From Flavobacterium sp. (GTDB lineage Bacteria > Bacteroidota > Bacteroidia > Flavobacteriales > Flavobacteriaceae): DNA of 64,000 nt. The stretch is taken from contig VEQT01000006.1 of assembly GCA_018883065.1 (NCBI GenBank), positions 1,581 to 65,580 of the forward strand, written 5' to 3'. The notes below the pieces were generated by a model. The model searched no databases. It saw only the letters and a program-made list of their open reading frames with translations, and was not told where the DNA came from. Position numbers and translations under genes: made by a program. How positions within the stretch are numbered: the first letter of the stretch is position 1; the number at the start of each line of letters is the position of its first letter. Shown here in pieces: positions 1 to 64,000 of the stretch.

Positions 1-288
1 GATGGTGATTTAGAATCAGAATACGAAGGAGAAGAATTGGGTTCAATTATTGAAAAATGGGTTTCTGATAATACTGTAAAAGGAAGATTCAGTACAACCG
101 AGTCATCTGAAAACAAAATGTTCTTTGAGCAAGTTCGTATTGCCTTAATGGACGCCAACGGAAAAGCTCAAGATACAAGAGGATGGGCCAAAGGCTTACA
201 AAAATTCTTAAAAGAAAAATACCAAATTACAGCTAAATTAACCATGAAAGGATTGGGTCAAGCTTCGATTGTAATTGGTGAAAAATAA
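1..288 (+). CDS. C-terminal part of a DUF6175-like protein (5' truncated by the window edge)
   Basis: Frame is open from base 1 (DGDLESEYEGEELGSIIEKW...FEQVRI...KGLGQASIVIGEK*); resembles the Bacteroidota DUF6175 C-terminus from memory. Confidence 0.55.
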   Translation, partial: DGDLESEYEGEELGSIIEKWVSDNTVKGRFSTTESSENKMFFEQVRIALMDANGKAQDTRGWAKGLQKFLKEKYQITAKLTMKGLGQASIVIGEK

Positions 289-300
289 AAATTAGAACTT

Positions 301-1263
301 ATGAAAAAACTATTTTTAGCAATCTGTGTGTTGGGTATGACATTGTCATCCGCTGCACAAAACTCAGTGGGTAAATCGGATGATGGCGCACGTATTGCCC
401 TAACTCCTTATATTCCTGCACAAATTGAAGGTTTAACTCCTGCTGTTAAAGCAAGTTTATCGAACAAATTGTCGCAAATCGCAACAGCTAATGGATTGGG
501 AGGTTCTTCAAATTCAAGATTCATTATTACAACCAATGTGTCGGTTTTAACCAAAGACATTACGCCTACTGCACCACCGATGCATGCGTATACTTTAGAA
601 GTAACCTTATACATAGGTGACGGTTTAGAAGGTACATTGTTTTCAAGCCAATCCGTTACACTTAAAGGAGTGGGCGTAAACGAAACGAAAGCCTATATTG
701 CTGCATTAAATGGTTTGAAAACAAAAGATCCTGTTTATCAAACTTTTATTGAAAAAGGAAAAAATAAAATCATGGAGTACTTCAACTCTAAATGTGATTT
801 TATCTTGAAAGATGCACAAACTATGGCTGCTCAAAACAAATATGAGGAAGCCATTATGAAATTAACTAGTGTGCCTGAAGTGTGCAAAGCTTGTTATGAC
901 AAAGCGATGGATGCCGTAGCGCCTATCTATCAAAAACAAATTGATAGACAATGCAAGCAACGTTTAATGGAAGCCACAACAGCTTGGAATGCTGCACAAG
1001 ATTTAGCTAGCGCCGAAAATGCTGGTGGAATTCTTTCTCAAATTGAACCAGGTGCGTCATGCTACAAAGAAGCGTTGGCCTTGTCAAGTAAAATTGCGCA
1101 ACGAGTAAAAGAGTTAGATCAAAGAGAATGGAAGTTCCAAATGAAACAACAACAAGACGATGTTGACATTCAAAAAGCAACCATCAAAGCGGCGCGCGAC
1201 ATTGGTGTAGCGTATGGAAATAATCAACCTGACGTTGTATACAAAGTATACGGATGGTGGTAG
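301..1263 (+). CDS. Secreted hypothetical protein with a helical/TPR-like C-terminal half
   Basis: 320-aa ORF with signal peptide MKKLFLAICVLGMTLSSAAQ, several Cys, and a terminator downstream. Confidence 0.7.
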   Translation: MKKLFLAICVLGMTLSSAAQNSVGKSDDGARIALTPYIPAQIEGLTPAVKASLSNKLSQIATANGLGGSSNSRFIITTNVSVLTKDITPTAPPMHAYTLEVTLYIGDGLEGTLFSSQSVTLKGVGVNETKAYIAALNGLKTKDPVYQTFIEKGKNKIMEYFNSKCDFILKDAQTMAAQNKYEEAIMKLTSVPEVCKACYDKAMDAVAPIYQKQIDRQCKQRLMEATTAWNAAQDLASAENAGGILSQIEPGASCYKEALALSSKIAQRVKELDQREWKFQMKQQQDDVDIQKATIKAARDIGVAYGNNQPDVVYKVYGWW

Positions 1264-1283
1264 AAAACCCGCTATTTCAAAAA

Positions 1284-1313
1284 CAAAAACCTCTACATTT
1301 GTGGAGGTTTTTT
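1284..1313 (+). terminator. Intrinsic terminator with a TACATTTG promoter motif embedded in it
   Basis: AAAAACCTCTAC-ATTT-GTGGAGGTTTTTT. Confidence 0.75.
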
Positions 1314-1335
1314 AATTAATACCAATTCCTATTCT

Positions 1336-1995
1336 ATGTTCCAATCCAAAAAAGACATTGTCTATGTGGTGCTTGCGGGCATCTTTATTACAAACGCAGT
1401 TGTGGCCGAACTCATTGGTGGTAAACTCATCCACATAGGCCCGTATGTGATGAGCGTAGGTGTATTACCCTGGCCAGTTGTGTTTATCACGACCGATTTA
1501 ATCAATGATTATTTTGGGGTAAAAGGGGTTAAAAAATTGTCCTTACTTACGGCTGCATTAATTACCTATTGTTTTGTGATCTTGTATTTTGCCCTTAAAA
1601 TCCCAGCCGTTCAAGGAGCTGATTTGGTAACCGATGCGCAATTCAACGCAGTTTTTGGCCAGAGCATGTGGATTATTGTTGGCAGTATTACCGCCTTTAT
1701 GGCATCGCAACTCATTGACGTGACCATATTTCATTTCTTTAAAAACAAAACAGGTAAAAAAATGATTTGGTTGCGTAGCACCGGATCAACGGTTATTTCT
1801 CAATTGTTTGACACCTTTATCGTATTGGGAATTGCATTTTGGCTCACAGGAAAAATGACGACCGAAGTGTATATACGTTCAGCATTTGCAGGTTATTTCG
1901 TAAAATTAATTATAGCGGTAGCCTTGACACCCTTAATTTATGTGGGCCATGCACTTATCGAAAAGCAACTCAAAAAAGATCAAAATGACAACTAA
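1336..1995 (+). CDS. yhhQ: Queuosine precursor transporter (VUT/YhhQ family)
   Basis: Multi-TM protein with TDLINDYFG, SQLIDV and RSTGSTVISQLFDT motifs. Confidence 0.85.
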   Translation: MFQSKKDIVYVVLAGIFITNAVVAELIGGKLIHIGPYVMSVGVLPWPVVFITTDLINDYFGVKGVKKLSLLTAALITYCFVILYFALKIPAVQGADLVTDAQFNAVFGQSMWIIVGSITAFMASQLIDVTIFHFFKNKTGKKMIWLRSTGSTVISQLFDTFIVLGIAFWLTGKMTTEVYIRSAFAGYFVKLIIAVALTPLIYVGHALIEKQLKKDQNDN

Positions 1996-2548
1996 AGTAC
2001 GCTGCGGTTGGTGCGAAAAAGACGACCTCTACCGCGAGTACCATGACCAAGAATGGGGTAATCCAGTATACGATGACGCCACTCTTTTTGAATTTTTGGT
2101 ACTCGAAACCTTTCAGGCGGGCTTAAGTTGGCATACTATTTTAAAAAAACGGGAGCATTTTAAAGTTGCATTTGACAACTTTGATTACCAAAAAATTGCT
2201 GCCTATTCTGAAGAAAAAATTCAAGCACTACTAGACGATGCAGGTATTATTCGCAACCAATTAAAAATTAGGGCAACTGTAAATAATGCACAAAACTTTA
2301 TTCGCGTACAAAAAGAATTTGGCAGTTTCTCCTCCTACATTTGGCAATTTACCGAGGGAAAACCCGTGATAAATTATTGGAAAACACTGGCCGAAATTCC
2401 TGCCTCTACTCCTCTTTCAGATGCCGTAAGTAAAGACTTAAAAAAACGCGGATTTAAATTTGTGGGAACCACAGTAGTGTATGCACACCTACAAGCTACC
2501 GGCATGGTAAACGATCACTTGTTATCGTGTTGGAAACGAAATGTCTAG
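1985..2548 (+). CDS. tag: DNA-3-methyladenine glycosylase I
   Basis: RCGWC..Y..YHDQEWG, LETFQAGLSW, IIRNQLKI, GFKFVG, GMVNDH; start reassigned to ATG 1985. Confidence 0.95.
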   Translation: MTTKVRCGWCEKDDLYREYHDQEWGNPVYDDATLFEFLVLETFQAGLSWHTILKKREHFKVAFDNFDYQKIAAYSEEKIQALLDDAGIIRNQLKIRATVNNAQNFIRVQKEFGSFSSYIWQFTEGKPVINYWKTLAEIPASTPLSDAVSKDLKKRGFKFVGTTVVYAHLQATGMVNDHLLSCWKRNV

Positions 2549-2551
2549 TAA

Positions 2552-3190
2552 CTACTTGGCTTGAAGAATCTTCATGAAATTGGCTCGACTAATTTCAATG
2601 CCACCCAATAAATGCAAATGGTCATTATACACTTGACAATCTAATAACAGGTAATTGTTGTCTTTGAGGAAATTCACTAGCCATACAAATCCTACTTTGC
2701 TGGCGTTCGATACTTTTGAAAACATACTTTCCCCACAAAACACATGGCCTAAATCAACACCATATAAGCCGCCTACCAATTGGCCATCTTGCCATACCTC
2801 AACCGATTTGGCATGGCCTAATGCGTGTAATTTATTATAAGCGGTTACAATGTCTTCGGTAATCCAAGTGCCATATTGGCCCATGCGTTCAATTTGTTGG
2901 CAATTTCGAATCACTTCCTCAAAGTGTTGATTAAATGTAATTTGAAATTTATTTTTATTGATAATTGAACGCAAATTTTTGGGAATCTTATAAATAGCTG
3001 GAGCCACGACCATTCTTTGTGGAGGTGCCCACCATAAAATTGGTTCGTCTTCATTAAACCAGGGAAAAATTCCATTTCGGTAGGCCAAAAGTAAACGCGC
3101 TACCGAGAGGTCGCCACCTACTGCCAATACTCCTTCGGGCGATGCTTCATCGACCGGGGGAAAGTAAAGAGCTTTGGTTAAAAACTGCAT
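2552..3190 (-). CDS. aat: Leucyl/phenylalanyl-tRNA--protein transferase
   Basis: GGDLS..RL..AY..GIFPWF, LVGGLYG, FCGESMFS, DCQV; start probably ATG 3190. Confidence 0.95.
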   Translation of the reverse strand: MQFLTKALYFPPVDEASPEGVLAVGGDLSVARLLLAYRNGIFPWFNEDEPILWWAPPQRMVVAPAIYKIPKNLRSIINKNKFQITFNQHFEEVIRNCQQIERMGQYGTWITEDIVTAYNKLHALGHAKSVEVWQDGQLVGGLYGVDLGHVFCGESMFSKVSNASKVGFVWLVNFLKDNNYLLLDCQVYNDHLHLLGGIEISRANFMKILQAK

Positions 3191-3271
3191 GGGTGTAAAA
3201 TAAAAGAATTTAGAAAATTGAGGGTTTGTGCTCAACTTTCTAAATTCATAATGTGACTAATACGAGGCGGT

Positions 3272-3655
3272 TTAGAATGGCAAATCGTCGTGGTCCTCTT
3301 CTGTAAAACTAGGTGCTACTGGAAAAACAGGTGTTTCAGGTGATGCTGCATTTGGCGCTGATGATGCTGCGCTTCCGGCATCTTGTAGACGTTCAATTCT
3401 CCACCCTTGGATGCTGTTAAAATACTTGGCTTCTCCTTGTTGATTGATCCATTCACGACCGCGCAAATTGATAGACACTTTAACGCCCTCACCAACTTTA
3501 TAATTGTTGAGCAAATCACATTTATCTTGGGTAAATTCAACCATAATGTGTTGTGGATACTGCTCATCGGTTGTCACTACTAATTCTCTTTTACGAAATG
3601 TGGCGCTTACTTGTTGTTCGGCATTGATTACTTTGATTTTTCCTGCTACTTCCAT
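3272..3655 (-). CDS. DUF3127 family OB-fold protein with an SSB-like tail
   Basis: FRKRELVVTT.EQYPQ, NLRGREW, YFNSIQGWRI, C-terminal DDLPF. Confidence 0.85.
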   Translation of the reverse strand: MEVAGKIKVINAEQQVSATFRKRELVVTTDEQYPQHIMVEFTQDKCDLLNNYKVGEGVKVSINLRGREWINQQGEAKYFNSIQGWRIERLQDAGSAASSAPNAASPETPVFPVAPSFTEEDHDDLPF

Positions 3656-3689
3656 GGGTTCAATTTTATAGATTTCTAATTATATTTTA

Positions 3690-4559
3690 CTAAGCTAAAA
3701 GCACTTTCCAAGCTGATTCTACATCATTAATTTGCACATAACGCAGCGCCAACTGCAATTGTTTGATGGGCTCATCAGCGCTTAATACCGCTTTGAGTTC
3801 AAAATTTTGCTTCACAAAGATAGCAACTTCTTCTGGGGTTGGCAATGTATCAATATTGGCCAAAACACCCAGATCATTCCCGCTAAATAATCCACTTTTT
3901 TTAACAAAATCTGGGATGGCATCCACACCAATTCCCAAGGTAGTTAGGGGTTTTGGCACCTCAAAAAGTCCGGCATTTGCTCGGCTATACCAGTTTCCAC
4001 CCAAACGGGCAACAAGGTCTAACTTTTCTTGAATAATTGCGCCTTTTTCATCTAACACAGCTTCGTTAATGTGAATTTTAACCACCTCACATATCACCAA
4101 ATTGCCTGCTCCTCCATGGTTACCTAATGCAATCACTTGATTGACTTTGCATTCAAATTGCACGGGGGCTTCTTGCACGCGAAACGGTTTTACCAGCATC
4201 GATGGAATGGGAGTAAATCCCGCTTTCACAAACTCATTGACTCCCTCGGCATATTCGGTACTGGCCAATGACATTTGTTGCACCATAGCATAATCAACTA
4301 CATTGATTACCACTTCTTGGATTTCTTGCACATTAGACAAGGTATGCTTAATTGAATTATCTCGAACCCGTCTGGCCGGAGAAAAAATCAAAATAGGCGG
4401 ATTAGCGCTAAATACATTAAAAAAACTAAAGGGCGACAAATTGGGCTGTCCCTTAGCATTTAGAGTACTGGCAAAAGCAATGGGTCTGGGTGCTACTGCA
4501 CCCTGCAAATACGCCTGCAATTGAACTGTAGATAAATCGTGGGGATTGATGCTTAACAT
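3690..4559 (-). CDS. Flavin reductase family protein (DIM6/NTAB)
   Basis: PRPIAFAST, NLSPFSFFN, KHTL.N, VARLGG.WY. Confidence 0.9.
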   Translation of the reverse strand: MLSINPHDLSTVQLQAYLQGAVAPRPIAFASTLNAKGQPNLSPFSFFNVFSANPPILIFSPARRVRDNSIKHTLSNVQEIQEVVINVVDYAMVQQMSLASTEYAEGVNEFVKAGFTPIPSMLVKPFRVQEAPVQFECKVNQVIALGNHGGAGNLVICEVVKIHINEAVLDEKGAIIQEKLDLVARLGGNWYSRANAGLFEVPKPLTTLGIGVDAIPDFVKKSGLFSGNDLGVLANIDTLPTPEEVAIFVKQNFELKAVLSADEPIKQLQLALRYVQINDVESAWKVLLA

Positions 4560-4667
4560 GGGTTGAATTTAAACAAAATTAGAAAACCTGTTGCTGTATT
4601 GGTTAAATTATTCTAAACATAATGTGCCTAATTTTTCAACAACAACCAGTGTGGTGTAGCATTCGAT

Positions 4668-5846
4668 TTGAGTATATTTATGCCACAAATTGAAACTATG
4701 CAATTTAGCAAACACAAAGACCTCATTCGGTGGACGCTCATTCTAGGCTCCTTCATTATTATCAGTTTGATTTTGTGGAATACCTATACCTTTTTTACTA
4801 TTTTCAAAAACGAAGAGCGGTTAAAAATGGAATTGTGGGCGCAAGCACAAAAATCTGTAAATAGTTCAGATGAAAATGTCGATTTAACCCTTGCAACTGA
4901 GGTAATTACCAAACCCAATACCATTCCGATCATTTTGACGGATCAAAATAATCATATTATTAAAGTCAATAATCTTGATGCTACTATTTTGACTGACTCG
5001 GTTCAAGCCAAGGCAACAATAGCCACTTTCAAAAAGCAAAATGAACCCATTAAAATGGAAATTGGGCCCGGAAAATTTCAGTATTTATATTACGGAAACT
5101 CCTCATTGCTCGAAAGACTCATCTACTACCCAATTGCCTTGCTGCTTATTATTGTGTTGTTTTGCGCGTTGGTTTATGTATTTTACCGAAGCACAAAAAT
5201 GGCTGCCCAAAGTAAATTATGGGCTGGAATGGCCAAAGAAACGGCACATCAAATTGGCACGCCCTTGTCTTCCTTGATTGGGTGGCTTGAATTAATGAAA
5301 ACTGATGCATTAGATGCATCGTCGATAGCCGAAATGGAGAAAGACATTGTGCGACTTCAAACAATTACAGAACGATTTTCAAAAATTGGATCTGAGCCAG
5401 CACTAGAAAACTTAGATTTAGTAAAAGAAACTGCTGAATCATATGCCTACCTCGAATCTCGTTTTGCCCAGCAAGTAGCCTTTTCATTTTCTGCTCCCGA
5501 TCAAAAAATAATGCTGCCTTTAAATGCAACCTTACACAGTTGGACCATCGAAAACCTGGTGAAAAATGCACTCGACGCAATGAGAGGCAAAGGATCACTC
5601 AGTATACGACTAGAAGTTGAAGCCGGTTTGGTGAAAATTAAAATAAGTGATACAGGAAAAGGAATTCCTAAAAATCAATTTAATCACGTGTTTGAGCCTG
5701 GCTTTACCACCAAAAAAAGAGGTTGGGGACTGGGTCTTTCCCTCACCAAGCGGATTGTTGAAGAATACCACAAAGGAAAAATAAAAGTAATTGAATCCGA
5801 AATTGGCAAAGGCACTACCATTCAAATTTCATACAAAATCAATTAG
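4668..5846 (+). CDS. Sensor histidine kinase (no adjacent response regulator)
   Basis: Two TM segments, H-box ETAHQIGTPLSSL, ENLVKNA, DTGKGI, FEPGFTTK..GWGLGLS; start uncertain (ATG 4680 or 4698). Confidence 0.9.
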   Translation: MSIFMPQIETMQFSKHKDLIRWTLILGSFIIISLILWNTYTFFTIFKNEERLKMELWAQAQKSVNSSDENVDLTLATEVITKPNTIPIILTDQNNHIIKVNNLDATILTDSVQAKATIATFKKQNEPIKMEIGPGKFQYLYYGNSSLLERLIYYPIALLLIIVLFCALVYVFYRSTKMAAQSKLWAGMAKETAHQIGTPLSSLIGWLELMKTDALDASSIAEMEKDIVRLQTITERFSKIGSEPALENLDLVKETAESYAYLESRFAQQVAFSFSAPDQKIMLPLNATLHSWTIENLVKNALDAMRGKGSLSIRLEVEAGLVKIKISDTGKGIPKNQFNHVFEPGFTTKKRGWGLGLSLTKRIVEEYHKGKIKVIESEIGKGTTIQISYKIN

Positions 5847-6997
5847 CGTCTGCGCGGATTCGTATAAAATAATTCCGCCCTATTCTCAATAGGAGTTGCC
5901 ACATACTCTTGCACAAAGGCCAATTGTACTTCCCATGCTTTTTTGGTTGAAGCAAATGATTTTGTCAACCCATTCACTTGCCCCAAAAGCGCTCGATCTA
6001 CTTCTTTTAAAGCCATCAAACTGGCATAGGCTTGGGTAAAATTATTAAAGGGCAACTGCACGCTAGCCACCAATTCCTCATCTGAAATTGCCGGCTTAAA
6101 TTGCTGGTTTCTAAACATGACTACTTTGTTGTAAGCAGAAATGCTGGCGTTAAACTCGTCTACGAGCTGACTTAATTTATCGGAGGTAGAGTTGAGTCCA
6201 AAGTAGCTAATTTCACGCTTCAAGTAGGTTTCCTGTGCGCGCAACATGGGGTTTGAAATCCCCATCATTTGCAGGTGATTCAGTTCCAGTTTTGATTTTT
6301 CTATTTCCGTTAATGCCAAATAGGACTCAAGTTCTACTGTTGGATTACAGCTAATTTTTTGGGGTTGCAATTCGGGTTCGTTGCTTTTAAATTGTGCAGG
6401 GCTCATCGGATTGGGAAGCAATTGCCAGAGGTATTCAAACGGATAATGCGACTGGATTAAATCGGCAGGAGGTGTGCGAAAATAATAGGTATTAAAATGG
6501 TCTTGGTATTGATTTTCAATTACTACTCCAGCTCCCCATGTAGGATCAAACAATTCCCATTTTCCATTGAGTTTAGCTGCACACCATTGGTGGGTTTGGG
6601 TACTTATTTTACCGTATTGTTTGGTATAGCCCGACACCAATTCGACGGGGATTTGACTTGCGTCTGCTAGCGCTTTAAATACCTCAGCATAATGCATACA
6701 CACCCCTTTGCGAGTAGTGAGTGCCGATTGAACTTTCTCGGGAGAAGTTTGGGTATCGTATTGCCCATTAATGCTGCCAGGCAAATCATACGCAATGGCG
6801 TGTGTTGTCCAATAAAAAATAGCCGCAATTTTGTCTTCTTCACCAGTAAAATGGGTGTTGATGAATCCCGCTACTGATACTATTGTAGGTGACTGAACTG
6901 CGGGCATTTGATCAAGTGTTTTTGCTATTGCATCAAACTGCTGCGCCTGAACAACTCCCGCGTACAGTAAACTAAAAAATAATAGTATTTTTTTCAT
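5843..6997 (-). CDS. Secreted transglutaminase-like/papain-fold protein
   Basis: Signal peptide MKKILLFF; Cys (GVCMHYA), His (HQW) and Asp (DPTWGAG) triad. Confidence 0.8.
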   Translation of the reverse strand: MKKILLFFSLLYAGVVQAQQFDAIAKTLDQMPAVQSPTIVSVAGFINTHFTGEEDKIAAIFYWTTHAIAYDLPGSINGQYDTQTSPEKVQSALTTRKGVCMHYAEVFKALADASQIPVELVSGYTKQYGKISTQTHQWCAAKLNGKWELFDPTWGAGVVIENQYQDHFNTYYFRTPPADLIQSHYPFEYLWQLLPNPMSPAQFKSNEPELQPQKISCNPTVELESYLALTEIEKSKLELNHLQMMGISNPMLRAQETYLKREISYFGLNSTSDKLSQLVDEFNASISAYNKVVMFRNQQFKPAISDEELVASVQLPFNNFTQAYASLMALKEVDRALLGQVNGLTKSFASTKKAWEVQLAFVQEYVATPIENRAELFYTNPRRR

Positions 6998-7062
6998 GTT
7001 AGTGATAAAAAAATCACCAATCGTAGGAACCACAATTGATGATTGATGACGTATTTCTCTAT

Positions 7063-7452
7063 TTACAAATTGGCCTGAATGGCTTGGGCTAAGGCAGTAA
7101 ATTCATCGGGCGTGAGGCTTACTTTATTTTGAAAACGCATTTCATCCATCTCGTTTAAAGGAATTAAATGCACATGTGCATGCGGCACTTCAAGCCCAAC
7201 AACAGCCATTCCAATACGTTTGCAAGGAACTGTTTTTTCGAGGGCAACGGCTACTTTTTTGGCAAATGTCATCAAACCCAAATAGGCTTGGTCGTCTAAA
7301 TCAAATAATTTATTGATCTCTTGTTTAGGAATGCAAAGTGTATGTCCTTTGGCATTGGGATTTACATCCAGAAAAGCCAAATGTTGTTCATCTTCAGCGA
7401 TGCGGTAACAGGGAATTTCTCCAGCTACAATTTTACTAAAAATACTGGCCAT
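7063..7452 (-). CDS. HIT family hydrolase
   Basis: SIFSKIVAGEIP, GHTL.IPK, HAHVHLIP. Confidence 0.95.
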   Translation of the reverse strand: MASIFSKIVAGEIPCYRIAEDEQHLAFLDVNPNAKGHTLCIPKQEINKLFDLDDQAYLGLMTFAKKVAVALEKTVPCKRIGMAVVGLEVPHAHVHLIPLNEMDEMRFQNKVSLTPDEFTALAQAIQANL

Positions 7453-7453
7453 C

Positions 7454-7930
7454 TTAGTCGCGTGTAATTTCTAAAACCTCAAATTTTAATACCCCGTTGG
7501 GTACGGTAATTTCAGCTATTTCTCCTACCGATTTTCCCAACAAGCCTTTGCCAATTGGTGAAGTCACCGAGATTTTTCCTGTTTTTAAATCGGCTTCGCT
7601 TTCGGCTACCAAGGTGTATTTCATTTCCATGCCATTGGCTTGGTTCTTGATTTTAACATTGGACAACACCAAAGCTTTTGATACATCCAATTGCGATTCA
7701 TCAATGAGACGCGCATTGGCATACACTTCTTCTAATTTGGAGATGCGCATTTCCAATAAGCCTTGCGCTTCTTTGGCCGCATCGTACTCGGCGTTTTCAG
7801 ACAAATCGCCTTTGTCACGAGCATCGGCTATATCTTGTGAGGCTTTGGGACGCATCACGCTCTTTAAATGATCTAATTCTTCTTTTAATTTTTTTAATCC
7901 TTCTGCGGTATAATACGATACTGTACTCAT
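7454..7930 (-). CDS. greA: Transcription elongation factor GreA
   Basis: ARDKGDLSENAEYDAAKE, ISVTSPIGKGLLGK. Confidence 0.98.
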   Translation of the reverse strand: MSTVSYYTAEGLKKLKEELDHLKSVMRPKASQDIADARDKGDLSENAEYDAAKEAQGLLEMRISKLEEVYANARLIDESQLDVSKALVLSNVKIKNQANGMEMKYTLVAESEADLKTGKISVTSPIGKGLLGKSVGEIAEITVPNGVLKFEVLEITRD

Positions 7931-7951
7931 AATTTCATTGGTTATATAAAT

Positions 7952-7993
7952 AGAAAAAATCCCATCTGGACGGGATTTCTTTTTTCAAAGATA
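7952..7993 (-). promoter_or_regulatory. greA promoter -7 motif followed by a terminator-like leader hairpin
   Basis: Minus strand: TATCTTTG (7993-7986), then AAATCCC-GTCCAGAT-GGGATTT-TTTCT. Confidence 0.6.
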
Positions 7994-8089
7994 GTATTTT
8001 TACTAAACGGGTGCTTTATTCAATTAATTTAGCGGAGTCAAAGTTAAAGAATTATATTTGTTTGCCTTCAACTTACACAACTTATTTTT

Positions 8090-8512
8090 ATGAGAAACCG
8101 CATTATCTGTTTACTCACCTTGCTGTATATTTCTTGCGCCGATAGTACCCAGCGCAACAATAATCCGTATTTGCCCAACTATGGTTTTTCAATAACAATC
8201 AATAAAAATTTACCCCTTTACAGTGGATTAAATAGTCCAATTAATCCCATTATCATTCGCGAGTCAACAGCAGGAATAAGCGGCATCATTGCCATGAAAA
8301 TTTCGGATTCTGATTACCGTGCGTGGGAACTCAGTTGTCCAAACCAAGTGCCCGCACCTTGTTCAGTAATGACACTCAATGGCTTGAACGCTAAATGTAG
8401 TTGTATTGATAATTTTGAGTACAGTTTGTTTACCGGAATTGGCAATGCGCCTTACACCATGAAACCCTATCGAGTAGAAATTCAGGGCAACTTGATTCAA
8501 ATTTCGAACTAA
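8090..8512 (+). CDS. Lipoprotein with a degenerate Rieske-like fold
   Basis: Lipobox LYIS-C; ELSCPN..PC...KCSC..F.YSLFTG...MKPYRV. Confidence 0.6.
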   Translation: MRNRIICLLTLLYISCADSTQRNNNPYLPNYGFSITINKNLPLYSGLNSPINPIIIRESTAGISGIIAMKISDSDYRAWELSCPNQVPAPCSVMTLNGLNAKCSCIDNFEYSLFTGIGNAPYTMKPYRVEIQGNLIQISN

Positions 8513-10584
8513 AACAGCACACTCATACCAATGAATCCATGGATTCCAGCTTGTGGATAAAAAAACACAGCTCCGCCGCCATAATCAGCACCGTTAGCGC
8601 TGTATTTCTTGTCGAACATATTGGCCAATAAACCAGAAAATACCACACTATTGAATACAGATTTCGGCTTAATTTCATAGCTAAAATTCAAATCATTTAC
8701 CCAATAATCTGCAAGTCGAGCATCACTAGTTTCCTCATTATTCAAAAACTGGGCGCTCACGTATTTTTGCAACCAACTCACTTTTAATGTCTTGCTAGGC
8801 GAATAGCTTAGTTGTGCACCCGAAATTAAATCTGGAGAAAAGGCTATGGTTTTGCCATTCCATGAATTTCCATCGCGAATTACATTTTTACTTTTAGTAA
8901 CATTGGCCTGCACCTGAAATTTTGATCCCAAAACCATACTGGCGTCAAGTTCAATACCCATGCGGTAACTTTTTCCTGTGTTGGCACGAATGGGATTACC
9001 CACCTCATCGAGTTGACCCGTTAGCACTAACTGATCTTGATAGCCCATATAATACCCATTTACAGCCCATTTTAGCTTTGCGGTTTGTTTTCGCCAGCCC
9101 AATTCAAAATCGTCCAACTTTTCAGGTCTTGGATTGCCGTTTTCATAATCGGTACGATTGGGCTCACGTTGGGCTTTGGCATAAGAAAAATACAATTGGT
9201 TTTTAGCATCCACTGCGTAGGTAAGTCCTGCCTTGGGGTTAAAAAAAGCAAAAACATCATCAACAGCAGTAGTTGAAATACCAGGCGCTGCATAGTACAC
9301 ATGCCTAAACTGAAGATCGGCATATGCGCTCCATTTGGCATTCAATTGAAATTGTCCTTTTACAAATACATTTCCATCTTTTTTTGTGGCCAAATTATCG
9401 TAGTAGCGGTCACCCAACTCATTGGTTGTAGCTACGCGCGTCCAAATTACCTTGCCAAAATGACTTCCAAAATAAGTGTTGTACCCGCCGCCTAAAAGCC
9501 ATTCTGTTTTATCGCTTTTTCGTTTCAAAGAAAAGGTAGTTCCATAAAAATCATTATCCAACCACTTTTGATCAACAACATCGCCAATTGTTTCAGGACC
9601 TGTTGGCACTAAATTATACAAAGCCAATTCGGCTTCATCGTTAAAGTTCTCGTAATACCCTTTTCCTTTGGTGTAATGCAAAGCAAAAGTGCTACTCCAT
9701 TTGGAAGAAAAGGTTTCGGTCCAATGCAGTTGCACATGATCTTGCTGGTAGTTGTCGGTTTGATTATCATAAAAACGCAGTTCACCATTGGCATCGGTGT
9801 ACATACCTGCAAAGTTAAAGGTGCGGGTGTTGTTTAGTGTTGCTGCATCTACACCATACCATGATTGATAGGTTTTTTCAGTTCCGCCAAAAACCAAGGC
9901 CTTTAATAAAGAGGTTTTACCAACAAAAGTAGCTTGCAAAAAGTAGGACTTTAATAGGGACTCTGCTCGATCAATGTAACCATCTGAAGCAATATTTGAA
10001 AGTCGACCCGCCAATTCAAATTGATTATTGAGTAAACCTGTACTAAATTTTACCGTATTTTTTCGGGTGTTAAAACTTCCCACCGAATTGTCTATTTGGG
10101 CATAACTTTTCTCCGAATAGGAATCGGTGAGCACATTCAAACTGGCGCCAAATGCACCTGCACCATTGGTTGAAGTTCCAACGCCACGCTGCAATTGAAC
10201 GCTGGCAACCGACGAAGCAAAATCGGGTAAATTTACCCAAAACGTGCTGTGGCTTTCGGAATCGTTATAGGGTATTCCATTCAGAGTAACGTTTACACGA
10301 GTAGCGTCACTTCCTCTAACCCGAACGCCCGTATACCCTATTCCATTTCCAGCATCAGAGGTGGTAACCACCGAAGGCATAAAATTGAGCAATAAAGGAA
10401 TGTCTTGTCCCAAATTGCGGGAAGCCAACTCCTTTTTGGTTAGGTTACTAAAACTAACTGGCGTGCTTGCAGTGGCGCGTATCGATGACACCAGCACCTC
10501 ATTTAAGGCATTGACCTTGGTTGTGTCTTGGATTTGGGCGAAAGTGATTGTTGAAAGAAAAAAAAGGGCAATAGTTGTTTTCAT
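8509..10584 (-). CDS. TonB-dependent receptor, probably for thiamine uptake
   Basis: Plug motifs (GQDIPLLL, VRGSDATR.NVTLNGIP.ND, VQLQRGVG), C-terminal F, TPP riboswitch upstream. Confidence 0.9.
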   Translation of the reverse strand: MKTTIALFFLSTITFAQIQDTTKVNALNEVLVSSIRATASTPVSFSNLTKKELASRNLGQDIPLLLNFMPSVVTTSDAGNGIGYTGVRVRGSDATRVNVTLNGIPYNDSESHSTFWVNLPDFASSVASVQLQRGVGTSTNGAGAFGASLNVLTDSYSEKSYAQIDNSVGSFNTRKNTVKFSTGLLNNQFELAGRLSNIASDGYIDRAESLLKSYFLQATFVGKTSLLKALVFGGTEKTYQSWYGVDAATLNNTRTFNFAGMYTDANGELRFYDNQTDNYQQDHVQLHWTETFSSKWSSTFALHYTKGKGYYENFNDEAELALYNLVPTGPETIGDVVDQKWLDNDFYGTTFSLKRKSDKTEWLLGGGYNTYFGSHFGKVIWTRVATTNELGDRYYDNLATKKDGNVFVKGQFQLNAKWSAYADLQFRHVYYAAPGISTTAVDDVFAFFNPKAGLTYAVDAKNQLYFSYAKAQREPNRTDYENGNPRPEKLDDFELGWRKQTAKLKWAVNGYYMGYQDQLVLTGQLDEVGNPIRANTGKSYRMGIELDASMVLGSKFQVQANVTKSKNVIRDGNSWNGKTIAFSPDLISGAQLSYSPSKTLKVSWLQKYVSAQFLNNEETSDARLADYWVNDLNFSYEIKPKSVFNSVVFSGLLANMFDKKYSANGADYGGGAVFFYPQAGIHGFIGMSVLF

Positions 10585-10719
10585 TCGTACTTGTATTACG
10601 AATAAAAGGGGTAATTATTCTTTGGTTAAAAAAAAGTTGTTCTTGCTTTGCTTAGAAAAGAAGTAAGATGCGCAGTCTAGCTTCTTAACTAAAAATGTTT
10701 GTGTAACATTTCTTGCTTG

Positions 10720-10798
10720 GCATTCCCTTGGCAGCATTACCTGCCCAGGTTCGTTGGGTATAATCTCAGCTCGTAATTTAGAGCACCCCTTTGAGACG
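10720..10798 (-). ncRNA. TPP riboswitch
   Basis: Minus strand AAAGGGGTGCTC...GAGCTGAGATTATACCCAACGAACCTGGGCAGGTAATGCTGCCAAGGGAA matches the THI-box consensus (GGGGUG, CUGAGA, ACCC, GAACCUG, UAAUGC, AGGGA). Confidence 0.95.
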
Positions 10799-10801
10799 GG
10801 A

Positions 10802-10809
10802 CAAATATA
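10802..10809 (-). promoter_or_regulatory. Bacteroidota -7 promoter element for the riboswitch/TBDR unit
   Basis: TATATTTG on the minus strand directly before the aptamer. Confidence 0.65.
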
Positions 10810-10819
10810 CTTGAAAAAA

Positions 10820-11221
10820 TTATAAATCAGGTTTGCGACGTAATTTTTTAGTTTCGGACCATGACTGCTTGTCTTTGAGTCGTTTACGAATAGCCGATTT
10901 GGGTACCTTGGTTATTTTTCTTGGCTGATCAATAATCAATGCCGCTTCTATGAGCAATAAAAAACGTTTCAAGGCACGCGTTTTGTTTTGAATTTGACTG
11001 CGGCTTTCGTCACAGCTTAGTTGTATTTGTTGGTCTTTACTGAGACGACTAGCCCATTTTTCAAGCAAAATCTGCTTTTCTTCAACGGATAAGGCGTTTG
11101 ATGCCGACAAATCAAATGAAAGTACAATCTTTGACGATACTTTGTTTACATGCTGACCGCCAGGGCCAGCGCTTCGGATGGCCTTGAATCGAAGTTCTCT
11201 TTGTAGTATTCCCCAGTTCAT
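10820..11221 (-). CDS. arfB: Alternative ribosome rescue peptidyl-tRNA hydrolase ArfB
   Basis: SAGPGGQHVNK (GGQ), basic C-terminal tail. Confidence 0.95.
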   Translation of the reverse strand: MNWGILQRELRFKAIRSAGPGGQHVNKVSSKIVLSFDLSASNALSVEEKQILLEKWASRLSKDQQIQLSCDESRSQIQNKTRALKRFLLLIEAALIIDQPRKITKVPKSAIRKRLKDKQSWSETKKLRRKPDL

Positions 11222-13335
11222 TAGTGTGGTTGATGTGCCGACTTAAGCAAATCGTTTACTGTCTTTACAGGATTAAATGTGAGCAAAGGAACTTCCACAA
11301 AAACAGTGAGCCAACGGGCCATGGCTCCGTTCCAAAGTCCGGGTAATTCATAGGCCTTAAATTCTACGCCGTTTTTTGCTTTAGACACCACAAAACCGGT
11401 TGTGGGATCAACAAAGTTTAACAAGTTAAATTTTTCGCCACGGTAATTTTTTAAGCCACACACCAAGTCTACCGGATTAAAGTGAGTTGATTGCTGCATA
11501 ATTTGTGCCTGAATTGGATTATGTAAATCGACTTGGGCCGATTCAACTATTTGCAAAGATAAATTGCCATTGGCGTTGCGCACCCAAAATGGACCACCGC
11601 CGGGTTCGCCCTCGTTTTTAACCATTCCACATACCCGTAGGGGTCGATTGAGTTTGTCTTTGATATAACTCCACTTATTTTCAGTGGTAAATTTGTAAAA
11701 ATCGTCGTTAATCGAACAATTTAAACTGTGAACCATCCACTCCACAACTGAATCTAATTCAAATTCAGAAATCGTTTGGGTATCTATTTTATTTAACAAA
11801 TCAAATACTTGTTCTTGCAAACGAATCAAATGTCCGGCCAACGCTTTTTTATATATTGCAATTTCATTCAACTGATTTTGACTCACATTATCAATGTTCT
11901 TGATAAACACCACATCGGCATCCAGCAACCCTAAGTTATGAATCAAGGCACCATGCCCAGCTGGCCTGAGCGTAATCGTATTGGTTTCAGAACGCAAGGG
12001 CTCAAAATCAGCGTTGATTGCAAGTGTATCCGTATGGGCAAATTGATACGAATAGTTTACTTGTATTTGAGTTTGGGTGTGCGTTTCGATTTTAGATTTG
12101 GTCGAATTAAGCACTGTTTGAAACAAGGTTTCATGGGCTTGCGAAACAGTAAAATGAAGATGTGAAACCCCATTTGAATTGGCATAAGTAGCGCATTCTT
12201 TGAGGTGTTCTTCTACTGGAGTAGCCAAATGACCCGTGTATTTGTGAAAATCAAGTACTCCTTTTGGTTTGTTGGCCATATCAAATTGATTGGGATGCAA
12301 CATATATTGAATAAAATAAAAATGTTTCGCATCTTGTTCCCAGGAAGCATATTCTTTAAAATCTGCCAGTAATTTTTTTTGAATCTTTTTATAAAATGAA
12401 AATTTTTCAATTCCTGCTAAAAAAAGAGCCAAATCACGGTTGTTCGATCGATTTATGTAGGCATTAATGGTTTCTTGGTGCGGGTTATAGTCACGCACAA
12501 AATCGTTCAAAAACTTAAACATTCTACTGGCTGCACCTGAAGCAGGCACAAATTTTTTCAGCTTATACGTTGATTTTCGTTCCTCAAAAAAAGTCGTCAG
12601 TTGTTGAATTTGTTCGGTATCAAATTGGATAATTCCATCCAGAATGGTTGCAGGGCGTTCCAATTGAATTGGTTTAGGCCCTTGTTTGATAAGCTGAATG
12701 TGTTCAAACAATTTGGTAATTGGTATGCCATGATGTATTACTTGCACGTAATCATGAGCAGTGAACCCATAACTTTTTGCTTTTTGGTAATCCAAACAAT
12801 GCATAATTGCGGCTGATAAACGCGTTTCTTTACTTCCCGATAATCGAATGTACGGTTTTTGATTGGCCACTAAAGCCGCTTCAAAATGGGCCAAGGCCTC
12901 CTCTCTTTGTTGGGGTCTGTCGCGTAAATCATCGGCTTCCCAAGGCACATCAATATCGGTGAGAAAAAATAAATCGTATTTGTGTTTGCGGGCAGTCTTC
13001 TCAAGAACAGGATCACACGTTTGGTAATACATCTCAGAATACACCTTGGTAACCATCAAAGTGGTGTCACAAAAAACAAAATCAGTTGCTGTTTGTATAG
13101 CCTCATTTTCAAGTGCCACTTGACCAATTGCAATTGGCATCAAATCTTCGGGAGTACAGGTTTGTTGGGCCGTGTCCCATTTGAGTTGCAAATAGTCACG
13201 GGCATACTCAGCTACCCAATTGGTGCTAAAATGTTTAGCTAATTGCTTGGCCAAAGTAGTTTTACCTGTACTCTCTGGGCCGTATATTGCTACTTTTATG
13301 AGGCTTGTAGCCTGTTGTTTAAGATGTTCTTCCAT
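11221..13335 (-). CDS. NadR-like ATPase/kinase (AAA_28) fused to DUF4301
   Basis: GPESTGKTT P-loop, EYARDY, DT, VPWEADDLRD; then VPASGAASRMFK, RPAGHGAL, KNIDNV, GEPGGGPFW, FNPVKT. Confidence 0.85.
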   Translation of the reverse strand: MEEHLKQQATSLIKVAIYGPESTGKTTLAKQLAKHFSTNWVAEYARDYLQLKWDTAQQTCTPEDLMPIAIGQVALENEAIQTATDFVFCDTTLMVTKVYSEMYYQTCDPVLEKTARKHKYDLFFLTDIDVPWEADDLRDRPQQREEALAHFEAALVANQKPYIRLSGSKETRLSAAIMHCLDYQKAKSYGFTAHDYVQVIHHGIPITKLFEHIQLIKQGPKPIQLERPATILDGIIQFDTEQIQQLTTFFEERKSTYKLKKFVPASGAASRMFKFLNDFVRDYNPHQETINAYINRSNNRDLALFLAGIEKFSFYKKIQKKLLADFKEYASWEQDAKHFYFIQYMLHPNQFDMANKPKGVLDFHKYTGHLATPVEEHLKECATYANSNGVSHLHFTVSQAHETLFQTVLNSTKSKIETHTQTQIQVNYSYQFAHTDTLAINADFEPLRSETNTITLRPAGHGALIHNLGLLDADVVFIKNIDNVSQNQLNEIAIYKKALAGHLIRLQEQVFDLLNKIDTQTISEFELDSVVEWMVHSLNCSINDDFYKFTTENKWSYIKDKLNRPLRVCGMVKNEGEPGGGPFWVRNANGNLSLQIVESAQVDLHNPIQAQIMQQSTHFNPVDLVCGLKNYRGEKFNLLNFVDPTTGFVVSKAKNGVEFKAYELPGLWNGAMARWLTVFVEVPLLTFNPVKTVNDLLKSAHQPH

Positions 13336-13919
13336 TCGATAAAGCCGTAAATGGCGATGCTAGTAAAAATAAGATATTGAATGCTGGTAAAGGTATACCC
13401 TTTTGCAAAATATAACGGAATCGAAATGAGATCGCCAGCAATCCAAAACAACCAATTTTCAATCTTTCGTCGAGCCATGAGCCACATGCCCACAAAAAAT
13501 AGACCCGTAACAAATGTATCTAGATAGGTTGTCCAATGCGTAAACTTACCAAAAATGAAGTAAATCAACACCACAAATAGCGCGGCTGCTATAAATAACA
13601 ACATGGCATGTACATATTCTTTTGGTTGCATGCGAGAAATGGCCAATTCGTTGTGTTGGTCATCCTTTCTTGACCATATTATCCAGCCGTATATACTCAT
13701 GCCAACATAGTAGGCATTAATGAGCATGTCGCCCAACAGATTCCATTTCCATAACAAATACACATAAATGGCGGTATTAATTAATCCTGTAGGAAACACA
13801 GTCAAACTGTTTTTTTTGGCAGCCCAAACACTCCATAATCCAAACAAAATAGCCGTAAGTTCCAAGGCAATTTCATAAGTTGGATAGGTAGAATATTGTG
13901 CAAATAAAAAGTCTAACAT
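13296..13919 (-). CDS. pnuC: PnuC-family vitamin/nucleoside transporter
   Basis: Multi-TM; YGW..W, LMARRKIENWLFWIAGD. Confidence 0.9.
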   Translation of the reverse strand: MLDFLFAQYSTYPTYEIALELTAILFGLWSVWAAKKNSLTVFPTGLINTAIYVYLLWKWNLLGDMLINAYYVGMSIYGWIIWSRKDDQHNELAISRMQPKEYVHAMLLFIAAALFVVLIYFIFGKFTHWTTYLDTFVTGLFFVGMWLMARRKIENWLFWIAGDLISIPLYFAKGYTFTSIQYLIFTSIAIYGFIEWKNILNNRLQAS

Positions 13920-14632
13920 GAGGTAAAAAATTGCGGATCTTCTTCAAAAGCAGTTCCAATTACAACCACATCGGCTCCTGCTGAATAGGCCGCTTGAATT
14001 TCCTGCTGCGAACGAAGACCTCCACCTACGATAAGCGGAACTGAAATTGATTGTGATACGGCTTGGATCATCTCTAAAGGGACGGACAACTGCGCACCAC
14101 TGCCTGCTTCTAAGTAGATGAGTTTAGCCCCTAAATATTCCCCTGCCTTTGCCGTGTGTACTGCCAAATCAATGTCTATTCTGGAAATGGGTTTTGTGTT
14201 ACTCACCCGCTCCACACTAGTAACTTGACCGCTTTCGATGAGCAAATAGCCGGTAGAAATGACTTCCAAATCCATCTGCATCAAAGTAGGTGTAGCGTCA
14301 ACTTGTTGTTGAATTAAATAATCGGGATTTCTGCCTGAGAGCAAACTCAAAAACAAAATGGCATCGGCCTGTGTTGAAAGCTGGGAAGAATTTCCGGGAA
14401 ACAAAACTACTGGTAAATCGATAGCTTTTTTTAGTGCTTGCACCAACTCATCAATGGCCAACGCACTATGGCTGCTTCCGCCCACTAAGATCAAATGAGC
14501 TGGCGAATGTTGAATGGCGCAAATAGTACTTTCCCACGCTTCCCAATTTATTTTTTCAGGATCCAATAAAATAGCCAATTGCTTTATTCCGTTGGCTTTT
14601 TTTGAACAAATTTGGGGATAAAGTGTTTGCAT
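13913..14632 (-). CDS. Geranylgeranylglyceryl/heptaprenylglyceryl phosphate synthase
   Basis: LLDPEK, LVGGS, VLFPG, SLLSGRNP, YLEAGSGA, VGGG. Confidence 0.9.
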   Translation of the reverse strand: MQTLYPQICSKKANGIKQLAILLDPEKINWEAWESTICAIQHSPAHLILVGGSSHSALAIDELVQALKKAIDLPVVLFPGNSSQLSTQADAILFLSLLSGRNPDYLIQQQVDATPTLMQMDLEVISTGYLLIESGQVTSVERVSNTKPISRIDIDLAVHTAKAGEYLGAKLIYLEAGSGAQLSVPLEMIQAVSQSISVPLIVGGGLRSQQEIQAAYSAGADVVVIGTAFEEDPQFFTSC

Positions 14633-15264
14633 TAGGTGGTTTCAAAAGTATAGACCAACGCATAATCGGCCAGGAGTTGATACTGTACTGCAAAATTTCT
14701 TGGCAATAAACCTAAGGCAAGCGTGGCCGAAGTATGTGCCGAATTCAATTTAAATGGCGCTACAAAAATATGATCTTTGAAACTAATTCCTTCTTGATTG
14801 ACTATTTTAAATACCGCTTCCTTAGCTCCCCAAATCACGGTGAGTCGTTGGATTTCGGTTGTTAAATCAGGGGCCAAATAGTGCAATTCAGTGGCACAAA
14901 ATTTGGAGCCAATTTTAGCCACTTTCTCGCGTACCAGTTCTACATCAACGCCAACAGATTGATTGCTTACAATTACAACTGCCAATTGGTGTGAATGCGA
15001 AATGGAGATAAATTTTCCGTCAGTCAAATGCGGTTTGCCGCTGGCATCGTAATATAAATCGGCATCGGTATACCCCAACCGCAAAAGCAATTGGCGCACA
15101 CTTAAAAATGCCCGTTGATGCAAAACAGATTTCATCGATTGGATGCGACGCTGGCTCTGCTCAGTAAGAACCAAATTACCATGTAACTCAGCAATGGATT
15201 CGTCAATTGACCAAACCAATAATTGGGTGTGACTATTTGGATGAACATGCAAATACAACGACAT
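14632..15264 (-). CDS. 4'-phosphopantetheinyl transferase superfamily protein
   Basis: GKPHL, ISISHS, VGVDVE, WGAKEAVFK. Confidence 0.9.
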   Translation of the reverse strand: MSLYLHVHPNSHTQLLVWSIDESIAELHGNLVLTEQSQRRIQSMKSVLHQRAFLSVRQLLLRLGYTDADLYYDASGKPHLTDGKFISISHSHQLAVVIVSNQSVGVDVELVREKVAKIGSKFCATELHYLAPDLTTEIQRLTVIWGAKEAVFKIVNQEGISFKDHIFVAPFKLNSAHTSATLALGLLPRNFAVQYQLLADYALVYTFETT

Positions 15265-15416
15265 AGCTAAAGCAGGGAAATTTCAAAAACGTTTTCGTTA
15301 ACTAAAAACAGCTAGCGTCGTTTTAATTGAAAAATATTTTGTTGAAAATTAAACGATTACGGGGATAAACAATTCACAAATCAGTTTAAAACTTTTTTAA
15401 ATCCTAAGTTATTGTC

Positions 15417-15424
15417 TAAATTTG
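15417..15424 (+). promoter_or_regulatory. -7 promoter element of ahcY
   Basis: TAAATTTG 32 nt before the ATG. Confidence 0.6.
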
Positions 15425-15455
15425 CCCAAAATTTTTAAATACAAATATACTATAA

Positions 15456-16772
15456 ATGAGTACGACAACTATGCCTTATGTGGCCTACAAAGTAAAAGAC
15501 ATTTCCTTGGCAGCTTGGGGAAGAAAAGAAATTGAATTGGCTGAAGCTGAAATGCCGGGTTTAATGGCACTTCGTGCAGAATATGGCGCAAGTCAACCGT
15601 TAAAAGGAGCACGCATTGCAGGCTGTTTACACATGACTATCCAAACAGCAGTATTAATTGAAACCTTAATTGCTCTTGGAGCTGAAGTTACTTGGTCATC
15701 GTGTAACATTTTCTCAACGCAAGACCAAGCCGCAGCAGCCATTGCCGCAGCAGGTATTCAAGTTTATGCATGGAAGGGATTAAACGAAGAAGACTTTGAT
15801 TGGTGTATTGAGCAAACGTTATTCTTTGGTGAAGACCGCAAACCGTTAAACATGATTTTAGATGATGGAGGTGATTTAACCAATATGGTATTTGATCGTT
15901 ACCCAGAATTAATTGACGGAATTAAAGGATTGTCTGAAGAAACGACTACGGGTGTTCACCGTTTGTATGAGCGCATGAAAAATGGCACCTTGTTTATGCC
16001 AGCCATCAATGTGAATGACTCGGTAACTAAATCTAAATTTGACAACAAATACGGTTGTAAAGAATCGGCGGTTGATGCCATTCGTAGAGCTACTGACGTA
16101 ATGTTGGCCGGAAAACGTGTAGTTGTGTGTGGATACGGAGATGTTGGGAAAGGAACTGCTGCTTCATTCCGCGGCGCAGGTTCAATTGTTACAGTAACAG
16201 AAATTGATCCAATATGCGCGCTTCAAGCTGCTATGGACGGATTTGAAGTTAAAAAATTGAATACTGTTGTTGCAAATGCCGACATTGTGATTACTACAAC
16301 TGGAAACAAAAACATCGTTTTGGGAAGTCACTTTGAACAAATGAAAGACAAAACCATTGTGTGTAACATTGGTCATTTTGATAACGAAATTGACATGGCT
16401 TGGTTAAATAAAAACCACGGTGCTTCAAAAGTTGAAATTAAACCACAAGTAGATAAATATACCATTGCAGGTAAAGACATTTTGATTTTAGCCGAAGGTC
16501 GTTTGGTTAACTTAGGTTGCGCTACAGGACACCCAAGTTTTGTAATGAGTAACTCATTTACAAATCAAACCTTGGCTCAAATAGAGTTATGGACCAACAG
16601 TGCTGCATACAAAAATGAAGTGTACATGTTACCCAAACACCTCGACGAAAAAGTAGCAGCTTTACACCTTGCAAAATTAGGCGTAGAACTCGAAACCTTA
16701 AACGATGAACAAGCAGCTTACATTGGCGTTGCTGTTCAAGGACCGTTTAAGCCAGAGTATTATAGATACTAA
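15456..16772 (+). CDS. ahcY: Adenosylhomocysteinase
   Basis: [48 protein letters not shown]. Confidence 0.98.
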
Positions 16773-16796
16773 GATTTTAGAATTAAATATTGATAC

Positions 16797-16826
16797 AAAG
16801 CCCTTACATTGCTGTAAGGGTTTTTT
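16797..16826 (+). terminator. Intrinsic terminator of ahcY
   Basis: AAAGCCCTTAC-ATTGCT-GTAAGGGTTTTTT. Confidence 0.85.
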
Positions 16827-16849
16827 GTTTTTTACCTCGAATGAACGAT

Positions 16850-17334
16850 TTTTTTAGATGACAGACAAAAAGAGATTAGATGACAGACGTAGCTAAGAAA
16901 TTCCAATCTAAAAATTCCAATGCCGAAGCGTTGGGACCTAAAACTTGATTATTGGTTTTCGCAACACAGATTTATAAAATTTGTGAAATAATTAAAATTT
17001 TTCAGATTATATACATTTCTTCAATCCGTGCTCCAAAAAAAATATTTGCCACGAATGCACGAATTATATAAATTCCAATATAAAAATTCCAATCCCGATG
17101 CTTCGGGACCAACAACCACAATAGCACCACCGAAGACTTCCATGACCATAGGATTTGGCAGGCGTCCCGAAGCGTCGGGACAAAAGGGTGAGACTTCCGT
17201 AAAGAAACTCAAACTGTTTGAGTCCGCGAGGTAACGAGCGGGAGAGTTTTTGAGTTTTAGGAAGTGAGCCTATTTTGATCGCCGAAAATCCAAGGTCTTG
17301 ATTTTTTGTTTCTTTTTCATCAAGGAAAAAGAAA
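16850..17334. repeat. Composite modular intergenic repeat, locus 1 (modules A-B-C-B-D-B-E)
   Basis: Near-identical blocks recur at 53630-54075; CCCGAAGCTTCGGGAC-type palindromes at about 16921, 17093 and 17165. Confidence 0.9.
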
Positions 17335-17399
17335 GGAATAACATTTGGAATTACACTATTTCATTTTTAGAATAATGACTTTAAAAAAAGCTACTAGCT

Positions 17400-17434
17400 A
17401 AAAAAAAGGAGAACAGTGCTGTTCTCCTTTTTTT
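17400..17434. terminator. Bidirectional intrinsic terminator
   Basis: A8-GGAGAACAG-TG-CTGTTCTCC-T7 perfect inverted repeat. Confidence 0.85.
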
Positions 17435-17437
17435 GTT

Positions 17438-17827
17438 TTAGCGTAAAACCTCTATTGTTACTTGACTAAACTCACCTTGAGTGAGGCCAGCTTTGATGTA
17501 GGCAAATAAATTGGTTTGATCTATTTCGCAGTATTTTAAATCGACTTTGGGGTTGTCTATATTTAATATTTTAATGTGCTTTTTATCTTCATTAGATAGA
17601 AAAGTTATCAGTATAACACGAGGATATTTAGGAAGTTTAAGTTTAAATTTCTCTATATCACTCGAAAGTTTATCAACTGTTTTTTGATTTGTTTGGGCGA
17701 GTTTTTGGTGTTTTAATTCGTTTTCTGGATTAAGTTCTTGAGTAAAGGATTCCATTTTTAGCTGATTGCTAAAATAAGTGGCGGTGATTCGTAATGTAAT
17801 TCTGATTTCAGAAACAAGTTTTGGCAT
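17438..17827 (-). CDS. Orphan hypothetical protein
   Basis: 129-aa AT-rich ORF (alternative start 17755) ending at a terminator; no motif recognised. Confidence 0.5.
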   Translation of the reverse strand: MPKLVSEIRITLRITATYFSNQLKMESFTQELNPENELKHQKLAQTNQKTVDKLSSDIEKFKLKLPKYPRVILITFLSNEDKKHIKILNIDNPKVDLKYCEIDQTNLFAYIKAGLTQGEFSQVTIEVLR

Positions 17828-17971
17828 AGTATAAAGAGTTAATGGGTTACAAAAGAAAGAATGAAAAAGAACGCAAAAACCCGAAGGCTTACTTTAACGA
17901 ATACTGTTGCTGTTTTGTTACACTTTTTTGAAATTAATTATTTTTTAAACAACTGACAACCGACAACAAAT

Positions 17972-18003
17972 AAAAAAGCCCATTCAAATTGAATGGGCTT
18001 TTT
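17972..18003 (-). terminator. Terminator of rplU-rpmA
   Basis: AAAAAAGCCCATTC-AAATT-GAATGGGCTTTTT. Confidence 0.85.
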
Positions 18004-18021
18004 GAGAAATTGTACTGAATC

Positions 18022-18282
18022 TTATGCTTCGAAAGCTTCTACAGAAACATAGGATTTGTTGTCTTTTTTCTTTTGGAACTTCACAACTCCGTCTACTTTA
18101 GCGTGTAATGTGTGATCTTTACTGATGTACACATTTTCGCCTGGATTGTGTTTAGAACCTCTTTGTCTTACGATGATGTTCCCTGCAATAGCAGCTTGAC
18201 CACCAAAAATCTTTACGCCTAAACGTTTCGATTCTGATTCTCTACCATTCTTGGAACTACCGACACCTTTCTTGTGAGCCAT
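18022..18282 (-). CDS. rpmA: 50S ribosomal protein L27
   Basis: [24 protein letters not shown]. Confidence 0.99.
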
Positions 18283-18305
18283 GACGTATTCGTTTTATAT
18301 TGTTA

Positions 18306-18731
18306 TTATTCTTGTGTATCTTCTTTTTTAGCTTTTGGCGCTTTTTTTACTTTTGGCGCTTCTGCTTCTTCAGCTACTGCTTCAACTACTGCTTTTTTAG
18401 GGGCTGCTTTTTTAGCACCTGAGGCAATAATTCCTTCAATTTGAATTTGAGTAAGGTACTGTCTGTGACCATTTCTCTTTTTGAATCCTTTTCTTCTTTT
18501 CTTTTTGAAAACGATTACTTTGTCTCCTTTTAAGTGTTGTAACACTTTGGCTTCTACAGAAGCACCTTCTATAGCTGGGGCGCCTAAAGTAATGTTTCCG
18601 TTATCGTCTAATAAAAGAACTTTGTCAAAAGAAACTTTTGAACCTTCTTCATTAGCCAAACGGTGAACATAAACCTTTAAGTCTTTGCTTACTTTAAATT
18701 GTTGCCCTGCTATCTCTACGATTGCGTACAT
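18306..18731 (-). CDS. rplU: 50S ribosomal protein L21 with an Ala/Lys-rich tail
   Basis: MYAIVEIAGQQFKV, FKKKRRKG...GHRQ. Confidence 0.99.
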   Translation of the reverse strand: MYAIVEIAGQQFKVSKDLKVYVHRLANEEGSKVSFDKVLLLDDNGNITLGAPAIEGASVEAKVLQHLKGDKVIVFKKKRRKGFKKRNGHRQYLTQIQIEGIIASGAKKAAPKKAVVEAVAEEAEAPKVKKAPKAKKEDTQE

Positions 18732-18961
18732 AACAATGATGTTTAGTTAATTATAAAATGGACGCAAATATACAACTTAATCTCAATCACACAACCTAAG
18801 GTTAAAAAAAGTTCATTTGATTGCTGCTAGCCATTATCAGATTGTATAAAATCGATGATAAGGAACTTGAAAGTACACTAAATACCGTATTTTTGAAGCA
18901 CAAACTACGTGCAAGAAGTGCGTATGTATTTATTTCAACAGCAACTTATTTAGTAATTTTT

Positions 18962-20287
18962 ATGAAAAAATACCTTATGACGTTAAGTGCATCACTACTT
19001 GTGGGATCAGCCGCTACGGCACAAAAAGTAGTCTTTGAAGAACTTACCCTCGACAATGGATTACATGTAATTTTACACCAAGACAAATCAGCACCTGTGG
19101 TGATCACCTCGGTGATGTATCACGTGGGCGCCAAAGACGAAATGCCCGATCGCACCGGATTTGCTCACTTTTTTGAGCATTTATTATTTGAGGGCACGCA
19201 AAACATTGGCCGCGGCGAATGGATGAAAATTGTAACCGGTAATGGCGGCGTAAACAATGCCAATACCTCTGACGACCGTACCTATTATTACGAAGTGTTT
19301 CCGTCAAACAGCTTGGAATTGGGATTGTGGATGGAGGCCGAACGTATGCTTCATCCGGTAATTAATCAAGTGGGAGTAGACACCCAAAACGAAGTCGTAA
19401 AAGAAGAAAAACGCTTGCGCATGGACAACCAACCCTACGGTTGTGTGATTCGGGAAGTGAAGAAAAATTTGTTTAAAAACCATCCTTACCGTTGGGAAAC
19501 CATTGGGTCTATGGAACACTTAGATGCCGCAACCCTTGAAGAGTTTCAGGCGTTTAATAAAAAATTCTACGTGCCCAACAACGCTGTTTTAGTAGTAGCA
19601 GGAAATTATGATAAGGCACAAACGCTTGAATGGATTCAAAAGTATTTTGCGTCAATTCCAAAGGGCGCACCGCTAAGCAAACAACAATTTGACGAAGAAC
19701 CCATTACACAAACCATTGAGGCCAGCTATGAAGACCCCAACATTCAGATTCCCATGTTGCTCAATGCCTACCGCACTCCATCTATGAAAACCAGAGAAGC
19801 GCGCGTGTTGGAAATGATCTCGGGCTTATTGAGCGATGGAAAAAGTTCGCGCTTGTACAAAAAATTAGTCGACGACAAAAAAATGGCCTTACAAATTGGT
19901 GCATTCAGTTTCAGCCAAGAAGATCACGGCATGTATGTGGTTTACGGTTTGCCATTGGCTCCATTTACGATTAAAGACTTACAAACAGAATTTGATGCCG
20001 AAATTGCGCGATTGCAAAATGAATTGATTTCGCCCAAAGAATTAGAAAAACTAAAAAACAAAATTGAAAACCAGTATGTAAATAATAACGCCTCTGTTGA
20101 GGGAATTGCCGAAAGTTTGGCGTCTTATTATTTATTGTATGGCGATGTAAATCTCATCAATACCGACATTGAAACCTACCGTTCGGTTACCCGAGAAGAA
20201 ATTCAAGCGGTAGCCAAAAAATACTTGGGTAATAACCAACGTCTGCTGTTATCCTATCTTCCAACCCAAGAAAAACCGCAAAATTAA
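18962..20287 (+). CDS. M16 (pitrilysin) zinc peptidase, catalytic subunit
   Basis: Signal peptide, GFAHFFEHLLF (HxxEH), NANTS.DRT.Y; start ATG 18962. Confidence 0.92.
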   Translation: MKKYLMTLSASLLVGSAATAQKVVFEELTLDNGLHVILHQDKSAPVVITSVMYHVGAKDEMPDRTGFAHFFEHLLFEGTQNIGRGEWMKIVTGNGGVNNANTSDDRTYYYEVFPSNSLELGLWMEAERMLHPVINQVGVDTQNEVVKEEKRLRMDNQPYGCVIREVKKNLFKNHPYRWETIGSMEHLDAATLEEFQAFNKKFYVPNNAVLVVAGNYDKAQTLEWIQKYFASIPKGAPLSKQQFDEEPITQTIEASYEDPNIQIPMLLNAYRTPSMKTREARVLEMISGLLSDGKSSRLYKKLVDDKKMALQIGAFSFSQEDHGMYVVYGLPLAPFTIKDLQTEFDAEIARLQNELISPKELEKLKNKIENQYVNNNASVEGIAESLASYYLLYGDVNLINTDIETYRSVTREEIQAVAKKYLGNNQRLLLSYLPTQEKPQN

Positions 20288-20293
20288 TTGGCC

Positions 20294-22336
20294 ATGAAAA
20301 AAATAATATTCCTTATTTCTTGCTTGTTTATCACATTACTTATGACTGCACAAAACAGGACTCAACCCAAACCAGGCCCTTCGCCCACAGTAAATATTGG
20401 CAAACCAAAATCATTTGAATTGCCAAACGGCCTCAAAGTTTTGGTGGTTGAAAACCACAAATTACCGCGCGTGTCTTTTACACTTACTTTAGACAATATG
20501 CCTTATGTAGAAGGAGCCAAAAAAGGCGTTTCCAATTTAACTTCGAGTATGATTGGAAACGGTACAACAAAAATTACCAAAGAAGCCTTTAACGAAGAAA
20601 TTGACTTTTTGGGCGCAGATATTTCATTTTACAACAGCGGCGCTTCGGGATCAGGCTTGTCCAAGTATGCAGGACGTATATTGGAACTGCTAGCCGATGG
20701 TGCTTTACATCCCAATTTTACACAAGCCGATTTTGAAAAAGAGAAAAGCAAATTACTTGAAAGTTTAAAAGCCGATGAGAAAAGTGTGCCGGCTGTAGCG
20801 CGTAGAGTCGAAAATATTTTGGGATTTGGACCGGCTCACCCCTCTGGCGAATACATAAACGAGACCAGCATCAATCAAGTCACTTTAGACGATGTGATTG
20901 CCAATTACAACACCTATTTTGTACCTGAAAATGCATACTTAATTATTATTGGCGATATACAATTGGCCAAAGTTAAAAAACAGGTAGAAAAATTATTTGG
21001 TGGATGGCCTAAAGCCGCTGCTCCAAAAATTCCCTTCACTGAACCAACCGATGTGACACAAACACAAATCAATTTTATTGACATGCCTAATGCGGTGCAA
21101 TCAGAGATTTCAGTAATGAACGTCACCAATTTAAAAATGTCTGATCCCGATTATTTTGCCGCCATTGTGGCCAACCAAGTAGTGGGTGGCGACTTCAACA
21201 GCTACCTCAACATGAACTTGCGCGAAAAACACGGATGGACTTATGGAGCAGGTTCATCGATTAATGCAAGTAAATATACCTCGCGTTTCAGTACGTTTGC
21301 CCAAGTGCGCAACGCAGTAACTGACAGCGCCGTAGTTGAAGTACTGAAAGAGCTAAAACGCATTCGCACCGAAAAAGTGGCCGAAGACGTTCTTCAAAAT
21401 GTAAAAGCAGGCTACGTAGGACGTTTTGTGATGCAAATCGAAAAACCACAAACGGTGGCTTCGTATGCCTTGCGTTTGCGTACACAAAATTTACCCGAAA
21501 ATTTCTACGAAAACTTCATTAAAAACATCAATGCGGTTACATCCGATGATGTGTTGCGTGTGGCCTATACGTATTTTAAAACCGATCAGTTGCGAATAGT
21601 GGTAACTGGAAAAGGCAGCGAAGTAGCCTCTAAATTGGCTGAATTGAATTTGCCTATCTTTTATTTTGACAAATTTGGAAATCCCATTACCGAGAAAAAA
21701 GATGCGCCTACACTTCCCGCTGGACTTACCGCTTCGGCGGTGATTTCAAATTACTTGAATGCAATTGGTGGCGAAAAAGCAGCCCGAAATGTGCAAACCG
21801 TTATCAGCACGGCTACTGGATTGGTACAGGGTTTTCCGGTAGAATTAACCACAAAAACTTCGGCATCGCATCAGCAAGTGAGAGAAATCAAAGCCATGGG
21901 AATGACCATGTTGAAGCAAGTGGTGAATGATAAAAGCACCTATGTACTGCAACAAGGTCAAAAAGTACCGTTGTCGACTACCGAAATTGCTGCGCTCAAA
22001 GCCGCTGCTGTTCCCTTTGAAGAATTGGATTTGTTAAACAAAAAAACAATTTCACTTAAAGGTATTGAAGCATTTAATGAAACCGATTGCTATGTTGTGC
22101 AAGACGGAATAAATTCGTTTTATTTTGCTTGTAATTCAGGTTTAAAATTAGGCGAATCTAAATCAGTTGAAACCAAAGAAGGTACGCTAACCGAAACCAC
22201 TTCATTTGGTGATTACAAAGCGGTGAACGGGATTTTGTTTCCACACAAAACTACACTCAACATCGGAATGGAAATCGAGTTGACAACCACTGACATCAAA
22301 CTCAATGCAGCTATACCAGCTTCAGATTTTGAATAA
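20294..22336 (+). CDS. M16 peptidase-like non-catalytic subunit with C-terminal extension
   Basis: M16 fold motifs (LNMNLREKHGWTYGA), no HxxEH, signal peptide. Confidence 0.88.
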   Translation: MKKIIFLISCLFITLLMTAQNRTQPKPGPSPTVNIGKPKSFELPNGLKVLVVENHKLPRVSFTLTLDNMPYVEGAKKGVSNLTSSMIGNGTTKITKEAFNEEIDFLGADISFYNSGASGSGLSKYAGRILELLADGALHPNFTQADFEKEKSKLLESLKADEKSVPAVARRVENILGFGPAHPSGEYINETSINQVTLDDVIANYNTYFVPENAYLIIIGDIQLAKVKKQVEKLFGGWPKAAAPKIPFTEPTDVTQTQINFIDMPNAVQSEISVMNVTNLKMSDPDYFAAIVANQVVGGDFNSYLNMNLREKHGWTYGAGSSINASKYTSRFSTFAQVRNAVTDSAVVEVLKELKRIRTEKVAEDVLQNVKAGYVGRFVMQIEKPQTVASYALRLRTQNLPENFYENFIKNINAVTSDDVLRVAYTYFKTDQLRIVVTGKGSEVASKLAELNLPIFYFDKFGNPITEKKDAPTLPAGLTASAVISNYLNAIGGEKAARNVQTVISTATGLVQGFPVELTTKTSASHQQVREIKAMGMTMLKQVVNDKSTYVLQQGQKVPLSTTEIAALKAAAVPFEELDLLNKKTISLKGIEAFNETDCYVVQDGINSFYFACNSGLKLGESKSVETKEGTLTETTSFGDYKAVNGILFPHKTTLNIGMEIELTTTDIKLNAAIPASDFE

Positions 22337-22359
22337 AATTAGCTGGAAAACTAACACTG

Positions 22360-22388
22360 GTCGGATCACTAATCCGGCCTTTTTTTTA
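22360..22388 (+). terminator. Intrinsic terminator
   Basis: GGTCGGAT-CACTA-ATCCGGCC-T8. Confidence 0.75.
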
Positions 22389-22474
22389 CCCTATTCACAT
22401 TAAAATTTTGTGTCAATTTTATGAAGTGTACCAATCTAATTTATTTACTTTTGTTTCATTAAAAAATAGTTCAA

Positions 22475-22831
22475 ATGAAAATATCGTCTACAATACTGTT
22501 TGTTACACTCATCGGATTAACCGTTATGGCTTGCAAACAATCGAACAGTGATACGCCAAAAGCAGCTGCCAAACCAGTTGCCACCAAAGAAATAGCGTCA
22601 GCCAATCTAGATTCAACTCGTTTTCATATTGAAGGAATGACATGTGCAGTGGGCTGTGCCAAAACAATTGAAACCAAATTGAATGAAACGCCTGGCGTAC
22701 AAAAAGCTACTGTAAATTTTGACAAAAAAGAGGCAGTAGTTGCATTTGACAAAACACAACACTCTAAAAAATCGTTGACACAATTAGTAGAATCTTGTGC
22801 CGATGGTACTACTTACAAAGTGATAGATTAA
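22475..22831 (+). CDS. Heavy-metal-associated (HMA) domain lipoprotein
   Basis: Lipobox VMA-C; IEGMTCAVGCAKTIE. Confidence 0.88.
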   Translation: MKISSTILFVTLIGLTVMACKQSNSDTPKAAAKPVATKEIASANLDSTRFHIEGMTCAVGCAKTIETKLNETPGVQKATVNFDKKEAVVAFDKTQHSKKSLTQLVESCADGTTYKVID

Positions 22832-22832
22832 G

Positions 22833-23387
22833 TTATTTCCACCGCAAACTTTCCATTAGTCGGCGCATGTCATTTTTAACATAGTCTGCGGCTGGCATTA
22901 CCGAGTCAAAGTTGGGTTTGGCATAAAAATAAACCGAACAATCCATAAAATGTTTGGTGCTGTCGGTTACATAAAATTGCGCATTAGTTGCCGCATTTCC
23001 ATTTACCTGATAAAACATTCCAAACACCCTGTGATCCTTATTGATAAAAGGCTGCTCTAAAATGTCATCGGCTTTAATCACGTGTTCATAGGTTAGTTTT
23101 TGGGCGTCGCGCAACAATACATTGATGTTGTTTTGAACGGGCTTATAGCTCATGTAAATTGTGGCCTTCATTTTGGGATAATTTATGGTAAAACCACAAT
23201 CCGATTTGGCCTTGATAACTGCATCTTGATTGATGTCAAAAGTAGCAGGACAACTCCCTTTAAACTGAATATAAGTAGCTTCTGGATAATCCAAGCGCAA
23301 CTGGCTATTGGGTTTGGGTAAGATCTCTTTCTTGCAACCCAAGCAAAACATAGCAAGTACCAAAAAATAGATGAGTTTGTGCAACAT
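22833..23387 (-). CDS. gldD: Gliding motility lipoprotein GldD
   Basis: Lipobox LG-C; PKPNSQLRLDYP, H..KAD.I, GNAATN.QFY.TDS..HF, PN.DS..PA. Confidence 0.93.
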   Translation of the reverse strand: MLHKLIYFLVLAMFCLGCKKEILPKPNSQLRLDYPEATYIQFKGSCPATFDINQDAVIKAKSDCGFTINYPKMKATIYMSYKPVQNNINVLLRDAQKLTYEHVIKADDILEQPFINKDHRVFGMFYQVNGNAATNAQFYVTDSTKHFMDCSVYFYAKPNFDSVMPAADYVKNDMRRLMESLRWK

Positions 23388-23416
23388 AAAAAGAAAGGCT
23401 AGCAATTTACTAGCCT
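23388..23416 (-). terminator. Terminator-like hairpin between ssb and gldD
   Basis: Minus strand AGGCTAG-TAAATTG-CTAGCCT-TTCTTTTT directly before the gldD ATG. Confidence 0.6.
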
Positions 23417-23430
23417 ATAGGGTATTGTAT

Positions 23431-23856
23431 TTAAAAAGGTAAATCATTTTCGGGCATCATGGAAGTTGGGGCATCGTAAGTAGGTTTGCTCTCATTTCCG
23501 CGATTGGATTCAATTTCTTTTTTCACTGATAAAAAGGTGAATTCTGTAACTTGAATCTCTGTAGTATATTTAGTGACCCCGTCTTCCGTTTGCCATTGAC
23601 GCGATTTGATACGGCCCTCTACATATATTTTATCGCCTTTGGTTAGGTATTTTTCACAAATCTCAGCTGCTTTATTTCGTACTACTAAATTGTGCCATTC
23701 GGTCGACGTGATTTTTTCGTTTGTCGATTTGTTGATATAGGTTTCATTCGTAGCCAACGGAAATCTACCGATACAATTTCCCCCATCAAAATAGTGCATT
23801 TTTACATCTTCACCTAAGTGACCAATTAACATAACTTTATTTAAGGTACCGCTCAT
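23431..23856 (-). CDS. ssb: Single-stranded DNA-binding protein
   Basis: LNKVMLIGHLG, TEWHNLV, VEGRI..RQW, NDLPF tail. Confidence 0.97.
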   Translation of the reverse strand: MSGTLNKVMLIGHLGEDVKMHYFDGGNCIGRFPLATNETYINKSTNEKITSTEWHNLVVRNKAAEICEKYLTKGDKIYVEGRIKSRQWQTEDGVTKYTTEIQVTEFTFLSVKKEIESNRGNESKPTYDAPTSMMPENDLPF

Positions 23857-23894
23857 TTTAGTTGGATTTGAAGTTCAGCCAAATGTACTAAAAT

Positions 23895-24941
23895 TTATAA
23901 CTCATGCCAATCGTTGGCTATAAAATTATACAGCACAATTGGAAACGGATGCGCTCGAATTTTCTCGTAATTAAGACCATCCGTAAGCAGTCCATTTACT
24001 TCGATTTTCCAAAATTTGATCACTAATCGCCGGTGCGATAAAAGATGTGTAATCGCAACTGGGTTGAGCTCACTAACTTTTTGAATGGGATGTTTGGACC
24101 ATGCAGAAGTAGACAAAACGGCAATCAATTCATCGATTGCCAAAGTATGTGTCGATTCGATACAGGGAAACTCATATAAATTTTGCCAAATTCCCTTGCC
24201 AATTCTTTTCTGAATAATGGAATGCTTTAAAACATCTTGAAACACCAAATAATTTAAATGCCGTTCAGTTACTTTGTTTTTTTTGGATTTGTAAGGCAGA
24301 CTAGAAACTTTGTTTTGTGCCAACGCATAACAACTATTTTGAAAAACACAGGCAACACAATTGGGACTCTTTGGCACACATTGCAAAGCACCAAATTCCA
24401 TGAGCGCCTGATTGAATAATGCGGGTTCATTTTGTGGCATTAATTCGGCAGCTAAAGCAGAAAATTCTTTTTTTGCTGAAGCCATAGCAATATCTGTTGA
24501 CACACCCAAGAATCTTGCCAACACGCGAAAAACATTGCCATCAACAACTGGAACAGCTTCATTGAAACAAAAAGAAGCTACAGCCGCAGCAGTATAAGTT
24601 CCGATGCCTTTTATCTGTAGTAAATCCTGGTAGTTATTAGGAAATTCTCCGTTTAATTCTGTAGATATATGTTGAGCAGCTTGATGCAAATTTCGTGCAC
24701 GGGAATAGTAACCCAGGCCTTGCCAAAGCTTCAAGACGTCTTGTTCAGCAGCTTGAGCCAAATCATGAACAGTAGGAAAAGCAGCAACAAATGCTTGATA
24801 ATACGGCAATCCTTGCGCAACGCGTGTTTGCTGTAAGATAATCTCTGATAACCAAACGCAGTAAGGATCCTTCGTGTTTCTCCACGGCAGATCCCGTTTT
24901 TTTTGTAAATACCACTTAATGAGCGTGTTACTAAATTCCAT
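23895..24941 (-). CDS. mutY: A/G-specific adenine glycosylase
   Basis: RDLPWR, SEIILQQT, WQGLGYYSRARNL, VDGNV, C-x6-C-x2-C-x5-C cluster. Confidence 0.97.
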   Translation of the reverse strand: MEFSNTLIKWYLQKKRDLPWRNTKDPYCVWLSEIILQQTRVAQGLPYYQAFVAAFPTVHDLAQAAEQDVLKLWQGLGYYSRARNLHQAAQHISTELNGEFPNNYQDLLQIKGIGTYTAAAVASFCFNEAVPVVDGNVFRVLARFLGVSTDIAMASAKKEFSALAAELMPQNEPALFNQALMEFGALQCVPKSPNCVACVFQNSCYALAQNKVSSLPYKSKKNKVTERHLNYLVFQDVLKHSIIQKRIGKGIWQNLYEFPCIESTHTLAIDELIAVLSTSAWSKHPIQKVSELNPVAITHLLSHRRLVIKFWKIEVNGLLTDGLNYEKIRAHPFPIVLYNFIANDWHEL

Positions 24942-25073
24942 GTTAAATTTTGGAAAACAAAAGTATATCTTTATGTAATTAAATTTTAATGAATTAGGTT
25001 GATAATTTGTTTTTTAAATTCATATATTTGCAACCTCAAAAAAATAATTATCTATTTTAAAATACGAAAGAAA

Positions 25074-25364
25074 ATGACGAAAGCCGATATCGTAGCAAAA
25101 ATTTCTGAAAAATTAGGCCTTGAAAAAGGAGATGTTCAAGCCACAGTAGAATCATTTATGGAAGAAGTGAAAACTTCATTAGAAACTGGAGACAATGTAT
25201 ACTTGAGAGGTTTTGGAAGTTTCATCATCAAAACCAGAGCTGAAAAAACAGGGAGAAATATCTCTAAAAACACAACAATTAAAATCCCAGCTCATAACAT
25301 TCCCGCTTTCAAACCAGCAAAAGTATTTGTAGAAGGAGTGAAAACGAACAACGAAGCAAAATAA
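25074..25364 (+). CDS. HU family DNA-binding protein
   Basis: MTKADIV, LRGFGSF, GRNISKN..I.IPA...PAFKP. Confidence 0.95.
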   Translation: MTKADIVAKISEKLGLEKGDVQATVESFMEEVKTSLETGDNVYLRGFGSFIIKTRAEKTGRNISKNTTIKIPAHNIPAFKPAKVFVEGVKTNNEAK

Positions 25365-25395
25365 CATAGTATTAATCATAAAAAAATCACCAACT

Positions 25396-25488
25396 ATGCC
25401 AAGTGGTAAAAAAAGAAAAAGACATAAGGTAGCGACGCACAAACGTAAAAAAAGAGCGAGAGCTAACCGTCACAAGAAGAAAAAGTAG
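25396..25488 (+). CDS. 30S ribosomal protein bS22 (AURKAIP1/COX24/mS38-like), absent from the ORF track
   Basis: ATGCCAAGT...AAGTAG encodes MPSGKKRKRHKVATHKRKKRARANRHKKKK (30 aa), followed by a terminator. Confidence 0.88.
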   Translation: MPSGKKRKRHKVATHKRKKRARANRHKKKK

Positions 25489-25512
25489 TCTAAAACTACT
25501 TTTTCTTTTTTT
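25477..25512 (+). terminator. Terminator overlapping the bS22 stop codon
   Basis: AAGAAAAAGTAGT-CTAAA-ACTACTTTTTCTT-T-tract. Confidence 0.8.
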
Positions 25513-25759
25513 TAAACGTTCATTGAAATCGGATCGAAATCCAGTAAATTTCAAATCAAAAATCCAAATCCCAAACCTTATTATTGGAAATTGGAATTTC
25601 TAAATTGAAATTTGATTTCATCCATCGGGTACACAACCTGTTAAATTATTACTTAATCCATCCTTACTTCACTTTACTGGTTAGTGAATGTGTTTTGGTC
25701 TTACTGAAGCACTGCACTCCAAAACCTGTAAAGCACACGTTTGGAAAAAAATATACAGC

Positions 25760-27304
25760 GTGAATAAAGAATTAATCATCCGATCTAGTTCAGATGCCGT
25801 AGATTTTGCCTTATTAAAAGATGGAAAACTAATTGAATTACACAAAGAAGAAGAAAAAAGCAACTTTCAGGTAGGTGATATTTTTATTGCCAAAATCAGA
25901 AAACCTGTTGCTGGACTTAATGCTGCATTTGTAAATGTGGGCTTCGAAAAAGACGCCTTTTTACATTACCACGATTTAGGTCCAAATCTGGCTTCACAAC
26001 TGAAATTCATCAAACTTGTAAACGCAGGTAAATTAAAAGATTTCTCGCTCAAGACATTTCAATTTGAGAAAGAAATAGACAAAGACGGAACCATAGCCGA
26101 GGTGCTCACGAGCAACCAATCGGTTTTGGTACAAGTGGTGAAAGAACCCATATCGACCAAGGGTCCTCGACTTAGCGCAGAACTTTCTCTCGCCGGACGA
26201 TTCATTGTATTGGTTCCCTTTTCAGACCGCGTATCTGTTTCGCAAAAAATTGAAGAAAAAAGCGAAAAAGACCGACTTAAAAAATTAGTTCAATCTATCA
26301 AACCGAAAGGTTTTGGCGTTATTGTTCGCACAGTAGCCGAAGGCAAAAACACCGCCGAATTAGAAAAAGATTTGCAGAACCTGCTAGGCAGATGGACTGC
26401 AATGTGTAAAAAATTACCAACCGCTCCTCATCCATCCAAAGTATTGGGCGAGCTCAACAGAGCTTCCTCCATCTTGCGTGATGTATTTAATGATACCTTT
26501 AGTGGTATTCATATTGATGACGAAACGTTGTATCAGGAAACCAAGGATTACGTGCAAGAAATTGCACCATCCAAACAATCAATTGTTAAGTTTTATCAAT
26601 CGAAAAGCACGCCCATTTTCGAAAAATACCACATCGAGAGACAAATCAAAACTTCCTTTGGAAAAACCGTTTCCATGACAAAGGGAGCTTATTTGATCAT
26701 CGAACACACCGAGGCCTTACACGTCATTGATGTAAACAGCGGTAACCGATCAAATAAAGCCACCAATCAAGAAGACACGGCCATGGAAGTAAACATGATT
26801 GCGGCTGCCGAAATCGCTAGACAACTGCGTTTAAGGGATATGGGCGGAATCATTGTTGTTGATTTTATTGACATGCAAAATCCGGATAACCGAAAAGTGC
26901 TCTTTGACTTCCTTCGAGAAGAAATGGAAGACGATAAAGCAAAGCACAAAATTTTACCTCCGAGCAAATTCGGATTGGTACAAATTACCAGACAACGCGT
27001 ACGACCAGAAGTAAATATCGAAACACGTGAGGAAGATCCCAACAGCGGGAAAGGCGAAATTGAAGCCCCAATCTTAATCATTGATCGCATTGCTTCAGAT
27101 GTTGAACGACTGGCGAAGTCACAACAAAAAATTGTACTGAATGTACATCCGTTTGTTGCCGCCTATCTTAAAAAAGGATTTCCATCCCTGCGTTCAAAAT
27201 GGTTTTTTGAACATAAAAAATGGGTGAAGATAATACCCCGAGATGCTTACACTTATTTAGAATATCATTTCTATGATCAACAGGGTAAGAAGATCAAAGA
27301 CTAA
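25760..27304 (+). CDS. Ribonuclease E/G family
   Basis: GTG start; S1 domain (NAAFVNVG..KDAFLH), IDVNSG, QLRLRDMGGIIVVDFIDM. Confidence 0.95.
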   Translation: MNKELIIRSSSDAVDFALLKDGKLIELHKEEEKSNFQVGDIFIAKIRKPVAGLNAAFVNVGFEKDAFLHYHDLGPNLASQLKFIKLVNAGKLKDFSLKTFQFEKEIDKDGTIAEVLTSNQSVLVQVVKEPISTKGPRLSAELSLAGRFIVLVPFSDRVSVSQKIEEKSEKDRLKKLVQSIKPKGFGVIVRTVAEGKNTAELEKDLQNLLGRWTAMCKKLPTAPHPSKVLGELNRASSILRDVFNDTFSGIHIDDETLYQETKDYVQEIAPSKQSIVKFYQSKSTPIFEKYHIERQIKTSFGKTVSMTKGAYLIIEHTEALHVIDVNSGNRSNKATNQEDTAMEVNMIAAAEIARQLRLRDMGGIIVVDFIDMQNPDNRKVLFDFLREEMEDDKAKHKILPPSKFGLVQITRQRVRPEVNIETREEDPNSGKGEIEAPILIIDRIASDVERLAKSQQKIVLNVHPFVAAYLKKGFPSLRSKWFFEHKKWVKIIPRDAYTYLEYHFYDQQGKKIKD

Positions 27305-27312
27305 ATCAAATC

Positions 27313-27344
27313 AACCGCCTGTCAATTCGATGGGCGGTTTTTTT
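27313..27344. terminator. Terminator between convergent genes
   Basis: AACCGCCTGTC-AATTC-GATGGGCGGTTTTTT. Confidence 0.75.
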
Positions 27345-27362
27345 GTTTTTGTCATGTAGCAA

Positions 27363-27806
27363 TTACTTTCTGCGTTGGGCAAAAAAACGCTTTAACAATT
27401 CGGCAGCTTCTTCGGCCAAAATACCAGAAATCACTTGGGTTTTGGGATGCAATTGCGTACCCATTTTCACGAAGCCTCGTTGCTCATCGCTGGCACCATA
27501 GACTATTTTGCTGAGTTGACTCCAATACAATGCTCCTGCACACATTTGACAGGGCTCAAGCGTCACATACAAACTACAATTTTTAAGGTATTTGCCTCCC
27601 AAAAAATGGGCTGCCGAAGTAATGGCTTGCATTTCGGCATGGGCTGTAACGTCTTGCAATAGCTCGGTTAAGTTGTGGCTACGCGCAATAATTCGATCCT
27701 CAACTACCACCACAGCTCCTACTGGAATTTCCCCTTTTTCAAAAGCCATTTCGGCTTCATGCAGGGCTTTTTTCATAAAATAAGCGTCGGTGAAAATTGG
27801 ATCCAT
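27363..27806 (-). CDS. tadA: Nucleoside deaminase, probable tRNA adenosine(34) deaminase
   Basis: EIPVGAV, HAEMQAI, TLEPCQMCAGA. Confidence 0.85.
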   Translation of the reverse strand: MDPIFTDAYFMKKALHEAEMAFEKGEIPVGAVVVVEDRIIARSHNLTELLQDVTAHAEMQAITSAAHFLGGKYLKNCSLYVTLEPCQMCAGALYWSQLSKIVYGASDEQRGFVKMGTQLHPKTQVISGILAEEAAELLKRFFAQRRK

Positions 27807-27843
27807 GAAGCAAAAGTAACAATTCAATTTGTACATTTGCGGC

Positions 27844-29622
27844 ATGCCAAACAATTTACTTTCAAAGATACAATCGCCCGCCGATCTTAGGCTTATCCCC
27901 GAAAGTCAACTGACTCAATTGGCTCAAGAACTCCGCAATTATATCATACAGATTGTAGCCGTTAAAGAAGGTCATTTAGGCGCTAGTTTGGGCGTGATTG
28001 AACTCACGATTGCCTTGCATTACGTGTTTAATACCCCCGATGATATACTTATTTGGGATGTAGGCCACCAAGCCTACGGGCACAAATTGCTCACCGGACG
28101 CAGAGACTTATTTCACACCAACCGGCAATTTGAAGGAATATCTGGTTTTCCTAAACGAGATGAAAGTCCCTATGACGCTTTTGGTACAGGTCATTCGTCT
28201 ACTTCAATATCAGCCGCACTGGGCATGGCGTTGGCTTCTGAATTAAATGGATTTTCAAACCGCACACACATTGCTGTAATTGGCGACGCTTCAATTGCCT
28301 CGGGCATGGCGTTTGAAGCCTTGAATCACGCCGGGGTAACGGATGCCAATTTGCTTATCATCCTAAACGACAATGCCATTGGAATTGATCCGAGTGTGGG
28401 GGCATTAAAAAATTATTTCACTGCCATTAAATCGGGCGAATATGCCGAGCAATACAATTGGATTAGCTCCTTAAATATCGATTATTCAGGACCGATTGAC
28501 GGCCACGATTTAAATGCTGTAATTAGCGAATTACGCCGTTTACAGACACAAAAAGGCCCACGATTTTTGCACCTCATCACCACCAAAGGCAAAGGACTAC
28601 AACAGGCAGAGGACAACCAAGTAACTTATCATGCGCCCGGAAAATTCAATGCCAAAACCGGCGAATTGAATCCCAAAAATTTGGCAGTTCAACCTCCACG
28701 ATACCAAGATGTTTTTGGGCTAACCTTAGTAGAATTAGCGCAACTAAACAACAAAATTATTGGCATTACACCTGCCATGCCTACCGGAAGTTCTTTGAAA
28801 TACATGATGGATACTTTCCCTGATCGAGCCTATGACGTTGGCATTGCTGAGCAACATGCAGTTACCGTTGCTGCCGGTATGGCCACACAAGGCATGGTAG
28901 TGTATTGTGCTATTTACTCTACTTTTTTACAACGCGCTTACGACCAACTCATACACGATGTAGCTTTGCAAAATTTACCTGTAATTTTTTGCATAGACAG
29001 AGCAGGACTGGTAGGCGAAGACGGTGCTACACACCACGGCGTATTTGATATTGCCTATCTGCGTTGTATTCCCAACATGATCATTTGTGCGCCACGCAAC
29101 GAAATGGAATTACGTAATTTATTATACTCGGCACAGCTGGGATTGAATCATCCCATTGCCATTCGCTACCCCAGAGGTCGTGGCATAACGATTGATTGGC
29201 AACAACCCTTTTCTCCAATCGCTATTGGGAAAGCCGAACAACTCAAAACAGGCCAAAGCATCGCCGTATTATCAACAGGCACCATTGCAAAAAATGTGAG
29301 CCTAGCCATCAAACTATGCAAAAATGCAGATGCTATTGCGCACTACGATTTTAAATTTATTAAACCCCTCGACGAAACACTTCTACACGAACTATTTCAA
29401 AAATATACTGTGTTAATCACTGTAGAGGATGGCGCCGTCTCTGGTGGTTTTGGCTCTGCTATAGCCGAATTTGCTGCCATGCACAATTACAAAACTGTCC
29501 TCAAAATTGCAGGTATCCCCGATGAATTTATCATGCAGGGCACAGTCGAAGAACTACAACGGTATAGTAAATTGGACGCAAAAAGTTTGCAAATCCTTTT
29601 AGATAATTACACAAATTGTTGA
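27844..29622 (+). CDS. dxs: 1-deoxy-D-xylulose-5-phosphate synthase (short form)
   Basis: GHLGASLG, WDVGHQAY, GDAS..SG, LNDN, DVGIAEQHAV, RYPRG. Confidence 0.95.
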   Translation: MPNNLLSKIQSPADLRLIPESQLTQLAQELRNYIIQIVAVKEGHLGASLGVIELTIALHYVFNTPDDILIWDVGHQAYGHKLLTGRRDLFHTNRQFEGISGFPKRDESPYDAFGTGHSSTSISAALGMALASELNGFSNRTHIAVIGDASIASGMAFEALNHAGVTDANLLIILNDNAIGIDPSVGALKNYFTAIKSGEYAEQYNWISSLNIDYSGPIDGHDLNAVISELRRLQTQKGPRFLHLITTKGKGLQQAEDNQVTYHAPGKFNAKTGELNPKNLAVQPPRYQDVFGLTLVELAQLNNKIIGITPAMPTGSSLKYMMDTFPDRAYDVGIAEQHAVTVAAGMATQGMVVYCAIYSTFLQRAYDQLIHDVALQNLPVIFCIDRAGLVGEDGATHHGVFDIAYLRCIPNMIICAPRNEMELRNLLYSAQLGLNHPIAIRYPRGRGITIDWQQPFSPIAIGKAEQLKTGQSIAVLSTGTIAKNVSLAIKLCKNADAIAHYDFKFIKPLDETLLHELFQKYTVLITVEDGAVSGGFGSAIAEFAAMHNYKTVLKIAGIPDEFIMQGTVEELQRYSKLDAKSLQILLDNYTNC

Positions 29623-29676
29623 TTTTTGCCGCACACTTTTAGTTTCACTTTTTCGTTCCATAACAAACCCTTGCGC

Positions 29677-30639
29677 ATGAGGAGAGTATATGTCACCCTT
29701 TTTTTATTGTTAACTTCCGTCTGCATTGGGCAAACTTTAGACAGTATTGCCGCTATACCTGTTCCAATTCAATCCAATTGGAAAAGCAAAAATTTGATCG
29801 GATTTGATCTAAACGACATTGTTTTTATTAATTGGAATGCTGGAGGTGTGAGTTCAATCTCGGGTTTGGCAAAAGGGAATTTTACAAGAACCTATAGTGA
29901 GGCCAACCAAAAATGGCACAACGAATTGATTGTACGCTATGGTGTGAATAAGCAAGACGGGATTGAACTTCGAAAAACAGATGATGTATTTCAATTTAGT
30001 TCCACCTATGGCTACCGCAAAGACAGTTTGTCCAATTGGTATCACTCGGCTAAGTTCAATTTTAATACGCAATTTACAAACGGCTATAACTACCCCAACA
30101 CTAACATTGCAATTTCTAAACCATTTGCGCCTGCCTATACTTTTCTGGGAATTGGTGCGGAGTATATGCGAAAAGAAAAAAAGTTCATGATTTATTTATC
30201 GCCCTTGACCGTAAAAAACACCTTGGTTCTTGATGCAAATTTGGCCAATCAGGGTGCTTTTGGCGTTGCACCTGCCATTTATGATTCCAACGGGAACTTG
30301 CTTTCGTCTGGCAAACAAACACGAACCGAATTGGGAATGCTAATTGCTAATTCATTTAAAAAAGAGTTGATGAAAAATTTCACAATGGAAAATCGTTTGT
30401 CATTGTATTCGGACTACATCAACAAATTTGGAAACATCGATGTCGATTGGAACATCCAATTTGAACTTACTGCCAACGATTATTTGAAAGCCAATTTTGG
30501 GTTAAATCTGATTTATGACGATGACATCAAGGCCAAAGAAATTGTAAATGGACAACAAATTACGGTTGGGCCAAAAATCCAACTGAAGCAAATGATGGGA
30601 ATTGGAGTTGTGTATGAATTTAAAAACAAAAAGCAGTAA
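29677..30639 (+). CDS. DUF3078 outer-membrane beta-barrel protein
   Basis: Signal peptide, NWNAGG, RKTDD, FNFNTQF..GY, GIGVVYEF. Confidence 0.8.
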   Translation: MRRVYVTLFLLLTSVCIGQTLDSIAAIPVPIQSNWKSKNLIGFDLNDIVFINWNAGGVSSISGLAKGNFTRTYSEANQKWHNELIVRYGVNKQDGIELRKTDDVFQFSSTYGYRKDSLSNWYHSAKFNFNTQFTNGYNYPNTNIAISKPFAPAYTFLGIGAEYMRKEKKFMIYLSPLTVKNTLVLDANLANQGAFGVAPAIYDSNGNLLSSGKQTRTELGMLIANSFKKELMKNFTMENRLSLYSDYINKFGNIDVDWNIQFELTANDYLKANFGLNLIYDDDIKAKEIVNGQQITVGPKIQLKQMMGIGVVYEFKNKKQ

Positions 30640-30681
30640 GTTACCTTACTGCTTTTTGTTTATTCAAGTTGATTTAACTGC

Positions 30682-33381
30682 TTAGTTTTTCACGATTTTT
30701 TGTGAGAAATTCACTTGATTGTTGTTCACTTTCACAATATACATTCCAGATTGGAATTGACTCATGTCAATGGATTTTTCAATATTGAAATCTGTGTTGT
30801 TTTGGCTGTAAACCAAACGACCATTAAGATCGACAACCTCGATGGTTACTTTACCAACATACTGATTGATTCTAATGTTAAACAATCCGTTTGATGGATT
30901 AGGATACACTCTAAACAATTCAGGATTATTGAAGTAATCAACTGATAATGTACAGTTTGGACCTGCTGGGAAAGCGGTAAAATCTTCAATTTGATCACCA
31001 CAATCATTTACACTTCCAGCAGATGCATTTAGTCCAACTCCACGTCTTGAAAATACTTCTGTAATTAAACAATAATCAGCACCACCAGTAGTAGCTTGGT
31101 CTGCAGCAATAAGGAAATCACGACCAGAAACAATATTTGCTTGATTACAAACATCTAATTTCAACGCATCAGCAACCAAACGCATTACTTTGTTGTTTCC
31201 TCCTGTTCCAGTATATATATCGGAATCAAATCCGTATTTGTCAATGTATGCCCAAGTTAAATCCCACAAACATGACGCCCAAAATTCACCTATTACATAA
31301 CGATAACCCGTATCAGCTGGATCAACTGGAATAGGTGCATTTGAATTAGCCATCGTTCTTGGATTAATTGTCATATCAGTAGAATAGGGGAACTCTCTAA
31401 TTCCAACTCCATCTATAGGCTGATTTACTACAAATGTTCCAATTTCTCTTCGGTCGGCTCCTGTGTCGCCTGGTTTAAGTTGTAACATCAAACCGAACCA
31501 GTCTGACCAGCCTTCGCCCATTTGATCATAATTAGTCATACACCCGGCTTGACCACCGCCTACTAAACGGTTGGAAATTCCGTGGCCATATTCGTGGCCA
31601 ATAACACCATTGTCAAAGCTACCATCAGCATACAAATAAAGGTTTGCAGGCACTTCTAATTTTACGTTCAATGGTCCGTTAGCCATTTGTGCTATAAAGC
31701 TATCTCCAATTTCTTTGGTAACAAATACCGCAGGAATTGTTATTCCCAACAAACCAGTTGAGCTCATATTCAAACGCTGTGGATTATTATCTATACTATC
31801 CATTACAATCACAGCTGTTGCACCAGCGTCTTGTGCGTTTTTAACTTTCTGACTAAAGAAACATCCCCCACGCTTAATCAACACAATTTTCCCTGAAATA
31901 TCAAATGGATTTGTTGCAAGAGTACAAGCTGAATTAGGGTTATTTCCTGGAGCCAAAGGTGCATTTTGATGCAACACCAATTCTGAAGTTATTCCATTTG
32001 GAGCTACAGGAACTGGTATGCTATCCGTGCCTTCAAACACATTAGTCGTAGCAGGATATTCCCCTTGGATTGGAGAAGGACCAATTACAGTGATGTAATT
32101 AGTTGGAGGCGCACCAAGATTCCACATAAACATCTGAATTCTTGGACGAACACCATCATTAGTTGGAGTAAAATTAGCGTTATTAAGAGTTGGTGTTGTT
32201 TGGGCATAACCATCTTGAGAATCAGCCAATACTCCATCACCAGTGGCAGAATTCACTCCTCCTCTTCCTAAGTTATTTTGTTGGAAATTTCCATTCGCTT
32301 CATCAAAACCATATTGATACCAGATGTCGTGCATGATGTTGTTCATGTAAAACAAATTGGTAGTTGATGATGGTGTGTATTCGGTAGGTAAAAAATATTG
32401 TCCGCCATAAGCAAAATCAAAATTCAATGCAGCGCCCCCATCAGGACGGATACCTGTTCCGTTGTTACCGTCGGCATCTTCTTGTGCCAAAACGTTGTTC
32501 CCTCGAGTGTAGGTATAACGCAAAGCAGCAGTAGTACCGGTCAATGTATTGGCATCATGCCAGCCGTTTGGTGAAGCCAAGCTATTTCCAGTAGTAGTAA
32601 TTAATTGAAATGGTGAGTGATTTGGACTTTCGTAATTGAATGGGATTACACGATAAGTTCCAGGATTTGGAGCCAATAAAGAGGCAGATGAATTAAGAGC
32701 ATTCAACTCAAAGTTGAAGTGTTTTTTGTAGTCGTGTGTGGTGTGGTTTTTATGGTTTTTGTCACCAAAATCACAAGAAATAGTAAGGTCTTTTTTATCT
32801 AATACCTCACCGCTGATGGCATCTATTTTAATATCCCAGTAGTGATTTCCTTTGGGAGCATAAAATTGGAATCCCCAAGCCAACTGCAATTTGTTGTTGG
32901 CCACCAATTGGTAACCTAATTTGGCCAAGATAGGATCTTCGTGTTGACCATCCAACAATTGAAACGTTGTGTTGTTTTGATTGTCAGCAATAGTAAAAGC
33001 TGGCAACGCATAACCTAATTTCGCATAAGCCGACTGCATAGCTTGCAAAACGTCTAACGATGGTTGTGTTGTGTTTACACGAGATGCAACCGCTGATTGA
33101 AAACGATTTCCCATATTAATGGGTTCATCATTTTTGAACCAAAGATTGGATTGTGCATCAAATAATTCAATGCCTTGGTGGCGTTGAACCAAACGATAAT
33201 TGGTAATTTTTGTAGACGTCGAATTTTGTTCGCTTACGATAACCCAGTCCGAAACGTCTTGTGAAGTCAAGCCATATTTAGCACGATTGTTGTCTAAATA
33301 GGTTTGGATTTTCTGTTTGTTTGCTTGAGAAAAACCCAAGAAAGCAACAAGAAGTGCAGTTAATAGTGTAATTTTTTTCAT
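30682..33381 (-). CDS. T9SS-secreted M36 (fungalysin) metallopeptidase with PA domain
   Basis: FTP/PepSY propeptide, HEYGHGISNRL, MGEGWSD, PA domain (IKRGGC.F..KV..AQ.AGA), CTD (VYPNP...GMYIVKV...KIVKN). Confidence 0.93.
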   Translation of the reverse strand: MKKITLLTALLVAFLGFSQANKQKIQTYLDNNRAKYGLTSQDVSDWVIVSEQNSTSTKITNYRLVQRHQGIELFDAQSNLWFKNDEPINMGNRFQSAVASRVNTTQPSLDVLQAMQSAYAKLGYALPAFTIADNQNNTTFQLLDGQHEDPILAKLGYQLVANNKLQLAWGFQFYAPKGNHYWDIKIDAISGEVLDKKDLTISCDFGDKNHKNHTTHDYKKHFNFELNALNSSASLLAPNPGTYRVIPFNYESPNHSPFQLITTTGNSLASPNGWHDANTLTGTTAALRYTYTRGNNVLAQEDADGNNGTGIRPDGGAALNFDFAYGGQYFLPTEYTPSSTTNLFYMNNIMHDIWYQYGFDEANGNFQQNNLGRGGVNSATGDGVLADSQDGYAQTTPTLNNANFTPTNDGVRPRIQMFMWNLGAPPTNYITVIGPSPIQGEYPATTNVFEGTDSIPVPVAPNGITSELVLHQNAPLAPGNNPNSACTLATNPFDISGKIVLIKRGGCFFSQKVKNAQDAGATAVIVMDSIDNNPQRLNMSSTGLLGITIPAVFVTKEIGDSFIAQMANGPLNVKLEVPANLYLYADGSFDNGVIGHEYGHGISNRLVGGGQAGCMTNYDQMGEGWSDWFGLMLQLKPGDTGADRREIGTFVVNQPIDGVGIREFPYSTDMTINPRTMANSNAPIPVDPADTGYRYVIGEFWASCLWDLTWAYIDKYGFDSDIYTGTGGNNKVMRLVADALKLDVCNQANIVSGRDFLIAADQATTGGADYCLITEVFSRRGVGLNASAGSVNDCGDQIEDFTAFPAGPNCTLSVDYFNNPELFRVYPNPSNGLFNIRINQYVGKVTIEVVDLNGRLVYSQNNTDFNIEKSIDMSQFQSGMYIVKVNNNQVNFSQKIVKN

Positions 33382-33456
33382 TTGATATTGGTTTTTGAGT
33401 AACAAACTTAAATTATTTTTTTTGGATATCAAAAAACGCGACTAACATTAACACGA

Positions 33457-34803
33457 CTATTCATGATTACCGTTAATATTTCGATAAAATAAGAGGGCAT
33501 TTCCGTCGGTTAATAGTGACAAAAAGTGGCAAATATGCAGCAAACGATCGTAGGTATTCTCTTTAAAAACGCGATGTTTTTCTGGAACCAATTGAAGTAA
33601 CAATTTATCATAATTGGTGGCCTGTCCCCGCACCTGGTTGTCAAAAGCGGCAATCATTTTGTCAAGCAACACATTAATAATCTGATAGCCGGTGATTTCC
33701 TTCTCGATCACTTCTCTACTTTGATAAATATTTTTGACGCTCAACTTGATGATGTCATCCATTTGTGGTTTAAATTTACTCTTGTCCAAAAGTGAAAATG
33801 GAAATTTTCCGGCCAATATCGCCGGTTCGTTTTCTAAAAACACCCGAACAGCATCATTTATCAAGGTGCCAATGGCCAATGCGCGCAAATAACTTATACG
33901 ATCTTCTTTGGTGTGTAGTGTTTTGTACTTTTGGGTATCTATGGTGTCTTTTACTAATTTTATTAGGTATTCCAAGGCATAATCCTCCGAGACCAAACCC
34001 AAATTGATGCCGTCTTCAAAATCGATAATGGTGTAGCAAATATCATCCGCCGCTTCTACCAAATAAGCCAATGGATGCCGTTCAAAACCAATGTCATCGC
34101 CGGATTTATTTGGAATTAAACCAAGTTCGACAGCAACTTCTTCAAAAAATGTTTTGTCAGACTGAAAGAAGCCATATTTTTTATCCGCAATGGCTGAAGT
34201 AGGTTTTTTTGGCAAACTTTCTTTGGGGTATTTCATAAAGGCGCCCAAAGTAGCATACGAAATTCGGATACCACCTTCCACGCCAGGCCTATTGGCAGTG
34301 AGTACCGAAAATCCATTGGCATTTCCTTCAAAATCAATAAGGTCTTGCCATTGTTTGGGCGTCAATTCGGCTTTGTATTTTTGGCCTTTTCCAATCGAAA
34401 AATATTCACCTATGGCTTTCTCTCCCGAATGACCAAAGGGCGGATTACCAATGTCGTGTGCCAAACAGGCAGCCGCCACAATAGCTCCAAAATCATTCAT
34501 TTGATAGCCGTGAACTTCCTTCAGATACGGATGTCGCTCAAGGATTTTTTTACCCACCAACCTTCCCAGTGATCGACCTACAACTGAAACTTCTAAACTA
34601 TGTGTAAGCCGTGTGTGCACAAAATCGGTTTTTGACAACGGAATGACTTGCGTTTTATCTTGTAACGAACGAAAGGCCGCCGAAAAAATAATGCGGTCAT
34701 AATCAACTTCAAACCCTAATCGGGTATCGTCTTGCTCTTTACGTAAGCGTTTATTTGCATCTCCTTGACGTCTTAACGAAAGCAACTGTTCCCACTGCAT
34801 CAT
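33457..34803 (-). CDS. dgt: Deoxyguanosinetriphosphate triphosphohydrolase
   Basis: FRSLQDKTQV, HTRLTHSLEV, HDIGNPPFGH, EGNA, EAADDICY. Confidence 0.95.
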   Translation of the reverse strand: MMQWEQLLSLRRQGDANKRLRKEQDDTRLGFEVDYDRIIFSAAFRSLQDKTQVIPLSKTDFVHTRLTHSLEVSVVGRSLGRLVGKKILERHPYLKEVHGYQMNDFGAIVAAACLAHDIGNPPFGHSGEKAIGEYFSIGKGQKYKAELTPKQWQDLIDFEGNANGFSVLTANRPGVEGGIRISYATLGAFMKYPKESLPKKPTSAIADKKYGFFQSDKTFFEEVAVELGLIPNKSGDDIGFERHPLAYLVEAADDICYTIIDFEDGINLGLVSEDYALEYLIKLVKDTIDTQKYKTLHTKEDRISYLRALAIGTLINDAVRVFLENEPAILAGKFPFSLLDKSKFKPQMDDIIKLSVKNIYQSREVIEKEITGYQIINVLLDKMIAAFDNQVRGQATNYDKLLLQLVPEKHRVFKENTYDRLLHICHFLSLLTDGNALLFYRNINGNHE

Positions 34804-34825
34804 ATGTATAAATTTAGCTATTAAA

Positions 34826-34867
34826 ACAAAAGAAAACAGCCATCCATAGACAGCTGTTTCAAAGATA
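34826..34867 (-). terminator. nrdA terminator overlapping a dgt -7 promoter motif
   Basis: TATCTTTG (34867-34860), then AAACAGC-loop-GCTGTTT-TCTTTTGTTTT. Confidence 0.6.
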
Positions 34868-34886
34868 ACTTTTTATTGTTTTGGTT

Positions 34887-37304
34887 CTACGAACCACACA
34901 TTTCACAATCCTCTGGCCCTGCATTGCGCGAGCGCTCAATCATGGCTTGAAATTCTTCTTGTGTCATCTCGACTGCTTCAACAGGAGCAGCTACTACTTC
35001 TAGCGCTACTGCATCGGGAACGGTTTCTACTTTTTTGTCGTTGTTCAAGGTAAACTTAATCGCATCTACAGCAGCTTTGGTTCTCAAGTAATACATTCCT
35101 GTTTTCAGTCCAGATTGCCATGCATAAAAGTGCATAGAAGTAAGTTTTGAATAATTGGCATCCTGCATAAACAAATTCAACGATTGCGATTGGTCTATAA
35201 AATAGCCACGTTGACGAGACATGTCGATGATGTCTTTCATAGACATTTCCCATACCGTTTTGTATAGTTCTTTTAAATCGGCTGGTACTGCATCAATATT
35301 TTGTACCGAACCGTTGTGGCGCATAATTTCTTGTTTCAACGATTCGTTCCATAAACCGCGTTTCACCAAATCTTCTAATAAATGCTTATTGACCACGATA
35401 AATTCTCCCGACAATACACGGCGGGTATAAATATTAGACGTATACGGTTCAAATGCCTCATTGTTTCCTAAAATTTGTGAAGTAGAAGCTGTTGGCATTG
35501 GTGCCACCAATAAGGAATTGCGCACCCCGTGTTTCACTACTTCTTTGCGTAAAGCAGCCCAATCCCAACGACCAGAAAGTTCTTCGTCTTTTAGACCCCA
35601 CATATTGTGCTGAAACTCTCCTTGTGACATCGGAGATCCTTTAAAAGTAGAATATGGTCCTTCCTCTTGAGCCAATTCCATCGAAGCTGTTACTGCAGCA
35701 AAGTACAAGGTCTCAAAAATCTCTTGATTTAATTTTTTGGCTTCATCGCTGGTAAAAGGCATGCGCAGCATAATAAAGGCATCGGCTAATCCTTGTACAC
35801 CCAAACCAACCGGGCGGTGGCGTAAGTTTGAATTTTCAGCCTCTTTAACCGGATAATAATTGCGATCAATTACTTTGTTCAGGTTGCGGGTTACACGTTT
35901 GGTTACGTTGTATAACAATTCGTGGTTAAACGTGCCATTCTCAACAAACATAGGCAACGAAATAGACGCTAAATTACATACCGCAATTTCATCGCTAGAG
36001 GTATACTCCATGATTTCGGTACACAAATTAGACGAACGAATGGTTCCCAAATTCTTTTGGTTGGATTTTCTGTTGGCCGCGTCTTTGTACAACATATACG
36101 GTGTGCCTGTCTCAATTTGCGACTCCAATATTTTTTCCCAAAGCTCACGTGCATTTATCGTTTTACGGCCTTTTCCTTTGGCTTCATAGGAGGTATAAAG
36201 TGCTTCAAATTCTTCTCCATATACATCATACAAACCAGGACATTCGTTGGGACACATCAAGGTCCACGTACTGTCTTCTTGTACGCGTTTCATAAACAAA
36301 TCAGAGGTCCACATGGCAAAAAACAAATCACGCGCTCGCATTTCTTCTTTCCCTGTGTTCTTTTTCAAATCCAAGAAATCAAAAATATCGGCATGCCATG
36401 TTTCTAGGTAAATCGCAAAACTTCCTTTTCGTTTTCCGCCGCCTTGATCCACATATCGAGCCGTATCATTAAATACACGCAACATTGGAACAATTCCGTT
36501 GGAAGTTCCATTTGTGCCCCGAATGTAAGAACCCGTCGCACGAACATTATGAATTGACAAACCAATTCCTCCCGCAGATTGGGAGATCTTGGCCGTTTGT
36601 TTTAAGGTATCGTAAATGCCGTCAATGCTGTCGTCTTGCATGGCCAAAAGGAAACAAGAAGACATTTGTGGCTTAGGAGTTCCGGCATTAAACAAGGTTG
36701 GCGTGGCGTGCGTAAAGAATTTTTTGGACATCAAATCGTAGGTTTCAATTACCGATTTCATGTCATTCAAATGAATTCCTACAGACACACGCATAAGCAT
36801 ATGCTGTGGACGCTCCACAATTTTGCCGTTAATTTTCAACAAATACGACCGTTCTAAGGTTTTAAACCCAAAGTAATCATAATTGAAATCGCGGTTATAG
36901 ATGATGTGAGAATCCAAAAATTCAGCGTTCTCTTGGATCACATTGTATACTTCTTCAGATAATAAAGGGGCGGCTTGGTTGGTTCTCGGATTTACGTAGT
37001 GATACATATCATGCATCGTTTCCGAGAACGATTTTTTGGTGTTTTTATGTAGATTCGAGATGGCAATACGAGCAGCCAGTTGAGCATAATCGGGATGAGC
37101 TATGGTCATAGACGCAGCGGTTTCAGCAGCCAGATTGTCTAGTTCAGAAGTGGTTACTCCGTCATATAGCCCTTCAATTACGCGCATCGCTACTTTTACA
37201 GCATCGACTAAATCATTTAAACCATAACATAATTTTTTTACACGGTCGGTAATTTTGTCAAACATGACGGGCTCTTTGTGGCCGTCTCTTTTTACTACAT
37301 ACAT
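34887..37304 (-). CDS. nrdA: Class Ia ribonucleotide reductase alpha subunit with ATP cone (eukaryote-like subclass)
   Basis: VVKRDG ATP cone, [32 protein letters not shown]-terminal CEMC. Confidence 0.97.
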
Positions 37305-37370
37305 AGTTAGGTGGTGTTAAGCAATAGAAAATCCCTTCGCTACTGCAGGTTATTTGTGTGAATTTTTGAA

Positions 37371-37441
37371 GCTAATCCCGCTATTCGCTTTATCTTTTGT
37401 GTCCAAAAAACACAAAAGGATGCCGCTGCTATCGGGGCTAG
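37371..37441. repeat. Palindromic intergenic element (Flavobacterium REP or Flavo-1-like candidate)
   Basis: CCCG..CGC..TCTTTTGTGT-CCAAAAA-ACACAAAAGG..GCCGC..ATCGGGGCTA nested inverted repeat. Confidence 0.55.
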
Positions 37442-37504
37442 GCAATCGAGAAATGGGAGGCGTGTAAAAAAAGAGTGGCGTGTAAAATAGAAATTGAAAA
37501 TTGA

Positions 37505-38482
37505 CTAAAAATCGGCGTCAAAGGATATTTTTTGGGCATCGGCATCGGTGTTCATTACACCAGCCTTTTGGTATTCGGCTACGCGTTTTTCAAAGAAATT
37601 GGTTTTTCCTTGCAACGAAATCATATCCATAAAATCAAATGGATTGCTCGAATTGTACACACGATCACAACCCAACTCTACCAATAATCGATCGGTTACA
37701 AACTCCAAGTATTGCGTCATTAAATTGGCATTCATCCCAATTAAACTTACCGGTAATGATTCTGTAATGAATTTGCGTTCAATGTTGAGGGCATCGGTTA
37801 AAATTTCAGTAATGCGTGCTTTAGACACTTTATTCACCAAGTGGTTGTTGTGCAAATGCACGGCAAAATCACAGTGCATGCCTTCATCGCGCGAAATCAA
37901 CTCATTCGAAAAAGTTAATCCCGGCATTAATCCGCGTTTTTTTAACCAAAAAATTGAACAAAACGAACCGGAGAAAAAGATACCTTCAACGGCTGCAAAG
38001 GCAATTAAACGCTCTGCAAACGAATCAGAGCTAATCCATCGCAAAGCCCACTCGGCTTTTTCTTTAATGGCGGGAAACACTTCAATGGCATGAAACAATT
38101 CATTTTTTTCGGCCTCGTCTTTCACGTAGGTATCAATCAACAAGGAATAGGTTTCACTGTGAATGTTCTCCATCATGATTTGAAAACCATAAAAGAATTT
38201 GGCTTCTGGGTATTGCACCTCGCTCACAAAATTCTCGGCTAAATTCTCGTTAACAATTCCATCAGAAGCTGCAAAAAAGGCCAAAATGTGTTTTACAAAA
38301 TACTTTTCATCATCCGACAGTTTGTTGTTCCAGTCGTTGAGATCGGTGTGCAAATCGATTTCCTCTGCAGTCCAAATACAGGCTTCTTGCTTTTTATAAT
38401 ACTCCCAAATGTCTTGGTGTTTGATTGGGAAAATCACGAAGCGGTCTTTGTTCTCTTGTAAAATAGGTTCTACGGTTGCCAT
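37505..38482 (-). CDS. nrdB: Class Ia ribonucleotide reductase beta subunit
   Basis: [43 protein letters not shown]; start ATG 38482. Confidence 0.97.
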
Positions 38483-38575
38483 TTTTTGTGTTTTTAAACG
38501 AATTTTGGTATTCAATTGTACTGTTAATGTACTCGCACAAAGATTAGGATTAGAAACGTAAAATGAAAGTCAAAC

Positions 38576-38584
38576 TTATTCACA
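38576..38584 (+). promoter_or_regulatory. DnaA-box-like site upstream of nrdB
   Basis: TTATTCACA matches TT(A/T)TNCACA. Confidence 0.4.
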
Positions 38585-38775
38585 ATCGCATTTAGTTTTT
38601 AACAAATCACGTTTTCGAAGTGAATTGAAAAAAATAATGTCAAATCATTATTAATCAGTATTTTATGTTTTTGAAGCTTTCAGAAAGCCCCTAAAAACAA
38701 GGGCTAGCAAGCGCAATAAATTAACATAAATAGTTAGAAAATAAGTAGGTGAATTTGGGTTGCAGCGAAAGAACT

Positions 38776-39360
38776 TTAGCGGCGTTTTTTGGACGAATTT
38801 TGCCATTCCTCGGCTACTTGTTCGAGTTCGGTGTACCAGTCTATTCCAAAACGTCGAATGAGGGCTTCTTTTACAAATTTGTAGACCGGCACTTGCAATT
38901 CTTTACCCAACTCACAGGCATCAGAGCAGATGTCCCATTTGTCGTAATTGACGGCCGCAAATTCAGTAAAATCTTTCACGCGTATGGGATACAAATGGCA
39001 CGAAACGGGTTTTTTCCAGTTCACTACACCTTGATTATAGGCTTGCTCGATACCACATAAGGCAGTAGGTCCATCATAGATTACATAAGCACAATCACGG
39101 TTATCAATGAGCGGGGTTTCCAATTCGCCTTCGGTTCCAGTTGTCCAGCTTCCTTGGGCTTCTATAGCGGCTACCCCCTCAGGACGCAAAAAAGGTTTGA
39201 TTTGCGGATAAATGGACTCTAAAATAGCTGTTTCTTCTTTTGATAGCGGCGCACCCGCATCGCCGTCCACACAACAAGCACCCTTGCAAGCCGATAAGTT
39301 GCACACAAAATCTTTGGCTAAGATGTCTTCTGAAACGATGGTTTTTCCGAGTTGAAACAT
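38776..39360 (-). CDS. DUF3109 family Cys-rich protein
   Basis: FVCNLSACKGACCVDGDAGAP, CGIEQAY, KPVSCHLYPIR. Confidence 0.88.
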   Translation of the reverse strand: MFQLGKTIVSEDILAKDFVCNLSACKGACCVDGDAGAPLSKEETAILESIYPQIKPFLRPEGVAAIEAQGSWTTGTEGELETPLIDNRDCAYVIYDGPTALCGIEQAYNQGVVNWKKPVSCHLYPIRVKDFTEFAAVNYDKWDICSDACELGKELQVPVYKFVKEALIRRFGIDWYTELEQVAEEWQNSSKKRR

Positions 39361-39536
39361 GCGCCAAAGATACTTTTCCGAATTAAAATAGCAGCTGTTT
39401 ACTCACAAATGATTTGAATTTTTATCTATTTTTCTCTAAATCAATTACTTAAAATGATCTCTTTTGCTGAAAGACGAAATAGCTAAGCCTTGTGCATGTA
39501 CGTTTGAATTTGTACTTTCACATCAAATTTATACAC

Positions 39537-39731
39537 ATGAAAATTTTCACTTCCGTGCTTATCATTCTTGCGTTGGGACTTTTAATTTTTAACATTACCC
39601 AACTTGATTTCAACCATTTTACAGAAAATAACAAAATTGCACTAATTGGGATTTTTGCCTCATTTTGTGCGATTCTCATCCTGTTAATTTTTAGGTTGTC
39701 CAAAAAAATAGAAGAAAAGACCAAAAACTAA
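39537..39731 (+). CDS. Small two-TM membrane protein
   Basis: 64 aa, two hydrophobic helices, basic tail. Confidence 0.65.
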   Translation: MKIFTSVLIILALGLLIFNITQLDFNHFTENNKIALIGIFASFCAILILLIFRLSKKIEEKTKN

Positions 39732-39735
39732 GGGA

Positions 39736-41316
39736 TTATTTTTGGGTGCGTAAGGCTGCTTGAACCATGGGGTCAAATGGTAAAATAAGCTGAAAATAAG
39801 CTTCTTCTCCAAATAATTGCCTAACCATTTCAGCCTGTATACTCCGCTGAACCCAAGCCGTGTTGTTACGCAAATCAACATCTATTCCGTTGGCCTGTAA
39901 ATTCAACTCAAATTGCCGAATTAACCTACCATTTCCTTTTACGCGCTTGATAAACTCATTGCGGTTTAGATTTCGATATTCGTTGCGGTGTTTATCCAAC
40001 TGCTCAAATGCAAAATGAGAGACTAAGCCCGTTTGTTCGATGATGTAAACCAACTGCTCATCTCCTTTATTGGCTGACAGTGGAACAAAAATATCAGGGA
40101 CAATTCCTCCTCCACCATAGACAATCCGTCCCTTAGGGGTTTTAAATTTGAGCGAATCAGCAATTTTAATCGAGTCTTTGTTGTATAATTCACCGTTGGC
40201 AAATCGGTTTTCAAATTCATTTTCGTAGTCTGCTGTTCCTTTTTTATAGCTTTTCTGAATCGAGCGTCCGCTTGGCGTATAATACCGCGCCATGGTAAGT
40301 CGCACAGCTGAGCCATCGTCAAAAGGCAGTTCGCGCTGCACCAATCCTTTTCCAAAAGAACGACGCCCAATCACTAAGCCGCGGTCGTTGTCTTGAATGG
40401 CGCCTGCCAAAATTTCACTAGCTGATGCCGAATTTTCATCTTGCAAAATGAGTACTTTTCCCGATTCAAAACTGCCTTTCTCGGTAGCGACTGTTTTTTC
40501 GACCGGGCCTTTTCTGTTTTTAAGAAGTACAATTTTTTGGCCATTTTTCAAAAAATCATCGGCAATCTGAGTAGCCATTTCTAGGTAACCGCCGCCGTTG
40601 GCACGCACATCCAAAATTAGTGTTGTGGCTCCTTGTCTTTTTAGCTTTTGTAATCCCCTTGAGAATTCGGCATAAGTAGTTTCGGCAAAACGATTTATTT
40701 TGATATACCCAATTTTTGGCTCAACCAATACAGCCACATCTACACTTTTAATGGGCAAACGATCGCGGAGCAATTTGGTTTTAAAAATACGGCGTTCACT
40801 TTTGCGGTATAGCGTGAGTTGTATGGCAGATCCTACCTCGCCTTTGAGGTGGGCATACAAGCTGTCTGAAGGCAATTTTCGGCCAAACAATTTGGTTTTA
40901 CCTGCATACAAAATGCGATCTCCAGCCAGAATTCCGGCTTTTTGAGCAGGGCTTTTGGGCAACGGCGAAATTACCGCAACCGAATCCTTGTACATGTAAA
41001 AATTAACGCCAATACCTACAAAATTTCCCTTCATGTTTTCGGCCAATTCGGCTTGATCTGACGACGGAATGTAAGTTGAATGCGGATCGAGGTGCGCCAA
41101 AATAGCATTTACCGCATCATCAACCAGTGAATCCGTTTCAATTTGATCAACGTATTCGGTTTCAATAAGTTCGAGTAAGGTATTGAGTTTGTTTTTGGCC
41201 GCAGATTGGCCAATGCCTGCTGGAGAATTGGTATACTGGAATTTTGAACCCAATACAAAGCCAAGGGCCAGCATGAAAAACAAGGCTATAGGAAGAAGAA
41301 TTTTTACTTTTTGCAT
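39736..41316 (-). CDS. S41 C-terminal processing protease (PDZ)
   Basis: LDPHSTY, GIGV, DVRANGGG, SASASEILAGA.QD..RG, G.RSFGKG.VQ. Confidence 0.95.
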   Translation of the reverse strand: MQKVKILLPIALFFMLALGFVLGSKFQYTNSPAGIGQSAAKNKLNTLLELIETEYVDQIETDSLVDDAVNAILAHLDPHSTYIPSSDQAELAENMKGNFVGIGVNFYMYKDSVAVISPLPKSPAQKAGILAGDRILYAGKTKLFGRKLPSDSLYAHLKGEVGSAIQLTLYRKSERRIFKTKLLRDRLPIKSVDVAVLVEPKIGYIKINRFAETTYAEFSRGLQKLKRQGATTLILDVRANGGGYLEMATQIADDFLKNGQKIVLLKNRKGPVEKTVATEKGSFESGKVLILQDENSASASEILAGAIQDNDRGLVIGRRSFGKGLVQRELPFDDGSAVRLTMARYYTPSGRSIQKSYKKGTADYENEFENRFANGELYNKDSIKIADSLKFKTPKGRIVYGGGGIVPDIFVPLSANKGDEQLVYIIEQTGLVSHFAFEQLDKHRNEYRNLNRNEFIKRVKGNGRLIRQFELNLQANGIDVDLRNNTAWVQRSIQAEMVRQLFGEEAYFQLILPFDPMVQAALRTQK

Positions 41317-41327
41317 GGGATTTCCAG

Positions 41328-41756
41328 CTAGTCTAGTTCTGGAATGTGATCAACTTGGATGCCGGCTTTATGCAAAAAATCAACCCCCGAGGTATCGCGG
41401 TAAGCCAACTGATAAACCACCCGTTTGATTCCCGATTGGTGAATCAGTTTGCTGCATTCTTTGCAAGGCGACAGCGTAATATATAAGGTGGCGCCTTCAC
41501 AGGTTTGTGTGGAGCGAGCTACTTTAAGTATAGCATTGGCTTCGGCGTGCAATACATACCAATTGGTAAGGCCATTTTCGTCTTCGCAGCAATTTTCAAA
41601 GCCCGAAGGCGTGCCATTATAGCCATCCGAAATAATCATGCGATCGCGCACAATAATGGCCCCAACTTGTTTGCGTTGGCAGTAAGACAACAAACTCCAC
41701 TCTTTGGCAATGCGCAAATAGGCCTTGTCGTATTTTGCTATTTTTTTATCGGTCAT
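41328..41756 (-). CDS. dCMP deaminase family (ComEB-like)
   Basis: QVGAIIV, GYNGTPSG, HAEANAI, SPCKECSK. Confidence 0.93.
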   Translation of the reverse strand: MTDKKIAKYDKAYLRIAKEWSLLSYCQRKQVGAIIVRDRMIISDGYNGTPSGFENCCEDENGLTNWYVLHAEANAILKVARSTQTCEGATLYITLSPCKECSKLIHQSGIKRVVYQLAYRDTSGVDFLHKAGIQVDHIPELD

Positions 41757-41771
41757 AAATTGGATTGGATT

Positions 41772-42365
41772 TTAATTCCAAATTGGATTTTGTATCAGTA
41801 AAGGCAAAACCACGCCCAACACAAATGCTGACAAAGTTAAGGTAAAATCCCGTTGTGAAAAACGCAAAACCGATTGGAATACCGTAGAAAAAATCAAAAC
41901 GGCAACAACAACCAAAACTTGCGCTAATTCAATCCCAATTGAAAATTGAATAAGACTGAACAGCTTTGCTGAAGAACTGCCTGCCAAAAGAGAATTAAAA
42001 TAAAATGAAAAACCCAGCCCATGTATGAGTCCAAAAAACACTGTAAAATAGTGTGTCATCTGAAATTTGTCTTTGGTTTTGCTGAATTTACCCAACGACA
42101 ACAAGGTAAATAAGGCGGTTACAAAAATGGTGAGTGGAATGAGAAACTCTATTATTAATGGCTGAACTCGAAGTATATCATAGGCACCAATAAACAGAGA
42201 AACAGAATGTCCTAGTGTAAAAAGACTAACCGAAACAAGCAAGCGTTTCCAATCGGAAAACGCATAGGGCGCGGCAAGAGCCAATAGAAAGAGTAAATGA
42301 TCATAGCCGTTCCAGTTGAGCACATGTTTAACGCCAATTTCTACAAAAATCCAAAATTCACTCAT
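41772..42365 (-). CDS. HupE/UreJ family membrane protein
   Basis: GYDHLLFL, FTLGHS, FGLIHGLGF, GIELAQ. Confidence 0.88.
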   Translation of the reverse strand: MSEFWIFVEIGVKHVLNWNGYDHLLFLLALAAPYAFSDWKRLLVSVSLFTLGHSVSLFIGAYDILRVQPLIIEFLIPLTIFVTALFTLLSLGKFSKTKDKFQMTHYFTVFFGLIHGLGFSFYFNSLLAGSSSAKLFSLIQFSIGIELAQVLVVVAVLIFSTVFQSVLRFSQRDFTLTLSAFVLGVVLPLLIQNPIWN

Positions 42366-42493
42366 GTGGGTTCGTTTTTAGTTGGGTAAACTTAGCAATT
42401 TTATTGCAAAAACAACACCAAAAAAACAGGCAATCACTTCCTCAAAATAGGGATATAAGTTATCTTTGCCACTGTAATTTAAAACCTAAAATT

Positions 42494-42925
42494 ATGTCTA
42501 TAGCCGATTTATTTGATAACGAATTTAAAACCAGAAACAAAGGACATTTTTCAGCCATCGTACGCGTTGCGTTTGCCGATGGAGCTATTAGTCCTGAAGA
42601 AAAATCCTTTTTAGATAAACTAGCCGAACGGCTCGAAATTTCGGCGGGGGAGTACGAAGAAATTTTAGAAAACCCCACCAAATACGCAATCAATCCTCCG
42701 TATTTATACAGCCAAAGATTAGAGCGTCTTTACGACTTAGCGCGCATGGTCCATGTAGATCATCAGCTAGGCAACAAACAAGAAGTGCTATTGTGCAGAT
42801 TAGGCATTGCCTTAGGATTCACTCCTTCAAACGTTGAACATATTGTTCGCAAGGCCTTGAACTTGCTAGACAACAAAGTTGACCAAGATACTTTTGTGTA
42901 TGAAATGGAGCACATGAATAAGTAA
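42494..42925 (+). CDS. TerB-family tellurite resistance-like protein
   Basis: VAFADGAISPEEK.FL, DL.RM...D; start ATG 42494. Confidence 0.8.
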   Translation: MSIADLFDNEFKTRNKGHFSAIVRVAFADGAISPEEKSFLDKLAERLEISAGEYEEILENPTKYAINPPYLYSQRLERLYDLARMVHVDHQLGNKQEVLLCRLGIALGFTPSNVEHIVRKALNLLDNKVDQDTFVYEMEHMNK

Positions 42926-42983
42926 TTAATAATTAAAAATGAATAATTAATAATTGTAGAAATATACTAAGGACAGCTTTTAG

Positions 42984-43165
42984 TCGAAAGTCAAAAGTTG
43001 TAAAGTCGAAAGAATATATGTATGCTAAGAACGGCTGATTGCTAATTGCTTTCAGCTGTTTTTTTATTAAAGTCTATTCTAAATCGAAAGTCAAAAGTTG
43101 TAAAGTCGAAAGAATATATGTATGCTAAGAACGGCTGATTGCTAATTGCTTTCAGCTGTTTTTTT
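42984..43165. repeat. Perfect 82-bp direct repeat (two copies, 100-bp period), each containing a terminator hairpin
   Basis: 42984-43065 equals 43084-43165; AACGGCTGA..TCAGCTGTT-T-tract. Confidence 0.95.
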
Positions 43166-43207
43166 GAGAGGTGAGACTGAAAGAGGAGAGAGAAACGATG
43201 GTTCTAC

Positions 43208-43225
43208 ATCCCAAAACTTCGGGAC
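43208..43225. repeat. REP-like module B copy
   Basis: ATCCCAAAACTTCGGGAC. Confidence 0.6.
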
Positions 43226-43273
43226 CAAATTACAATTCTAGTACTATTGAGATGAAATCTTTAAATCTTTCAA

Positions 43274-44278
43274 TCAACTAATTTTCATAAACTCCTCGGC
43301 CTTAGAAACCATGTTATAACTTCCACAAAAAAAGGGCACGCGTTGGTGTAATTCGGTGGGTTGAATTTCCATAATGCGTTGGTAGCCGTCAACCGCTTTT
43401 CCTCCAGCTTGCTCAGCAATAAAAGCCATTGGGTTGCATTCGTATAGCAAACGCAATTTGCCTTGAGGCGATTTGGAACTGGTGGGGTAAATATAAATTC
43501 CGCCCTTTATCATATTTCGATGCATATCTGAAACCAAACTACCTATGTAACGGGAGGTGTAGGGTCGGTCTTCTTCTTCTAATTGACAATACTTAATATA
43601 GTCTTTAACTCCTTGTGGAAAATGCACATAATTTCCTTCGTTGATCGAATAGATTGTACCGTCTTTGGGGTAACGCATATTGGGGTGCGACAAGTAAAAA
43701 GTACCAATGGCGGGATTTAGTGTAAAACCATTCACGCCATGACCGGTAGTATAGACCAACATGGTAGAAGTTCCATAAATTACATAACCTGCTGCCACTT
43801 GGTTGATGCCGGGTTGTAAAAAATCATCCAAGGTAACCGGAGTTCCCAAAGGCGAAATGCGGCGATATACAGAAAATATAGTTCCTACAGACACATTTAC
43901 ATCAATATTGGAGGAGCCATCTAGCGGATCCATGAGCACTACATACTTATTATTATGACTATTATCGGCACCCGAAACCGTAATAAAATCGTCGTTTTCT
44001 TCAGAGGCAATCCCGCATACAATTTCTCGATTAATTAAAGTTTGAATAAATACTTCGTTGGCGTAGACATCAAGTTTTTGTTGTTCTTCGCCTTGGATGT
44101 TTTGTTCGCCTGCCGCACCTATAATATCAACCAATCCGGCTTTACTCACTTTATAATTGACCACCTTGGCCGCCAATCTGATGGAATTGATAATGCGTGA
44201 TAATTCACCTGAGGAATACTGAAACGCATTTTGATTTTCGATGATAAATTCACCTAAAGTAGAGTGTTGTTGTTGCAT
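43274..44278 (-). CDS. fbp: Fructose-1,6-bisphosphatase class 1
   Basis: [47 protein letters not shown]. Confidence 0.97.
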
Positions 44279-44401
44279 TACGAAATCGTTGTAGTTAATG
44301 CGGCAAATATCGTTTTTTTATTGAAAAATGCTTTAAAAATCTTCACAAGTTTTCAGAATTGTATATTTGTTTGCGCTTGTAAAAAAAGAGCGTTATTGAG
44401 T

Positions 44402-44884
44402 ATGATTATTCGCAAAGGAGAACCCGCCGATATGCCAGCTGTTTTGGCTTTAATCCAAGAATTGGCCATTTTTGAACGTGAGCCAAATGCAGTAGTAGTG
44501 ACTGCCGCCGATTTGGAACGCGACGGGTTTCAAGCAAATCCATTATTCCATACTTTTGTGGCCGAAATTAGTAGTGAAATTGTAGGTATGGCGCTATACT
44601 ATTACCGCTATTCTACCTGGAAAGGAAAAACAATTCATCTGGAAGATTTAATATTGAAAGAAAAATATAGAAAACAAGGGATTGGATTTGCCCTCTATCA
44701 AAAAGTGATTGAGACCGACTACCATGAAAACGTGCGTCGAATCGAATGGAACGTGCTCGATTGGAACAGGTCGGCCATTGATTTTTATCAAAAAACAGGC
44801 GCCAAGGTATTTGACGACTGGCGTGTTGCCCAACTCGATGAAATGGGTATTCAAAACTTTATAAAAAAATACACTAAACAATAA
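44402..44884 (+). CDS. GNAT N-acetyltransferase (SSAT-like)
   Basis: YSTWKG..IHLEDL...E.YR.QGIG, VLDWN..AI.FY. Confidence 0.92.
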   Translation: MIIRKGEPADMPAVLALIQELAIFEREPNAVVVTAADLERDGFQANPLFHTFVAEISSEIVGMALYYYRYSTWKGKTIHLEDLILKEKYRKQGIGFALYQKVIETDYHENVRRIEWNVLDWNRSAIDFYQKTGAKVFDDWRVAQLDEMGIQNFIKKYTKQ

Positions 44885-44889
44885 GTAGC

Positions 44890-46146
44890 ATGAAAGTATT
44901 CAAATTTGGTGGCGCCTCGGTAAAAGATGCGGCTGGTATAAAAAATGTAGTGGATGTGTTGCTCCAGGTGGGACATGAAGAAGTATTGTTGGTCGTTTCG
45001 GCTATGGGAAAAACAACCAATGCGCTTGAGGTGGTAGTAAAAAATTATTTTGACAAATCACCCGCTTTACAATCTTCAATACAAGAAGTAAAAAAATACC
45101 ACAACCAAATTGCCCTTGATTTGTTTGATGAAAGCCATCCTGTGTTTAAAACACTGAATGATTTTTTTGGCGAACTCGATTATTTTATTAGCCACAACAA
45201 ATCGCCCAACTACAATTTTGTATATGATCAAATTGTGAGTTATGGCGAAATTCTATCCACCGCCATCGTCGCGCATTACTTAAATCAAAGCAATTTGAGC
45301 AACCAGTGGTTGGACGTGCGAACAATCATTAAAACGGATGCAACCTACCGCGATGCCGAAATCAATTGGGAGCAAACCCAGAAAAATTGCAGTAAACTCA
45401 TCCGCAAAAAACAAGCCTATATCACCCAGGGGTTTTTGGGCTCCGACGAAAATAATTTTACTACAACCCTAGGTCGTGAGGGATCAGATTATACCGCCGC
45501 TATTTTGGCCTATTGCTTGAATGCCGAAAGCGTGACCATCTGGAAAGATGTACCGGGTGTACTAAATGCCGATCCGCGTTATTTTGAAAACGCCCAACTG
45601 CTTTCTCAAATTTCGTACCGCGAAGCCATCGAATTGGCGTTTTACGGGGCAAGTGTTATTCACCCTAAAACATTACAGCCATTGCAAAAAAAGGAAATTC
45701 CGCTTTTTGTCAAATCATTTGTTAACCCATTGTTGGCTGGAACAAGCGTTTCAAAAGGCGCCGATTTGGTTCCGCACTTGCCTTGTTTTATTGTTAAAAA
45801 ACACCAATTATTGGTTTCGCTTTCTTCTATAGATTTCTCGTTTATAATGGAAGAAAACATCAGCGAGATTTTTAGTTTGTTGCACCAATACAACATGAAA
45901 GTGAGTTTGATCCAAAACTCAGCCATCAGTTTCTCGGTATGTATTGAAGATAAATTTGGACATTTTACCGCCTTGCGCACGGCCTTGTCTAAGAAATTTA
46001 AGGTGGCTTATAATGAGAATGTCTCACTATATACCATTCGCCATTTTGACGAACAAGCAGCTCAAATGGTTTCTCAAAATAAAACTGTTTTACTTAAACA
46101 AAGCAGTAGAGAAACGCTTCAGCTTATTACCAAAGAAGCCGAATAG
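44890..46146 (+). CDS. lysC: Aspartate kinase
   Basis: KFGGASV, VSAMGKTT, LGREGSDYTA, WKDVPGV..ADP, GASVIHP. Confidence 0.93.
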   Translation: MKVFKFGGASVKDAAGIKNVVDVLLQVGHEEVLLVVSAMGKTTNALEVVVKNYFDKSPALQSSIQEVKKYHNQIALDLFDESHPVFKTLNDFFGELDYFISHNKSPNYNFVYDQIVSYGEILSTAIVAHYLNQSNLSNQWLDVRTIIKTDATYRDAEINWEQTQKNCSKLIRKKQAYITQGFLGSDENNFTTTLGREGSDYTAAILAYCLNAESVTIWKDVPGVLNADPRYFENAQLLSQISYREAIELAFYGASVIHPKTLQPLQKKEIPLFVKSFVNPLLAGTSVSKGADLVPHLPCFIVKKHQLLVSLSSIDFSFIMEENISEIFSLLHQYNMKVSLIQNSAISFSVCIEDKFGHFTALRTALSKKFKVAYNENVSLYTIRHFDEQAAQMVSQNKTVLLKQSSRETLQLITKEAE

Positions 46147-46294
46147 ACAAATCGATTAGCTTTTTCCTAAAAATCAACTATTTTTAGGCCTATTTCGGCT
46201 TGTTTTTTAACACATTAGCCTTTTTTATTAAAATATATTCAGTATAATTGCATTCAAAATAAACCAACTAATTAAAATTTCTAAAAACAAATTC

Positions 46295-48100
46295 ATGAAA
46301 AAAATTACTTTACTATTTGCTTTGGTAGTCTTGTCTTTTTCAAGTAATGCGCAAGTATTGCTTACAGAAGGCTTTGATACTGCTTTAACTTGGTCAACAG
46401 CCCGTATTGCCGGAACGTCAACTACAACCGGTTGGACGAGACAAACTGTAGGCACTGCCCCTTCTTGTAATCCATTTGTAGGAAATGGAATGGCTCGTTT
46501 TTATTCTTACAACATTGCTGCCGGAAATGCGTATCGATTAACTTCGCCTTCAATCAATTTTGCAGGAGCTAACTACCGTATTAAATTCCACATGTACAGA
46601 GATGGCGGATACCCTACTGATGCTGATGATATTAAAGTGTATCATCACACTACCTTAGGCACACCAACCACTGGTTCACTCTTGGGTACTGTAAACCGTT
46701 CTATGGCTTTGGCACCTGTTGTTAATGCCGAAGGTTGGTACGCTTATTCATTTGACTTGCCTGCCGGAACTACTGGCGCTGGATTTATGTCTTTTGTAGC
46801 TACCTCACAATACGGAAACAATATTTTTATTGACAACGTTTCTATTGTACAAATTCAAGCTGACGATGCCGAAATGAGCACCTTTGATTTAGCAGATATT
46901 AGTGCTTCAACAGGAAACACTCCTATATCTGGTTCTTTTAAAAATGCTGGTTTAAATACCATCAACAACATCGATTTAAACTGGCAAGCTGACGGTGGAG
47001 CGGTAAACACACAGACATTAAGTGGCATTAACTTAGCTCCTGGTCAAGTATATAACTATACTCACCAAACACCATGGAATGCTACTTTAGGATTGCATAG
47101 TATTAGTGTTTGGGTTACCGCTGCAGGAGATTCTGACGCAACCAACAACCAATTGACCAAATCAATTTCTGTAGCGAGTAATTCGACCTCACGTACCCCT
47201 TTGTACGAGAAATTCTCTAGCTCTACCTGTCCACCATGTGCCACCTTTAATGGAACTTATTTTAGCCCGTTTTATGGTCCTAACTCAGGAAGCTTTAATT
47301 TGATCAGCTACCAAGTAAACTGGCCTGGTGCTGGTGATCCATACTACACAACAGAAGTAGGAACTCGTGTAGGTTATTATGGTGTGAGTGGTGCGCCAAC
47401 TTTATTTGTAGATGCAAAAGATGGAACAAATTTCAATACCGCTGCTTTGCAAGCTGACTTAAATGATGCGATAGCACAACCAGCCTATTTTGCTGTTACA
47501 GCAACAAAAAGTGAATTGGGCTTTAGTGAAGATTTGACGGTAAACGTAAATGTTACACCTTATGTTACCGGAACTTACAAAGTACATGTAGCGGTTGTAG
47601 AAAAAATCACAACAGGTAACGTGGCGACAAATGGAGAAACTTCGTTTAAAAATGTAATGATGAAAATGTTGCCAAATGCAGCTGGAACAACCATCAATTG
47701 CACATACGATCAACCAGTTCCAACCATTACCTTGCAACAAAACTTAGCCGGTTTGTTTATTGAAGACATGACTGACTTAGAAGTAATTGTGTTTATCCAA
47801 AGCACCAATTCAGGCAAAGCGATTATGCAATCAACTAAAGCAACTGAGTTATTGTCAAATGATCAATTTGCAGCTAAAAAATTCAAAGTATATCCAAATC
47901 CATCTGAAGGAATTGTACGCATTAAATCAGAAACGCCAGTTAGCGTATCGATTGCTGACATTACCGGAAAAGTGGTATTTACTATGAACGATGTAACTAG
48001 CGATACCCAATTGAACTTGAGTTCATTGCAAAAAGGAATGTACATGGCTACAATCACATCAGGATCTGATAAAGAAACCCAAAAAATTATTTTAAAATAA
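46295..48100 (+). CDS. T9SS cargo: beta-sandwich and Ig-like domains, Omp28 thioredoxin-like domain, CTD
   Basis: Signal peptide, EKFSSSTCPPC, HVAVVE..F.NVM, VYPNP..KGMYM..QKIILK. Confidence 0.85.
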   Translation: MKKITLLFALVVLSFSSNAQVLLTEGFDTALTWSTARIAGTSTTTGWTRQTVGTAPSCNPFVGNGMARFYSYNIAAGNAYRLTSPSINFAGANYRIKFHMYRDGGYPTDADDIKVYHHTTLGTPTTGSLLGTVNRSMALAPVVNAEGWYAYSFDLPAGTTGAGFMSFVATSQYGNNIFIDNVSIVQIQADDAEMSTFDLADISASTGNTPISGSFKNAGLNTINNIDLNWQADGGAVNTQTLSGINLAPGQVYNYTHQTPWNATLGLHSISVWVTAAGDSDATNNQLTKSISVASNSTSRTPLYEKFSSSTCPPCATFNGTYFSPFYGPNSGSFNLISYQVNWPGAGDPYYTTEVGTRVGYYGVSGAPTLFVDAKDGTNFNTAALQADLNDAIAQPAYFAVTATKSELGFSEDLTVNVNVTPYVTGTYKVHVAVVEKITTGNVATNGETSFKNVMMKMLPNAAGTTINCTYDQPVPTITLQQNLAGLFIEDMTDLEVIVFIQSTNSGKAIMQSTKATELLSNDQFAAKKFKVYPNPSEGIVRIKSETPVSVSIADITGKVVFTMNDVTSDTQLNLSSLQKGMYMATITSGSDKETQKIILK

Positions 48101-48110
48101 TCCATTAATC

Positions 48111-48140
48111 AACAGGGGGCTTTAAGCTCCCTGTTTTTTT
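48111..48140 (+). terminator. Intrinsic terminator
   Basis: AACAGGGGGC-TTTAA-GCTCCCTGTT-TTTTT. Confidence 0.8.
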
Positions 48141-48154
48141 AAATCTTTAGCTTC

Positions 48155-48877
48155 ATGAAAAATAAAATCGTTTTCGTTTTTCTTTTGGCCATAACCTCCT
48201 TACAGGCTCAAATTACACTCAGCAAACATGACGGAACAATCATAAGCAATGGTCAAGTGCTTAGCTATAGTTCGTTAGAATACAGCCAAGCTTCATTCGA
48301 ATTTTATGTTCGCAATATTGGTTCAACCTCTACACGTGTGATGATTGAATGCGTAAGCACAACAAACACCGATGGAACTCAATTTGAATTGTGTTTTGGA
48401 AACCAATGTTTAAGTGAAGTAGCTGCAGGAAATTCTTATCCTGATACTCCTGTTACCTTGGCTCCAAACGGGGTAAATGGAAATTTTGATCATTTTTATA
48501 ATGCTAACCCAGGAAATGGGCAGGTAATGGATTTGGTATTTCGTTTTTATCAAGTTGATTTAGGTGGGAACGAAATTAGCAATTCAATCACCTTTACTTA
48601 CCGATACAATCCAAACCTAGCCACAGACTCTTTTTCAGCTCTTGCAGCTATGGGTGTTCGTTTACAAAGCACCACCATGCAAAATCAATTGGAATTGACA
48701 GCTGACAAAAGCATGCAAATGGAATTGGTTGACATTTCTGGAAAAAATGTACAACAATCAAACATAACCCAAGGAGTAAATCAAGTAGATGTAACGCAGT
48801 TAAGTGCTGGTGTATACATTGCCCGTTTTACAGACAACCAAGGTTCAACTAGCAGCATTAAGGTAGTGAAAAAATAA
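48155..48877 (+). CDS. Small T9SS type A sorting-domain protein
   Basis: Signal peptide, ELCFG.QC, CTD (LSAGVYIARF..IKVVKK). Confidence 0.8.
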   Translation: MKNKIVFVFLLAITSLQAQITLSKHDGTIISNGQVLSYSSLEYSQASFEFYVRNIGSTSTRVMIECVSTTNTDGTQFELCFGNQCLSEVAAGNSYPDTPVTLAPNGVNGNFDHFYNANPGNGQVMDLVFRFYQVDLGGNEISNSITFTYRYNPNLATDSFSALAAMGVRLQSTTMQNQLELTADKSMQMELVDISGKNVQQSNITQGVNQVDVTQLSAGVYIARFTDNQGSTSSIKVVKK

Positions 48878-48903
48878 TTACACCTTAATCCACCATATAC
48901 TTT

Positions 48904-48932
48904 AACCGTCATGATACATGGCGGTTTTTTTT
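48904..48932 (+). terminator. Intrinsic terminator
   Basis: AACCGTCATG-ATA-CATGGCGGTT-T-tract. Confidence 0.75.
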
Positions 48933-50016
48933 ATTCGCATCCTTCCAACGAATTGATCCATTGGGTAACCAAATCAACGGCCTCTTGGTGTACAATTGAC
49001 CGACCAATAAACGGCATGCGGTAGTTGGGGTCGTTTGTGCTTACACGAGCATAGAGAATCGAGCGATTAATGTCGCCTGGCGTGACCAATTCTCCCGAGA
49101 ATCCAGGCATAAAGTGATTGGGAGAAACACATACGCCCATGTTGGACAAAAGTGTTGTTTTATAGAACTCAAAGCGAAGAGCAAATACCGTAGCATATCC
49201 CCCGTCCCGATGACAATGCGCACAGTTCATATCGACAAAGGAACGCATGCGTAAATCTATTGGTTTACTGGCATCCATATAATTGATTGTCGATTGTGTT
49301 ACTGCCGGGAAATTGGACTCCAAATAACCCGAATCAACCCATTTGCTTAGCTGCAACGACGTTCCATTGGAATAATTTAAATTGAAATTTAAATTTTGTG
49401 GTTTAATACCAATAGGAACAACGGTTTGAGCAATGTTGTGGCAAGCTAAACACTCTGATTCTTTTGGAATTTTATATGTAATTGTTCGGGTAACATTTTG
49501 ATCGTCTATCCAGGTAATGGGCAATGAACTTCCTGTTAGGTTTAATACTGCTTCGGTTTGCTCTTCGTTCCAAACGTATTCGGCAAAAATCCAACCGCTT
49601 TGTTTGCGAATCATGATTCGGGTTTCTATTATTCGTTTGGTATTGGTGGGTTGAACGCGGTTATAAAAAAAATTCTTGATCAAAACAGCACCTACAGGTA
49701 ATTCCAACACAGCATGTTCTGAAATAAATGTGGCTTTGGTTCCTTTAGGCATCCATACAAAACGCGATTTGCTGGCGTAATCAGTAAATAATTCACTAGC
49801 CGGTTTATAAGGAAGAAGTCCAACCGCAGGATTCAACTCTTTTAGTGGCCCTTCAAAGAATTTGTATTCCGATAAGTTTTGATACGGAACCAATGTTAAA
49901 TCAACCAATACGGGTGACTCCTCTATGGGTAGATACGATTCTTCTTGATTACAACTGGTTAAGACCAAGAGCAGTCCAAAAAAAACGATTGATTTTACTA
50001 CAGAAATTTTCATCAT
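48931..50016 (-). CDS. Diheme c-type cytochrome lipoprotein (SO2930-like)
   Basis: Lipobox LTS-C; LFTDYA.K.R, P.G.VL.KNF, IETR; heme motifs CLACH and CAHCH; YRMP. Confidence 0.8.
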   Translation of the reverse strand: MMKISVVKSIVFFGLLLVLTSCNQEESYLPIEESPVLVDLTLVPYQNLSEYKFFEGPLKELNPAVGLLPYKPASELFTDYASKSRFVWMPKGTKATFISEHAVLELPVGAVLIKNFFYNRVQPTNTKRIIETRIMIRKQSGWIFAEYVWNEEQTEAVLNLTGSSLPITWIDDQNVTRTITYKIPKESECLACHNIAQTVVPIGIKPQNLNFNLNYSNGTSLQLSKWVDSGYLESNFPAVTQSTINYMDASKPIDLRMRSFVDMNCAHCHRDGGYATVFALRFEFYKTTLLSNMGVCVSPNHFMPGFSGELVTPGDINRSILYARVSTNDPNYRMPFIGRSIVHQEAVDLVTQWINSLEGCE

Positions 50017-50125
50017 TTGGTGCAAGTGGAACAAAAGTATAAATTCCCCAACATGTGGAACGAATTTAGTCTAAAATATCGCGGCAAACATACTACTTTT
50101 GGATAGAATCCGTTAACGGGTAGGT

Positions 50126-53100
50126 ATGCGTAAACTGTTTGGAATAGTTATGGTGTTGGGAATAGCAAGTGCCGTACAAGCACAAAAGCTAGAGACACCC
50201 TATAAATCAAAAACAATAGCCCCCACCTACGACACCATTCACATTGACAGCGTGAGCATAAATGCTAGTTTTTTTAAAGTGCTCAGCGCCAATAACACGC
50301 CCATTCCCAGTGAATCGTATGAGGTAAATTTCCCTAAAGGCAAGTTGATTTTTAAAAAAAATTACCCCTTGCCTACCGATTCGATTCGCATTCGATATCT
50401 AAAATTTCCAGAACACCTCACCAAAAAATACAGCATTTATGACGATTCAAAAGTGCTCACAACCAATACTAGACAACCCAAATTATTTAGTATTTCACCG
50501 GTAACAACTACCCGTTTTGTTCCTTTTGATGGATTAAATACAAGTGGAAGTATTACAAGAGGAATAACCGTTGGAAATAATCAAAACAGTGTAGTCAACT
50601 CCAATTTAGATTTGCAAATTAGTGGCAAAATATCCGATAAAATTAGCTTACGGGCATCCATTCAGGACAGCAATATTCCGCTGCAAGAAGGAGGATATTC
50701 TCAAAAATTAGATGAATTTGATCAGGTATTCATGGAGTTGTATAGCGATCGATGGGCTATACGGGCCGGTGATTTGTTTATTGAAAACCGAAATTCCAGT
50801 TTTCTTAATTTCAACAAAAAAGTACAAGGTTTGTCGTCGCGTTTTGCATTTGGTTCGCCCGATTCCACTCAAACTGATGTATTTGCATCGGTAGCTTTGG
50901 TGCGCGGCCAATATGCTAAAAGCGCCTTCAATGGGCAAGAAGGCAACCAAGGACCCTATAAATTAAAAGGCACAAATGGCGAATTGTACGTGCTTGTTAT
51001 TTCGGGTTCAGAACGGGTATTTGTAAATGGAATTTTACTTGAACGGGGTGAAAACAAAGACTACATAATTGACTACAACGCAGGTGAAATTGTGTTTACA
51101 TCGCTCTATCCCATTAACTCTGAAATGCGAATAACAATTGAATACCAATACTCCGAACGAAACTACAACCGCATGATTTCGTATTTGGGCGGCTCAGTAA
51201 TGCAAGAAAAATGGAGTATTCGCAGTGCGGTGTATGCCGAAAGTGATCTAAAAAATCAGCCTTTGCAACAATCGCTCACCGACGAACAAATTGCTGTATT
51301 ACAAACTGCTGGTGATAACTCATTGGCCATGTATGCGCCATCGGCCTTTGAAGATACCTATGCGCCAACTAAAGTGCTTTACAAAAAAATTACGCTCAAC
51401 GGATTCACGTATTTTGAATACTCTACCGACGAAACGGCCGTGTTGTATTCGGTTCGGTTTAGTTTACTTGGGCAAAATCAAGGTGATTATGTGCTTTCTA
51501 ATGCGTCGGTAGTGGGCAAAATATTTGAATTTATAGCACCTATAAATGGGGTGAAACAAGGAAATTATGAGCCCGTGATAAAATTGGTGGCCCCTACAAA
51601 AATGCAAATAGCCAATGTAATGGGATCCATTCATCCCAATGAAAAAACAAATATAGACTGGGAATTGGCTGTCAGTCAAAACGATGCAAATTTATTTTCA
51701 AACCTAGACGACTCCGATAATAATGGATTGGCAGGAAAATGGAATGTTTCACAACGGTTGTTGTCTAAAAAATGGGAAGTCAATGCGAGCAGTTCATTTC
51801 AGTACGTACAAAACAATTTCAAAACCATTGAACGGGTAAACAACATAGAATTTGCCCGCGATTGGAATTTGGGCGTTTATTCTGGAAACCAAGGGTTATT
51901 TACTTCGGGCATTGAAGCCATTTTGCCCAAAAAAGGACGTGTAGTTTACCAATATGAAAACCTGAATTTATCCACTTTTTTCTCTGGTAACAAACACCAA
52001 GTAAGTGGATCGTTTCAGTTTGCTAAATGGAATATTCAGCAGAAAGGAAGTGTGATGAAAAGCAATAGTCAATTGGCTACAACGGCCTTTATTCGGGAAA
52101 ACCTACAAGCCAAGTGGCACTATAAAAAAAACTGGATTGGCGGATCAATTCGGCTCGAAGACAACCAAGAACGGCTTAAAAGCACACAAACCTTAACCGG
52201 AATAAGTCAACGATTTAGTGAATTTGGCGGATTTGTTGGGAGAGGCGACAGCACCAAAGTGTACACGCAAATTGGGTATTTACACCGGCGCACAGACAGC
52301 ATTCAAAACGGGCTATTGCAACACGTAAGCCGATCGCATTCGTACATTCTAAAATCAAAAGTATTGCAATCGGAGGCGCGGGATTTGGGCATCTTTATCA
52401 ATTACCGACGACTAGAATTTATTGATCCCAACCGAAAAAACGAACCCTCACTCAATTCAAGAATACTGTACAATGACAACTTTGGTGGCAAATGGACACA
52501 AACCTCTACGGCCTACGAAACAGCATCTGGTACCATTGCACAACAAGAATTTACCTACATTGAGGTACCTCCAGGACAAGGCGTGTATGCCTGGATCGAT
52601 TACAACAACAACGGACTTCAAGAACTAGAAGAGTTTGAGACGGCGCCCTTTCCCGATCAGGCAAAATTTATTCGTGTATTTTTACCCACACAAGTATTTA
52701 TTCAAACGCACCAAAATAAGTTCTCAGAGTCGGTAAGTTTAAACCCTGGTGGGTGGCGAACAAAAACTGGATTTAGAAAGGTGATTTCCTACTTTTACAA
52801 CCAAACCGCCTTTAGCATTGACCGAAAAACCAAAAGAGAGGCCAATCAGTTTAATTTAGATCCGTTTAGTTCATCGGGGCAAACCATTTTGGGACTTCAA
52901 CAAAATTTTAGAAATAGCCTGTTCTTTAACCGCGGAAAACAATACCACTCCATTACCTATACGCTGCTGGAAAGCAAGGTGCAAAACTTGTTGTTATTTG
53001 GTTCACAATATGGAAGCAACCTGGGACATCAATTGCAATACAATCACTTAATTGCAAAAACATGGTTGCTGGGAATGAGTGCAAAAACTGGATTATCAAC

Positions 53101-53539
53101 GCTTAATGTAACTGGACTTAGCGGACGAAATTACCGAATCAGCAGTCAATTTGTGGCACCAAAATTATCCTACATTTTTTCGCAGAATGCCAGTTTAGAT
53201 GTGTTTGTAGAACAACAAAATAAATCCAATGAACTGGGCGAGAATGAACAGCTAAAACAAACCCGCATGGGCAGCTCATTTGCCTACACCGGTGAAAAAA
53301 AAGTAACCCTAAATGGAGAATATTCATTCTACAACAATGCATTTACAGGCAATCCACTCACGCCTGCAGCCTTTCAGATGCTAGAGGGTTTACAACCAGG
53401 CAAAAACAGCACTTGGCGGTTATTGATTCAAAAAAACCTCACCCAATACTTGGAACTCAACCTCAACTACCAAGGCCGAAAAAGCGAGAACAATCCGGTG
53501 GTACATATTGGGTCGGTTCAGCTGAGAGCATATTTTTAA
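50126..53539 (+). CDS. Large uncharacterised outer-membrane beta-barrel protein
   Basis: 1137 aa, signal peptide, alternating beta patterns, C-terminal QLRAYF. Confidence 0.75.
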   Translation: MRKLFGIVMVLGIASAVQAQKLETPYKSKTIAPTYDTIHIDSVSINASFFKVLSANNTPIPSESYEVNFPKGKLIFKKNYPLPTDSIRIRYLKFPEHLTKKYSIYDDSKVLTTNTRQPKLFSISPVTTTRFVPFDGLNTSGSITRGITVGNNQNSVVNSNLDLQISGKISDKISLRASIQDSNIPLQEGGYSQKLDEFDQVFMELYSDRWAIRAGDLFIENRNSSFLNFNKKVQGLSSRFAFGSPDSTQTDVFASVALVRGQYAKSAFNGQEGNQGPYKLKGTNGELYVLVISGSERVFVNGILLERGENKDYIIDYNAGEIVFTSLYPINSEMRITIEYQYSERNYNRMISYLGGSVMQEKWSIRSAVYAESDLKNQPLQQSLTDEQIAVLQTAGDNSLAMYAPSAFEDTYAPTKVLYKKITLNGFTYFEYSTDETAVLYSVRFSLLGQNQGDYVLSNASVVGKIFEFIAPINGVKQGNYEPVIKLVAPTKMQIANVMGSIHPNEKTNIDWELAVSQNDANLFSNLDDSDNNGLAGKWNVSQRLLSKKWEVNASSSFQYVQNNFKTIERVNNIEFARDWNLGVYSGNQGLFTSGIEAILPKKGRVVYQYENLNLSTFFSGNKHQVSGSFQFAKWNIQQKGSVMKSNSQLATTAFIRENLQAKWHYKKNWIGGSIRLEDNQERLKSTQTLTGISQRFSEFGGFVGRGDSTKVYTQIGYLHRRTDSIQNGLLQHVSRSHSYILKSKVLQSEARDLGIFINYRRLEFIDPNRKNEPSLNSRILYNDNFGGKWTQTSTAYETASGTIAQQEFTYIEVPPGQGVYAWIDYNNNGLQELEEFETAPFPDQAKFIRVFLPTQVFIQTHQNKFSESVSLNPGGWRTKTGFRKVISYFYNQTAFSIDRKTKREANQFNLDPFSSSGQTILGLQQNFRNSLFFNRGKQYHSITYTLLESKVQNLLLFGSQYGSNLGHQLQYNHLIAKTWLLGMSAKTGLSTLNVTGLSGRNYRISSQFVAPKLSYIFSQNASLDVFVEQQNKSNELGENEQLKQTRMGSSFAYTGEKKVTLNGEYSFYNNAFTGNPLTPAAFQMLEGLQPGKNSTWRLLIQKNLTQYLELNLNYQGRKSENNPVVHIGSVQLRAYF

Positions 53540-54075
53540 TTAATAATTAAAAAATAATAATTAATAATTACGGCTGTTTGCTGATAGCTATCAGCCACGA
53601 ATGCACGGATTCTTGAAATTCCAATAAGTTAAATTCCAATCCCGAAGCTTCGGGACAAAACTTCGGGACCTAAAACTGGATTATTGGTTTTCGCAACACA
53701 GATTTATAAAATTTGAGAAATAGTTAAAATTTTCAGATTATATACATTTCTTCAATCCGTGTTCCAAAAAAATGTTTACCACGAATGCACGAATTATATA
53801 AATTCCAATACGTTAAAATCCAAATACAGTTGTATACAATTCGCAACACAGATTTATAAAATTTGAGAAATAAGTAAAATTTTTCAGATTATATACATTT
53901 CTTCAATCCGTGTTCAAAAAAATGTTTGCAACGAATGCACGGATGTTTTTTAGATGACAGACAAAAAGAGGTTAGATGAGAGACGTTGCTATGAAATTCC
54001 AATCCCGAAGATTCGGGACCAAAACCTCGGCACCAATAATCATTATAGCGCCACCAAAGACTTCTCTGACCATTA
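53537..54075. repeat. Composite modular intergenic repeat, locus 2 (F..B-b-C-C'-A-B-D)
   Basis: Internal duplication 53691-53793 versus 53841-53944; blocks shared with 16850-17150. Confidence 0.9.
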
Positions 54076-54098
54076 CCATTAGATTGAGCTGGTCACAA

Positions 54099-54128
54099 AA
54101 AAAGTCGAAACGCGCGTTTCGACTTTTT
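54099..54128 (-). terminator. tRNA terminator (perfect 30-bp palindrome)
   Basis: AAAAAGTCGAAACGCGCGTTTCGACTTTTT. Confidence 0.85.
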
Positions 54129-54129
54129 G

Positions 54130-54203
54130 TGGAGAATACCGGAATCGAACCGGTTACCTCTTGCCTGCCAGGCAAGCGCTCTAGCCAAGTGAGCTAATCC
54201 CCC
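54130..54203 (-). tRNA. tRNA-Ala(GGC), CCA not encoded
   Basis: GGGGGATTAGCTCA..; anticodon arm CTTGC-CTGGCAG-GCAAG; T arm ACCGG-TTCGATT-CCGGT; G3:U70 pair; TATATTTG promoter at 54220-54213. Confidence 0.97.
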
Positions 54204-54220
54204 ATTCGGGTGCAAATATA

Positions 54221-55921
54221 TTAAAAAGATGTATTTAACGACAAAGAAACACCAGAACTTTCTGGAACGAAACGGCAAACACCTCCTACACACACTAAAC
54301 CACCTCTTTGTCGGCCGTAATTTAATGATACACGTGTTGCGTTTTTACGATATGAACCTCCAACATTATAGTAATGATTTCGGTAATAGGCCGTATCATT
54401 TCCGTAATTGTACAAATCATATAGGTACATCGAAAATTTCGAGTTAAAATTATATTCAAAGGTAGCCGCTGCCCAATTTTTACGATCATAATCAGCCCAC
54501 ATATGCTCTCCCATAAAACGAACCGATTGTCCTTTATCTAATTTATAAATTATGTCCCCTCCAACAATGTGTGCATTAACTTCGCCTGTAGCGTCTTCGA
54601 TATATTTTTTGTTGTAGTATTGATTGATATAACTCAAAATCGTTTGCCACTTGGGCGACCATTTTTTTGTGATTTCAAAATTGACATCCGAATAAAATCG
54701 TTCTCCAAAACCAAAGAAATCGGTTTTATAATTTTGCGGATTGTAAATATAATAGTCTCCGCTTAGTCCATTAAAATTTGATGCATTCAGCGCAACTTTT
54801 GTGCCGTATTTACCCCCAAATTGAGTTCCTTTTTTAAAGTCGTAAAATAAATCTATTTGCCCCCCAATGTCCCCGGCTTTTACATAGTTGGAGCCAGCTA
54901 AAAGCACGTTGGGTTGTGCCTGGTATACATAAATATTAGCAAGATTATAGTGGTGTTGTTTGGTTAAACTTGGAATGAAATTCATGATTCGATCATTAAA
55001 AATATTTCCTTTAGCACCACGTTCAGAGAAAAAACTCATGTTCTCCATGCGGCGAAACGAACCATCAAGTCCAAATCCTTTTTTTGAATACCCCAAATTA
55101 ATCAACAAAGCACTACCGGGCTTTATCAATTTATTGTCTACTTGACCAGGCGCCTGCACCACAGCATCTTCTGATTTGTAATTGTATTCAGCCGAAAAGT
55201 AAATCGAATTATGTGTCACATTGATACGCCCAGAAACCCCATTGGTTAAGGCATCAAAATTGGGATTTTCGATTGTTGTTTTTTCATAGCGCCCCACATA
55301 ATTACCGCCCAAGGTTAAATCGGTTGTGTTCCATTTTAGGGCTTTAGAAATAGTCCATTCCCAATCGCCACCAAAAATTTCAGACTGTGCCACGTCAAAC
55401 CCTGTACGTTGTTTACCATATATTAATTTGGTAGTGAAAAAAGGGCTCGGTTTAAATATAATTCGTCCTCCACGCAAAGCATTGTTAATGCCTAAAGCCC
55501 GATCTTCCCATGTTCTAAAAAGCAAGCCGCTTCCAAATTGTTCATAGTAATACCCAGCGGTAACGTCTACTTTTTCTCCTTTGTATTGCACAAAATAGGT
55601 AGCTACATTGGTGCCGTTGTATTTTGGATTCATGTTTAACAGCGCATTTTGCTCATATGCTTCGCCTTGAATTCCAGCTATCCATTTCTTGTACGAATAA
55701 TTCACAAATAAATACGAATTGGACCGAAGTGGTTCAGGTGGATGAACCGTTGAGTTGCCATCAATGTCTTTGAGGCCTTTGTCATTTAAATACCACTGGG
55801 CATTCGATTCAAAGCCACCACTAAAGATTCCTTTATCTTTGGATTGTTTTTCAGATTGTGCAAGACTAAGTACAGAAGTCAATAGTGCTACTAAGGCACT
55901 TGTTAGGCGTTTTTTGGTCAT
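54221..55921 (-). CDS. DUF6029 family outer-membrane protein
   Basis: Signal peptide, G.FYEQFGSG, YGRQRGGLVCVGGVCRFVP, C-terminal F. Confidence 0.8.
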   Translation of the reverse strand: MTKKRLTSALVALLTSVLSLAQSEKQSKDKGIFSGGFESNAQWYLNDKGLKDIDGNSTVHPPEPLRSNSYLFVNYSYKKWIAGIQGEAYEQNALLNMNPKYNGTNVATYFVQYKGEKVDVTAGYYYEQFGSGLLFRTWEDRALGINNALRGGRIIFKPSPFFTTKLIYGKQRTGFDVAQSEIFGGDWEWTISKALKWNTTDLTLGGNYVGRYEKTTIENPNFDALTNGVSGRINVTHNSIYFSAEYNYKSEDAVVQAPGQVDNKLIKPGSALLINLGYSKKGFGLDGSFRRMENMSFFSERGAKGNIFNDRIMNFIPSLTKQHHYNLANIYVYQAQPNVLLAGSNYVKAGDIGGQIDLFYDFKKGTQFGGKYGTKVALNASNFNGLSGDYYIYNPQNYKTDFFGFGERFYSDVNFEITKKWSPKWQTILSYINQYYNKKYIEDATGEVNAHIVGGDIIYKLDKGQSVRFMGEHMWADYDRKNWAAATFEYNFNSKFSMYLYDLYNYGNDTAYYRNHYYNVGGSYRKNATRVSLNYGRQRGGLVCVGGVCRFVPESSGVSLSLNTSF

Positions 55922-56400
55922 TATTTTAACTGCTTCAATTTGGCTAATAATTCAACTTCACTGCCCGGCACATAGCCGTTTTGAATGTGTAAAATCTGGT
56001 TGTTTTTTACCACTATTGTGTAGGGAATATTTACAATCGTTAACGCACGTTTTAAATCTTGGTTGGTGTCTAACAAAATAGTATACCCCCAGCCTTTTCC
56101 ATTTACCATTGGTTTAACCCGTTTTTGAGTACGTGCATCATCGGTTGCAACAGCAATAACTTCAAGATTAAGTTCTTTTTTCCAGTCGTCAACAACTTCA
56201 TTCAATTCGTCTAATTCGTTGATACATGGACCACACCAAGTTGCCCAAAATGAAATAAGATATAGTTTGTCTGTTTCAGAAAAATCTTTTTTCAAAAAAA
56301 CAGACTTGCCCTCTAAATTGGTTAAGGCAACATCGGGTAATGTGGTTTGTGCTTTTGCGAGGGTACAAAAAAAGAAAAGGAGTAGAGCAAATTTTTTCAT
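55921..56400 (-). CDS. TlpA-family thiol-disulfide oxidoreductase (exported)
   Basis: Signal peptide, SFWATWCGPC, LLDTNQ, cis-Pro IPYT; TAATG overlap with the DUF6029 gene. Confidence 0.93.
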   Translation of the reverse strand: MKKFALLLFFFCTLAKAQTTLPDVALTNLEGKSVFLKKDFSETDKLYLISFWATWCGPCINELDELNEVVDDWKKELNLEVIAVATDDARTQKRVKPMVNGKGWGYTILLDTNQDLKRALTIVNIPYTIVVKNNQILHIQNGYVPGSEVELLAKLKQLK

Positions 56401-56499
56401 AAAGGAACATAATATTTGTGCAAATGAATAAATAATCTTACGAAAAGTAAAGTATTTTTCTTTTTATTTGTGGACAGAAAACTATTACTTTGATTTATT

Positions 56500-57363
56500 A
56501 TGAAAACAAAGGTTTTAAGCGCACTTTTTGGTATATTGATTTTATTGATTTCTTGTCAAGAAACCAACATTATTAAAAACCTTCCTGATGGATCTTCATC
56601 TGCGCCAGCTGTGACCGGTTTTTTTAAGAAAAATGTGTTAATCGAAGATTATACGGGCACATGGTGTGGAAATTGTACTCGTGTTTCATGGGCGATGAAA
56701 GAAGCCGAAGCTATTTCGGATAAAGTTGTACCGGTAGCCATTCATAACGGCAACGACCCGTATCATTATCAAGGAATTGCGCCTTTAAAAAACCTAATTT
56801 TACCCAATTCTCCTCTTGCATTACCAGTTTCTCGACTCAACCGCATGGAAGTTTGGAGTTTCCCGGAAACATCCAACGTGCAACAAGCTATTGACTTAAC
56901 AAGCAACAACACAACCATAGGAATTGCAATGAGTTCAATTGTAACAAATGGTACTATTGATTTGAATGTTAAAATAAAATGTTTAGAAGATTACTCCAAT
57001 TTAAAATTAGTAGTCTATTTATTGGAGGACAAGTTGTATTTCTTGCAACGCAACTACAACCTTGATTTATACAACGGAGAAAATCCAATTGTTAGCTTTG
57101 AACACAATCACGTATTACGCGCGTCCCTAACCGATATATTAGGGGAGCCGATTGGTTCGATCAATGAAGGCGAAACAGTTGAAAAAAGGTTTCAAATTCC
57201 TATTCCAACCGTTACTTCTCCTCCAAACTTTAGCAATATTCCACAAATTAACCCTGAGAACATTAGTTTTGTTGCGTTTGTAATCCGCGCTGACGACAAT
57301 AAAGCAATTAATGCAAGAGCGTCGCACGCCAATGAAAATCAGGATTTTCAAGTAAACCCATAA
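56500..57363 (+). CDS. Omp28-related lipoprotein
   Basis: Lipobox LIS-C; VLIEDYTGTWCGNC, VAIH, LVVYLLED, HNHVLR. Confidence 0.88.
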   Translation: MKTKVLSALFGILILLISCQETNIIKNLPDGSSSAPAVTGFFKKNVLIEDYTGTWCGNCTRVSWAMKEAEAISDKVVPVAIHNGNDPYHYQGIAPLKNLILPNSPLALPVSRLNRMEVWSFPETSNVQQAIDLTSNNTTIGIAMSSIVTNGTIDLNVKIKCLEDYSNLKLVVYLLEDKLYFLQRNYNLDLYNGENPIVSFEHNHVLRASLTDILGEPIGSINEGETVEKRFQIPIPTVTSPPNFSNIPQINPENISFVAFVIRADDNKAINARASHANENQDFQVNP

Positions 57364-57605
57364 AATATTGACAGGTGTTTTTGAGGTGTTCTGAGGTACA
57401 CTTGAGTAACTTTCAAAATTTTTATTTCCTTAGTTTACGAGGGTTGTTTAAATAAAAACCAAACCTATACTCCATACTAATTTTATAGTTGGAATTTGTC
57501 ACATAAACACAGAGGCATTAAGAAGGAACGTCATTAGTCGTATTACGGATCTAAAAACCAAATGGATTTAGAATAAATCGTATTTTTGCCCAGTAAATTT
57601 TCCAT

Positions 57606-58058
57606 ATGAGTCGCATTCGCATCACCAAACAATTCAATTTTGAAACCGGACACGCCCTTTACGGCTACGACGGAAAATGCAAAAATGTGCATGGACACAG
57701 CTACAAATTATCGGTTACCGTAATTGGCACGCCGATCACCGACCGCGACAACGTAAAATTTGGCATGGTGATTGACTTTAGTGATTTAAAAAAAATTGTG
57801 AAAGAAGAAATCGTCGATCAGTTTGATCACGCCACGGTGTTTAATCAAACTACGCCACACGTTTCATTGGCCAAGGAACTAAGCGATCGTGGACACCATG
57901 TTATTTTGGTTGATTACCAGCCCACCAGTGAAAATATGGTTATTGATTTTGCTAAAAAAATCAAAAATCGACTACCCGAAAGCATTCAATTGCATTCCCT
58001 AAAACTACAAGAAACCGATTCTTCGTTTGCCGAATGGTATGCGAGTGACAACCACTAG
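57606..58058 (+). CDS. queD: 6-carboxytetrahydropterin synthase
   Basis: FETGHAL, CKNVHGHSY, DF, FDHA, PTSEN, QET. Confidence 0.9.
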   Translation: MSRIRITKQFNFETGHALYGYDGKCKNVHGHSYKLSVTVIGTPITDRDNVKFGMVIDFSDLKKIVKEEIVDQFDHATVFNQTTPHVSLAKELSDRGHHVILVDYQPTSENMVIDFAKKIKNRLPESIQLHSLKLQETDSSFAEWYASDNH

Positions 58059-58065
58059 ATTTGCT

Positions 58066-58821
58066 ATGTCATCTGCTCCTTCCAAAAAAATATACTTTGC
58101 TTCCGACCAACATTTTGGTGCGCCCACTGCAGCATTGAGTTTTCCACGCGAACAAAAATTTGTACAATGGTTGGATCAAATTAAGAGCGATGCCGAGGCC
58201 ATTTTCTTACTGGGTGATTTATTTGATTTTTGGTTTGAATACAAAAAAGTAGTGCCCAAAGGCTTTATTCGGGTGTTGGGCAAATTAGCCGAATTGCGTG
58301 ATCAAGGCATTCCGATTTACTTTTTTGTGGGCAACCACGATTTATGGATGAATGATTATTTTGAAACCGAACTCCAAATTCCCGTATACCACAACAACCG
58401 TGAATTTACCTTTTTTGATCATACGTTTTTAATAGGCCATGGCGACGGAAAAGGCCCAGGTGACAAAGGCTACAAACGAATGAAAAAGGTGTTCATTCAC
58501 CCCATTTCTAAATGGATTTTTCGCTGGTTACATCCCGACATTGGCGTATCATTAGCACACTATTTGTCTGTAAAAAACAAATTAATTTCAGGCGAAGCCG
58601 ACGTAAAATTTTTAGGCGAAGACAACGAATGGCTGGTGCAATATGCCAAACGAAAACTACAGCGCAAACACTACAACTACTTGGTGTTTGGACACCGGCA
58701 TTTGCCCATGAATATTGAAGTGGGACCCAATTCAAATTACATCAACTTGGGCGACTGGATTGGCTATTTTACCTATGGCGTATTTGATGGCCAACAGTTT
58801 GAGCTCAAAAAATTCGACTAA
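58066..58821 (+). CDS. lpxH: UDP-2,3-diacylglucosamine diphosphatase
   Basis: SDQHFG, LGDLFDFW, GNHD, HGDG, FGHRH, NLGDW. Confidence 0.9.
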   Translation: MSSAPSKKIYFASDQHFGAPTAALSFPREQKFVQWLDQIKSDAEAIFLLGDLFDFWFEYKKVVPKGFIRVLGKLAELRDQGIPIYFFVGNHDLWMNDYFETELQIPVYHNNREFTFFDHTFLIGHGDGKGPGDKGYKRMKKVFIHPISKWIFRWLHPDIGVSLAHYLSVKNKLISGEADVKFLGEDNEWLVQYAKRKLQRKHYNYLVFGHRHLPMNIEVGPNSNYINLGDWIGYFTYGVFDGQQFELKKFD

Positions 58822-60083
58822 TTTTCGGCTGCCTCTTTTTCTAAATCCAAGCTGCGGAAGCTAGGTGAAAAAATAGCTGTTCCTCCCACAATAAGCAGCG
58901 TCATGCATCCGCCAAAAACAACGGCTGGCACGGTGCCCATTAATCTAGCAGTAAAGCCACTTTCAAAGGCGCCCAATTCATTAGACGACCCCACAAAAAT
59001 AGAATTCACTGCCGAAACACGTCCGCGCATTGAATCGGGTGTATGCAACTGCAAAATGGTGTGGCGCAATACGACCGAAATGCCGTCAAAGGCGCCACTC
59101 AAAAACAAGGCAACGACCGAAACCCAAAAAATTGTAGAGAGGCCAAAAACAATAATACACAAGCCAAAAGCAAAAATGGCGCCCAACAATTTCATACCTG
59201 CCTTTCGATTGAGTGGAATATAAGCGGCAATCAACATGGTTACAAATGCGCCCACAGCCGGAGCAGCACGCAGCATCCCAAAACCAGTTGGCCCCACTTG
59301 TAAAATATCTTGTGCAAAAATGGGTAAAAGCGAAACAGCGCCGCCAAACAATACCGCAACCATATCCAAAGACAACGCACCCAAGATGGTCTTGTTTTGA
59401 AACACAAACAAGAGACCTTCACGTAAACTCTGAAAAATAGGTTCGCCAATTTTGGCATTCAAAACCGGTTGTTTTGGAATTTTTGACAATGCCCACAATG
59501 CCATAACCGAGCAAGAAAAAATAAAAATCATTGAGCCGTTTACTCCAATCCAATTGATAACTATTCCAGCTACAGCCGAGCCCAAAAAGAAAGCCATTTG
59601 CCACACCGAACTGCTCCAGGTAGCCGCGTTACTGTATAGGTTTTTGGGTACAATTGATCCCAAAAACGAAAACAAAGAAGGGCCAATAAAAGCCCGAACA
59701 ATACCGCCCACAAAAACCAAGGCATAAAACCCATACAAAATAGTACGCGCCGATAGCTGTTGGGCTACAATTTCCCAAGTGAGTAAAAAGAGGGCCAGTG
59801 TAATTGCTGAAAACCCAAGAATACATCGATATAAAATGCTTTTCTTTTCGTTTTGATCGACTATATGACCAGCAAACAAAGCCATACCAATAGCTGGAAT
59901 CACTTCCATGAGTCCAATCAATCCAAGTGACAACGGATCTTTGGTAAGGCTATACACTTGCCATTCAATCACAATAAATTGCATGGACCAAGCAAATACC
60001 ATAAAAAATCGCAGCGTCAAAAAATACTGAAACTGGGTATTGCGCAGCGCCGCATAGGGATCATTTACTGGACTCACTTTCAT
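58818..60083 (-). CDS. MFS transporter
   Basis: 12-TM pattern, AGHIVD, MRGRVSAVN. Confidence 0.92.
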   Translation of the reverse strand: MKVSPVNDPYAALRNTQFQYFLTLRFFMVFAWSMQFIVIEWQVYSLTKDPLSLGLIGLMEVIPAIGMALFAGHIVDQNEKKSILYRCILGFSAITLALFLLTWEIVAQQLSARTILYGFYALVFVGGIVRAFIGPSLFSFLGSIVPKNLYSNAATWSSSVWQMAFFLGSAVAGIVINWIGVNGSMIFIFSCSVMALWALSKIPKQPVLNAKIGEPIFQSLREGLLFVFQNKTILGALSLDMVAVLFGGAVSLLPIFAQDILQVGPTGFGMLRAAPAVGAFVTMLIAAYIPLNRKAGMKLLGAIFAFGLCIIVFGLSTIFWVSVVALFLSGAFDGISVVLRHTILQLHTPDSMRGRVSAVNSIFVGSSNELGAFESGFTARLMGTVPAVVFGGCMTLLIVGGTAIFSPSFRSLDLEKEAAEN

Positions 60084-61771
60084 GATTGTATATCTTTTAC
60101 ACGCAGTTGAATGCTCACCGTGCTGTTCCACTCATTTTCTTCTAAACAATAAACCGCGTCAAATGATTTTCGTTGACTCACCAGTGTAAGTTTATCGGCT
60201 AAACCAAAACCTATTGCACCAAAACGCTCTGAATTTCCTTGCACCACTTGTAGTTTGAGGTGTGTTTCGGTAGCACCTATTTTTTTGGCAAAGCCGGTAT
60301 CACGCATGTCCCTACTTAGAAAAATGGGGGCCAAGTTTTGAGGGCCAAACGGTTCAAACTGTTTTAAAATACGCATCAATTTGGGGGTAATTTGTGCCAA
60401 TTCAATCTCAGCATCAATTTCAATTTCGGGGGTTTCCATTTCGGTTGGCAAGGTAGATTGCACCACGTTTTCAAAGGCTAGCTTAAATGCTATATACTTT
60501 TCTGGTTTTAGACTCAGTCCGGCGGCATATTTATGTCCACCAAATTGCACCAAATGTTCGGCACAAGCCTCGAGCGCTTCATACACATCAAAGCCCGGAA
60601 CGGAGCGAGCCGAAGCTGCATAATATTCGCCGCTTTTGGTGAAAACCAAAGTAGGACGATGGTAGGTTTCGATGAGTCGAGAGGCCACAATACCGATTAC
60701 GCCTTTGTGCCAATTTTCTTGAAACACCACTGTAGTTGAGGCATTTTCTTCTTGATTTTGTACAATTTGCACCAAAGCTTCTTGCGTAATGGACTGATCC
60801 AATACTTTTCTGTCGGCATTGAATTGCTCGATTTCGGCTGCAAATTGTTGGGCTTGTTCAGTATCAAATTCACTGAGTAAAGCCACCGCATAATTGCCGT
60901 GTTTGATGCGCCCGGCTGCATTGATGCGCGGAGCCAAGGTGAAAACCACATCGCTTATGGTAAGGATTTTGTTTTTTACGTGTTGCAATAAGGCGCGAAT
61001 TCCAGGTCTTGGATTGCTATTCATAACGTGCAATCCCAAAAAAGCCAGCGCCCGATTTTCACCGGTCATGGGTACAATATCGGCGGCAATAGCCGTAGCC
61101 ACTAAATCCAAATAGGGTAGTAATTCTTCTACTTCCTGGTTTTGGTTTTGAGCCAAAGCTTGAATGAGTTTAAACCCAATGCCGCACCCGCAAAGTTCGT
61201 CGTAGGGATAGGAACAATCGGCACGTTTAGGGTCTAAAACCGCGACCGCTTTAGGTAATATTTCTCCCGGACGGTGGTGATCGCAAATAATAAAATCAAT
61301 GCCACGTTCCTGGGCATATTTCACATGGTCAATCGATTTGATGCCACAATCTAGGGCGATGATCAAGGTAAATTCATTATCAGCTGCAAAATCAATGCCT
61401 TGAAACGAAACGCCGTAGCCTTCAATATAGCGATCCGGAATATAGGTAGCTACTTGTGTAGTTCGGGTTTTTAAGTAGGCCGAGACCAAAGAAACTGCCG
61501 TGGTACCGTCTACGTCATAGTCGCCAAATACCAAGATTTTTTCTTGCTTGGCCAAAGCTAATTCAATCCGATTTACAGCTAAATCCATGTCTTTCATCAA
61601 AAACGGATCGTGTAAATCGGCAATCGAAGGCCTAAAAAATTGACGGGCTTGGTCAAAAGTGGTGATGCCGCGTTGCACCAATAAGGTGGCGGTGAGGGCA
61701 TCAATTTGTAAGGATTCTTGAAGGGCTTCAACGAGAAGCGGGTCGGGTTGTGGTTTAAAAGTCCAGCGCAT
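60080..61771 (-). CDS. recJ: ssDNA-specific exonuclease RecJ
   Basis: GDYDVDG, DCG, DHH, RINAAGR, GGHKYAAG. Confidence 0.97.
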   Translation of the reverse strand: MRWTFKPQPDPLLVEALQESLQIDALTATLLVQRGITTFDQARQFFRPSIADLHDPFLMKDMDLAVNRIELALAKQEKILVFGDYDVDGTTAVSLVSAYLKTRTTQVATYIPDRYIEGYGVSFQGIDFAADNEFTLIIALDCGIKSIDHVKYAQERGIDFIICDHHRPGEILPKAVAVLDPKRADCSYPYDELCGCGIGFKLIQALAQNQNQEVEELLPYLDLVATAIAADIVPMTGENRALAFLGLHVMNSNPRPGIRALLQHVKNKILTISDVVFTLAPRINAAGRIKHGNYAVALLSEFDTEQAQQFAAEIEQFNADRKVLDQSITQEALVQIVQNQEENASTTVVFQENWHKGVIGIVASRLIETYHRPTLVFTKSGEYYAASARSVPGFDVYEALEACAEHLVQFGGHKYAAGLSLKPEKYIAFKLAFENVVQSTLPTEMETPEIEIDAEIELAQITPKLMRILKQFEPFGPQNLAPIFLSRDMRDTGFAKKIGATETHLKLQVVQGNSERFGAIGFGLADKLTLVSQRKSFDAVYCLEENEWNSTVSIQLRVKDIQS

Positions 61772-61891
61772 ACGAAAGTTGTTTGGTGTATAAATTTATT
61801 TTTTGATGCTCAAATTTAATAAAAAAACACCGCGCTTTACTTTTTCCTATTTTTGTTTTTGGCAAACCAATAAGGGTTCCCGCTCCCACCT

Positions 61892-63514
61892 ATGCAAATC
61901 TTTGGACAAATTGTAGACATTCGCAATCGACGCGTTTTCTCGGGTATCGTTACTGTAACCGACGGAAAAATTGAATCGATTGAAGCCGCTGATCATCAGG
62001 AAACCCAATATATTCTTCCGGGTTTTATCGATGCCCACATTCACATCGAAAGTTCATTGTTGGTGCCTAGCGAATTTGCCCAGCTGGCAGTAGTGCACGG
62101 CACCGTAGGAACCATATCCGATCCGCACGAAATTGCCAATGTGTTGGGCGTAGCAGGAGTAAACTTCATGATTGAAAATGGAAAGCAAAGCCCCTTGAAA
62201 TTTCACTTTGGTGCGCCTTCTTGTGTGCCGGCAACCGGATTTGAAACGGCTGGTGCCGAAATCAATGCGGAAGCTATACGAGAATTAATGGACTCTCCCG
62301 ACATTTATTATTTGGCCGAAATGATGAATTACCCAGGCGTATTGTACGACGATTCCGAAGTAATGCAAAAATTACATTGGGCTAAACTTTCGGGCAAACC
62401 CCTTGATGGTCATGCGCCTGGCTTGCGCGGAGAAGCCATTAAAAAATATGTTCAAGCAGGAATCAGTACCGACCACGAATGTTTTACCTATGAAGAAGCA
62501 CTAGAGAAATTACAACTAGGTATGAAAGTGATTATTCGTGAAGGCAGCGCCGCCAAAAATTTTGAGGCCTTGATTGATTTGGCCCATGAACACTTTGAAA
62601 AAATGCTATTTTGCTCAGATGACAAACATCCCGACGATTTACTTTTGGGACACATCAACGATTTGTGCGCACGTGCGGTTGCTAAAGGAGTAGATGTATT
62701 TAAGGTGTTGCAAATGGCTTGTCTGAATCCGGTGACACATTACAAAATGGATGTGGGCACCTTGCAAATCAACGATCCTGCCGATTTTATCGTGGTAGAA
62801 GATTTGGTTCAATTCAAGGTAAAAGCAACCTATATCAATGGCAAAATCGCAGCACAAAACGGGCAAGCTAAACTGCCCAAAATTGCATTTGATACGCCCA
62901 ATAATTTCAACTGCCAAGCCAAAACCCCCGCTGATTTTGTGGTGAAAAGTTCGGCCAAAACTATTCGGGTTATTGAGGCACTCGAAGGGCAATTAATCAC
63001 CAACGAATTGCATGTGCCTGCCACGGTAAAAGCGGGTGAACTTTGTGCTGATCCAAAAAAAGATATCCTTAAACTAGCGGTAGTAAATCGCTATCAAGAG
63101 GCACCTGTAGCGGTGGCATTTATCAAAAATTTTGGCTTACAATCGGGCGCAATTGCCAGCTCGGTGGCCCACGATTGCCACAATATTGTTGCGGTGGGCG
63201 TAACTGACGAAGAGTTGTGTAGAGCGGTGAATTTACTCATTACCCAACAAGGCGGATTGTGTGCCGTTTCGGCCGAACAAGAATTGATATTGCCCTTGCC
63301 CATAGCCGGTATCATGAGTAACCAAAATGGCGTGGAAGTTGCGGCCAAATACCAGGAACTCGATGCGCTAGCCAAGAGCTTGGGAAGTACGTTAAAAGCA
63401 CCCTATATGACACTTTCGTTTATGGCTTTGTTGGTTATTCCCGATTTAAAACTATCGGATAAAGGCTTGTTTAGTGGTAATTCGTTTGCGTTTGTCGATT
63501 TGAATGTAGACTAA
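61892..63514 (+). CDS. ade: Adenine deaminase
   Basis: [44 protein letters not shown]. Confidence 0.95.
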
Positions 63515-64000
63515 GATTCAGCTGATTTTTTGGCTTCTTTGGTTTGGGGTTTTCCACCCACCACCACCACAATTTCTCCTTTGGGTGGTTTCGCTTCAAA
63601 ATGCTGCAGGACCTGAGCAGCTGTTCCGCGTACATTTTCTTCATGGAGTTTAGACAATTCGCGGGCCACACTCAGCGGTCGATCGGCTCCAAAATACTGA
63701 ACAAATTCGGCTAAAGTTTTGACTAATTTGTGCGGAGAAACATAAAAAATCATGGTTCGGGTTTCGTCGGCCAATTGCAAAAAACGCGTTTGTCTTCCCT
63801 TTTTTTCAGGTAAAAATCCTTCAAACACAAATTTATCATTGGGCAAACCGCTGTTCACCAAAGCAGGTACAAAGGCCGTAGCGCCGGGCAAACATTCTAC
63901 TGGAATTTGGTTTTCGATACAAGCTCTAGTGAGTAAAAATCCCGGATCTGAAATAGCGGGTGTACCGGCATCGGAGATTAAGGCAATGGTTTCGCCGGCT
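63511..64000 (-). CDS. rsmI: 16S rRNA C1402 2'-O-methyltransferase (5' end beyond the window)
   Basis: [44 protein letters not shown]. Confidence 0.96.

What the first reader, a model, noticed from the sequence alone, without database searches (positions are those of the whole stretch)
11221..13919. PnuC plus NadR-kinase::DUF4301 fusion: candidate two-step salvage enzyme with a UGPase-like nucleotidyltransferase
Seen: pnuC overlaps by 40 bp a 704-aa gene made of a NadR-type P-loop kinase domain and DUF4301. DUF4301 carries VPASGAASRMFK, RPAGHG, FIKNIDNV and FNPVKTVNDLL. From memory these parallel the eukaryote-type UDP-glucose/UDP-GlcNAc pyrophosphorylase motifs (GGxGT loop, PxGHG, SNxDNL, FLPVKTTSDLL). 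Established: canonical NadR joins a ribosylnicotinamide kinase to an NMN adenylyltransferase to trap PnuC substrate. Inference: DUF4301 is a non-homologous replacement of that adenylyltransferase, or activates another phosphorylated vitamin or sugar. A TPP-regulated TBDR two genes downstream leaves the substrate open (nicotinamide riboside versus thiamine).
Basis: partly seen in the sequence, partly recalled or inferred. Interest (0 to 1): 0.68.

Follow-up and report, generated by a model that had tools for sequence, protein, structure and literature searches.

The report
PnuC plus kinase–UGPase-like fusion enzyme
A freshwater Flavobacterium encodes a vitamin-B3 (nicotinamide riboside) transporter next to a two-domain enzyme: a NadR-type kinase fused to an uncharacterised domain (DUF4301) that is a divergent UDP-sugar-pyrophosphorylase-type nucleotidyltransferase, which may make NAD in a new way, though this has not been tested.

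Summary
On the minus strand, pnuC (13296-13919) overlaps by 40 nt a 704-aa gene (11221-13335) made of a NadR-type ribosylnicotinamide-kinase (RNK) domain and DUF4301.

The structural guess also holds. An AlphaFold model of DUF4301 matches only eukaryote-type UDP-glucose/UDP-GlcNAc pyrophosphorylases at the top (Foldseek E down to 2e-9). Eleven motifs are colinear with human UGPase, and 18 of 57 family members weakly hit Pfam UDPGP. DUF4301 differs by two helical insertions and has no C-terminal beta-helix domain.

In 80 Flavobacteriales loci the order pnuC-RNK-DUF4301 is conserved:
- 46 loci have separate, overlapping genes.
- 20 loci have the fusion, which arose at least twice.

Outside that order DUF4301 is a stand-alone gene, also in gut Bacteroides and Phocaeicola. 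It was never next to pnuC or RNK (0 of 85 places), and it keeps the same invariant residues.

The proposed function (NMN + ATP -> NAD, a non-homologous stand-in for NadR's adenylyltransferase) is the best-fitting reading, at about 0.45. It is untested. A housekeeping UDP-sugar pyrophosphorylase is a serious rival at about 0.3.

The TPP riboswitch controls only the TonB receptor downstream. No paper describes DUF4301 function.

The parts
13296..13919 (-). pnuC, a Pnu-family transporter of 207 aa. The TM6 motif is WLFWIAGD (WxxWxxxD).
   Evidence: Pfam PF04973 1.4e-52. TIGR01528 scores 102 bits against a cut-off of 42.45. PDB 4qtn PnuC matches at 2.3e-7.
13296..13335 (-). 40-nt overlap between the 3' end of pnuC and the 5' end of the fusion gene
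   Evidence: ORF coordinates. The same geometry is found in 66 of 66 loci that have pnuC and RNK.
11221..13335 (-). 704-aa fusion gene, RNK::DUF4301
   Evidence: More than 100 90%-identity clusters of about 704 aa with the same two Pfam domains, mostly Flavobacterium. AlphaFold full-length model: pLDDT 86.5, pTM 0.79.
12820..13296 (-). RNK (AAA_28) domain, residues 14-172. Features: Walker A GPESTGKTT at residues 19-27 (nt 13255-13281), EYARDY from residue 43, Walker B FCDTT from residue 88, lid PWEADDLRD from residue 131.
   Evidence: Pfam 6.4e-41. TIGR01526 model positions 164-318 of 325. PDB NadR sequence hits. Foldseek 8x7f at 2.6e-8, rmsd 2.7 A. Motif coordinates.
12760..12819 (-). Linker, residues 173-192, predicted helical and confident
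   Evidence: Helix 169-188 with pLDDT about 90 across the junction.
11230..12759 (-). DUF4301 domain, residues 193-702: a UGPase/UAP-like nucleotidyltransferase core
   Evidence: Pfam PF14134 1.6e-193. Model pLDDT 84.4, pTM 0.85. The Foldseek top 25 are all UGPase/UAP, E from 2e-9 to 1e-5.
12517..12549 (-). Nucleotide-binding loop equivalent, VPASGAASRMF (residues 263-273). It corresponds to KLNGGLGTSMG of human UGPase.
   Evidence: P, S, G, R and M are invariant in 57 diverse members.
12271..12516 (-). Insertion 1: a helical segment about 80 aa longer than in UGPase, between the nucleotide-binding loop and the KPKG motif (residues 356-359)
   Evidence: Spacing is 93 aa against 13 in UGP2. Helices in the model.
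11950..11967 (-). RPAGHG (residues 457-462), corresponding to YPPGHG of UGPase
   Evidence: Aligned to the PNGHG of UAP 3oc9 by a profile search.
11884..11901 (-). KNIDNV (residues 479-484), corresponding to SNIDNL of UGPase
11608..11883 (-). Insertion 2: a helical segment about 59 aa longer than in UGPase, between NIDN and the GGG strand
   Evidence: Spacing is 98 aa against 39. Long helices at residues 489-562.
11245..11277 (-). FNPVKTVNDLL (residues 687-697), with the putative catalytic Lys691. It corresponds to FLPVKTTSDLL of UGPase. The protein ends 7 residues later, so there is no beta-helix domain.
   Evidence: hhalign and hmmsearch align this segment. Pfam UDPGP hits of family members map here.
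10820..11221 (-). arfB (ribosome-rescue peptidyl-tRNA hydrolase), the last gene of the packed string. Its start overlaps the fusion gene's stop by 1 nt.
   Evidence: NF006718 scores 117.8 bits against a cut-off of 100.
10707..10800 (-). TPP-riboswitch-like aptamer in front of the receptor gene. It is a separate regulatory unit.
   Evidence: RF00059 at 42.1 bits, E 1.1e-6, below the gathering score of 54.3. A strict core motif lies just upstream of the receptor homologue in 33 of 80 loci and moves with it.
8509..10584 (-). TonB-dependent receptor (691 aa)
   Evidence: Pfam Plug and TonB_dep_Rec_b-barrel.
13913..15264 (-). Upstream genes of the same tightly packed string: a PcrB/GGGPS-like gene (13913-14632) and a 4'-phosphopantetheinyl transferase (14632-15264)
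   Evidence: The order is conserved in Flavobacteriales.

Best explanation
The locus is a compact salvage module for nicotinamide riboside (NR). The proposed mechanism has three steps.

1. PnuC lets NR diffuse in. This is inferred from family membership and from the transporter-plus-trapping-kinase logic of Pnu systems.
2. The N-terminal RNK domain of the fusion phosphorylates NR to NMN. This is inferred from clear homology to experimentally characterised NadR kinase domains.
3. The C-terminal DUF4301 domain joins a nucleoside monophosphate from an NTP to the phosphate of NMN and releases pyrophosphate. With ATP the product is NAD.

The fold and the catalytic motifs of DUF4301 are shown here. 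It is a divergent member of the eukaryote-type UDP-sugar pyrophosphorylase superfamily. Its substrate is inferred, not shown.

On this reading the fusion rebuilds the two-step architecture of NadR (kinase plus adenylyltransferase) with a nucleotidyltransferase of an unrelated fold. The stand-alone DUF4301 of other Bacteroidota would then recycle endogenous NMN.
For: - RNK domain. Pfam AAA_28 and the RNK half of the NadR models match. The best PDB hit is the RNK domain of Bas30_86 (9x6f, 1.3e-20). That enzyme was shown to convert NR to NMN to NAD (PMC13464706). Its functionally required E230 and D275 map to invariant E76 and D121 here. Foldseek finds NadR 8x7f at 2.6e-8, rmsd 2.7 A.
- No HIGH-type adenylyltransferase domain is present.
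- DUF4301 fold. The top 25 PDB matches are all UGPase/UAP (repeated with the full-length model). The only PDB hit of the family profile is UAP 3oc9, aligned on the GHG and NxDN motifs. UDPGP is the only second Pfam family hit by many members, 18 of 57, best E 3e-6.
- Eleven motifs, including the lysine of VKTxxDLL, are colinear with human UGPase. The chemistry of this superfamily, NTP plus a phosphate monoester giving NDP-X plus PPi, is exactly what NMN to NAD needs (established knowledge).
- Context. Of 80 Flavobacteriales loci, 66 carry pnuC-RNK-DUF4301 in that order. In the 46 with separate genes, the RNK stop to DUF4301 start gap is -4 nt in 21 and -1 nt in 9.
- The fusion arose at least twice. 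In Flagellimonas L048 the nearest DUF4301 is the unfused Muricauda L059, at 75% identity.
- The full-length model is confident through the junction, pTM 0.79.
- An unrelated neighbour would rarely happen to be a phosphate-ester nucleotidyltransferase (inference).
Against: - No assay exists, and no residue-level evidence for NMN or ATP.
- DUF4301 is mainly a stand-alone gene. About 2,500 clusters at 50% identity were found, and only 3 of the best 150 are long enough to carry the kinase domain.
- It keeps the same invariant residues in all lineages.
- It was next to pnuC or RNK in 0 of 79 metagenome loci and 0 of 6 genome places outside Flavobacteriales. The linkage therefore reflects essentially one ancestral arrangement plus two fusions.
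- The same gene string holds unrelated genes (PPTase, PcrB, arfB) with equally tight overlaps.
- Nine loci keep pnuC-DUF4301 with RNK lost or decayed.
- By colinear position the UGPase-like Gln, GHG, NIDN, GG, Glu, Asn and Lys are all kept. That fits a sugar-1-phosphate just as well.
- Bacteroidota are believed to have NadD/NadE, and NMN can be routed through a deamidase, so no pathway hole demands this enzyme (my knowledge, unverified here).
- The PnuC binding site differs from the NR ligands of N. mucosa PnuC: Q124, Q196 and N214 correspond to S, M and D (and PMC13464706).
Confidence: 0.45

Rival explanations
1. DUF4301 is a housekeeping UTP:hexose-1-phosphate uridylyltransferase (UDP-glucose or UDP-sugar pyrophosphorylase) of the Bacteroidota/Chlorobi group. 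Its position after pnuC-RNK in Flavobacteriales is inherited synteny in a mixed housekeeping operon. The fusions are tolerated accidents between overlapping genes.
For: - The closest structures are UGPase and UAP.
- Motif wording is nearest to UGPase (GHG, NIDN, VE.AQV, F.PVKT..DLL). All positions that bind UDP-glucose in that family are kept by colinearity.
- The family is widespread, single-domain and without a conserved partner. That is typical of housekeeping genes such as galU.
- It is present in gut Bacteroides and Phocaeicola.
- Invariant residues are the same with or without RNK.
- Other genes of the string are just as tightly packed.
- RNK is dispensable in several lineages while DUF4301 is not.
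- Bacteroidetes carry GT3-type glycogen synthases, which in eukaryotes use UDP-glucose (PMC11046441).
- Hints that canonical galU is not general in these bacteria: it was reported as unique to one species of the F. columnare group (PMC12087154). It was not among the proteins detected for Bacteroides (PMC11632381).
Against: - Two independent fusions to an NR kinase, kept across large clades, are unexpected for unrelated activities.
- The segment that lines the sugar pocket in UGPase/UAP (QLETAVGAAI) is replaced by an invariant ELPGLWNGAM with two invariant tryptophans.
- There are two large insertions next to the active site, and the family misses the Pfam UDPGP threshold.
- I could not establish that galU is absent from these genomes. 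No GalU-like ORF lies in the DNA held here, but that is only a small part of any genome.
Confidence: 0.3
2. The module handles a different Pnu cargo, such as thiamine or another cationic nucleoside-like vitamin. The kinase phosphorylates it and DUF4301 nucleotidylates the phosphate, for example to an adenosine-thiamine-type compound.
For: - The PnuC TM6 motif ends in Asp (WLFWIAGD), as in the thiamine transporter PnuT. It is Asn in N. mucosa PnuC (PMC5749112).
- Three of the four NR ligands of N. mucosa PnuC are not conserved (PMC13464706).
- A TPP-riboswitch-controlled receptor is the next transcription unit in most loci.
Against: - The riboswitch lies downstream of pnuC, the fusion gene and arfB, so it cannot regulate them. 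It stays with the receptor when the receptor lies about 5 kb further downstream.
- The kinase is a clear NadR-RNK homologue with the functionally required residues conserved.
- Pnu thiamine systems pair with thiamine pyrophosphokinase, and thiamine activation needs no nucleotidyl transfer (established knowledge).
Confidence: 0.07
3. DUF4301 nucleotidylates some other endogenous phosphate ester. Examples are a polyprenyl-glyceryl phosphate made by the PcrB gene of the same string, a nucleotide to give a dinucleoside polyphosphate, or ribose phosphates. Alternatively it works in reverse as a pyrophosphorylase on a dinucleotide.
For: - Any phosphate nucleophile fits the chemistry.
- PcrB is two genes upstream.
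- relA/spoT is the divergent neighbour in 30 gut and rumen Bacteroidales loci.
- A sulfotransferase-like ORF lies directly upstream in two distant MAGs.
Against: None of these neighbours recurs across orders. PcrB was not found next to DUF4301 outside Flavobacteriales. There is no positive evidence for any specific substrate.
Confidence: 0.15

Closest known systems
NadR (bifunctional NMN adenylyltransferase / ribosylnicotinamide kinase, working with PnuC), e.g. H. influenzae 1LW7, L. lactis 6GYE, phage Bas30_86 9X6F
   Same: The kinase domain is homologous (E 1e-20 to 1e-8; rmsd 2.7-3.9 A). It is paired with a PnuC gene. It is fused to a second domain whose enzyme class (NTP:phosphate-ester nucleotidyltransferase) is the one needed for the next step.
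   Different: The second domain is C-terminal, not N-terminal. It has a UGPase/GT-A-like fold instead of the HIGH-motif Rossmann cytidylyltransferase fold. There is no HTH domain. The protein scores far below the TIGR01526/NF005988 cut-offs. The activity of the second domain is unknown.
Eukaryote-type UDP-sugar pyrophosphorylases (Pfam UDPGP PF01704): UGPase (3R2W, 2ICY, 2I5K), UAP1/AGX1 (1JVD, 2YQC, 4BMA), USP
   Same: Core fold. The order and spacing of eleven motifs: nucleotide-binding loop, PKG, TS, Q, GHG, NxDN, GG, VExxQ, FN, ExxxxxGA, VKTxxDLL with the catalytic Lys.
   Different: - Sequence identity is about 10-17%, and the window protein does not reach the Pfam UDPGP threshold.
- The nucleotide-binding loop reads ASGAASRMF instead of GGLGTSMG.
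- There are two helical insertions, of about 80 and about 59 aa.
- The C-terminal left-handed beta-helix domain is absent.
- The sugar-pocket segment is replaced by an invariant ELPGLWNGAM.
- The family is restricted mainly to Bacteroidota and Chlorobi.
Other kinase plus nucleotidyltransferase salvage pairs or fusions: Bacteroides FKP (fucokinase/GDP-fucose pyrophosphorylase), AmgK-MurU, RibF (riboflavin kinase/FMN adenylyltransferase)
   Same: The logic is the same: phosphorylate a salvaged compound, then activate the phosphate with an NTP, in one polypeptide or one operon.
   Different: The kinase families differ (GHMP, APH-like, RFK), as do the nucleotidyltransferase subfamilies. None is paired with a Pnu transporter except the riboflavin systems. 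This comparison comes from my own knowledge and was not tested here.
PnuC / PnuT / PnuX transporters
   Same: Seven-helix Pnu core, the WxxW(x)3[D/N] motif, and a gene overlapping that of a trapping kinase.
   Different: The substrate-contacting residues differ from those of N. mucosa PnuC. Specificity was not tested.

Membership tests
UDPGP superfamily (eukaryote-type UGPase/UAP) | Three-dimensional fold of the catalytic domain | tested here: met
   In the Foldseek search against the PDB, the top 25 hits are all UGPase/UAP. E ranges from 2e-9 to 1e-5, probability is 1.0, TM is 0.33-0.53. The same result came from the full-length model.
UDPGP superfamily (eukaryote-type UGPase/UAP) | Score at or above the Pfam PF01704 gathering threshold | tested here: not met
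   The window domain gives no UDPGP hit even at E 10. Of 57 family members, 18 give weak hits, best E 3e-6. The two hits inspected score 17.1 and 10.9 bits against a cut-off of 22.
UDPGP superfamily (eukaryote-type UGPase/UAP) | Catalytic and substrate motifs: PKG lysine, GHG, NxDN, Lys of VKTxxDLL | tested here: met
   The motifs are colinear with human UGP2, whose sequence was verified against 3r2w. GHG and NxDN are aligned by a profile search to 3oc9. The C-terminal motifs are aligned by hhalign (E 0.002, probability 14%) and by hmmsearch. All are invariant in 57 members.
UDPGP superfamily (eukaryote-type UGPase/UAP) | Glycine-rich nucleotide-binding loop, G-G-x-G-T-x-M-G | tested here: inconclusive
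   The loop is replaced by P-A-S-G-A-A-S-R-M-F. G, R and M are invariant but the wording differs.
UDPGP superfamily (eukaryote-type UGPase/UAP) | C-terminal beta-helix / oligomerisation domain (present in UGPase) | tested here: not met
   The protein ends 7 residues after the VKTxxDLL motif. UGP2 continues for about 105 residues.
UDPGP superfamily (eukaryote-type UGPase/UAP) | UTP + sugar-1-phosphate -> UDP-sugar + PPi activity | not testable with these tools
   This needs an enzyme assay.
NadR family | RNK (P-loop) domain with Walker A, Walker B and lid | tested here: met
   Pfam AAA_28 at 6.4e-41. TIGR01526 positions 164-318 of 325 at 3.7e-30. PDB NadR sequence hits. Foldseek NadR hits. E76 and D121 correspond to E230 and D275 of Bas30_86.
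NadR family | HIGH-motif NMN adenylyltransferase domain | tested here: not met
   No such domain appears in Pfam or NCBIfam. The whole-protein score is 105 bits against a cut-off of 341 for TIGR01526, and 76 against 201 for NF005988.
NadR family | NR kinase activity | not testable with these tools
   This needs an enzyme assay.
PnuC (nicotinamide riboside transporter) | Family models and the TM6 WxxW(x)3[D/N] motif | tested here: met
   PF04973 at 1.4e-52. TIGR01528 at 102 bits against a cut-off of 42.45. The motif is WLFWIAGD (motif definition from PMC5749112).
PnuC (nicotinamide riboside transporter) | NR-coordinating residues of N. mucosa PnuC (Q124, Q196, N214, Y242) | tested here: not met
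   The alignment to 4qtn places S, M and D at the first three positions and an aromatic residue at the fourth (residue list from PMC13464706). A verified phage NR transporter also deviates, so this does not exclude NR.
TPP riboswitch (RF00059) | Score at or above the Rfam gathering threshold | tested here: not met
   The score is 42.1 bits against 54.3, E 1.1e-6, over the full-length model, and the variable P3 stem is missing. There was no gathering-level hit in 8 related loci either. The conserved core lies upstream of the receptor gene in 33 of 80 loci.
NMN adenylyltransferase (EC 2.7.7.1) as a function | NMN + ATP -> NAD + PPi | not testable with these tools
   Only context and chemistry support this.

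The most novel reading that the evidence does not exclude
DUF4301 is a structurally new class of NMN (or NaMN) adenylyltransferase, built on the UDP-sugar-pyrophosphorylase fold. It would be used throughout Bacteroidota, including human-gut Bacteroides, to turn salvaged or recycled NMN into NAD. In flavobacteria it would be hard-wired to the NR transporter and kinase. This would be a case of non-homologous replacement of one of the most conserved steps of cofactor synthesis.
Probability: 0.35. Interest if true: 0.8.

Novelty: new variant of a known kind. Interest (0 to 1): 0.6.

Why it matters
DUF4301 is a large uncharacterised family: about 2,500 clusters at 50% identity, in Flavobacteriia, Cytophagia, gut Bacteroides and Phocaeicola, and Chlorobi. 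The held literature mentions it in only one paper, an unrelated rumen metaproteome study, which I did not open.

This work gives it a firm enzyme class, a UGPase-type NTP:phosphate-ester nucleotidyltransferase. It also gives two concrete candidate reactions that can be separated by assay.

- If it makes NAD from NMN, it would be a new fold for an essential cofactor step. It would change how NAD salvage is reconstructed in Bacteroidota, including B3 cross-feeding in gut and aquatic communities.
- If it is the UDP-glucose pyrophosphorylase of the group, it fills a gap in nucleotide-sugar and glycogen metabolism models.

Either outcome removes a widespread DUF.

Tried and rejected
- Rfam at gathering threshold on 7000-19000 found nothing. 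The TPP element appears only in E-value mode. Eight related loci also gave no gathering-level TPP hit.
- Sequence search of the whole protein against the PDB found no structure for the DUF4301 part. The profile search gave only one marginal hit, E 0.12.
- hhalign of the family profile against a single UGP2 sequence reached only 14% probability. I had no diverse UDPGP alignment for a proper profile-profile test.
- The viral-contig scan gave only two partial matches at contig ends, so DUF4301 is not a phage NAD-reconstitution gene.
- The promoter and terminator scans gave counts no different from shuffled sequence.
- Sequencing runs were all DNA metagenomes (freshwater), so there is no RNA evidence for co-transcription.
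- Literature. 'DUF4301' gave one paper, unrelated by its title and abstract, which I did not open. 'PF14134' gave none. The searches for NMNAT in Bacteroidetes and for galU in Bacteroides or Flavobacterium gave no direct statement.
- A search for a GalU-like ORF in all DNA held (window plus 166 loci) found none. This is uninformative, because the loci cover only the DUF4301 neighbourhoods.
- I considered whether the small sulfotransferase-like ORFs upstream of DUF4301 in two MAGs are cryptic kinases related to RNK. Only a P-loop-like N-terminus is shared.
- I considered using the conserved Gln as proof of UTP specificity and rejected it. The equivalent Gln is also present in ATP-using relatives (my knowledge).

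Full report
**What is in the window.** The minus strand between 15264 and 8509 carries a tightly packed string of genes:
- a 4'-phosphopantetheinyl transferase (14632-15264)
- a PcrB/GGGPS-like prenyltransferase (13913-14632)
- pnuC (13296-13919)
- a 704-aa gene (11221-13335)
- arfB (10820-11221)
- after a 235-nt spacer, a TonB-dependent receptor (8509-10584)

Pfam and NCBIfam assign these functions with large margins. pnuC and the 704-aa gene share 40 nt. The 704-aa protein has AAA_28 at residues 14-172 and DUF4301 at residues 193-702, with E 1.6e-193 for the latter. The spacer holds a full-length match to the TPP riboswitch model. The match scores below Rfam's gathering score (42.1 against 54.3 bits, E 1.1e-6), so the default scan misses it. 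The window comes from a freshwater metagenome. Its closest relatives are Flavobacterium.

**The kinase domain.** The N-terminal domain hits only the kinase half of the NadR models. It also hits the RNK domains of four solved NadR proteins. The best hit is 9x6f (E 1.3e-20). [quoted passage not shown] Two RNK-site residues whose mutation impaired that enzyme are E230 and D275. In the alignment they fall on E76 and D121 of the fusion, and both are invariant in 73 fused homologues. The offset of 6 between chain numbering and paper numbering is my inference. The full-length model superposes on E. coli NadR's kinase domain at 2.7 A. No HIGH-motif adenylyltransferase domain and no HTH is present. I regard NR kinase activity as likely. 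It has not been shown.

**The DUF4301 domain.** An AlphaFold2 model built on 49 sequences has pLDDT 84.4 and pTM 0.85. Foldseek against the PDB returns only eukaryote-type UDP-glucose and UDP-GlcNAc pyrophosphorylases in the first 25 places (E 2e-9 to 1e-5, probability 1.0). Other GT-A-like sugar nucleotidyltransferases follow three or more orders of magnitude behind. The full-length model gives the same picture.

At the sequence level:
- A profile of 57 diverse DUF4301 proteins finds a single PDB chain, the UAP of Entamoeba (3oc9, E 0.12). It is aligned on RPgGHG/aPNGHG and NiDN/NVDN.
- UDPGP is the only other Pfam family hit by many members, 18 of 57, best E 3e-6. The two hits whose coordinates I inspected lie in the C-terminal part of the domain.

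Eleven motifs occur in the same order in both proteins, with similar spacing:

| DUF4301 (window) | Human UGP2 |
|---|---|
| VPASGAASRMF | KLNGGLGTSMG |
| KPKG | GPKS |
| HFTVS | LMNSF |
| SYQF | FNQS |
| RPAGHG | YPPGHG |
| KNIDNV | SNIDNL |
| EPGGGPF | DVKGGTL |
| QIVESAQV | RLVEIAQV |
| HFNPVD | IFNTNN |
| ELPGLWNGAM | QLETAVGAAI |
| FNPVKTVNDLL | FLPVKTTSDLL |

The exceptions are two insertions in DUF4301. One adds about 80 aa after the nucleotide-binding loop and the other adds about 59 aa after NIDN. Both are helical in the model. DUF4301 also stops 7 residues after the last motif, so it lacks the beta-helix domain of UGPase. hhalign against the single UGP2 sequence aligns the C-terminal motifs, but with low probability (14%, E 0.002).

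DUF4301 is a very divergent member of the UDPGP superfamily, and almost certainly an NTP:phosphate-ester nucleotidyltransferase.

**Distribution and context.** The fusion itself is common. More than 100 clusters at 90% identity, of about 704 aa, carry both domains. Where sources name them, they call them 'DUF4301 family protein' or 'nicotinamide riboside kinase'.

An exhaustive search with the DUF4301 domain finds about 2,500 clusters at 50% identity. Nearly all of the best 150 are stand-alone proteins of about 510 aa.

In 80 Flavobacteriales genome loci the order is ahcY(-) | PPTase-(PcrB)-pnuC-RNK-DUF4301-(arfB)-[TPP element]-receptor-orf140(-), and it is strongly conserved. The breakdown is:
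- 46 loci have separate RNK and DUF4301 genes. The stop-to-start gap is -4 nt in 21 and -1 nt in 9.
- 20 loci have the fusion.
- 9 loci have pnuC-DUF4301 without an intact RNK.
- 5 loci have DUF4301 without pnuC.

The fusion arose at least twice, because the fused Flagellimonas protein is closest (75%) to an unfused Muricauda one. RNK can decay while its neighbours stay intact. There are remnants in L042, a truncation in L015, and clean losses in a Flavobacterium subclade. The 40-nt pnuC/RNK overlap is conserved in all 66 loci that have both genes.

Outside Flavobacteriales the picture changes. Six genome places were examined: Flexithrix, two Bacteroidales MAGs (one annotated as Lentimicrobiaceae), a Chlorobi MAG, a Thermodesulfobacteriota MAG and a 7.9-Mb genome. 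Of the 80 metagenome loci fetched, DUF4301 could be placed among called genes in 79. None of these places has pnuC or an RNK next to DUF4301.

The only recurrent neighbours come from one lineage of gut and rumen Bacteroidales, which includes Bacteroides caccae and Phocaeicola:
- a divergent relA/spoT, in 30 loci
- a purK-like gene, in 6 loci

The invariant residues of the family are the same in all lineages. The family is not found in phage contigs.

**The TPP element and the thiamine question.** A strict regular expression for the TPP aptamer core matches just upstream of the receptor homologue in 33 of 80 loci. This includes loci where the receptor lies about 5 kb further downstream of DUF4301. 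The riboswitch therefore belongs to the receptor. It cannot control pnuC or the fusion gene, which lie upstream of it.

The PnuC here has Asp in the WxxW(x)3[D/N] motif. It does not keep three of the four NR ligands of N. mucosa PnuC (PMC5749112 and PMC13464706). Its specificity is therefore not certain. The kinase partner points to NR.

**How it most likely works.**
- Shown here: gene order, overlaps, domain identities, fold, motif conservation, phyletic pattern.
- Inferred: PnuC admits NR, the RNK domain traps it as NMN, and DUF4301 condenses NMN with ATP to give NAD.

The strongest argument is the coincidence of chemistry and position. The domain that follows an NR kinase, and is twice fused to it, belongs to exactly the enzyme class that the next pathway step needs. 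This mirrors NadR with an unrelated fold.

The strongest counter-arguments are three:
- DUF4301 plainly has a function that does not depend on pnuC or RNK in most of its hosts.
- The flavobacterial linkage is essentially one inherited arrangement inside a mixed operon.
- Every UGPase-like substrate-contact motif is retained.

A housekeeping UDP-hexose pyrophosphorylase is therefore a serious rival. It would fit the UDP-glucose-type (GT3) glycogen synthases of Bacteroidetes (PMC11046441). It would also fit weak hints that canonical galU is not general in these bacteria.

I put the NMN reading at about 0.45, the UDP-sugar reading at about 0.30, another phosphate ester at about 0.15, and a thiamine-type cargo at about 0.07.

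**Novelty.** The gene family and the fusion are already in databases, but only as a DUF. The held literature has one paper that mentions DUF4301, a rumen metaproteome study unrelated by its title and abstract, which I did not open. What is new is the firm fold and enzyme-class assignment, the anatomy relative to UGPase, the phyletic and context map, and two testable substrate hypotheses. It is a new variant of a known enzyme kind. If the NMN reading is right, it would be a new structural class of NAD-forming enzyme.

Noticed in passing
window 8090-8512 (+): A 140-aa ORF with a lipoprotein-like signal (…LLYISCADS) and several Cys has no Pfam or NCBIfam hit. It is convergent with the TPP-controlled TonB receptor and is found in that position in most of the 80 Flavobacteriales loci. 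It may be a partner of the receptor.
   Followed up: partly
window 10707-10800 (-); L002, L010, L018, L023, L035, L037, L050, L072: The TPP riboswitch of this clade lacks the variable P3 stem. It scores below Rfam's gathering threshold in the window and in all 8 related loci scanned, although the aptamer core is conserved in front of the receptor gene. Default Rfam annotation under-calls it.
   Followed up: partly
L083 1763-2395 (+); L082 6576-6995 (+): In a Chlorobi MAG and a Bacteroidales MAG, a small sulfotransferase-like ORF lies directly upstream of stand-alone DUF4301. The Pfam Sulfotransfer_1 hits are weak. The two ORFs are homologous to each other. It was not seen in the other loci.
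   Followed up: partly
L113-L166 (30 loci), e.g. L113 3680-5890 (-): In gut and rumen Bacteroidales (Bacteroides, Phocaeicola), DUF4301 is divergently adjacent to a full-length relA/spoT gene. In 6 loci a purK-like ATP-grasp gene follows it. This is probably lineage synteny, and its meaning is unknown.
   Followed up: partly
L042 2211-2563; L015 7632-7706; L032, L037, L045, L057: The RNK gene decays or is cleanly lost in several flavobacteria while pnuC and DUF4301 stay intact and overlapping. PnuC therefore persists without its cis-encoded trapping kinase.
   Followed up: partly
window 13296-13919 (-): This PnuC carries Ser, Met and Asp where N. mucosa PnuC has the NR ligands Q124, Q196 and N214. 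Its TM6 motif ends in Asp, as in the thiamine transporter PnuT. Its substrate specificity deserves a direct test.
   Followed up: partly
window 13913-14632 (-): A bacterial PcrB/GGGPS-family prenyl-glyceryl-phosphate synthase scores above the NF003198 cut-off. It sits in the same overlapping gene string, between a PPTase and pnuC, and is present in about half of the related loci.
   Followed up: no
L002 1092-1175 (+) and 5310-5388 (-): There are two copies of the Flavo-1 RNA (Rfam RF01705, 55 and 67 bits) near the syntenic region in Flavobacterium xinjiangense. None was found in window 7000-19000.
   Followed up: no

Follow-up and report, generated by a model that had tools for sequence, protein, structure and literature searches.

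The stretch of Flavobacterium DNA analysed here (64,000 nt, hereafter the window) carries a cluster of short repeats between ahcY and a convergent 129-aa ORF, which raises the question of how such a cluster is built and what it does at this site. An initial annotation had described four modules, A to D, shuffled between this locus and a second one beside a tRNA-Ala gene. All four modules were confirmed at their positions, and they recur far above chance. We consider it rather probable that the cluster has two layers, namely modules specific to one Flavobacterium clade and a single copy of unit E, an old structured element, which would act as a + strand cis RNA at gene ends.

The presence of the cluster was borne out, but its span is 16834 to approximately 17338 and does not end at 17181 as first proposed. 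Its left border is the intrinsic terminator of ahcY on the + strand (AAAGCCCTTACATTGCTGTAAGGGTTTT followed by a T run; 16797-16830), which was identified by a terminator scan and is kept in the orthologous loci L031 and L036. The features that follow are all given for the + strand. A variant J box, J' (ACCTCGAATGAACGAT; 16834-16849), forms the left edge of a 212-bp block that is missing from the orthologous sites. Elsewhere in the source metagenome the variant ACCTCGAATGAACGAT was found after AGCTTTT repeats. Module A (16850-16897; repeat at 16850-16908 versus 53946-54004) contains TTAGATGACAGAC in two direct copies (16854 and 16876) and has no secondary structure (fold z of +1.4 and -0.2). 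It is followed by a W-W-B unit (16898-16937) consisting of two W boxes, AAATTCCAAT, and a degenerate palindrome, GCCGAAGCGTTGGGAC. Module C (16956-17047) is AT-rich with inverted ends CACAGATT/AATCCGTG; its stretch 16958-17040 matches 53840-53922 with 95% identity and 53689-53771 with a 1-nt indel. Outside this locus module C forms tandem arrays at high copy number (depth 50-300 versus 5-6, with joints at which the sequence goes back). As a structured RNA module C was rejected, as its fold z is weak (only about -1.2). Every copy of C is followed by a J box (C3 to J adjacency in 4/4), which here is CCACGAATGCACGAAT with a tandem CACGAAT (17049-17064) and which directly abuts the ahcY terminator in orthologous genomes. 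The 16-nt J box had not been named in the initial annotation; in the window it is located at 16834 (degenerate), 17049, 53595, 53779 and 53929. A second W-W-B unit (17070-17109) consists of two copies of AAATTCCAAT and of TCCCGATGCTTCGGGAC, and its minus strand reads as a hairpin with a T-rich run, which the terminator scan reported as a terminator-like site (17112-17089). The repeat called module D does occur (17109-17149 versus 54031-54074), but it is the 5' flank (CCAACAACCACAATAGCACCACCGAAGACTTCCAT; 17109-17143, defined by an alignment of 22 E copies) of the longer conserved unit E. On the right, the intergenic region is bounded by a bidirectional terminator hairpin (17400-17437) that belongs to the convergent 129-aa ORF.

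The palindrome CCCGAAGCTTCGGGAC was found with up to three mismatches at six sites (16922, 17094, 17166, 43210, 53641 and 54004), compared to 0.10 on average and at most 2 in shuffled sequences; a half copy lies at 53657-53670, and about seven copies had been counted initially. For the W box AAATTCCAAT with up to one mismatch there were 42 matches versus 20.7 expected, and eight of the ten exact copies lie within loci 1 and 2. All three loci carrying B are indeed positioned between convergent genes: ahcY and the 129-aa ORF at locus 1, a 1137-aa ORF and tRNA-Ala(GGC) plus DUF6029 at locus 2, and a TerB-like gene and FBPase at locus 3. Locus 2 reads on the + strand as J1 (53595-53610), two W boxes, B (53640-53656) and the half B (together 53595-53670), then a tandem of two C+J units (53688-53944) with C, J2 (53779-53794), W, C' and J3 (53929-53944), and finally A, W, B (54003-54019) and a diverged fragment of the E 5' flank (54031-54074; together 53946-54074). 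This fragment is without rod, apex and tail and gave no match to the family model R1 described below. At locus 3 (42923-43225, + strand) a TAATTAA-type module is accompanied by AGTCGAAAG / TATGCTAAGAAC modules that form a 100-bp tandem duplication (42965-43164), and by a B palindrome (43209-43225).

The second layer, unit E (17144-17334, + strand), consists of a rod hairpin and a tail, approximately 190 nt in total, and runs past the end coordinate of the initial annotation. The rod (GACCAT...GGTC; 17144-17297) is backed by its fold z of -4.4 (0/200 shuffles as stable), by compensatory variants and by the match to R1. It contains a B palindrome (17165-17181) and an inner helix (17204-17213 / 17249-17257), on top of which lie the 5' half of the apex (CTGTTTGAG; 17214-17222), a variable apical hairpin of 21 nt (17223-17243) and the 3' half of the apex, GAGTT (17244-17248). 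The pair GAAACTCAAA / TTTGAGTTT noticed in the window is the helix directly flanking the apex. Compensatory variants of the apical hairpin comprise CCCGC/GCGGG, CCCTC/GAGGG, CCCGT/ACGGG and GGC-GNNA-GCC. The tail (17297-17334), CTTGATTTTTTG-TTTCTTTTTC-ATCAAG-GAAAAAGAAA, combines a T run with a subsequent hairpin whose 5' arm is pyrimidine and whose 3' arm is purine, and conservation ends sharply on the 3' side of the tail. At least 4-7 copies of E were counted per assembly in six genome assemblies. At the orthologous position E is 93-94% identical to the copies of L031 and L036, compared to 83% and 59.5% at third codon positions of ahcY. E is thus conserved far above neutral sites, which gene conversion could also produce. 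A protein-coding reading of the tail was rejected, since the minus-strand ORF (MKKKQKIK..., 9-77 aa) has no consistent sequence past residue 8. Moreover, ORFs across the element matched no Pfam family, and an ORF cargo at the apex was dismissed because just four long apex inserts were found, none of them coding.

Judged by sequence and predicted fold, unit E is a member of a family that spans all major bacterial phyla. Its members have a rod hairpin of 150-250 nt that starts with GRCC and ends with GGYC, an apex composed of CUGUYUGAG, a GCGNAGC mini-hairpin or a longer hairpin, and GAGUU, flanking helices in which pairing is kept while the sequence changes freely, and a tail approximately 60-90 nt after the apex with a pyrimidine run and a hairpin of pyrimidine 5' arm and purine 3' arm. 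We built a covariance model, R1, from 26 non-E members without any E copy. Its sole strong match in the 64 kb was 17166-17338, which covered model positions 1-160 of 160 with 87.2 bits and an E-value of 4.9e-14, part of the score being due to a tail sequence identical to that of four training members. The window tail (17297-17334) has exactly the sequence of the tails of L068, L076, L099 and L131, all of them loci with the canonical apex; the window apex has a longer hairpin instead of the GCGNAGC mini-hairpin, like L085, L093, L077 and L149. An exact 32-mer of the tail occurred in Bacteroidota at more than 117 loci, where it follows rods of 58 distinct families, although this apparent invariance is partly a sampling effect because exact matches were searched; compensated variants exist in Ilyobacter and Persicobacter. 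The 20-mer of the apex was found at more than 120 loci, including Bacteroidota, Pseudomonadota, Bacillota, Acidobacteriota, Nitrospirota, Desulfobacterota, Planctomycetota, Patescibacteria and others. In the arms flanking the apex 7.7 of 9 positions were paired versus 4.7 in an arm-swap control, with 100 distinct arm sequences among 124 copies, and double-sided changes were present in 9/14 RNAalifold pairs. A recognisable tail was found in only 61 of the 124 apex-bearing copies. In Ralstonia-like runs the depth was about 2,000-9,000 over the element versus about 50 in unique flank, which corresponds to tens to more than 100 copies, and the family would behave as a multi-copy dispersed repeat.

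A search of Rfam 15 with 16750-17450 of the window gave no credible match at E <= 10, none of 36 loci from other lineages reached a gathering score and none of three had a match at E <= 5. Exact-string full-text literature searches returned one unrelated human-genomics paper for the tail and nothing for the apex; surveys of REPs and MITEs mention Flavobacterium in bulk counts only. A phage origin was rejected, as E is absent from viral contigs and had no phage BLAST match; the apex occurred in only 22 viral contigs, often near the contig end. Linkage to a conserved neighbouring gene was likewise rejected, the downstream genes being diverse housekeeping genes. A hammerhead-like reading of GGCGAAAC after proteobacterial tails was dropped because there was neither a CUGAUGA box nor a hammerhead match, and Pistol gave a weak sub-threshold match (19.3 bits versus a gathering score of 34.5).

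Several observations point to the + strand as the acting one. The + strand fold was the more stable in 40/58 rod families (p = 5e-4). In well-registered tail stems, as read from the listed hairpins, G.U pairs were present and A.C almost absent, although the G.U excess on the + strand may partly reflect G+T strand composition. The bias in orientation first seen for E turned out to be a bias for convergent intergenic regions, and co-directional gene pairs were used instead. Here the + strand agreed with the genes in 25 cases and disagreed in 7. The upstream gene lay on the same strand as the element in 70 cases versus 29. The E sequence was found in contigs of more than 20 freshwater metatranscriptomes, which are unstranded and can contain DNA, and some of these contigs extend past the tail into the adjacent sequence. 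In Proteobacteria copies are located upstream of genes, so that a pure 3'-end role does not fit them. Our best guess is that unit E is a cis-acting + strand RNA at gene ends. The giant hairpin and subsequent U run resemble a terminator or insulator, and the tail may protect the 3' end, possibly as a triple helix in lineages whose upstream run is a mirror image of the purine arm.

A less likely alternative is that the elements work as DNA, with rod, GCGNAGC mini-hairpin and pyrimidine-pyrimidine-purine tail folding as a cruciform or intrastrand triplex and transcription being incidental; the sites would then be fragile or recombinogenic, or targets of a DNA-binding or DNA-cutting enzyme. GCGNAGC is a classic hyperstable DNA mini-hairpin. 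The 9-bp apex arms are almost entirely Watson-Crick (G.U 0.13 versus A.C 0.24 per copy), and this lack of a G.U bias suits a DNA hairpin as well as RNA. Moreover, the loci are hypervariable between close strains and accessory cassettes lie between clusters, such as toxin-antitoxin pairs and an S24 peptidase with a 419-aa ORF. However, G.U is tolerated on the + strand only, in tail hairpins and rods, and orientation is biased relative to the upstream gene. The occurrence in many metatranscriptome assemblies also argues against this alternative, as does the conservation of E, which would be unexpected for a mere fragile site unless gene conversion produced it. If the elements did act as DNA, they would be common fragile or recombinogenic sites that shape intergenic variation.

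The tail offers a test of the triplex idea, for which we used a position-of-C rule as a generic match count was uninformative due to low sequence complexity. Among tails whose purine tract A(a)GA(b) is asymmetric, the upstream sequence was T(a)CT(b) in 17/21 and T(b)CT(a) in 0/21. The tail in other phyla thus covaries as a triple helix would, and this mirror rule suits a DNA triplex equally. In the window copy the upstream run has no C and a T6 run faces an A5 run with no linker, so its triple-helix potential is weak. A bolder form of the RNA reading is possible but doubtful in our view: E would represent an undescribed domain-wide class of structured RNA with a long rod, a universal apical motif and a 3' U.A-U / C+.G-C triple-helix cap as a bacterial counterpart of the ENE/MALAT1 device that protects 3' ends, present in tens to more than 100 copies in some genomes and setting transcript ends and stability as a gene-boundary element. 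A functional RNA of this distribution would be among the most widely distributed uncatalogued RNA structures of bacteria and would bring 3'-end triple helices into bacteria. Under either the RNA or the DNA reading, assembly breaks at these loci and spurious small ORFs ('MKKKQKIK...') would be explained, and the elements would mark hot spots of accessory cassettes. R1 provides a concrete model for annotating rod-apex-tail elements.

The layer around unit E comprises J, W, B (palindrome TCCCGAAGNNTCGGGA), A and C, is specific to one freshwater Flavobacterium clade and is extended by TAC and P2 at related loci. The initial description as a BIME-like mosaic is supported, since the modules are dispersed, intergenic, located at convergent gene ends and present in many more than the two copies first seen. 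In the source-like metagenome X1 the summed contig depth was 50-77 over C and 28 over the E end versus 5.3 in unique flanks, with the usual caveat for metagenomes. The order, in contrast, is largely fixed and co-oriented: about 45 loci in freshwater Flavobacterium genomes follow TAC-J-W-B-E5-(B-B)-E3-B-P2. With adjacent-module counts of 28 for W to B, 22 for J to W, 16 for TAC to J, 13 each for E5 to B and B to E3 and 11 for P2 to TAC, and with 39/50 clusters co-oriented, 'shuffled' overstates the arrangement. B does sit at joints as proposed, but J CCACGAATGCACGAAT and W AAATTCCAAT are equally regular there, and B is probably not the main joint.

Mapping of module order and alleles showed that the locus is polymorphic between relatives. 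The 212-bp J'-A-W-W-B-C block (approximately 16837-17048) is missing at the orthologous ahcY sites of L031 and L036, and the J'...J pair bordering it can be read as a 16-bp duplication. In run X2, from a near-identical strain, about 2.1 kb replaces 516 bp between identical flanks, with the left breakpoint at most 1 nt from the 3' end of J1 at locus 2. The orthologous loci L027 and L042 differ in one central E block that comprises both B palindromes and the apical hairpin. Presence or absence of B inside E changes with the apical hairpin as one block, which argues for block replacement between paralogous copies and not for insertion of single palindromes. Overall, whole-block differences at orthologous sites fit recombination of dispersed copies better than palindrome-by-palindrome insertion. 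Between close relatives, modules of the first layer are gained, lost or exchanged blockwise, for which the simplest explanation would be recombination or gene conversion among dispersed copies sharing these boxes. The cassettes between clusters comprise HigB/HTH, Gp49/HTH, the S24 peptidase with its 419-aa ORF, glyoxalase and DUF1801.

These block exchanges also bear on the idea that B, and perhaps E, is a non-autonomous REP/REPIN-type element copied by a single-copy Y1 transposase (RAYT/IS200-type) encoded elsewhere, and that insertion beside or into each other builds BIME-like clusters. B is a short GC-rich palindrome with a conserved stem and a variable 4-nt centre, its copies cluster at extragenic sites and are present or absent at two fixed sites within E, and single-strand transposition would give the co-orientation of modules. 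Against this, the two B sites in E were filled or empty together in 25/26 copies and are exchanged between orthologues together with the apical hairpin. B is one perfect palindrome whose preceding flank varies (AAT-, GA- or GCG-), with no conserved GTAG-type head tetranucleotide and with no inverted pairs at fixed spacing seen. Its copy number is low (six in the 64 kb; the W+B combination at only 24 loci among 185,579 species genomes), and no Y1_Tnp/RAYT domain was detected among the ORFs sampled near about 290 loci. We therefore consider a REPIN/RAYT origin, as suggested initially, to be unlikely. Similarly, the proposed kinship with four-helix-bundle or GxxExxY cassettes found no backing, as PF05635 and PF13366 were present in 0/65 small ORFs beside elements and in none of 10 ORFs between clusters. 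That the window encodes no mobilising enzyme agrees with its housekeeping gene content (best 25 of 75 Pfam families). For E itself, no mobilising enzyme, empty site or target-site duplication at its borders was found. With respect to MITEs, the rod is one long inverted repeat whose ends differ between lineages, and no parent insertion sequence was found.

That E and its relatives are independent trans-acting sRNA genes, multi-copy paralogues with apex or tail as seed or protein-binding site, is very unlikely: strong structure, conservation above neutral, multi-copy occurrence and presence in metatranscriptome assemblies would suit such genes, but no conserved promoter lies upstream (the sequence before E varies, J/W/B or other, and a Bacteroidota -7/-33 motif was not seen by eye), the rods differ wholly between lineages with apex and tail alone persisting, placement is tied to gene ends and RNA contigs continue through the tail into the flanks.

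REP, ERIC, Correia, BOX and similar dispersed hairpin repeats have each been regarded as lineage-specific. The repeat of freshwater Flavobacterium has its 20-nt apex, covarying helix plan and tail hairpin in common with elements of Proteobacteria, Firmicutes, Nitrospirae, the candidate phyla radiation (CPR) and others. Like BIMEs and REP clusters of Enterobacteria and the pneumococcal BOX, the clusters are extragenic mosaics of few short modules including a GC-rich palindrome, with a preferred module order, a position at gene ends and a module number that varies between strains, and B plus W are terminator-like on one strand. Nevertheless, the sequences are different, B has a low copy number without a linked RAYT found, the junction boxes J and W are direct repeats and not palindromes, and a conserved rod element of much larger size forms the core of the clusters. 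ERIC/IRU, Correia and other long-hairpin MITE-like repeats are likewise multi-copy intergenic imperfect palindromes of 100-200 nt, found in RNA assemblies and without coding capacity. However, each of these families is limited to a genus or family and defined by its terminal repeats, whereas here the ends vary freely, the 20-nt apex and the tail hairpin are kept across phyla, and neither a target-site duplication nor a parent insertion sequence is known. A relation to ERIC of E. coli was rejected as there was no BLAST match, and the ERIC sequence '...GGGGTGAGCG' presumably has partial similarity to the element. Flavo-1, located at 37370, is unrelated to unit E.

The intrastrand triplex motifs of the ITxF catalogue (BoxC/TMECO; Holder et al. 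2015, PMC4666352) also consist of three consecutive blocks of which the first mirrors the third, and are abundant, conserved in bacteria and associated with rearranged loci. The motif characterised there is G/C-rich and of purine type, while the tail described here is A/T-rich and of pyrimidine type and is physically linked to a rod hairpin whose apex is conserved, a linkage absent from the parts of that paper considered here. With ENE/MALAT1-type RNA triple helices the tail shares the succession of U-rich, U-rich and A-rich blocks, a single putative C+.G-C triple that would interrupt the U.A-U stack and a location where conservation stops on the 3' side. Those triple helices are eukaryotic or viral and depend on an A-rich tract at the very 3' terminus of the RNA, and, unlike in them, the first block of the window copy is degenerate. 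Bacterial examples of triple helices in the passages considered from a 2026 review are riboswitches and one group II intron only (PMC13541005). Finally, E resembles intrinsic (Rho-independent) terminators in having a stable hairpin and, immediately behind it, a U-rich run on the strand of the upstream gene. It differs in that the hairpin has at least 60 base pairs and its internal loops and apex are conserved, the U run doubles as one arm of a further conserved hairpin, and in the window E lies downstream of the normal terminator of ahcY.

The unexpected part of our analysis was unit E, a rod hairpin with a tail downstream of ahcY that belongs to a rod-apex-tail family of domain-wide distribution. 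An alignment of 22 copies placed the rod at 17144-17297 (+ strand, GACCAT...GGTC) and the tail at 17297-17334 (+ strand, CTTGATTTTTTG-TTTCTTTTTC-ATCAAG-GAAAAAGAAA), after which similarity ends abruptly; module D of the initial annotation is the 5' flank of this unit. BLAST of the window loci against loci fetched from other genomes showed that 17045-17300 is conserved as a single piece with 80-85% identity, and six genome assemblies each carry at least 4-7 copies of E. The fold of -70.1 kcal/mol compares with -50.3 +/- 4.5 kcal/mol for shuffled sequences (z = -4.4), and the apical hairpin is variable with compensatory changes. The window copy is 93-94% identical to those of the fetched loci L031 and L036. 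As this exceeds the identity of the ahcY third codon positions (83% and 59.5%), E is constrained or homogenised. The minus strand of the tail (17297-17334) reads ATG AAA AAG AAA CAA AAA ATC AAG in all tail copies, so gene callers could report false 'MKKKQKIK...' peptides 9-77 aa long.

RNA contigs that matched the tail alone prompted a scan with the exact tail 32-mer. Among the matches listed it recovered >117 loci across Bacteroidota and one Chlorobiota assembly, behind 58 different rod families. In tail variants of Persicobacter and Ilyobacter (Fusobacteriota) the hairpin is kept via compensatory changes. E and a subset of the rods share the apex CGUNAA-arm-CUGUYUGAG-CG(N)AGCG-AGUU-arm'-UUUAG, and a scan with CTGTNTGAGCGNAGCGAGTT found >120 loci among the matches listed, from essentially all major bacterial phyla. 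In every copy the apex 20-mer forms the tip of a palindrome. Its arms, with 100 distinct sequences among 124 copies, pair at 7.7 of 9 positions compared with 4.7 when arms were swapped between copies, and at least 8 of 9 positions pair in 69% of copies but in 3% of the swap control. About half of the apex copies have the tail in a lineage-specific version, which begins at a median distance of 66 nt downstream of the apex. Across 26 members, 9 of the 14 pairs found by RNAalifold show double-sided changes. The covariance model R1, built from these members with E copies excluded, matched the window at 17166-17338 (87.2 bits, E = 4.9e-14) and all 24 other E copies (75-98 bits).

Covariance-model searches of Rfam yielded no family matching unit E or the rod-apex-tail loci, a full-text literature search with tail and apex strings returned no relevant paper, and we could not find a description of the family in either source. 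BLAST with the element gave no match in E. coli. A protein-coding reading (ORF and Pfam comparison), a phage origin (viral-contig and phage sequence searches) and a link to one particular neighbour gene (genes beside the sampled loci) were ruled out.

In Ralstonia-like runs the summed depth over the element was about 2,000-9,000 compared with about 50 for unique sequence, implying a copy number between tens and more than a hundred. Head-to-head pairs of family members occur in Ralstonia, Variovorax, Haemophilus and Lonepinella (L183 2150-2700; L216 7030-7520; L178; L211), with about 250-290 bp between the apices. In L183 and L216, which were inspected in detail, the pair occupies a divergent intergenic region and each tail is followed by a small GC hairpin with GAAA and then a gene start. 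A Bacillota assembly carries a member about 400 nt downstream of the 5S rRNA gene at an rRNA operon end (L177 3923-4424), and a Bacteroidales assembly has three near-identical members within 3.3 kb (L159 481-3756). The rods of the latter are made of GCGTTAAGAA-arm ... arm'-TTTAGC layers nested in one another, a pattern suggestive of a repeated internal-loop unit.

Tails from Proteobacteria and several further groups consist of a T/C run, a linker, a pyrimidine arm, a loop and a purine arm. In 21 tails an asymmetric purine tract A(a)GA(b) is preceded by a T(c)CT(d) block; (c,d) equalled (a,b) in 17 of them, covering five different (a,b) types. This is the rule predicted for a third strand that would share the orientation of the purine strand (parallel), with U.A-U triples and a single C+.G-C. 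The rule for a slipped direct repeat, (c,d) = (b,a), was followed by none of the 21 informative tails. The tail in the window offers only a T6 run and lacks a linker; therefore, the triple-helix idea is weak for this copy. The tails resemble the ENE/MALAT1 RNA triple helix as well as the intrastrand triplex motifs in the catalogue by Holder et al. (PMC4666352). The bacterial examples named in the consulted passages of a 2026 review are riboswitches and one group II intron only (PMC13541005).

The analysis demonstrates the structure and breadth of the family; its strand, function and mode of spread we infer, and we lean towards an RNA that would act on the + strand. Of the 58 rod families, 40 folded more stably on the + strand (Wilcoxon p = 5e-4), where G.U pairs were also more numerous. 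Listed hairpins read by eye showed that well-registered tail stems contain G.U pairs and almost no A.C, as in GCTTAC.../...GTGAGT and TTCGTTTT/AAAATGAA. Moreover, the element's + strand agreed with the genes in co-directional pairs 25 to 7, the upstream gene shared the element's strand in 70 cases against 29, and E words occurred in >20 freshwater metatranscriptomes. These observations speak against elements that work as DNA, a less favoured reading, although the apex-adjacent arms are nearly all Watson-Crick without G.U bias, GCGNAGC is a hyperstable DNA mini-hairpin and the loci are prone to rearrangement.

All four modules A-D of the initial annotation were recovered at their proposed positions, and its placement between convergent genes holds for all three repeat loci. 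With up to 3 mismatches the B palindrome CCCGAAGCTTCGGGAC has six sites per 64 kb compared with 0.1 expected, and the window scan found 8 of 10 exact copies of AAATTCCAAT (box W) inside the two main loci. In X1, a metagenome containing 80% of the locus words, summed contig depth was 50-77 for module C, 28 for the cluster end and 5.3 for the unique flanks; in the metagenome X2 it was 130-300, about 100 and 6.4. The modules are therefore multi-copy families, as far as metagenome data can tell, which bears out more than two copies and disfavours a single old duplication. At 42965-43164 a 100-bp head-to-tail duplication (91% identity) comprises the AGTCGAAAGTCAAAAG and TATGCTAAGAACGGCTGATTGC modules, both known from related loci too, and is followed after 45 bp by a B palindrome. 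The window, which comes from a Flavobacterium-like organism, also contains T9SS and Gld gene families and a Flavo-1 RNA (RF01705) at 37370-37443 on the - strand (71.2 bits, gathering score 42), whose sequence has no relation to the repeats.

Scanning species genomes with W+B and with the conserved downstream stretch gave 45 loci. All of them belong to Flavobacterium or Flavobacteriaceae, and most come from freshwater genome assemblies. Ten motifs marked on these and the window defined 50 clusters, 39 of which had all oriented motifs in the same direction. Neighbour counts (W->B 28, J->W 22, TAC->J 16, E5->B 13, B->E3 13, P2->TAC 11) gave the canonical chain TAC -> J -> W(-W) -> B -> E5 -> (B-B) -> E3 -> B -> P2 -> TAC, and J came next after C in every case. 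Therefore, A-B-C-B-D (locus 1, 16834 to ~17338) and B-C-C'-A-B-D (locus 2, 53595-54074) are two excerpts of one syntax and not the shuffled order initially described. B does sit at the joints as proposed, but J (CCACGAATGCACGAAT) and W are equally regular boxes. An IMG/VR contig (L046 7650-7740) carries three J boxes in tandem that repeat every 35 nt (GATTAGCCACGAATGCACGAATAAAAAAGGAAGAA) and are located between a terminator and the start of a gene; J may be a protein-binding site. In related genomes E is repeatedly followed by the P2 module CCCCAGCCCCTCTCGAGAGGGGAG (C-rich, C-rich, G-rich), as at L001 5640-5665, L016 5125-5150, L041 4800-4825 and others; this module resembles G/C-rich triplex motifs (BoxC/TMECO) of E. 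coli.

L031 and L036 have the orthologous site downstream of ahcY, and there the terminator is directly followed by J-W-B-E; relative to these, the window has an additional 212 bp (J'-A-W-W-B-C) ahead of J. The orthologous loci L027 and L042 have identical flanks and outer E arms and differ in a single central E block, namely both B palindromes plus the apical hairpin, besides a 16-nt tail duplication and downstream modules. The two internal B sites were both filled in 12 of 26 E copies, both empty in 13 and mixed in one, the window copy. Since they are filled or empty together, this suggests that tracts would be exchanged between paralogous copies rather than palindromes inserted independently. 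The BIME-like composite was thus right in kind, while recombination between copies is favoured over palindrome insertion. The REPIN and four-helix-bundle/GxxExxY cassette ideas found no support, as neither Y1 transposase, four-helix-bundle nor GxxExxY genes were seen adjoining the sampled elements. On an X2 contig about 2.1 kb replaces 516 bp of the window (53611-54128) between error-free flanks (53537-53611 and 54128-54400), the left breakpoint lying at most 1 nt from the 3' end of J1, the J copy of locus 2. The repeat clusters may be hot spots of integration or exchange. In related loci, clusters bracket accessory cassettes with HigB/HTH, Gp49/HTH, an S24 peptidase with a 419-aa ORF, glyoxalase and DUF1801 (L006 5236-5891; L033 5112-5770; L001 5884-7592; L003 5901-7609; L045 3373-4221).
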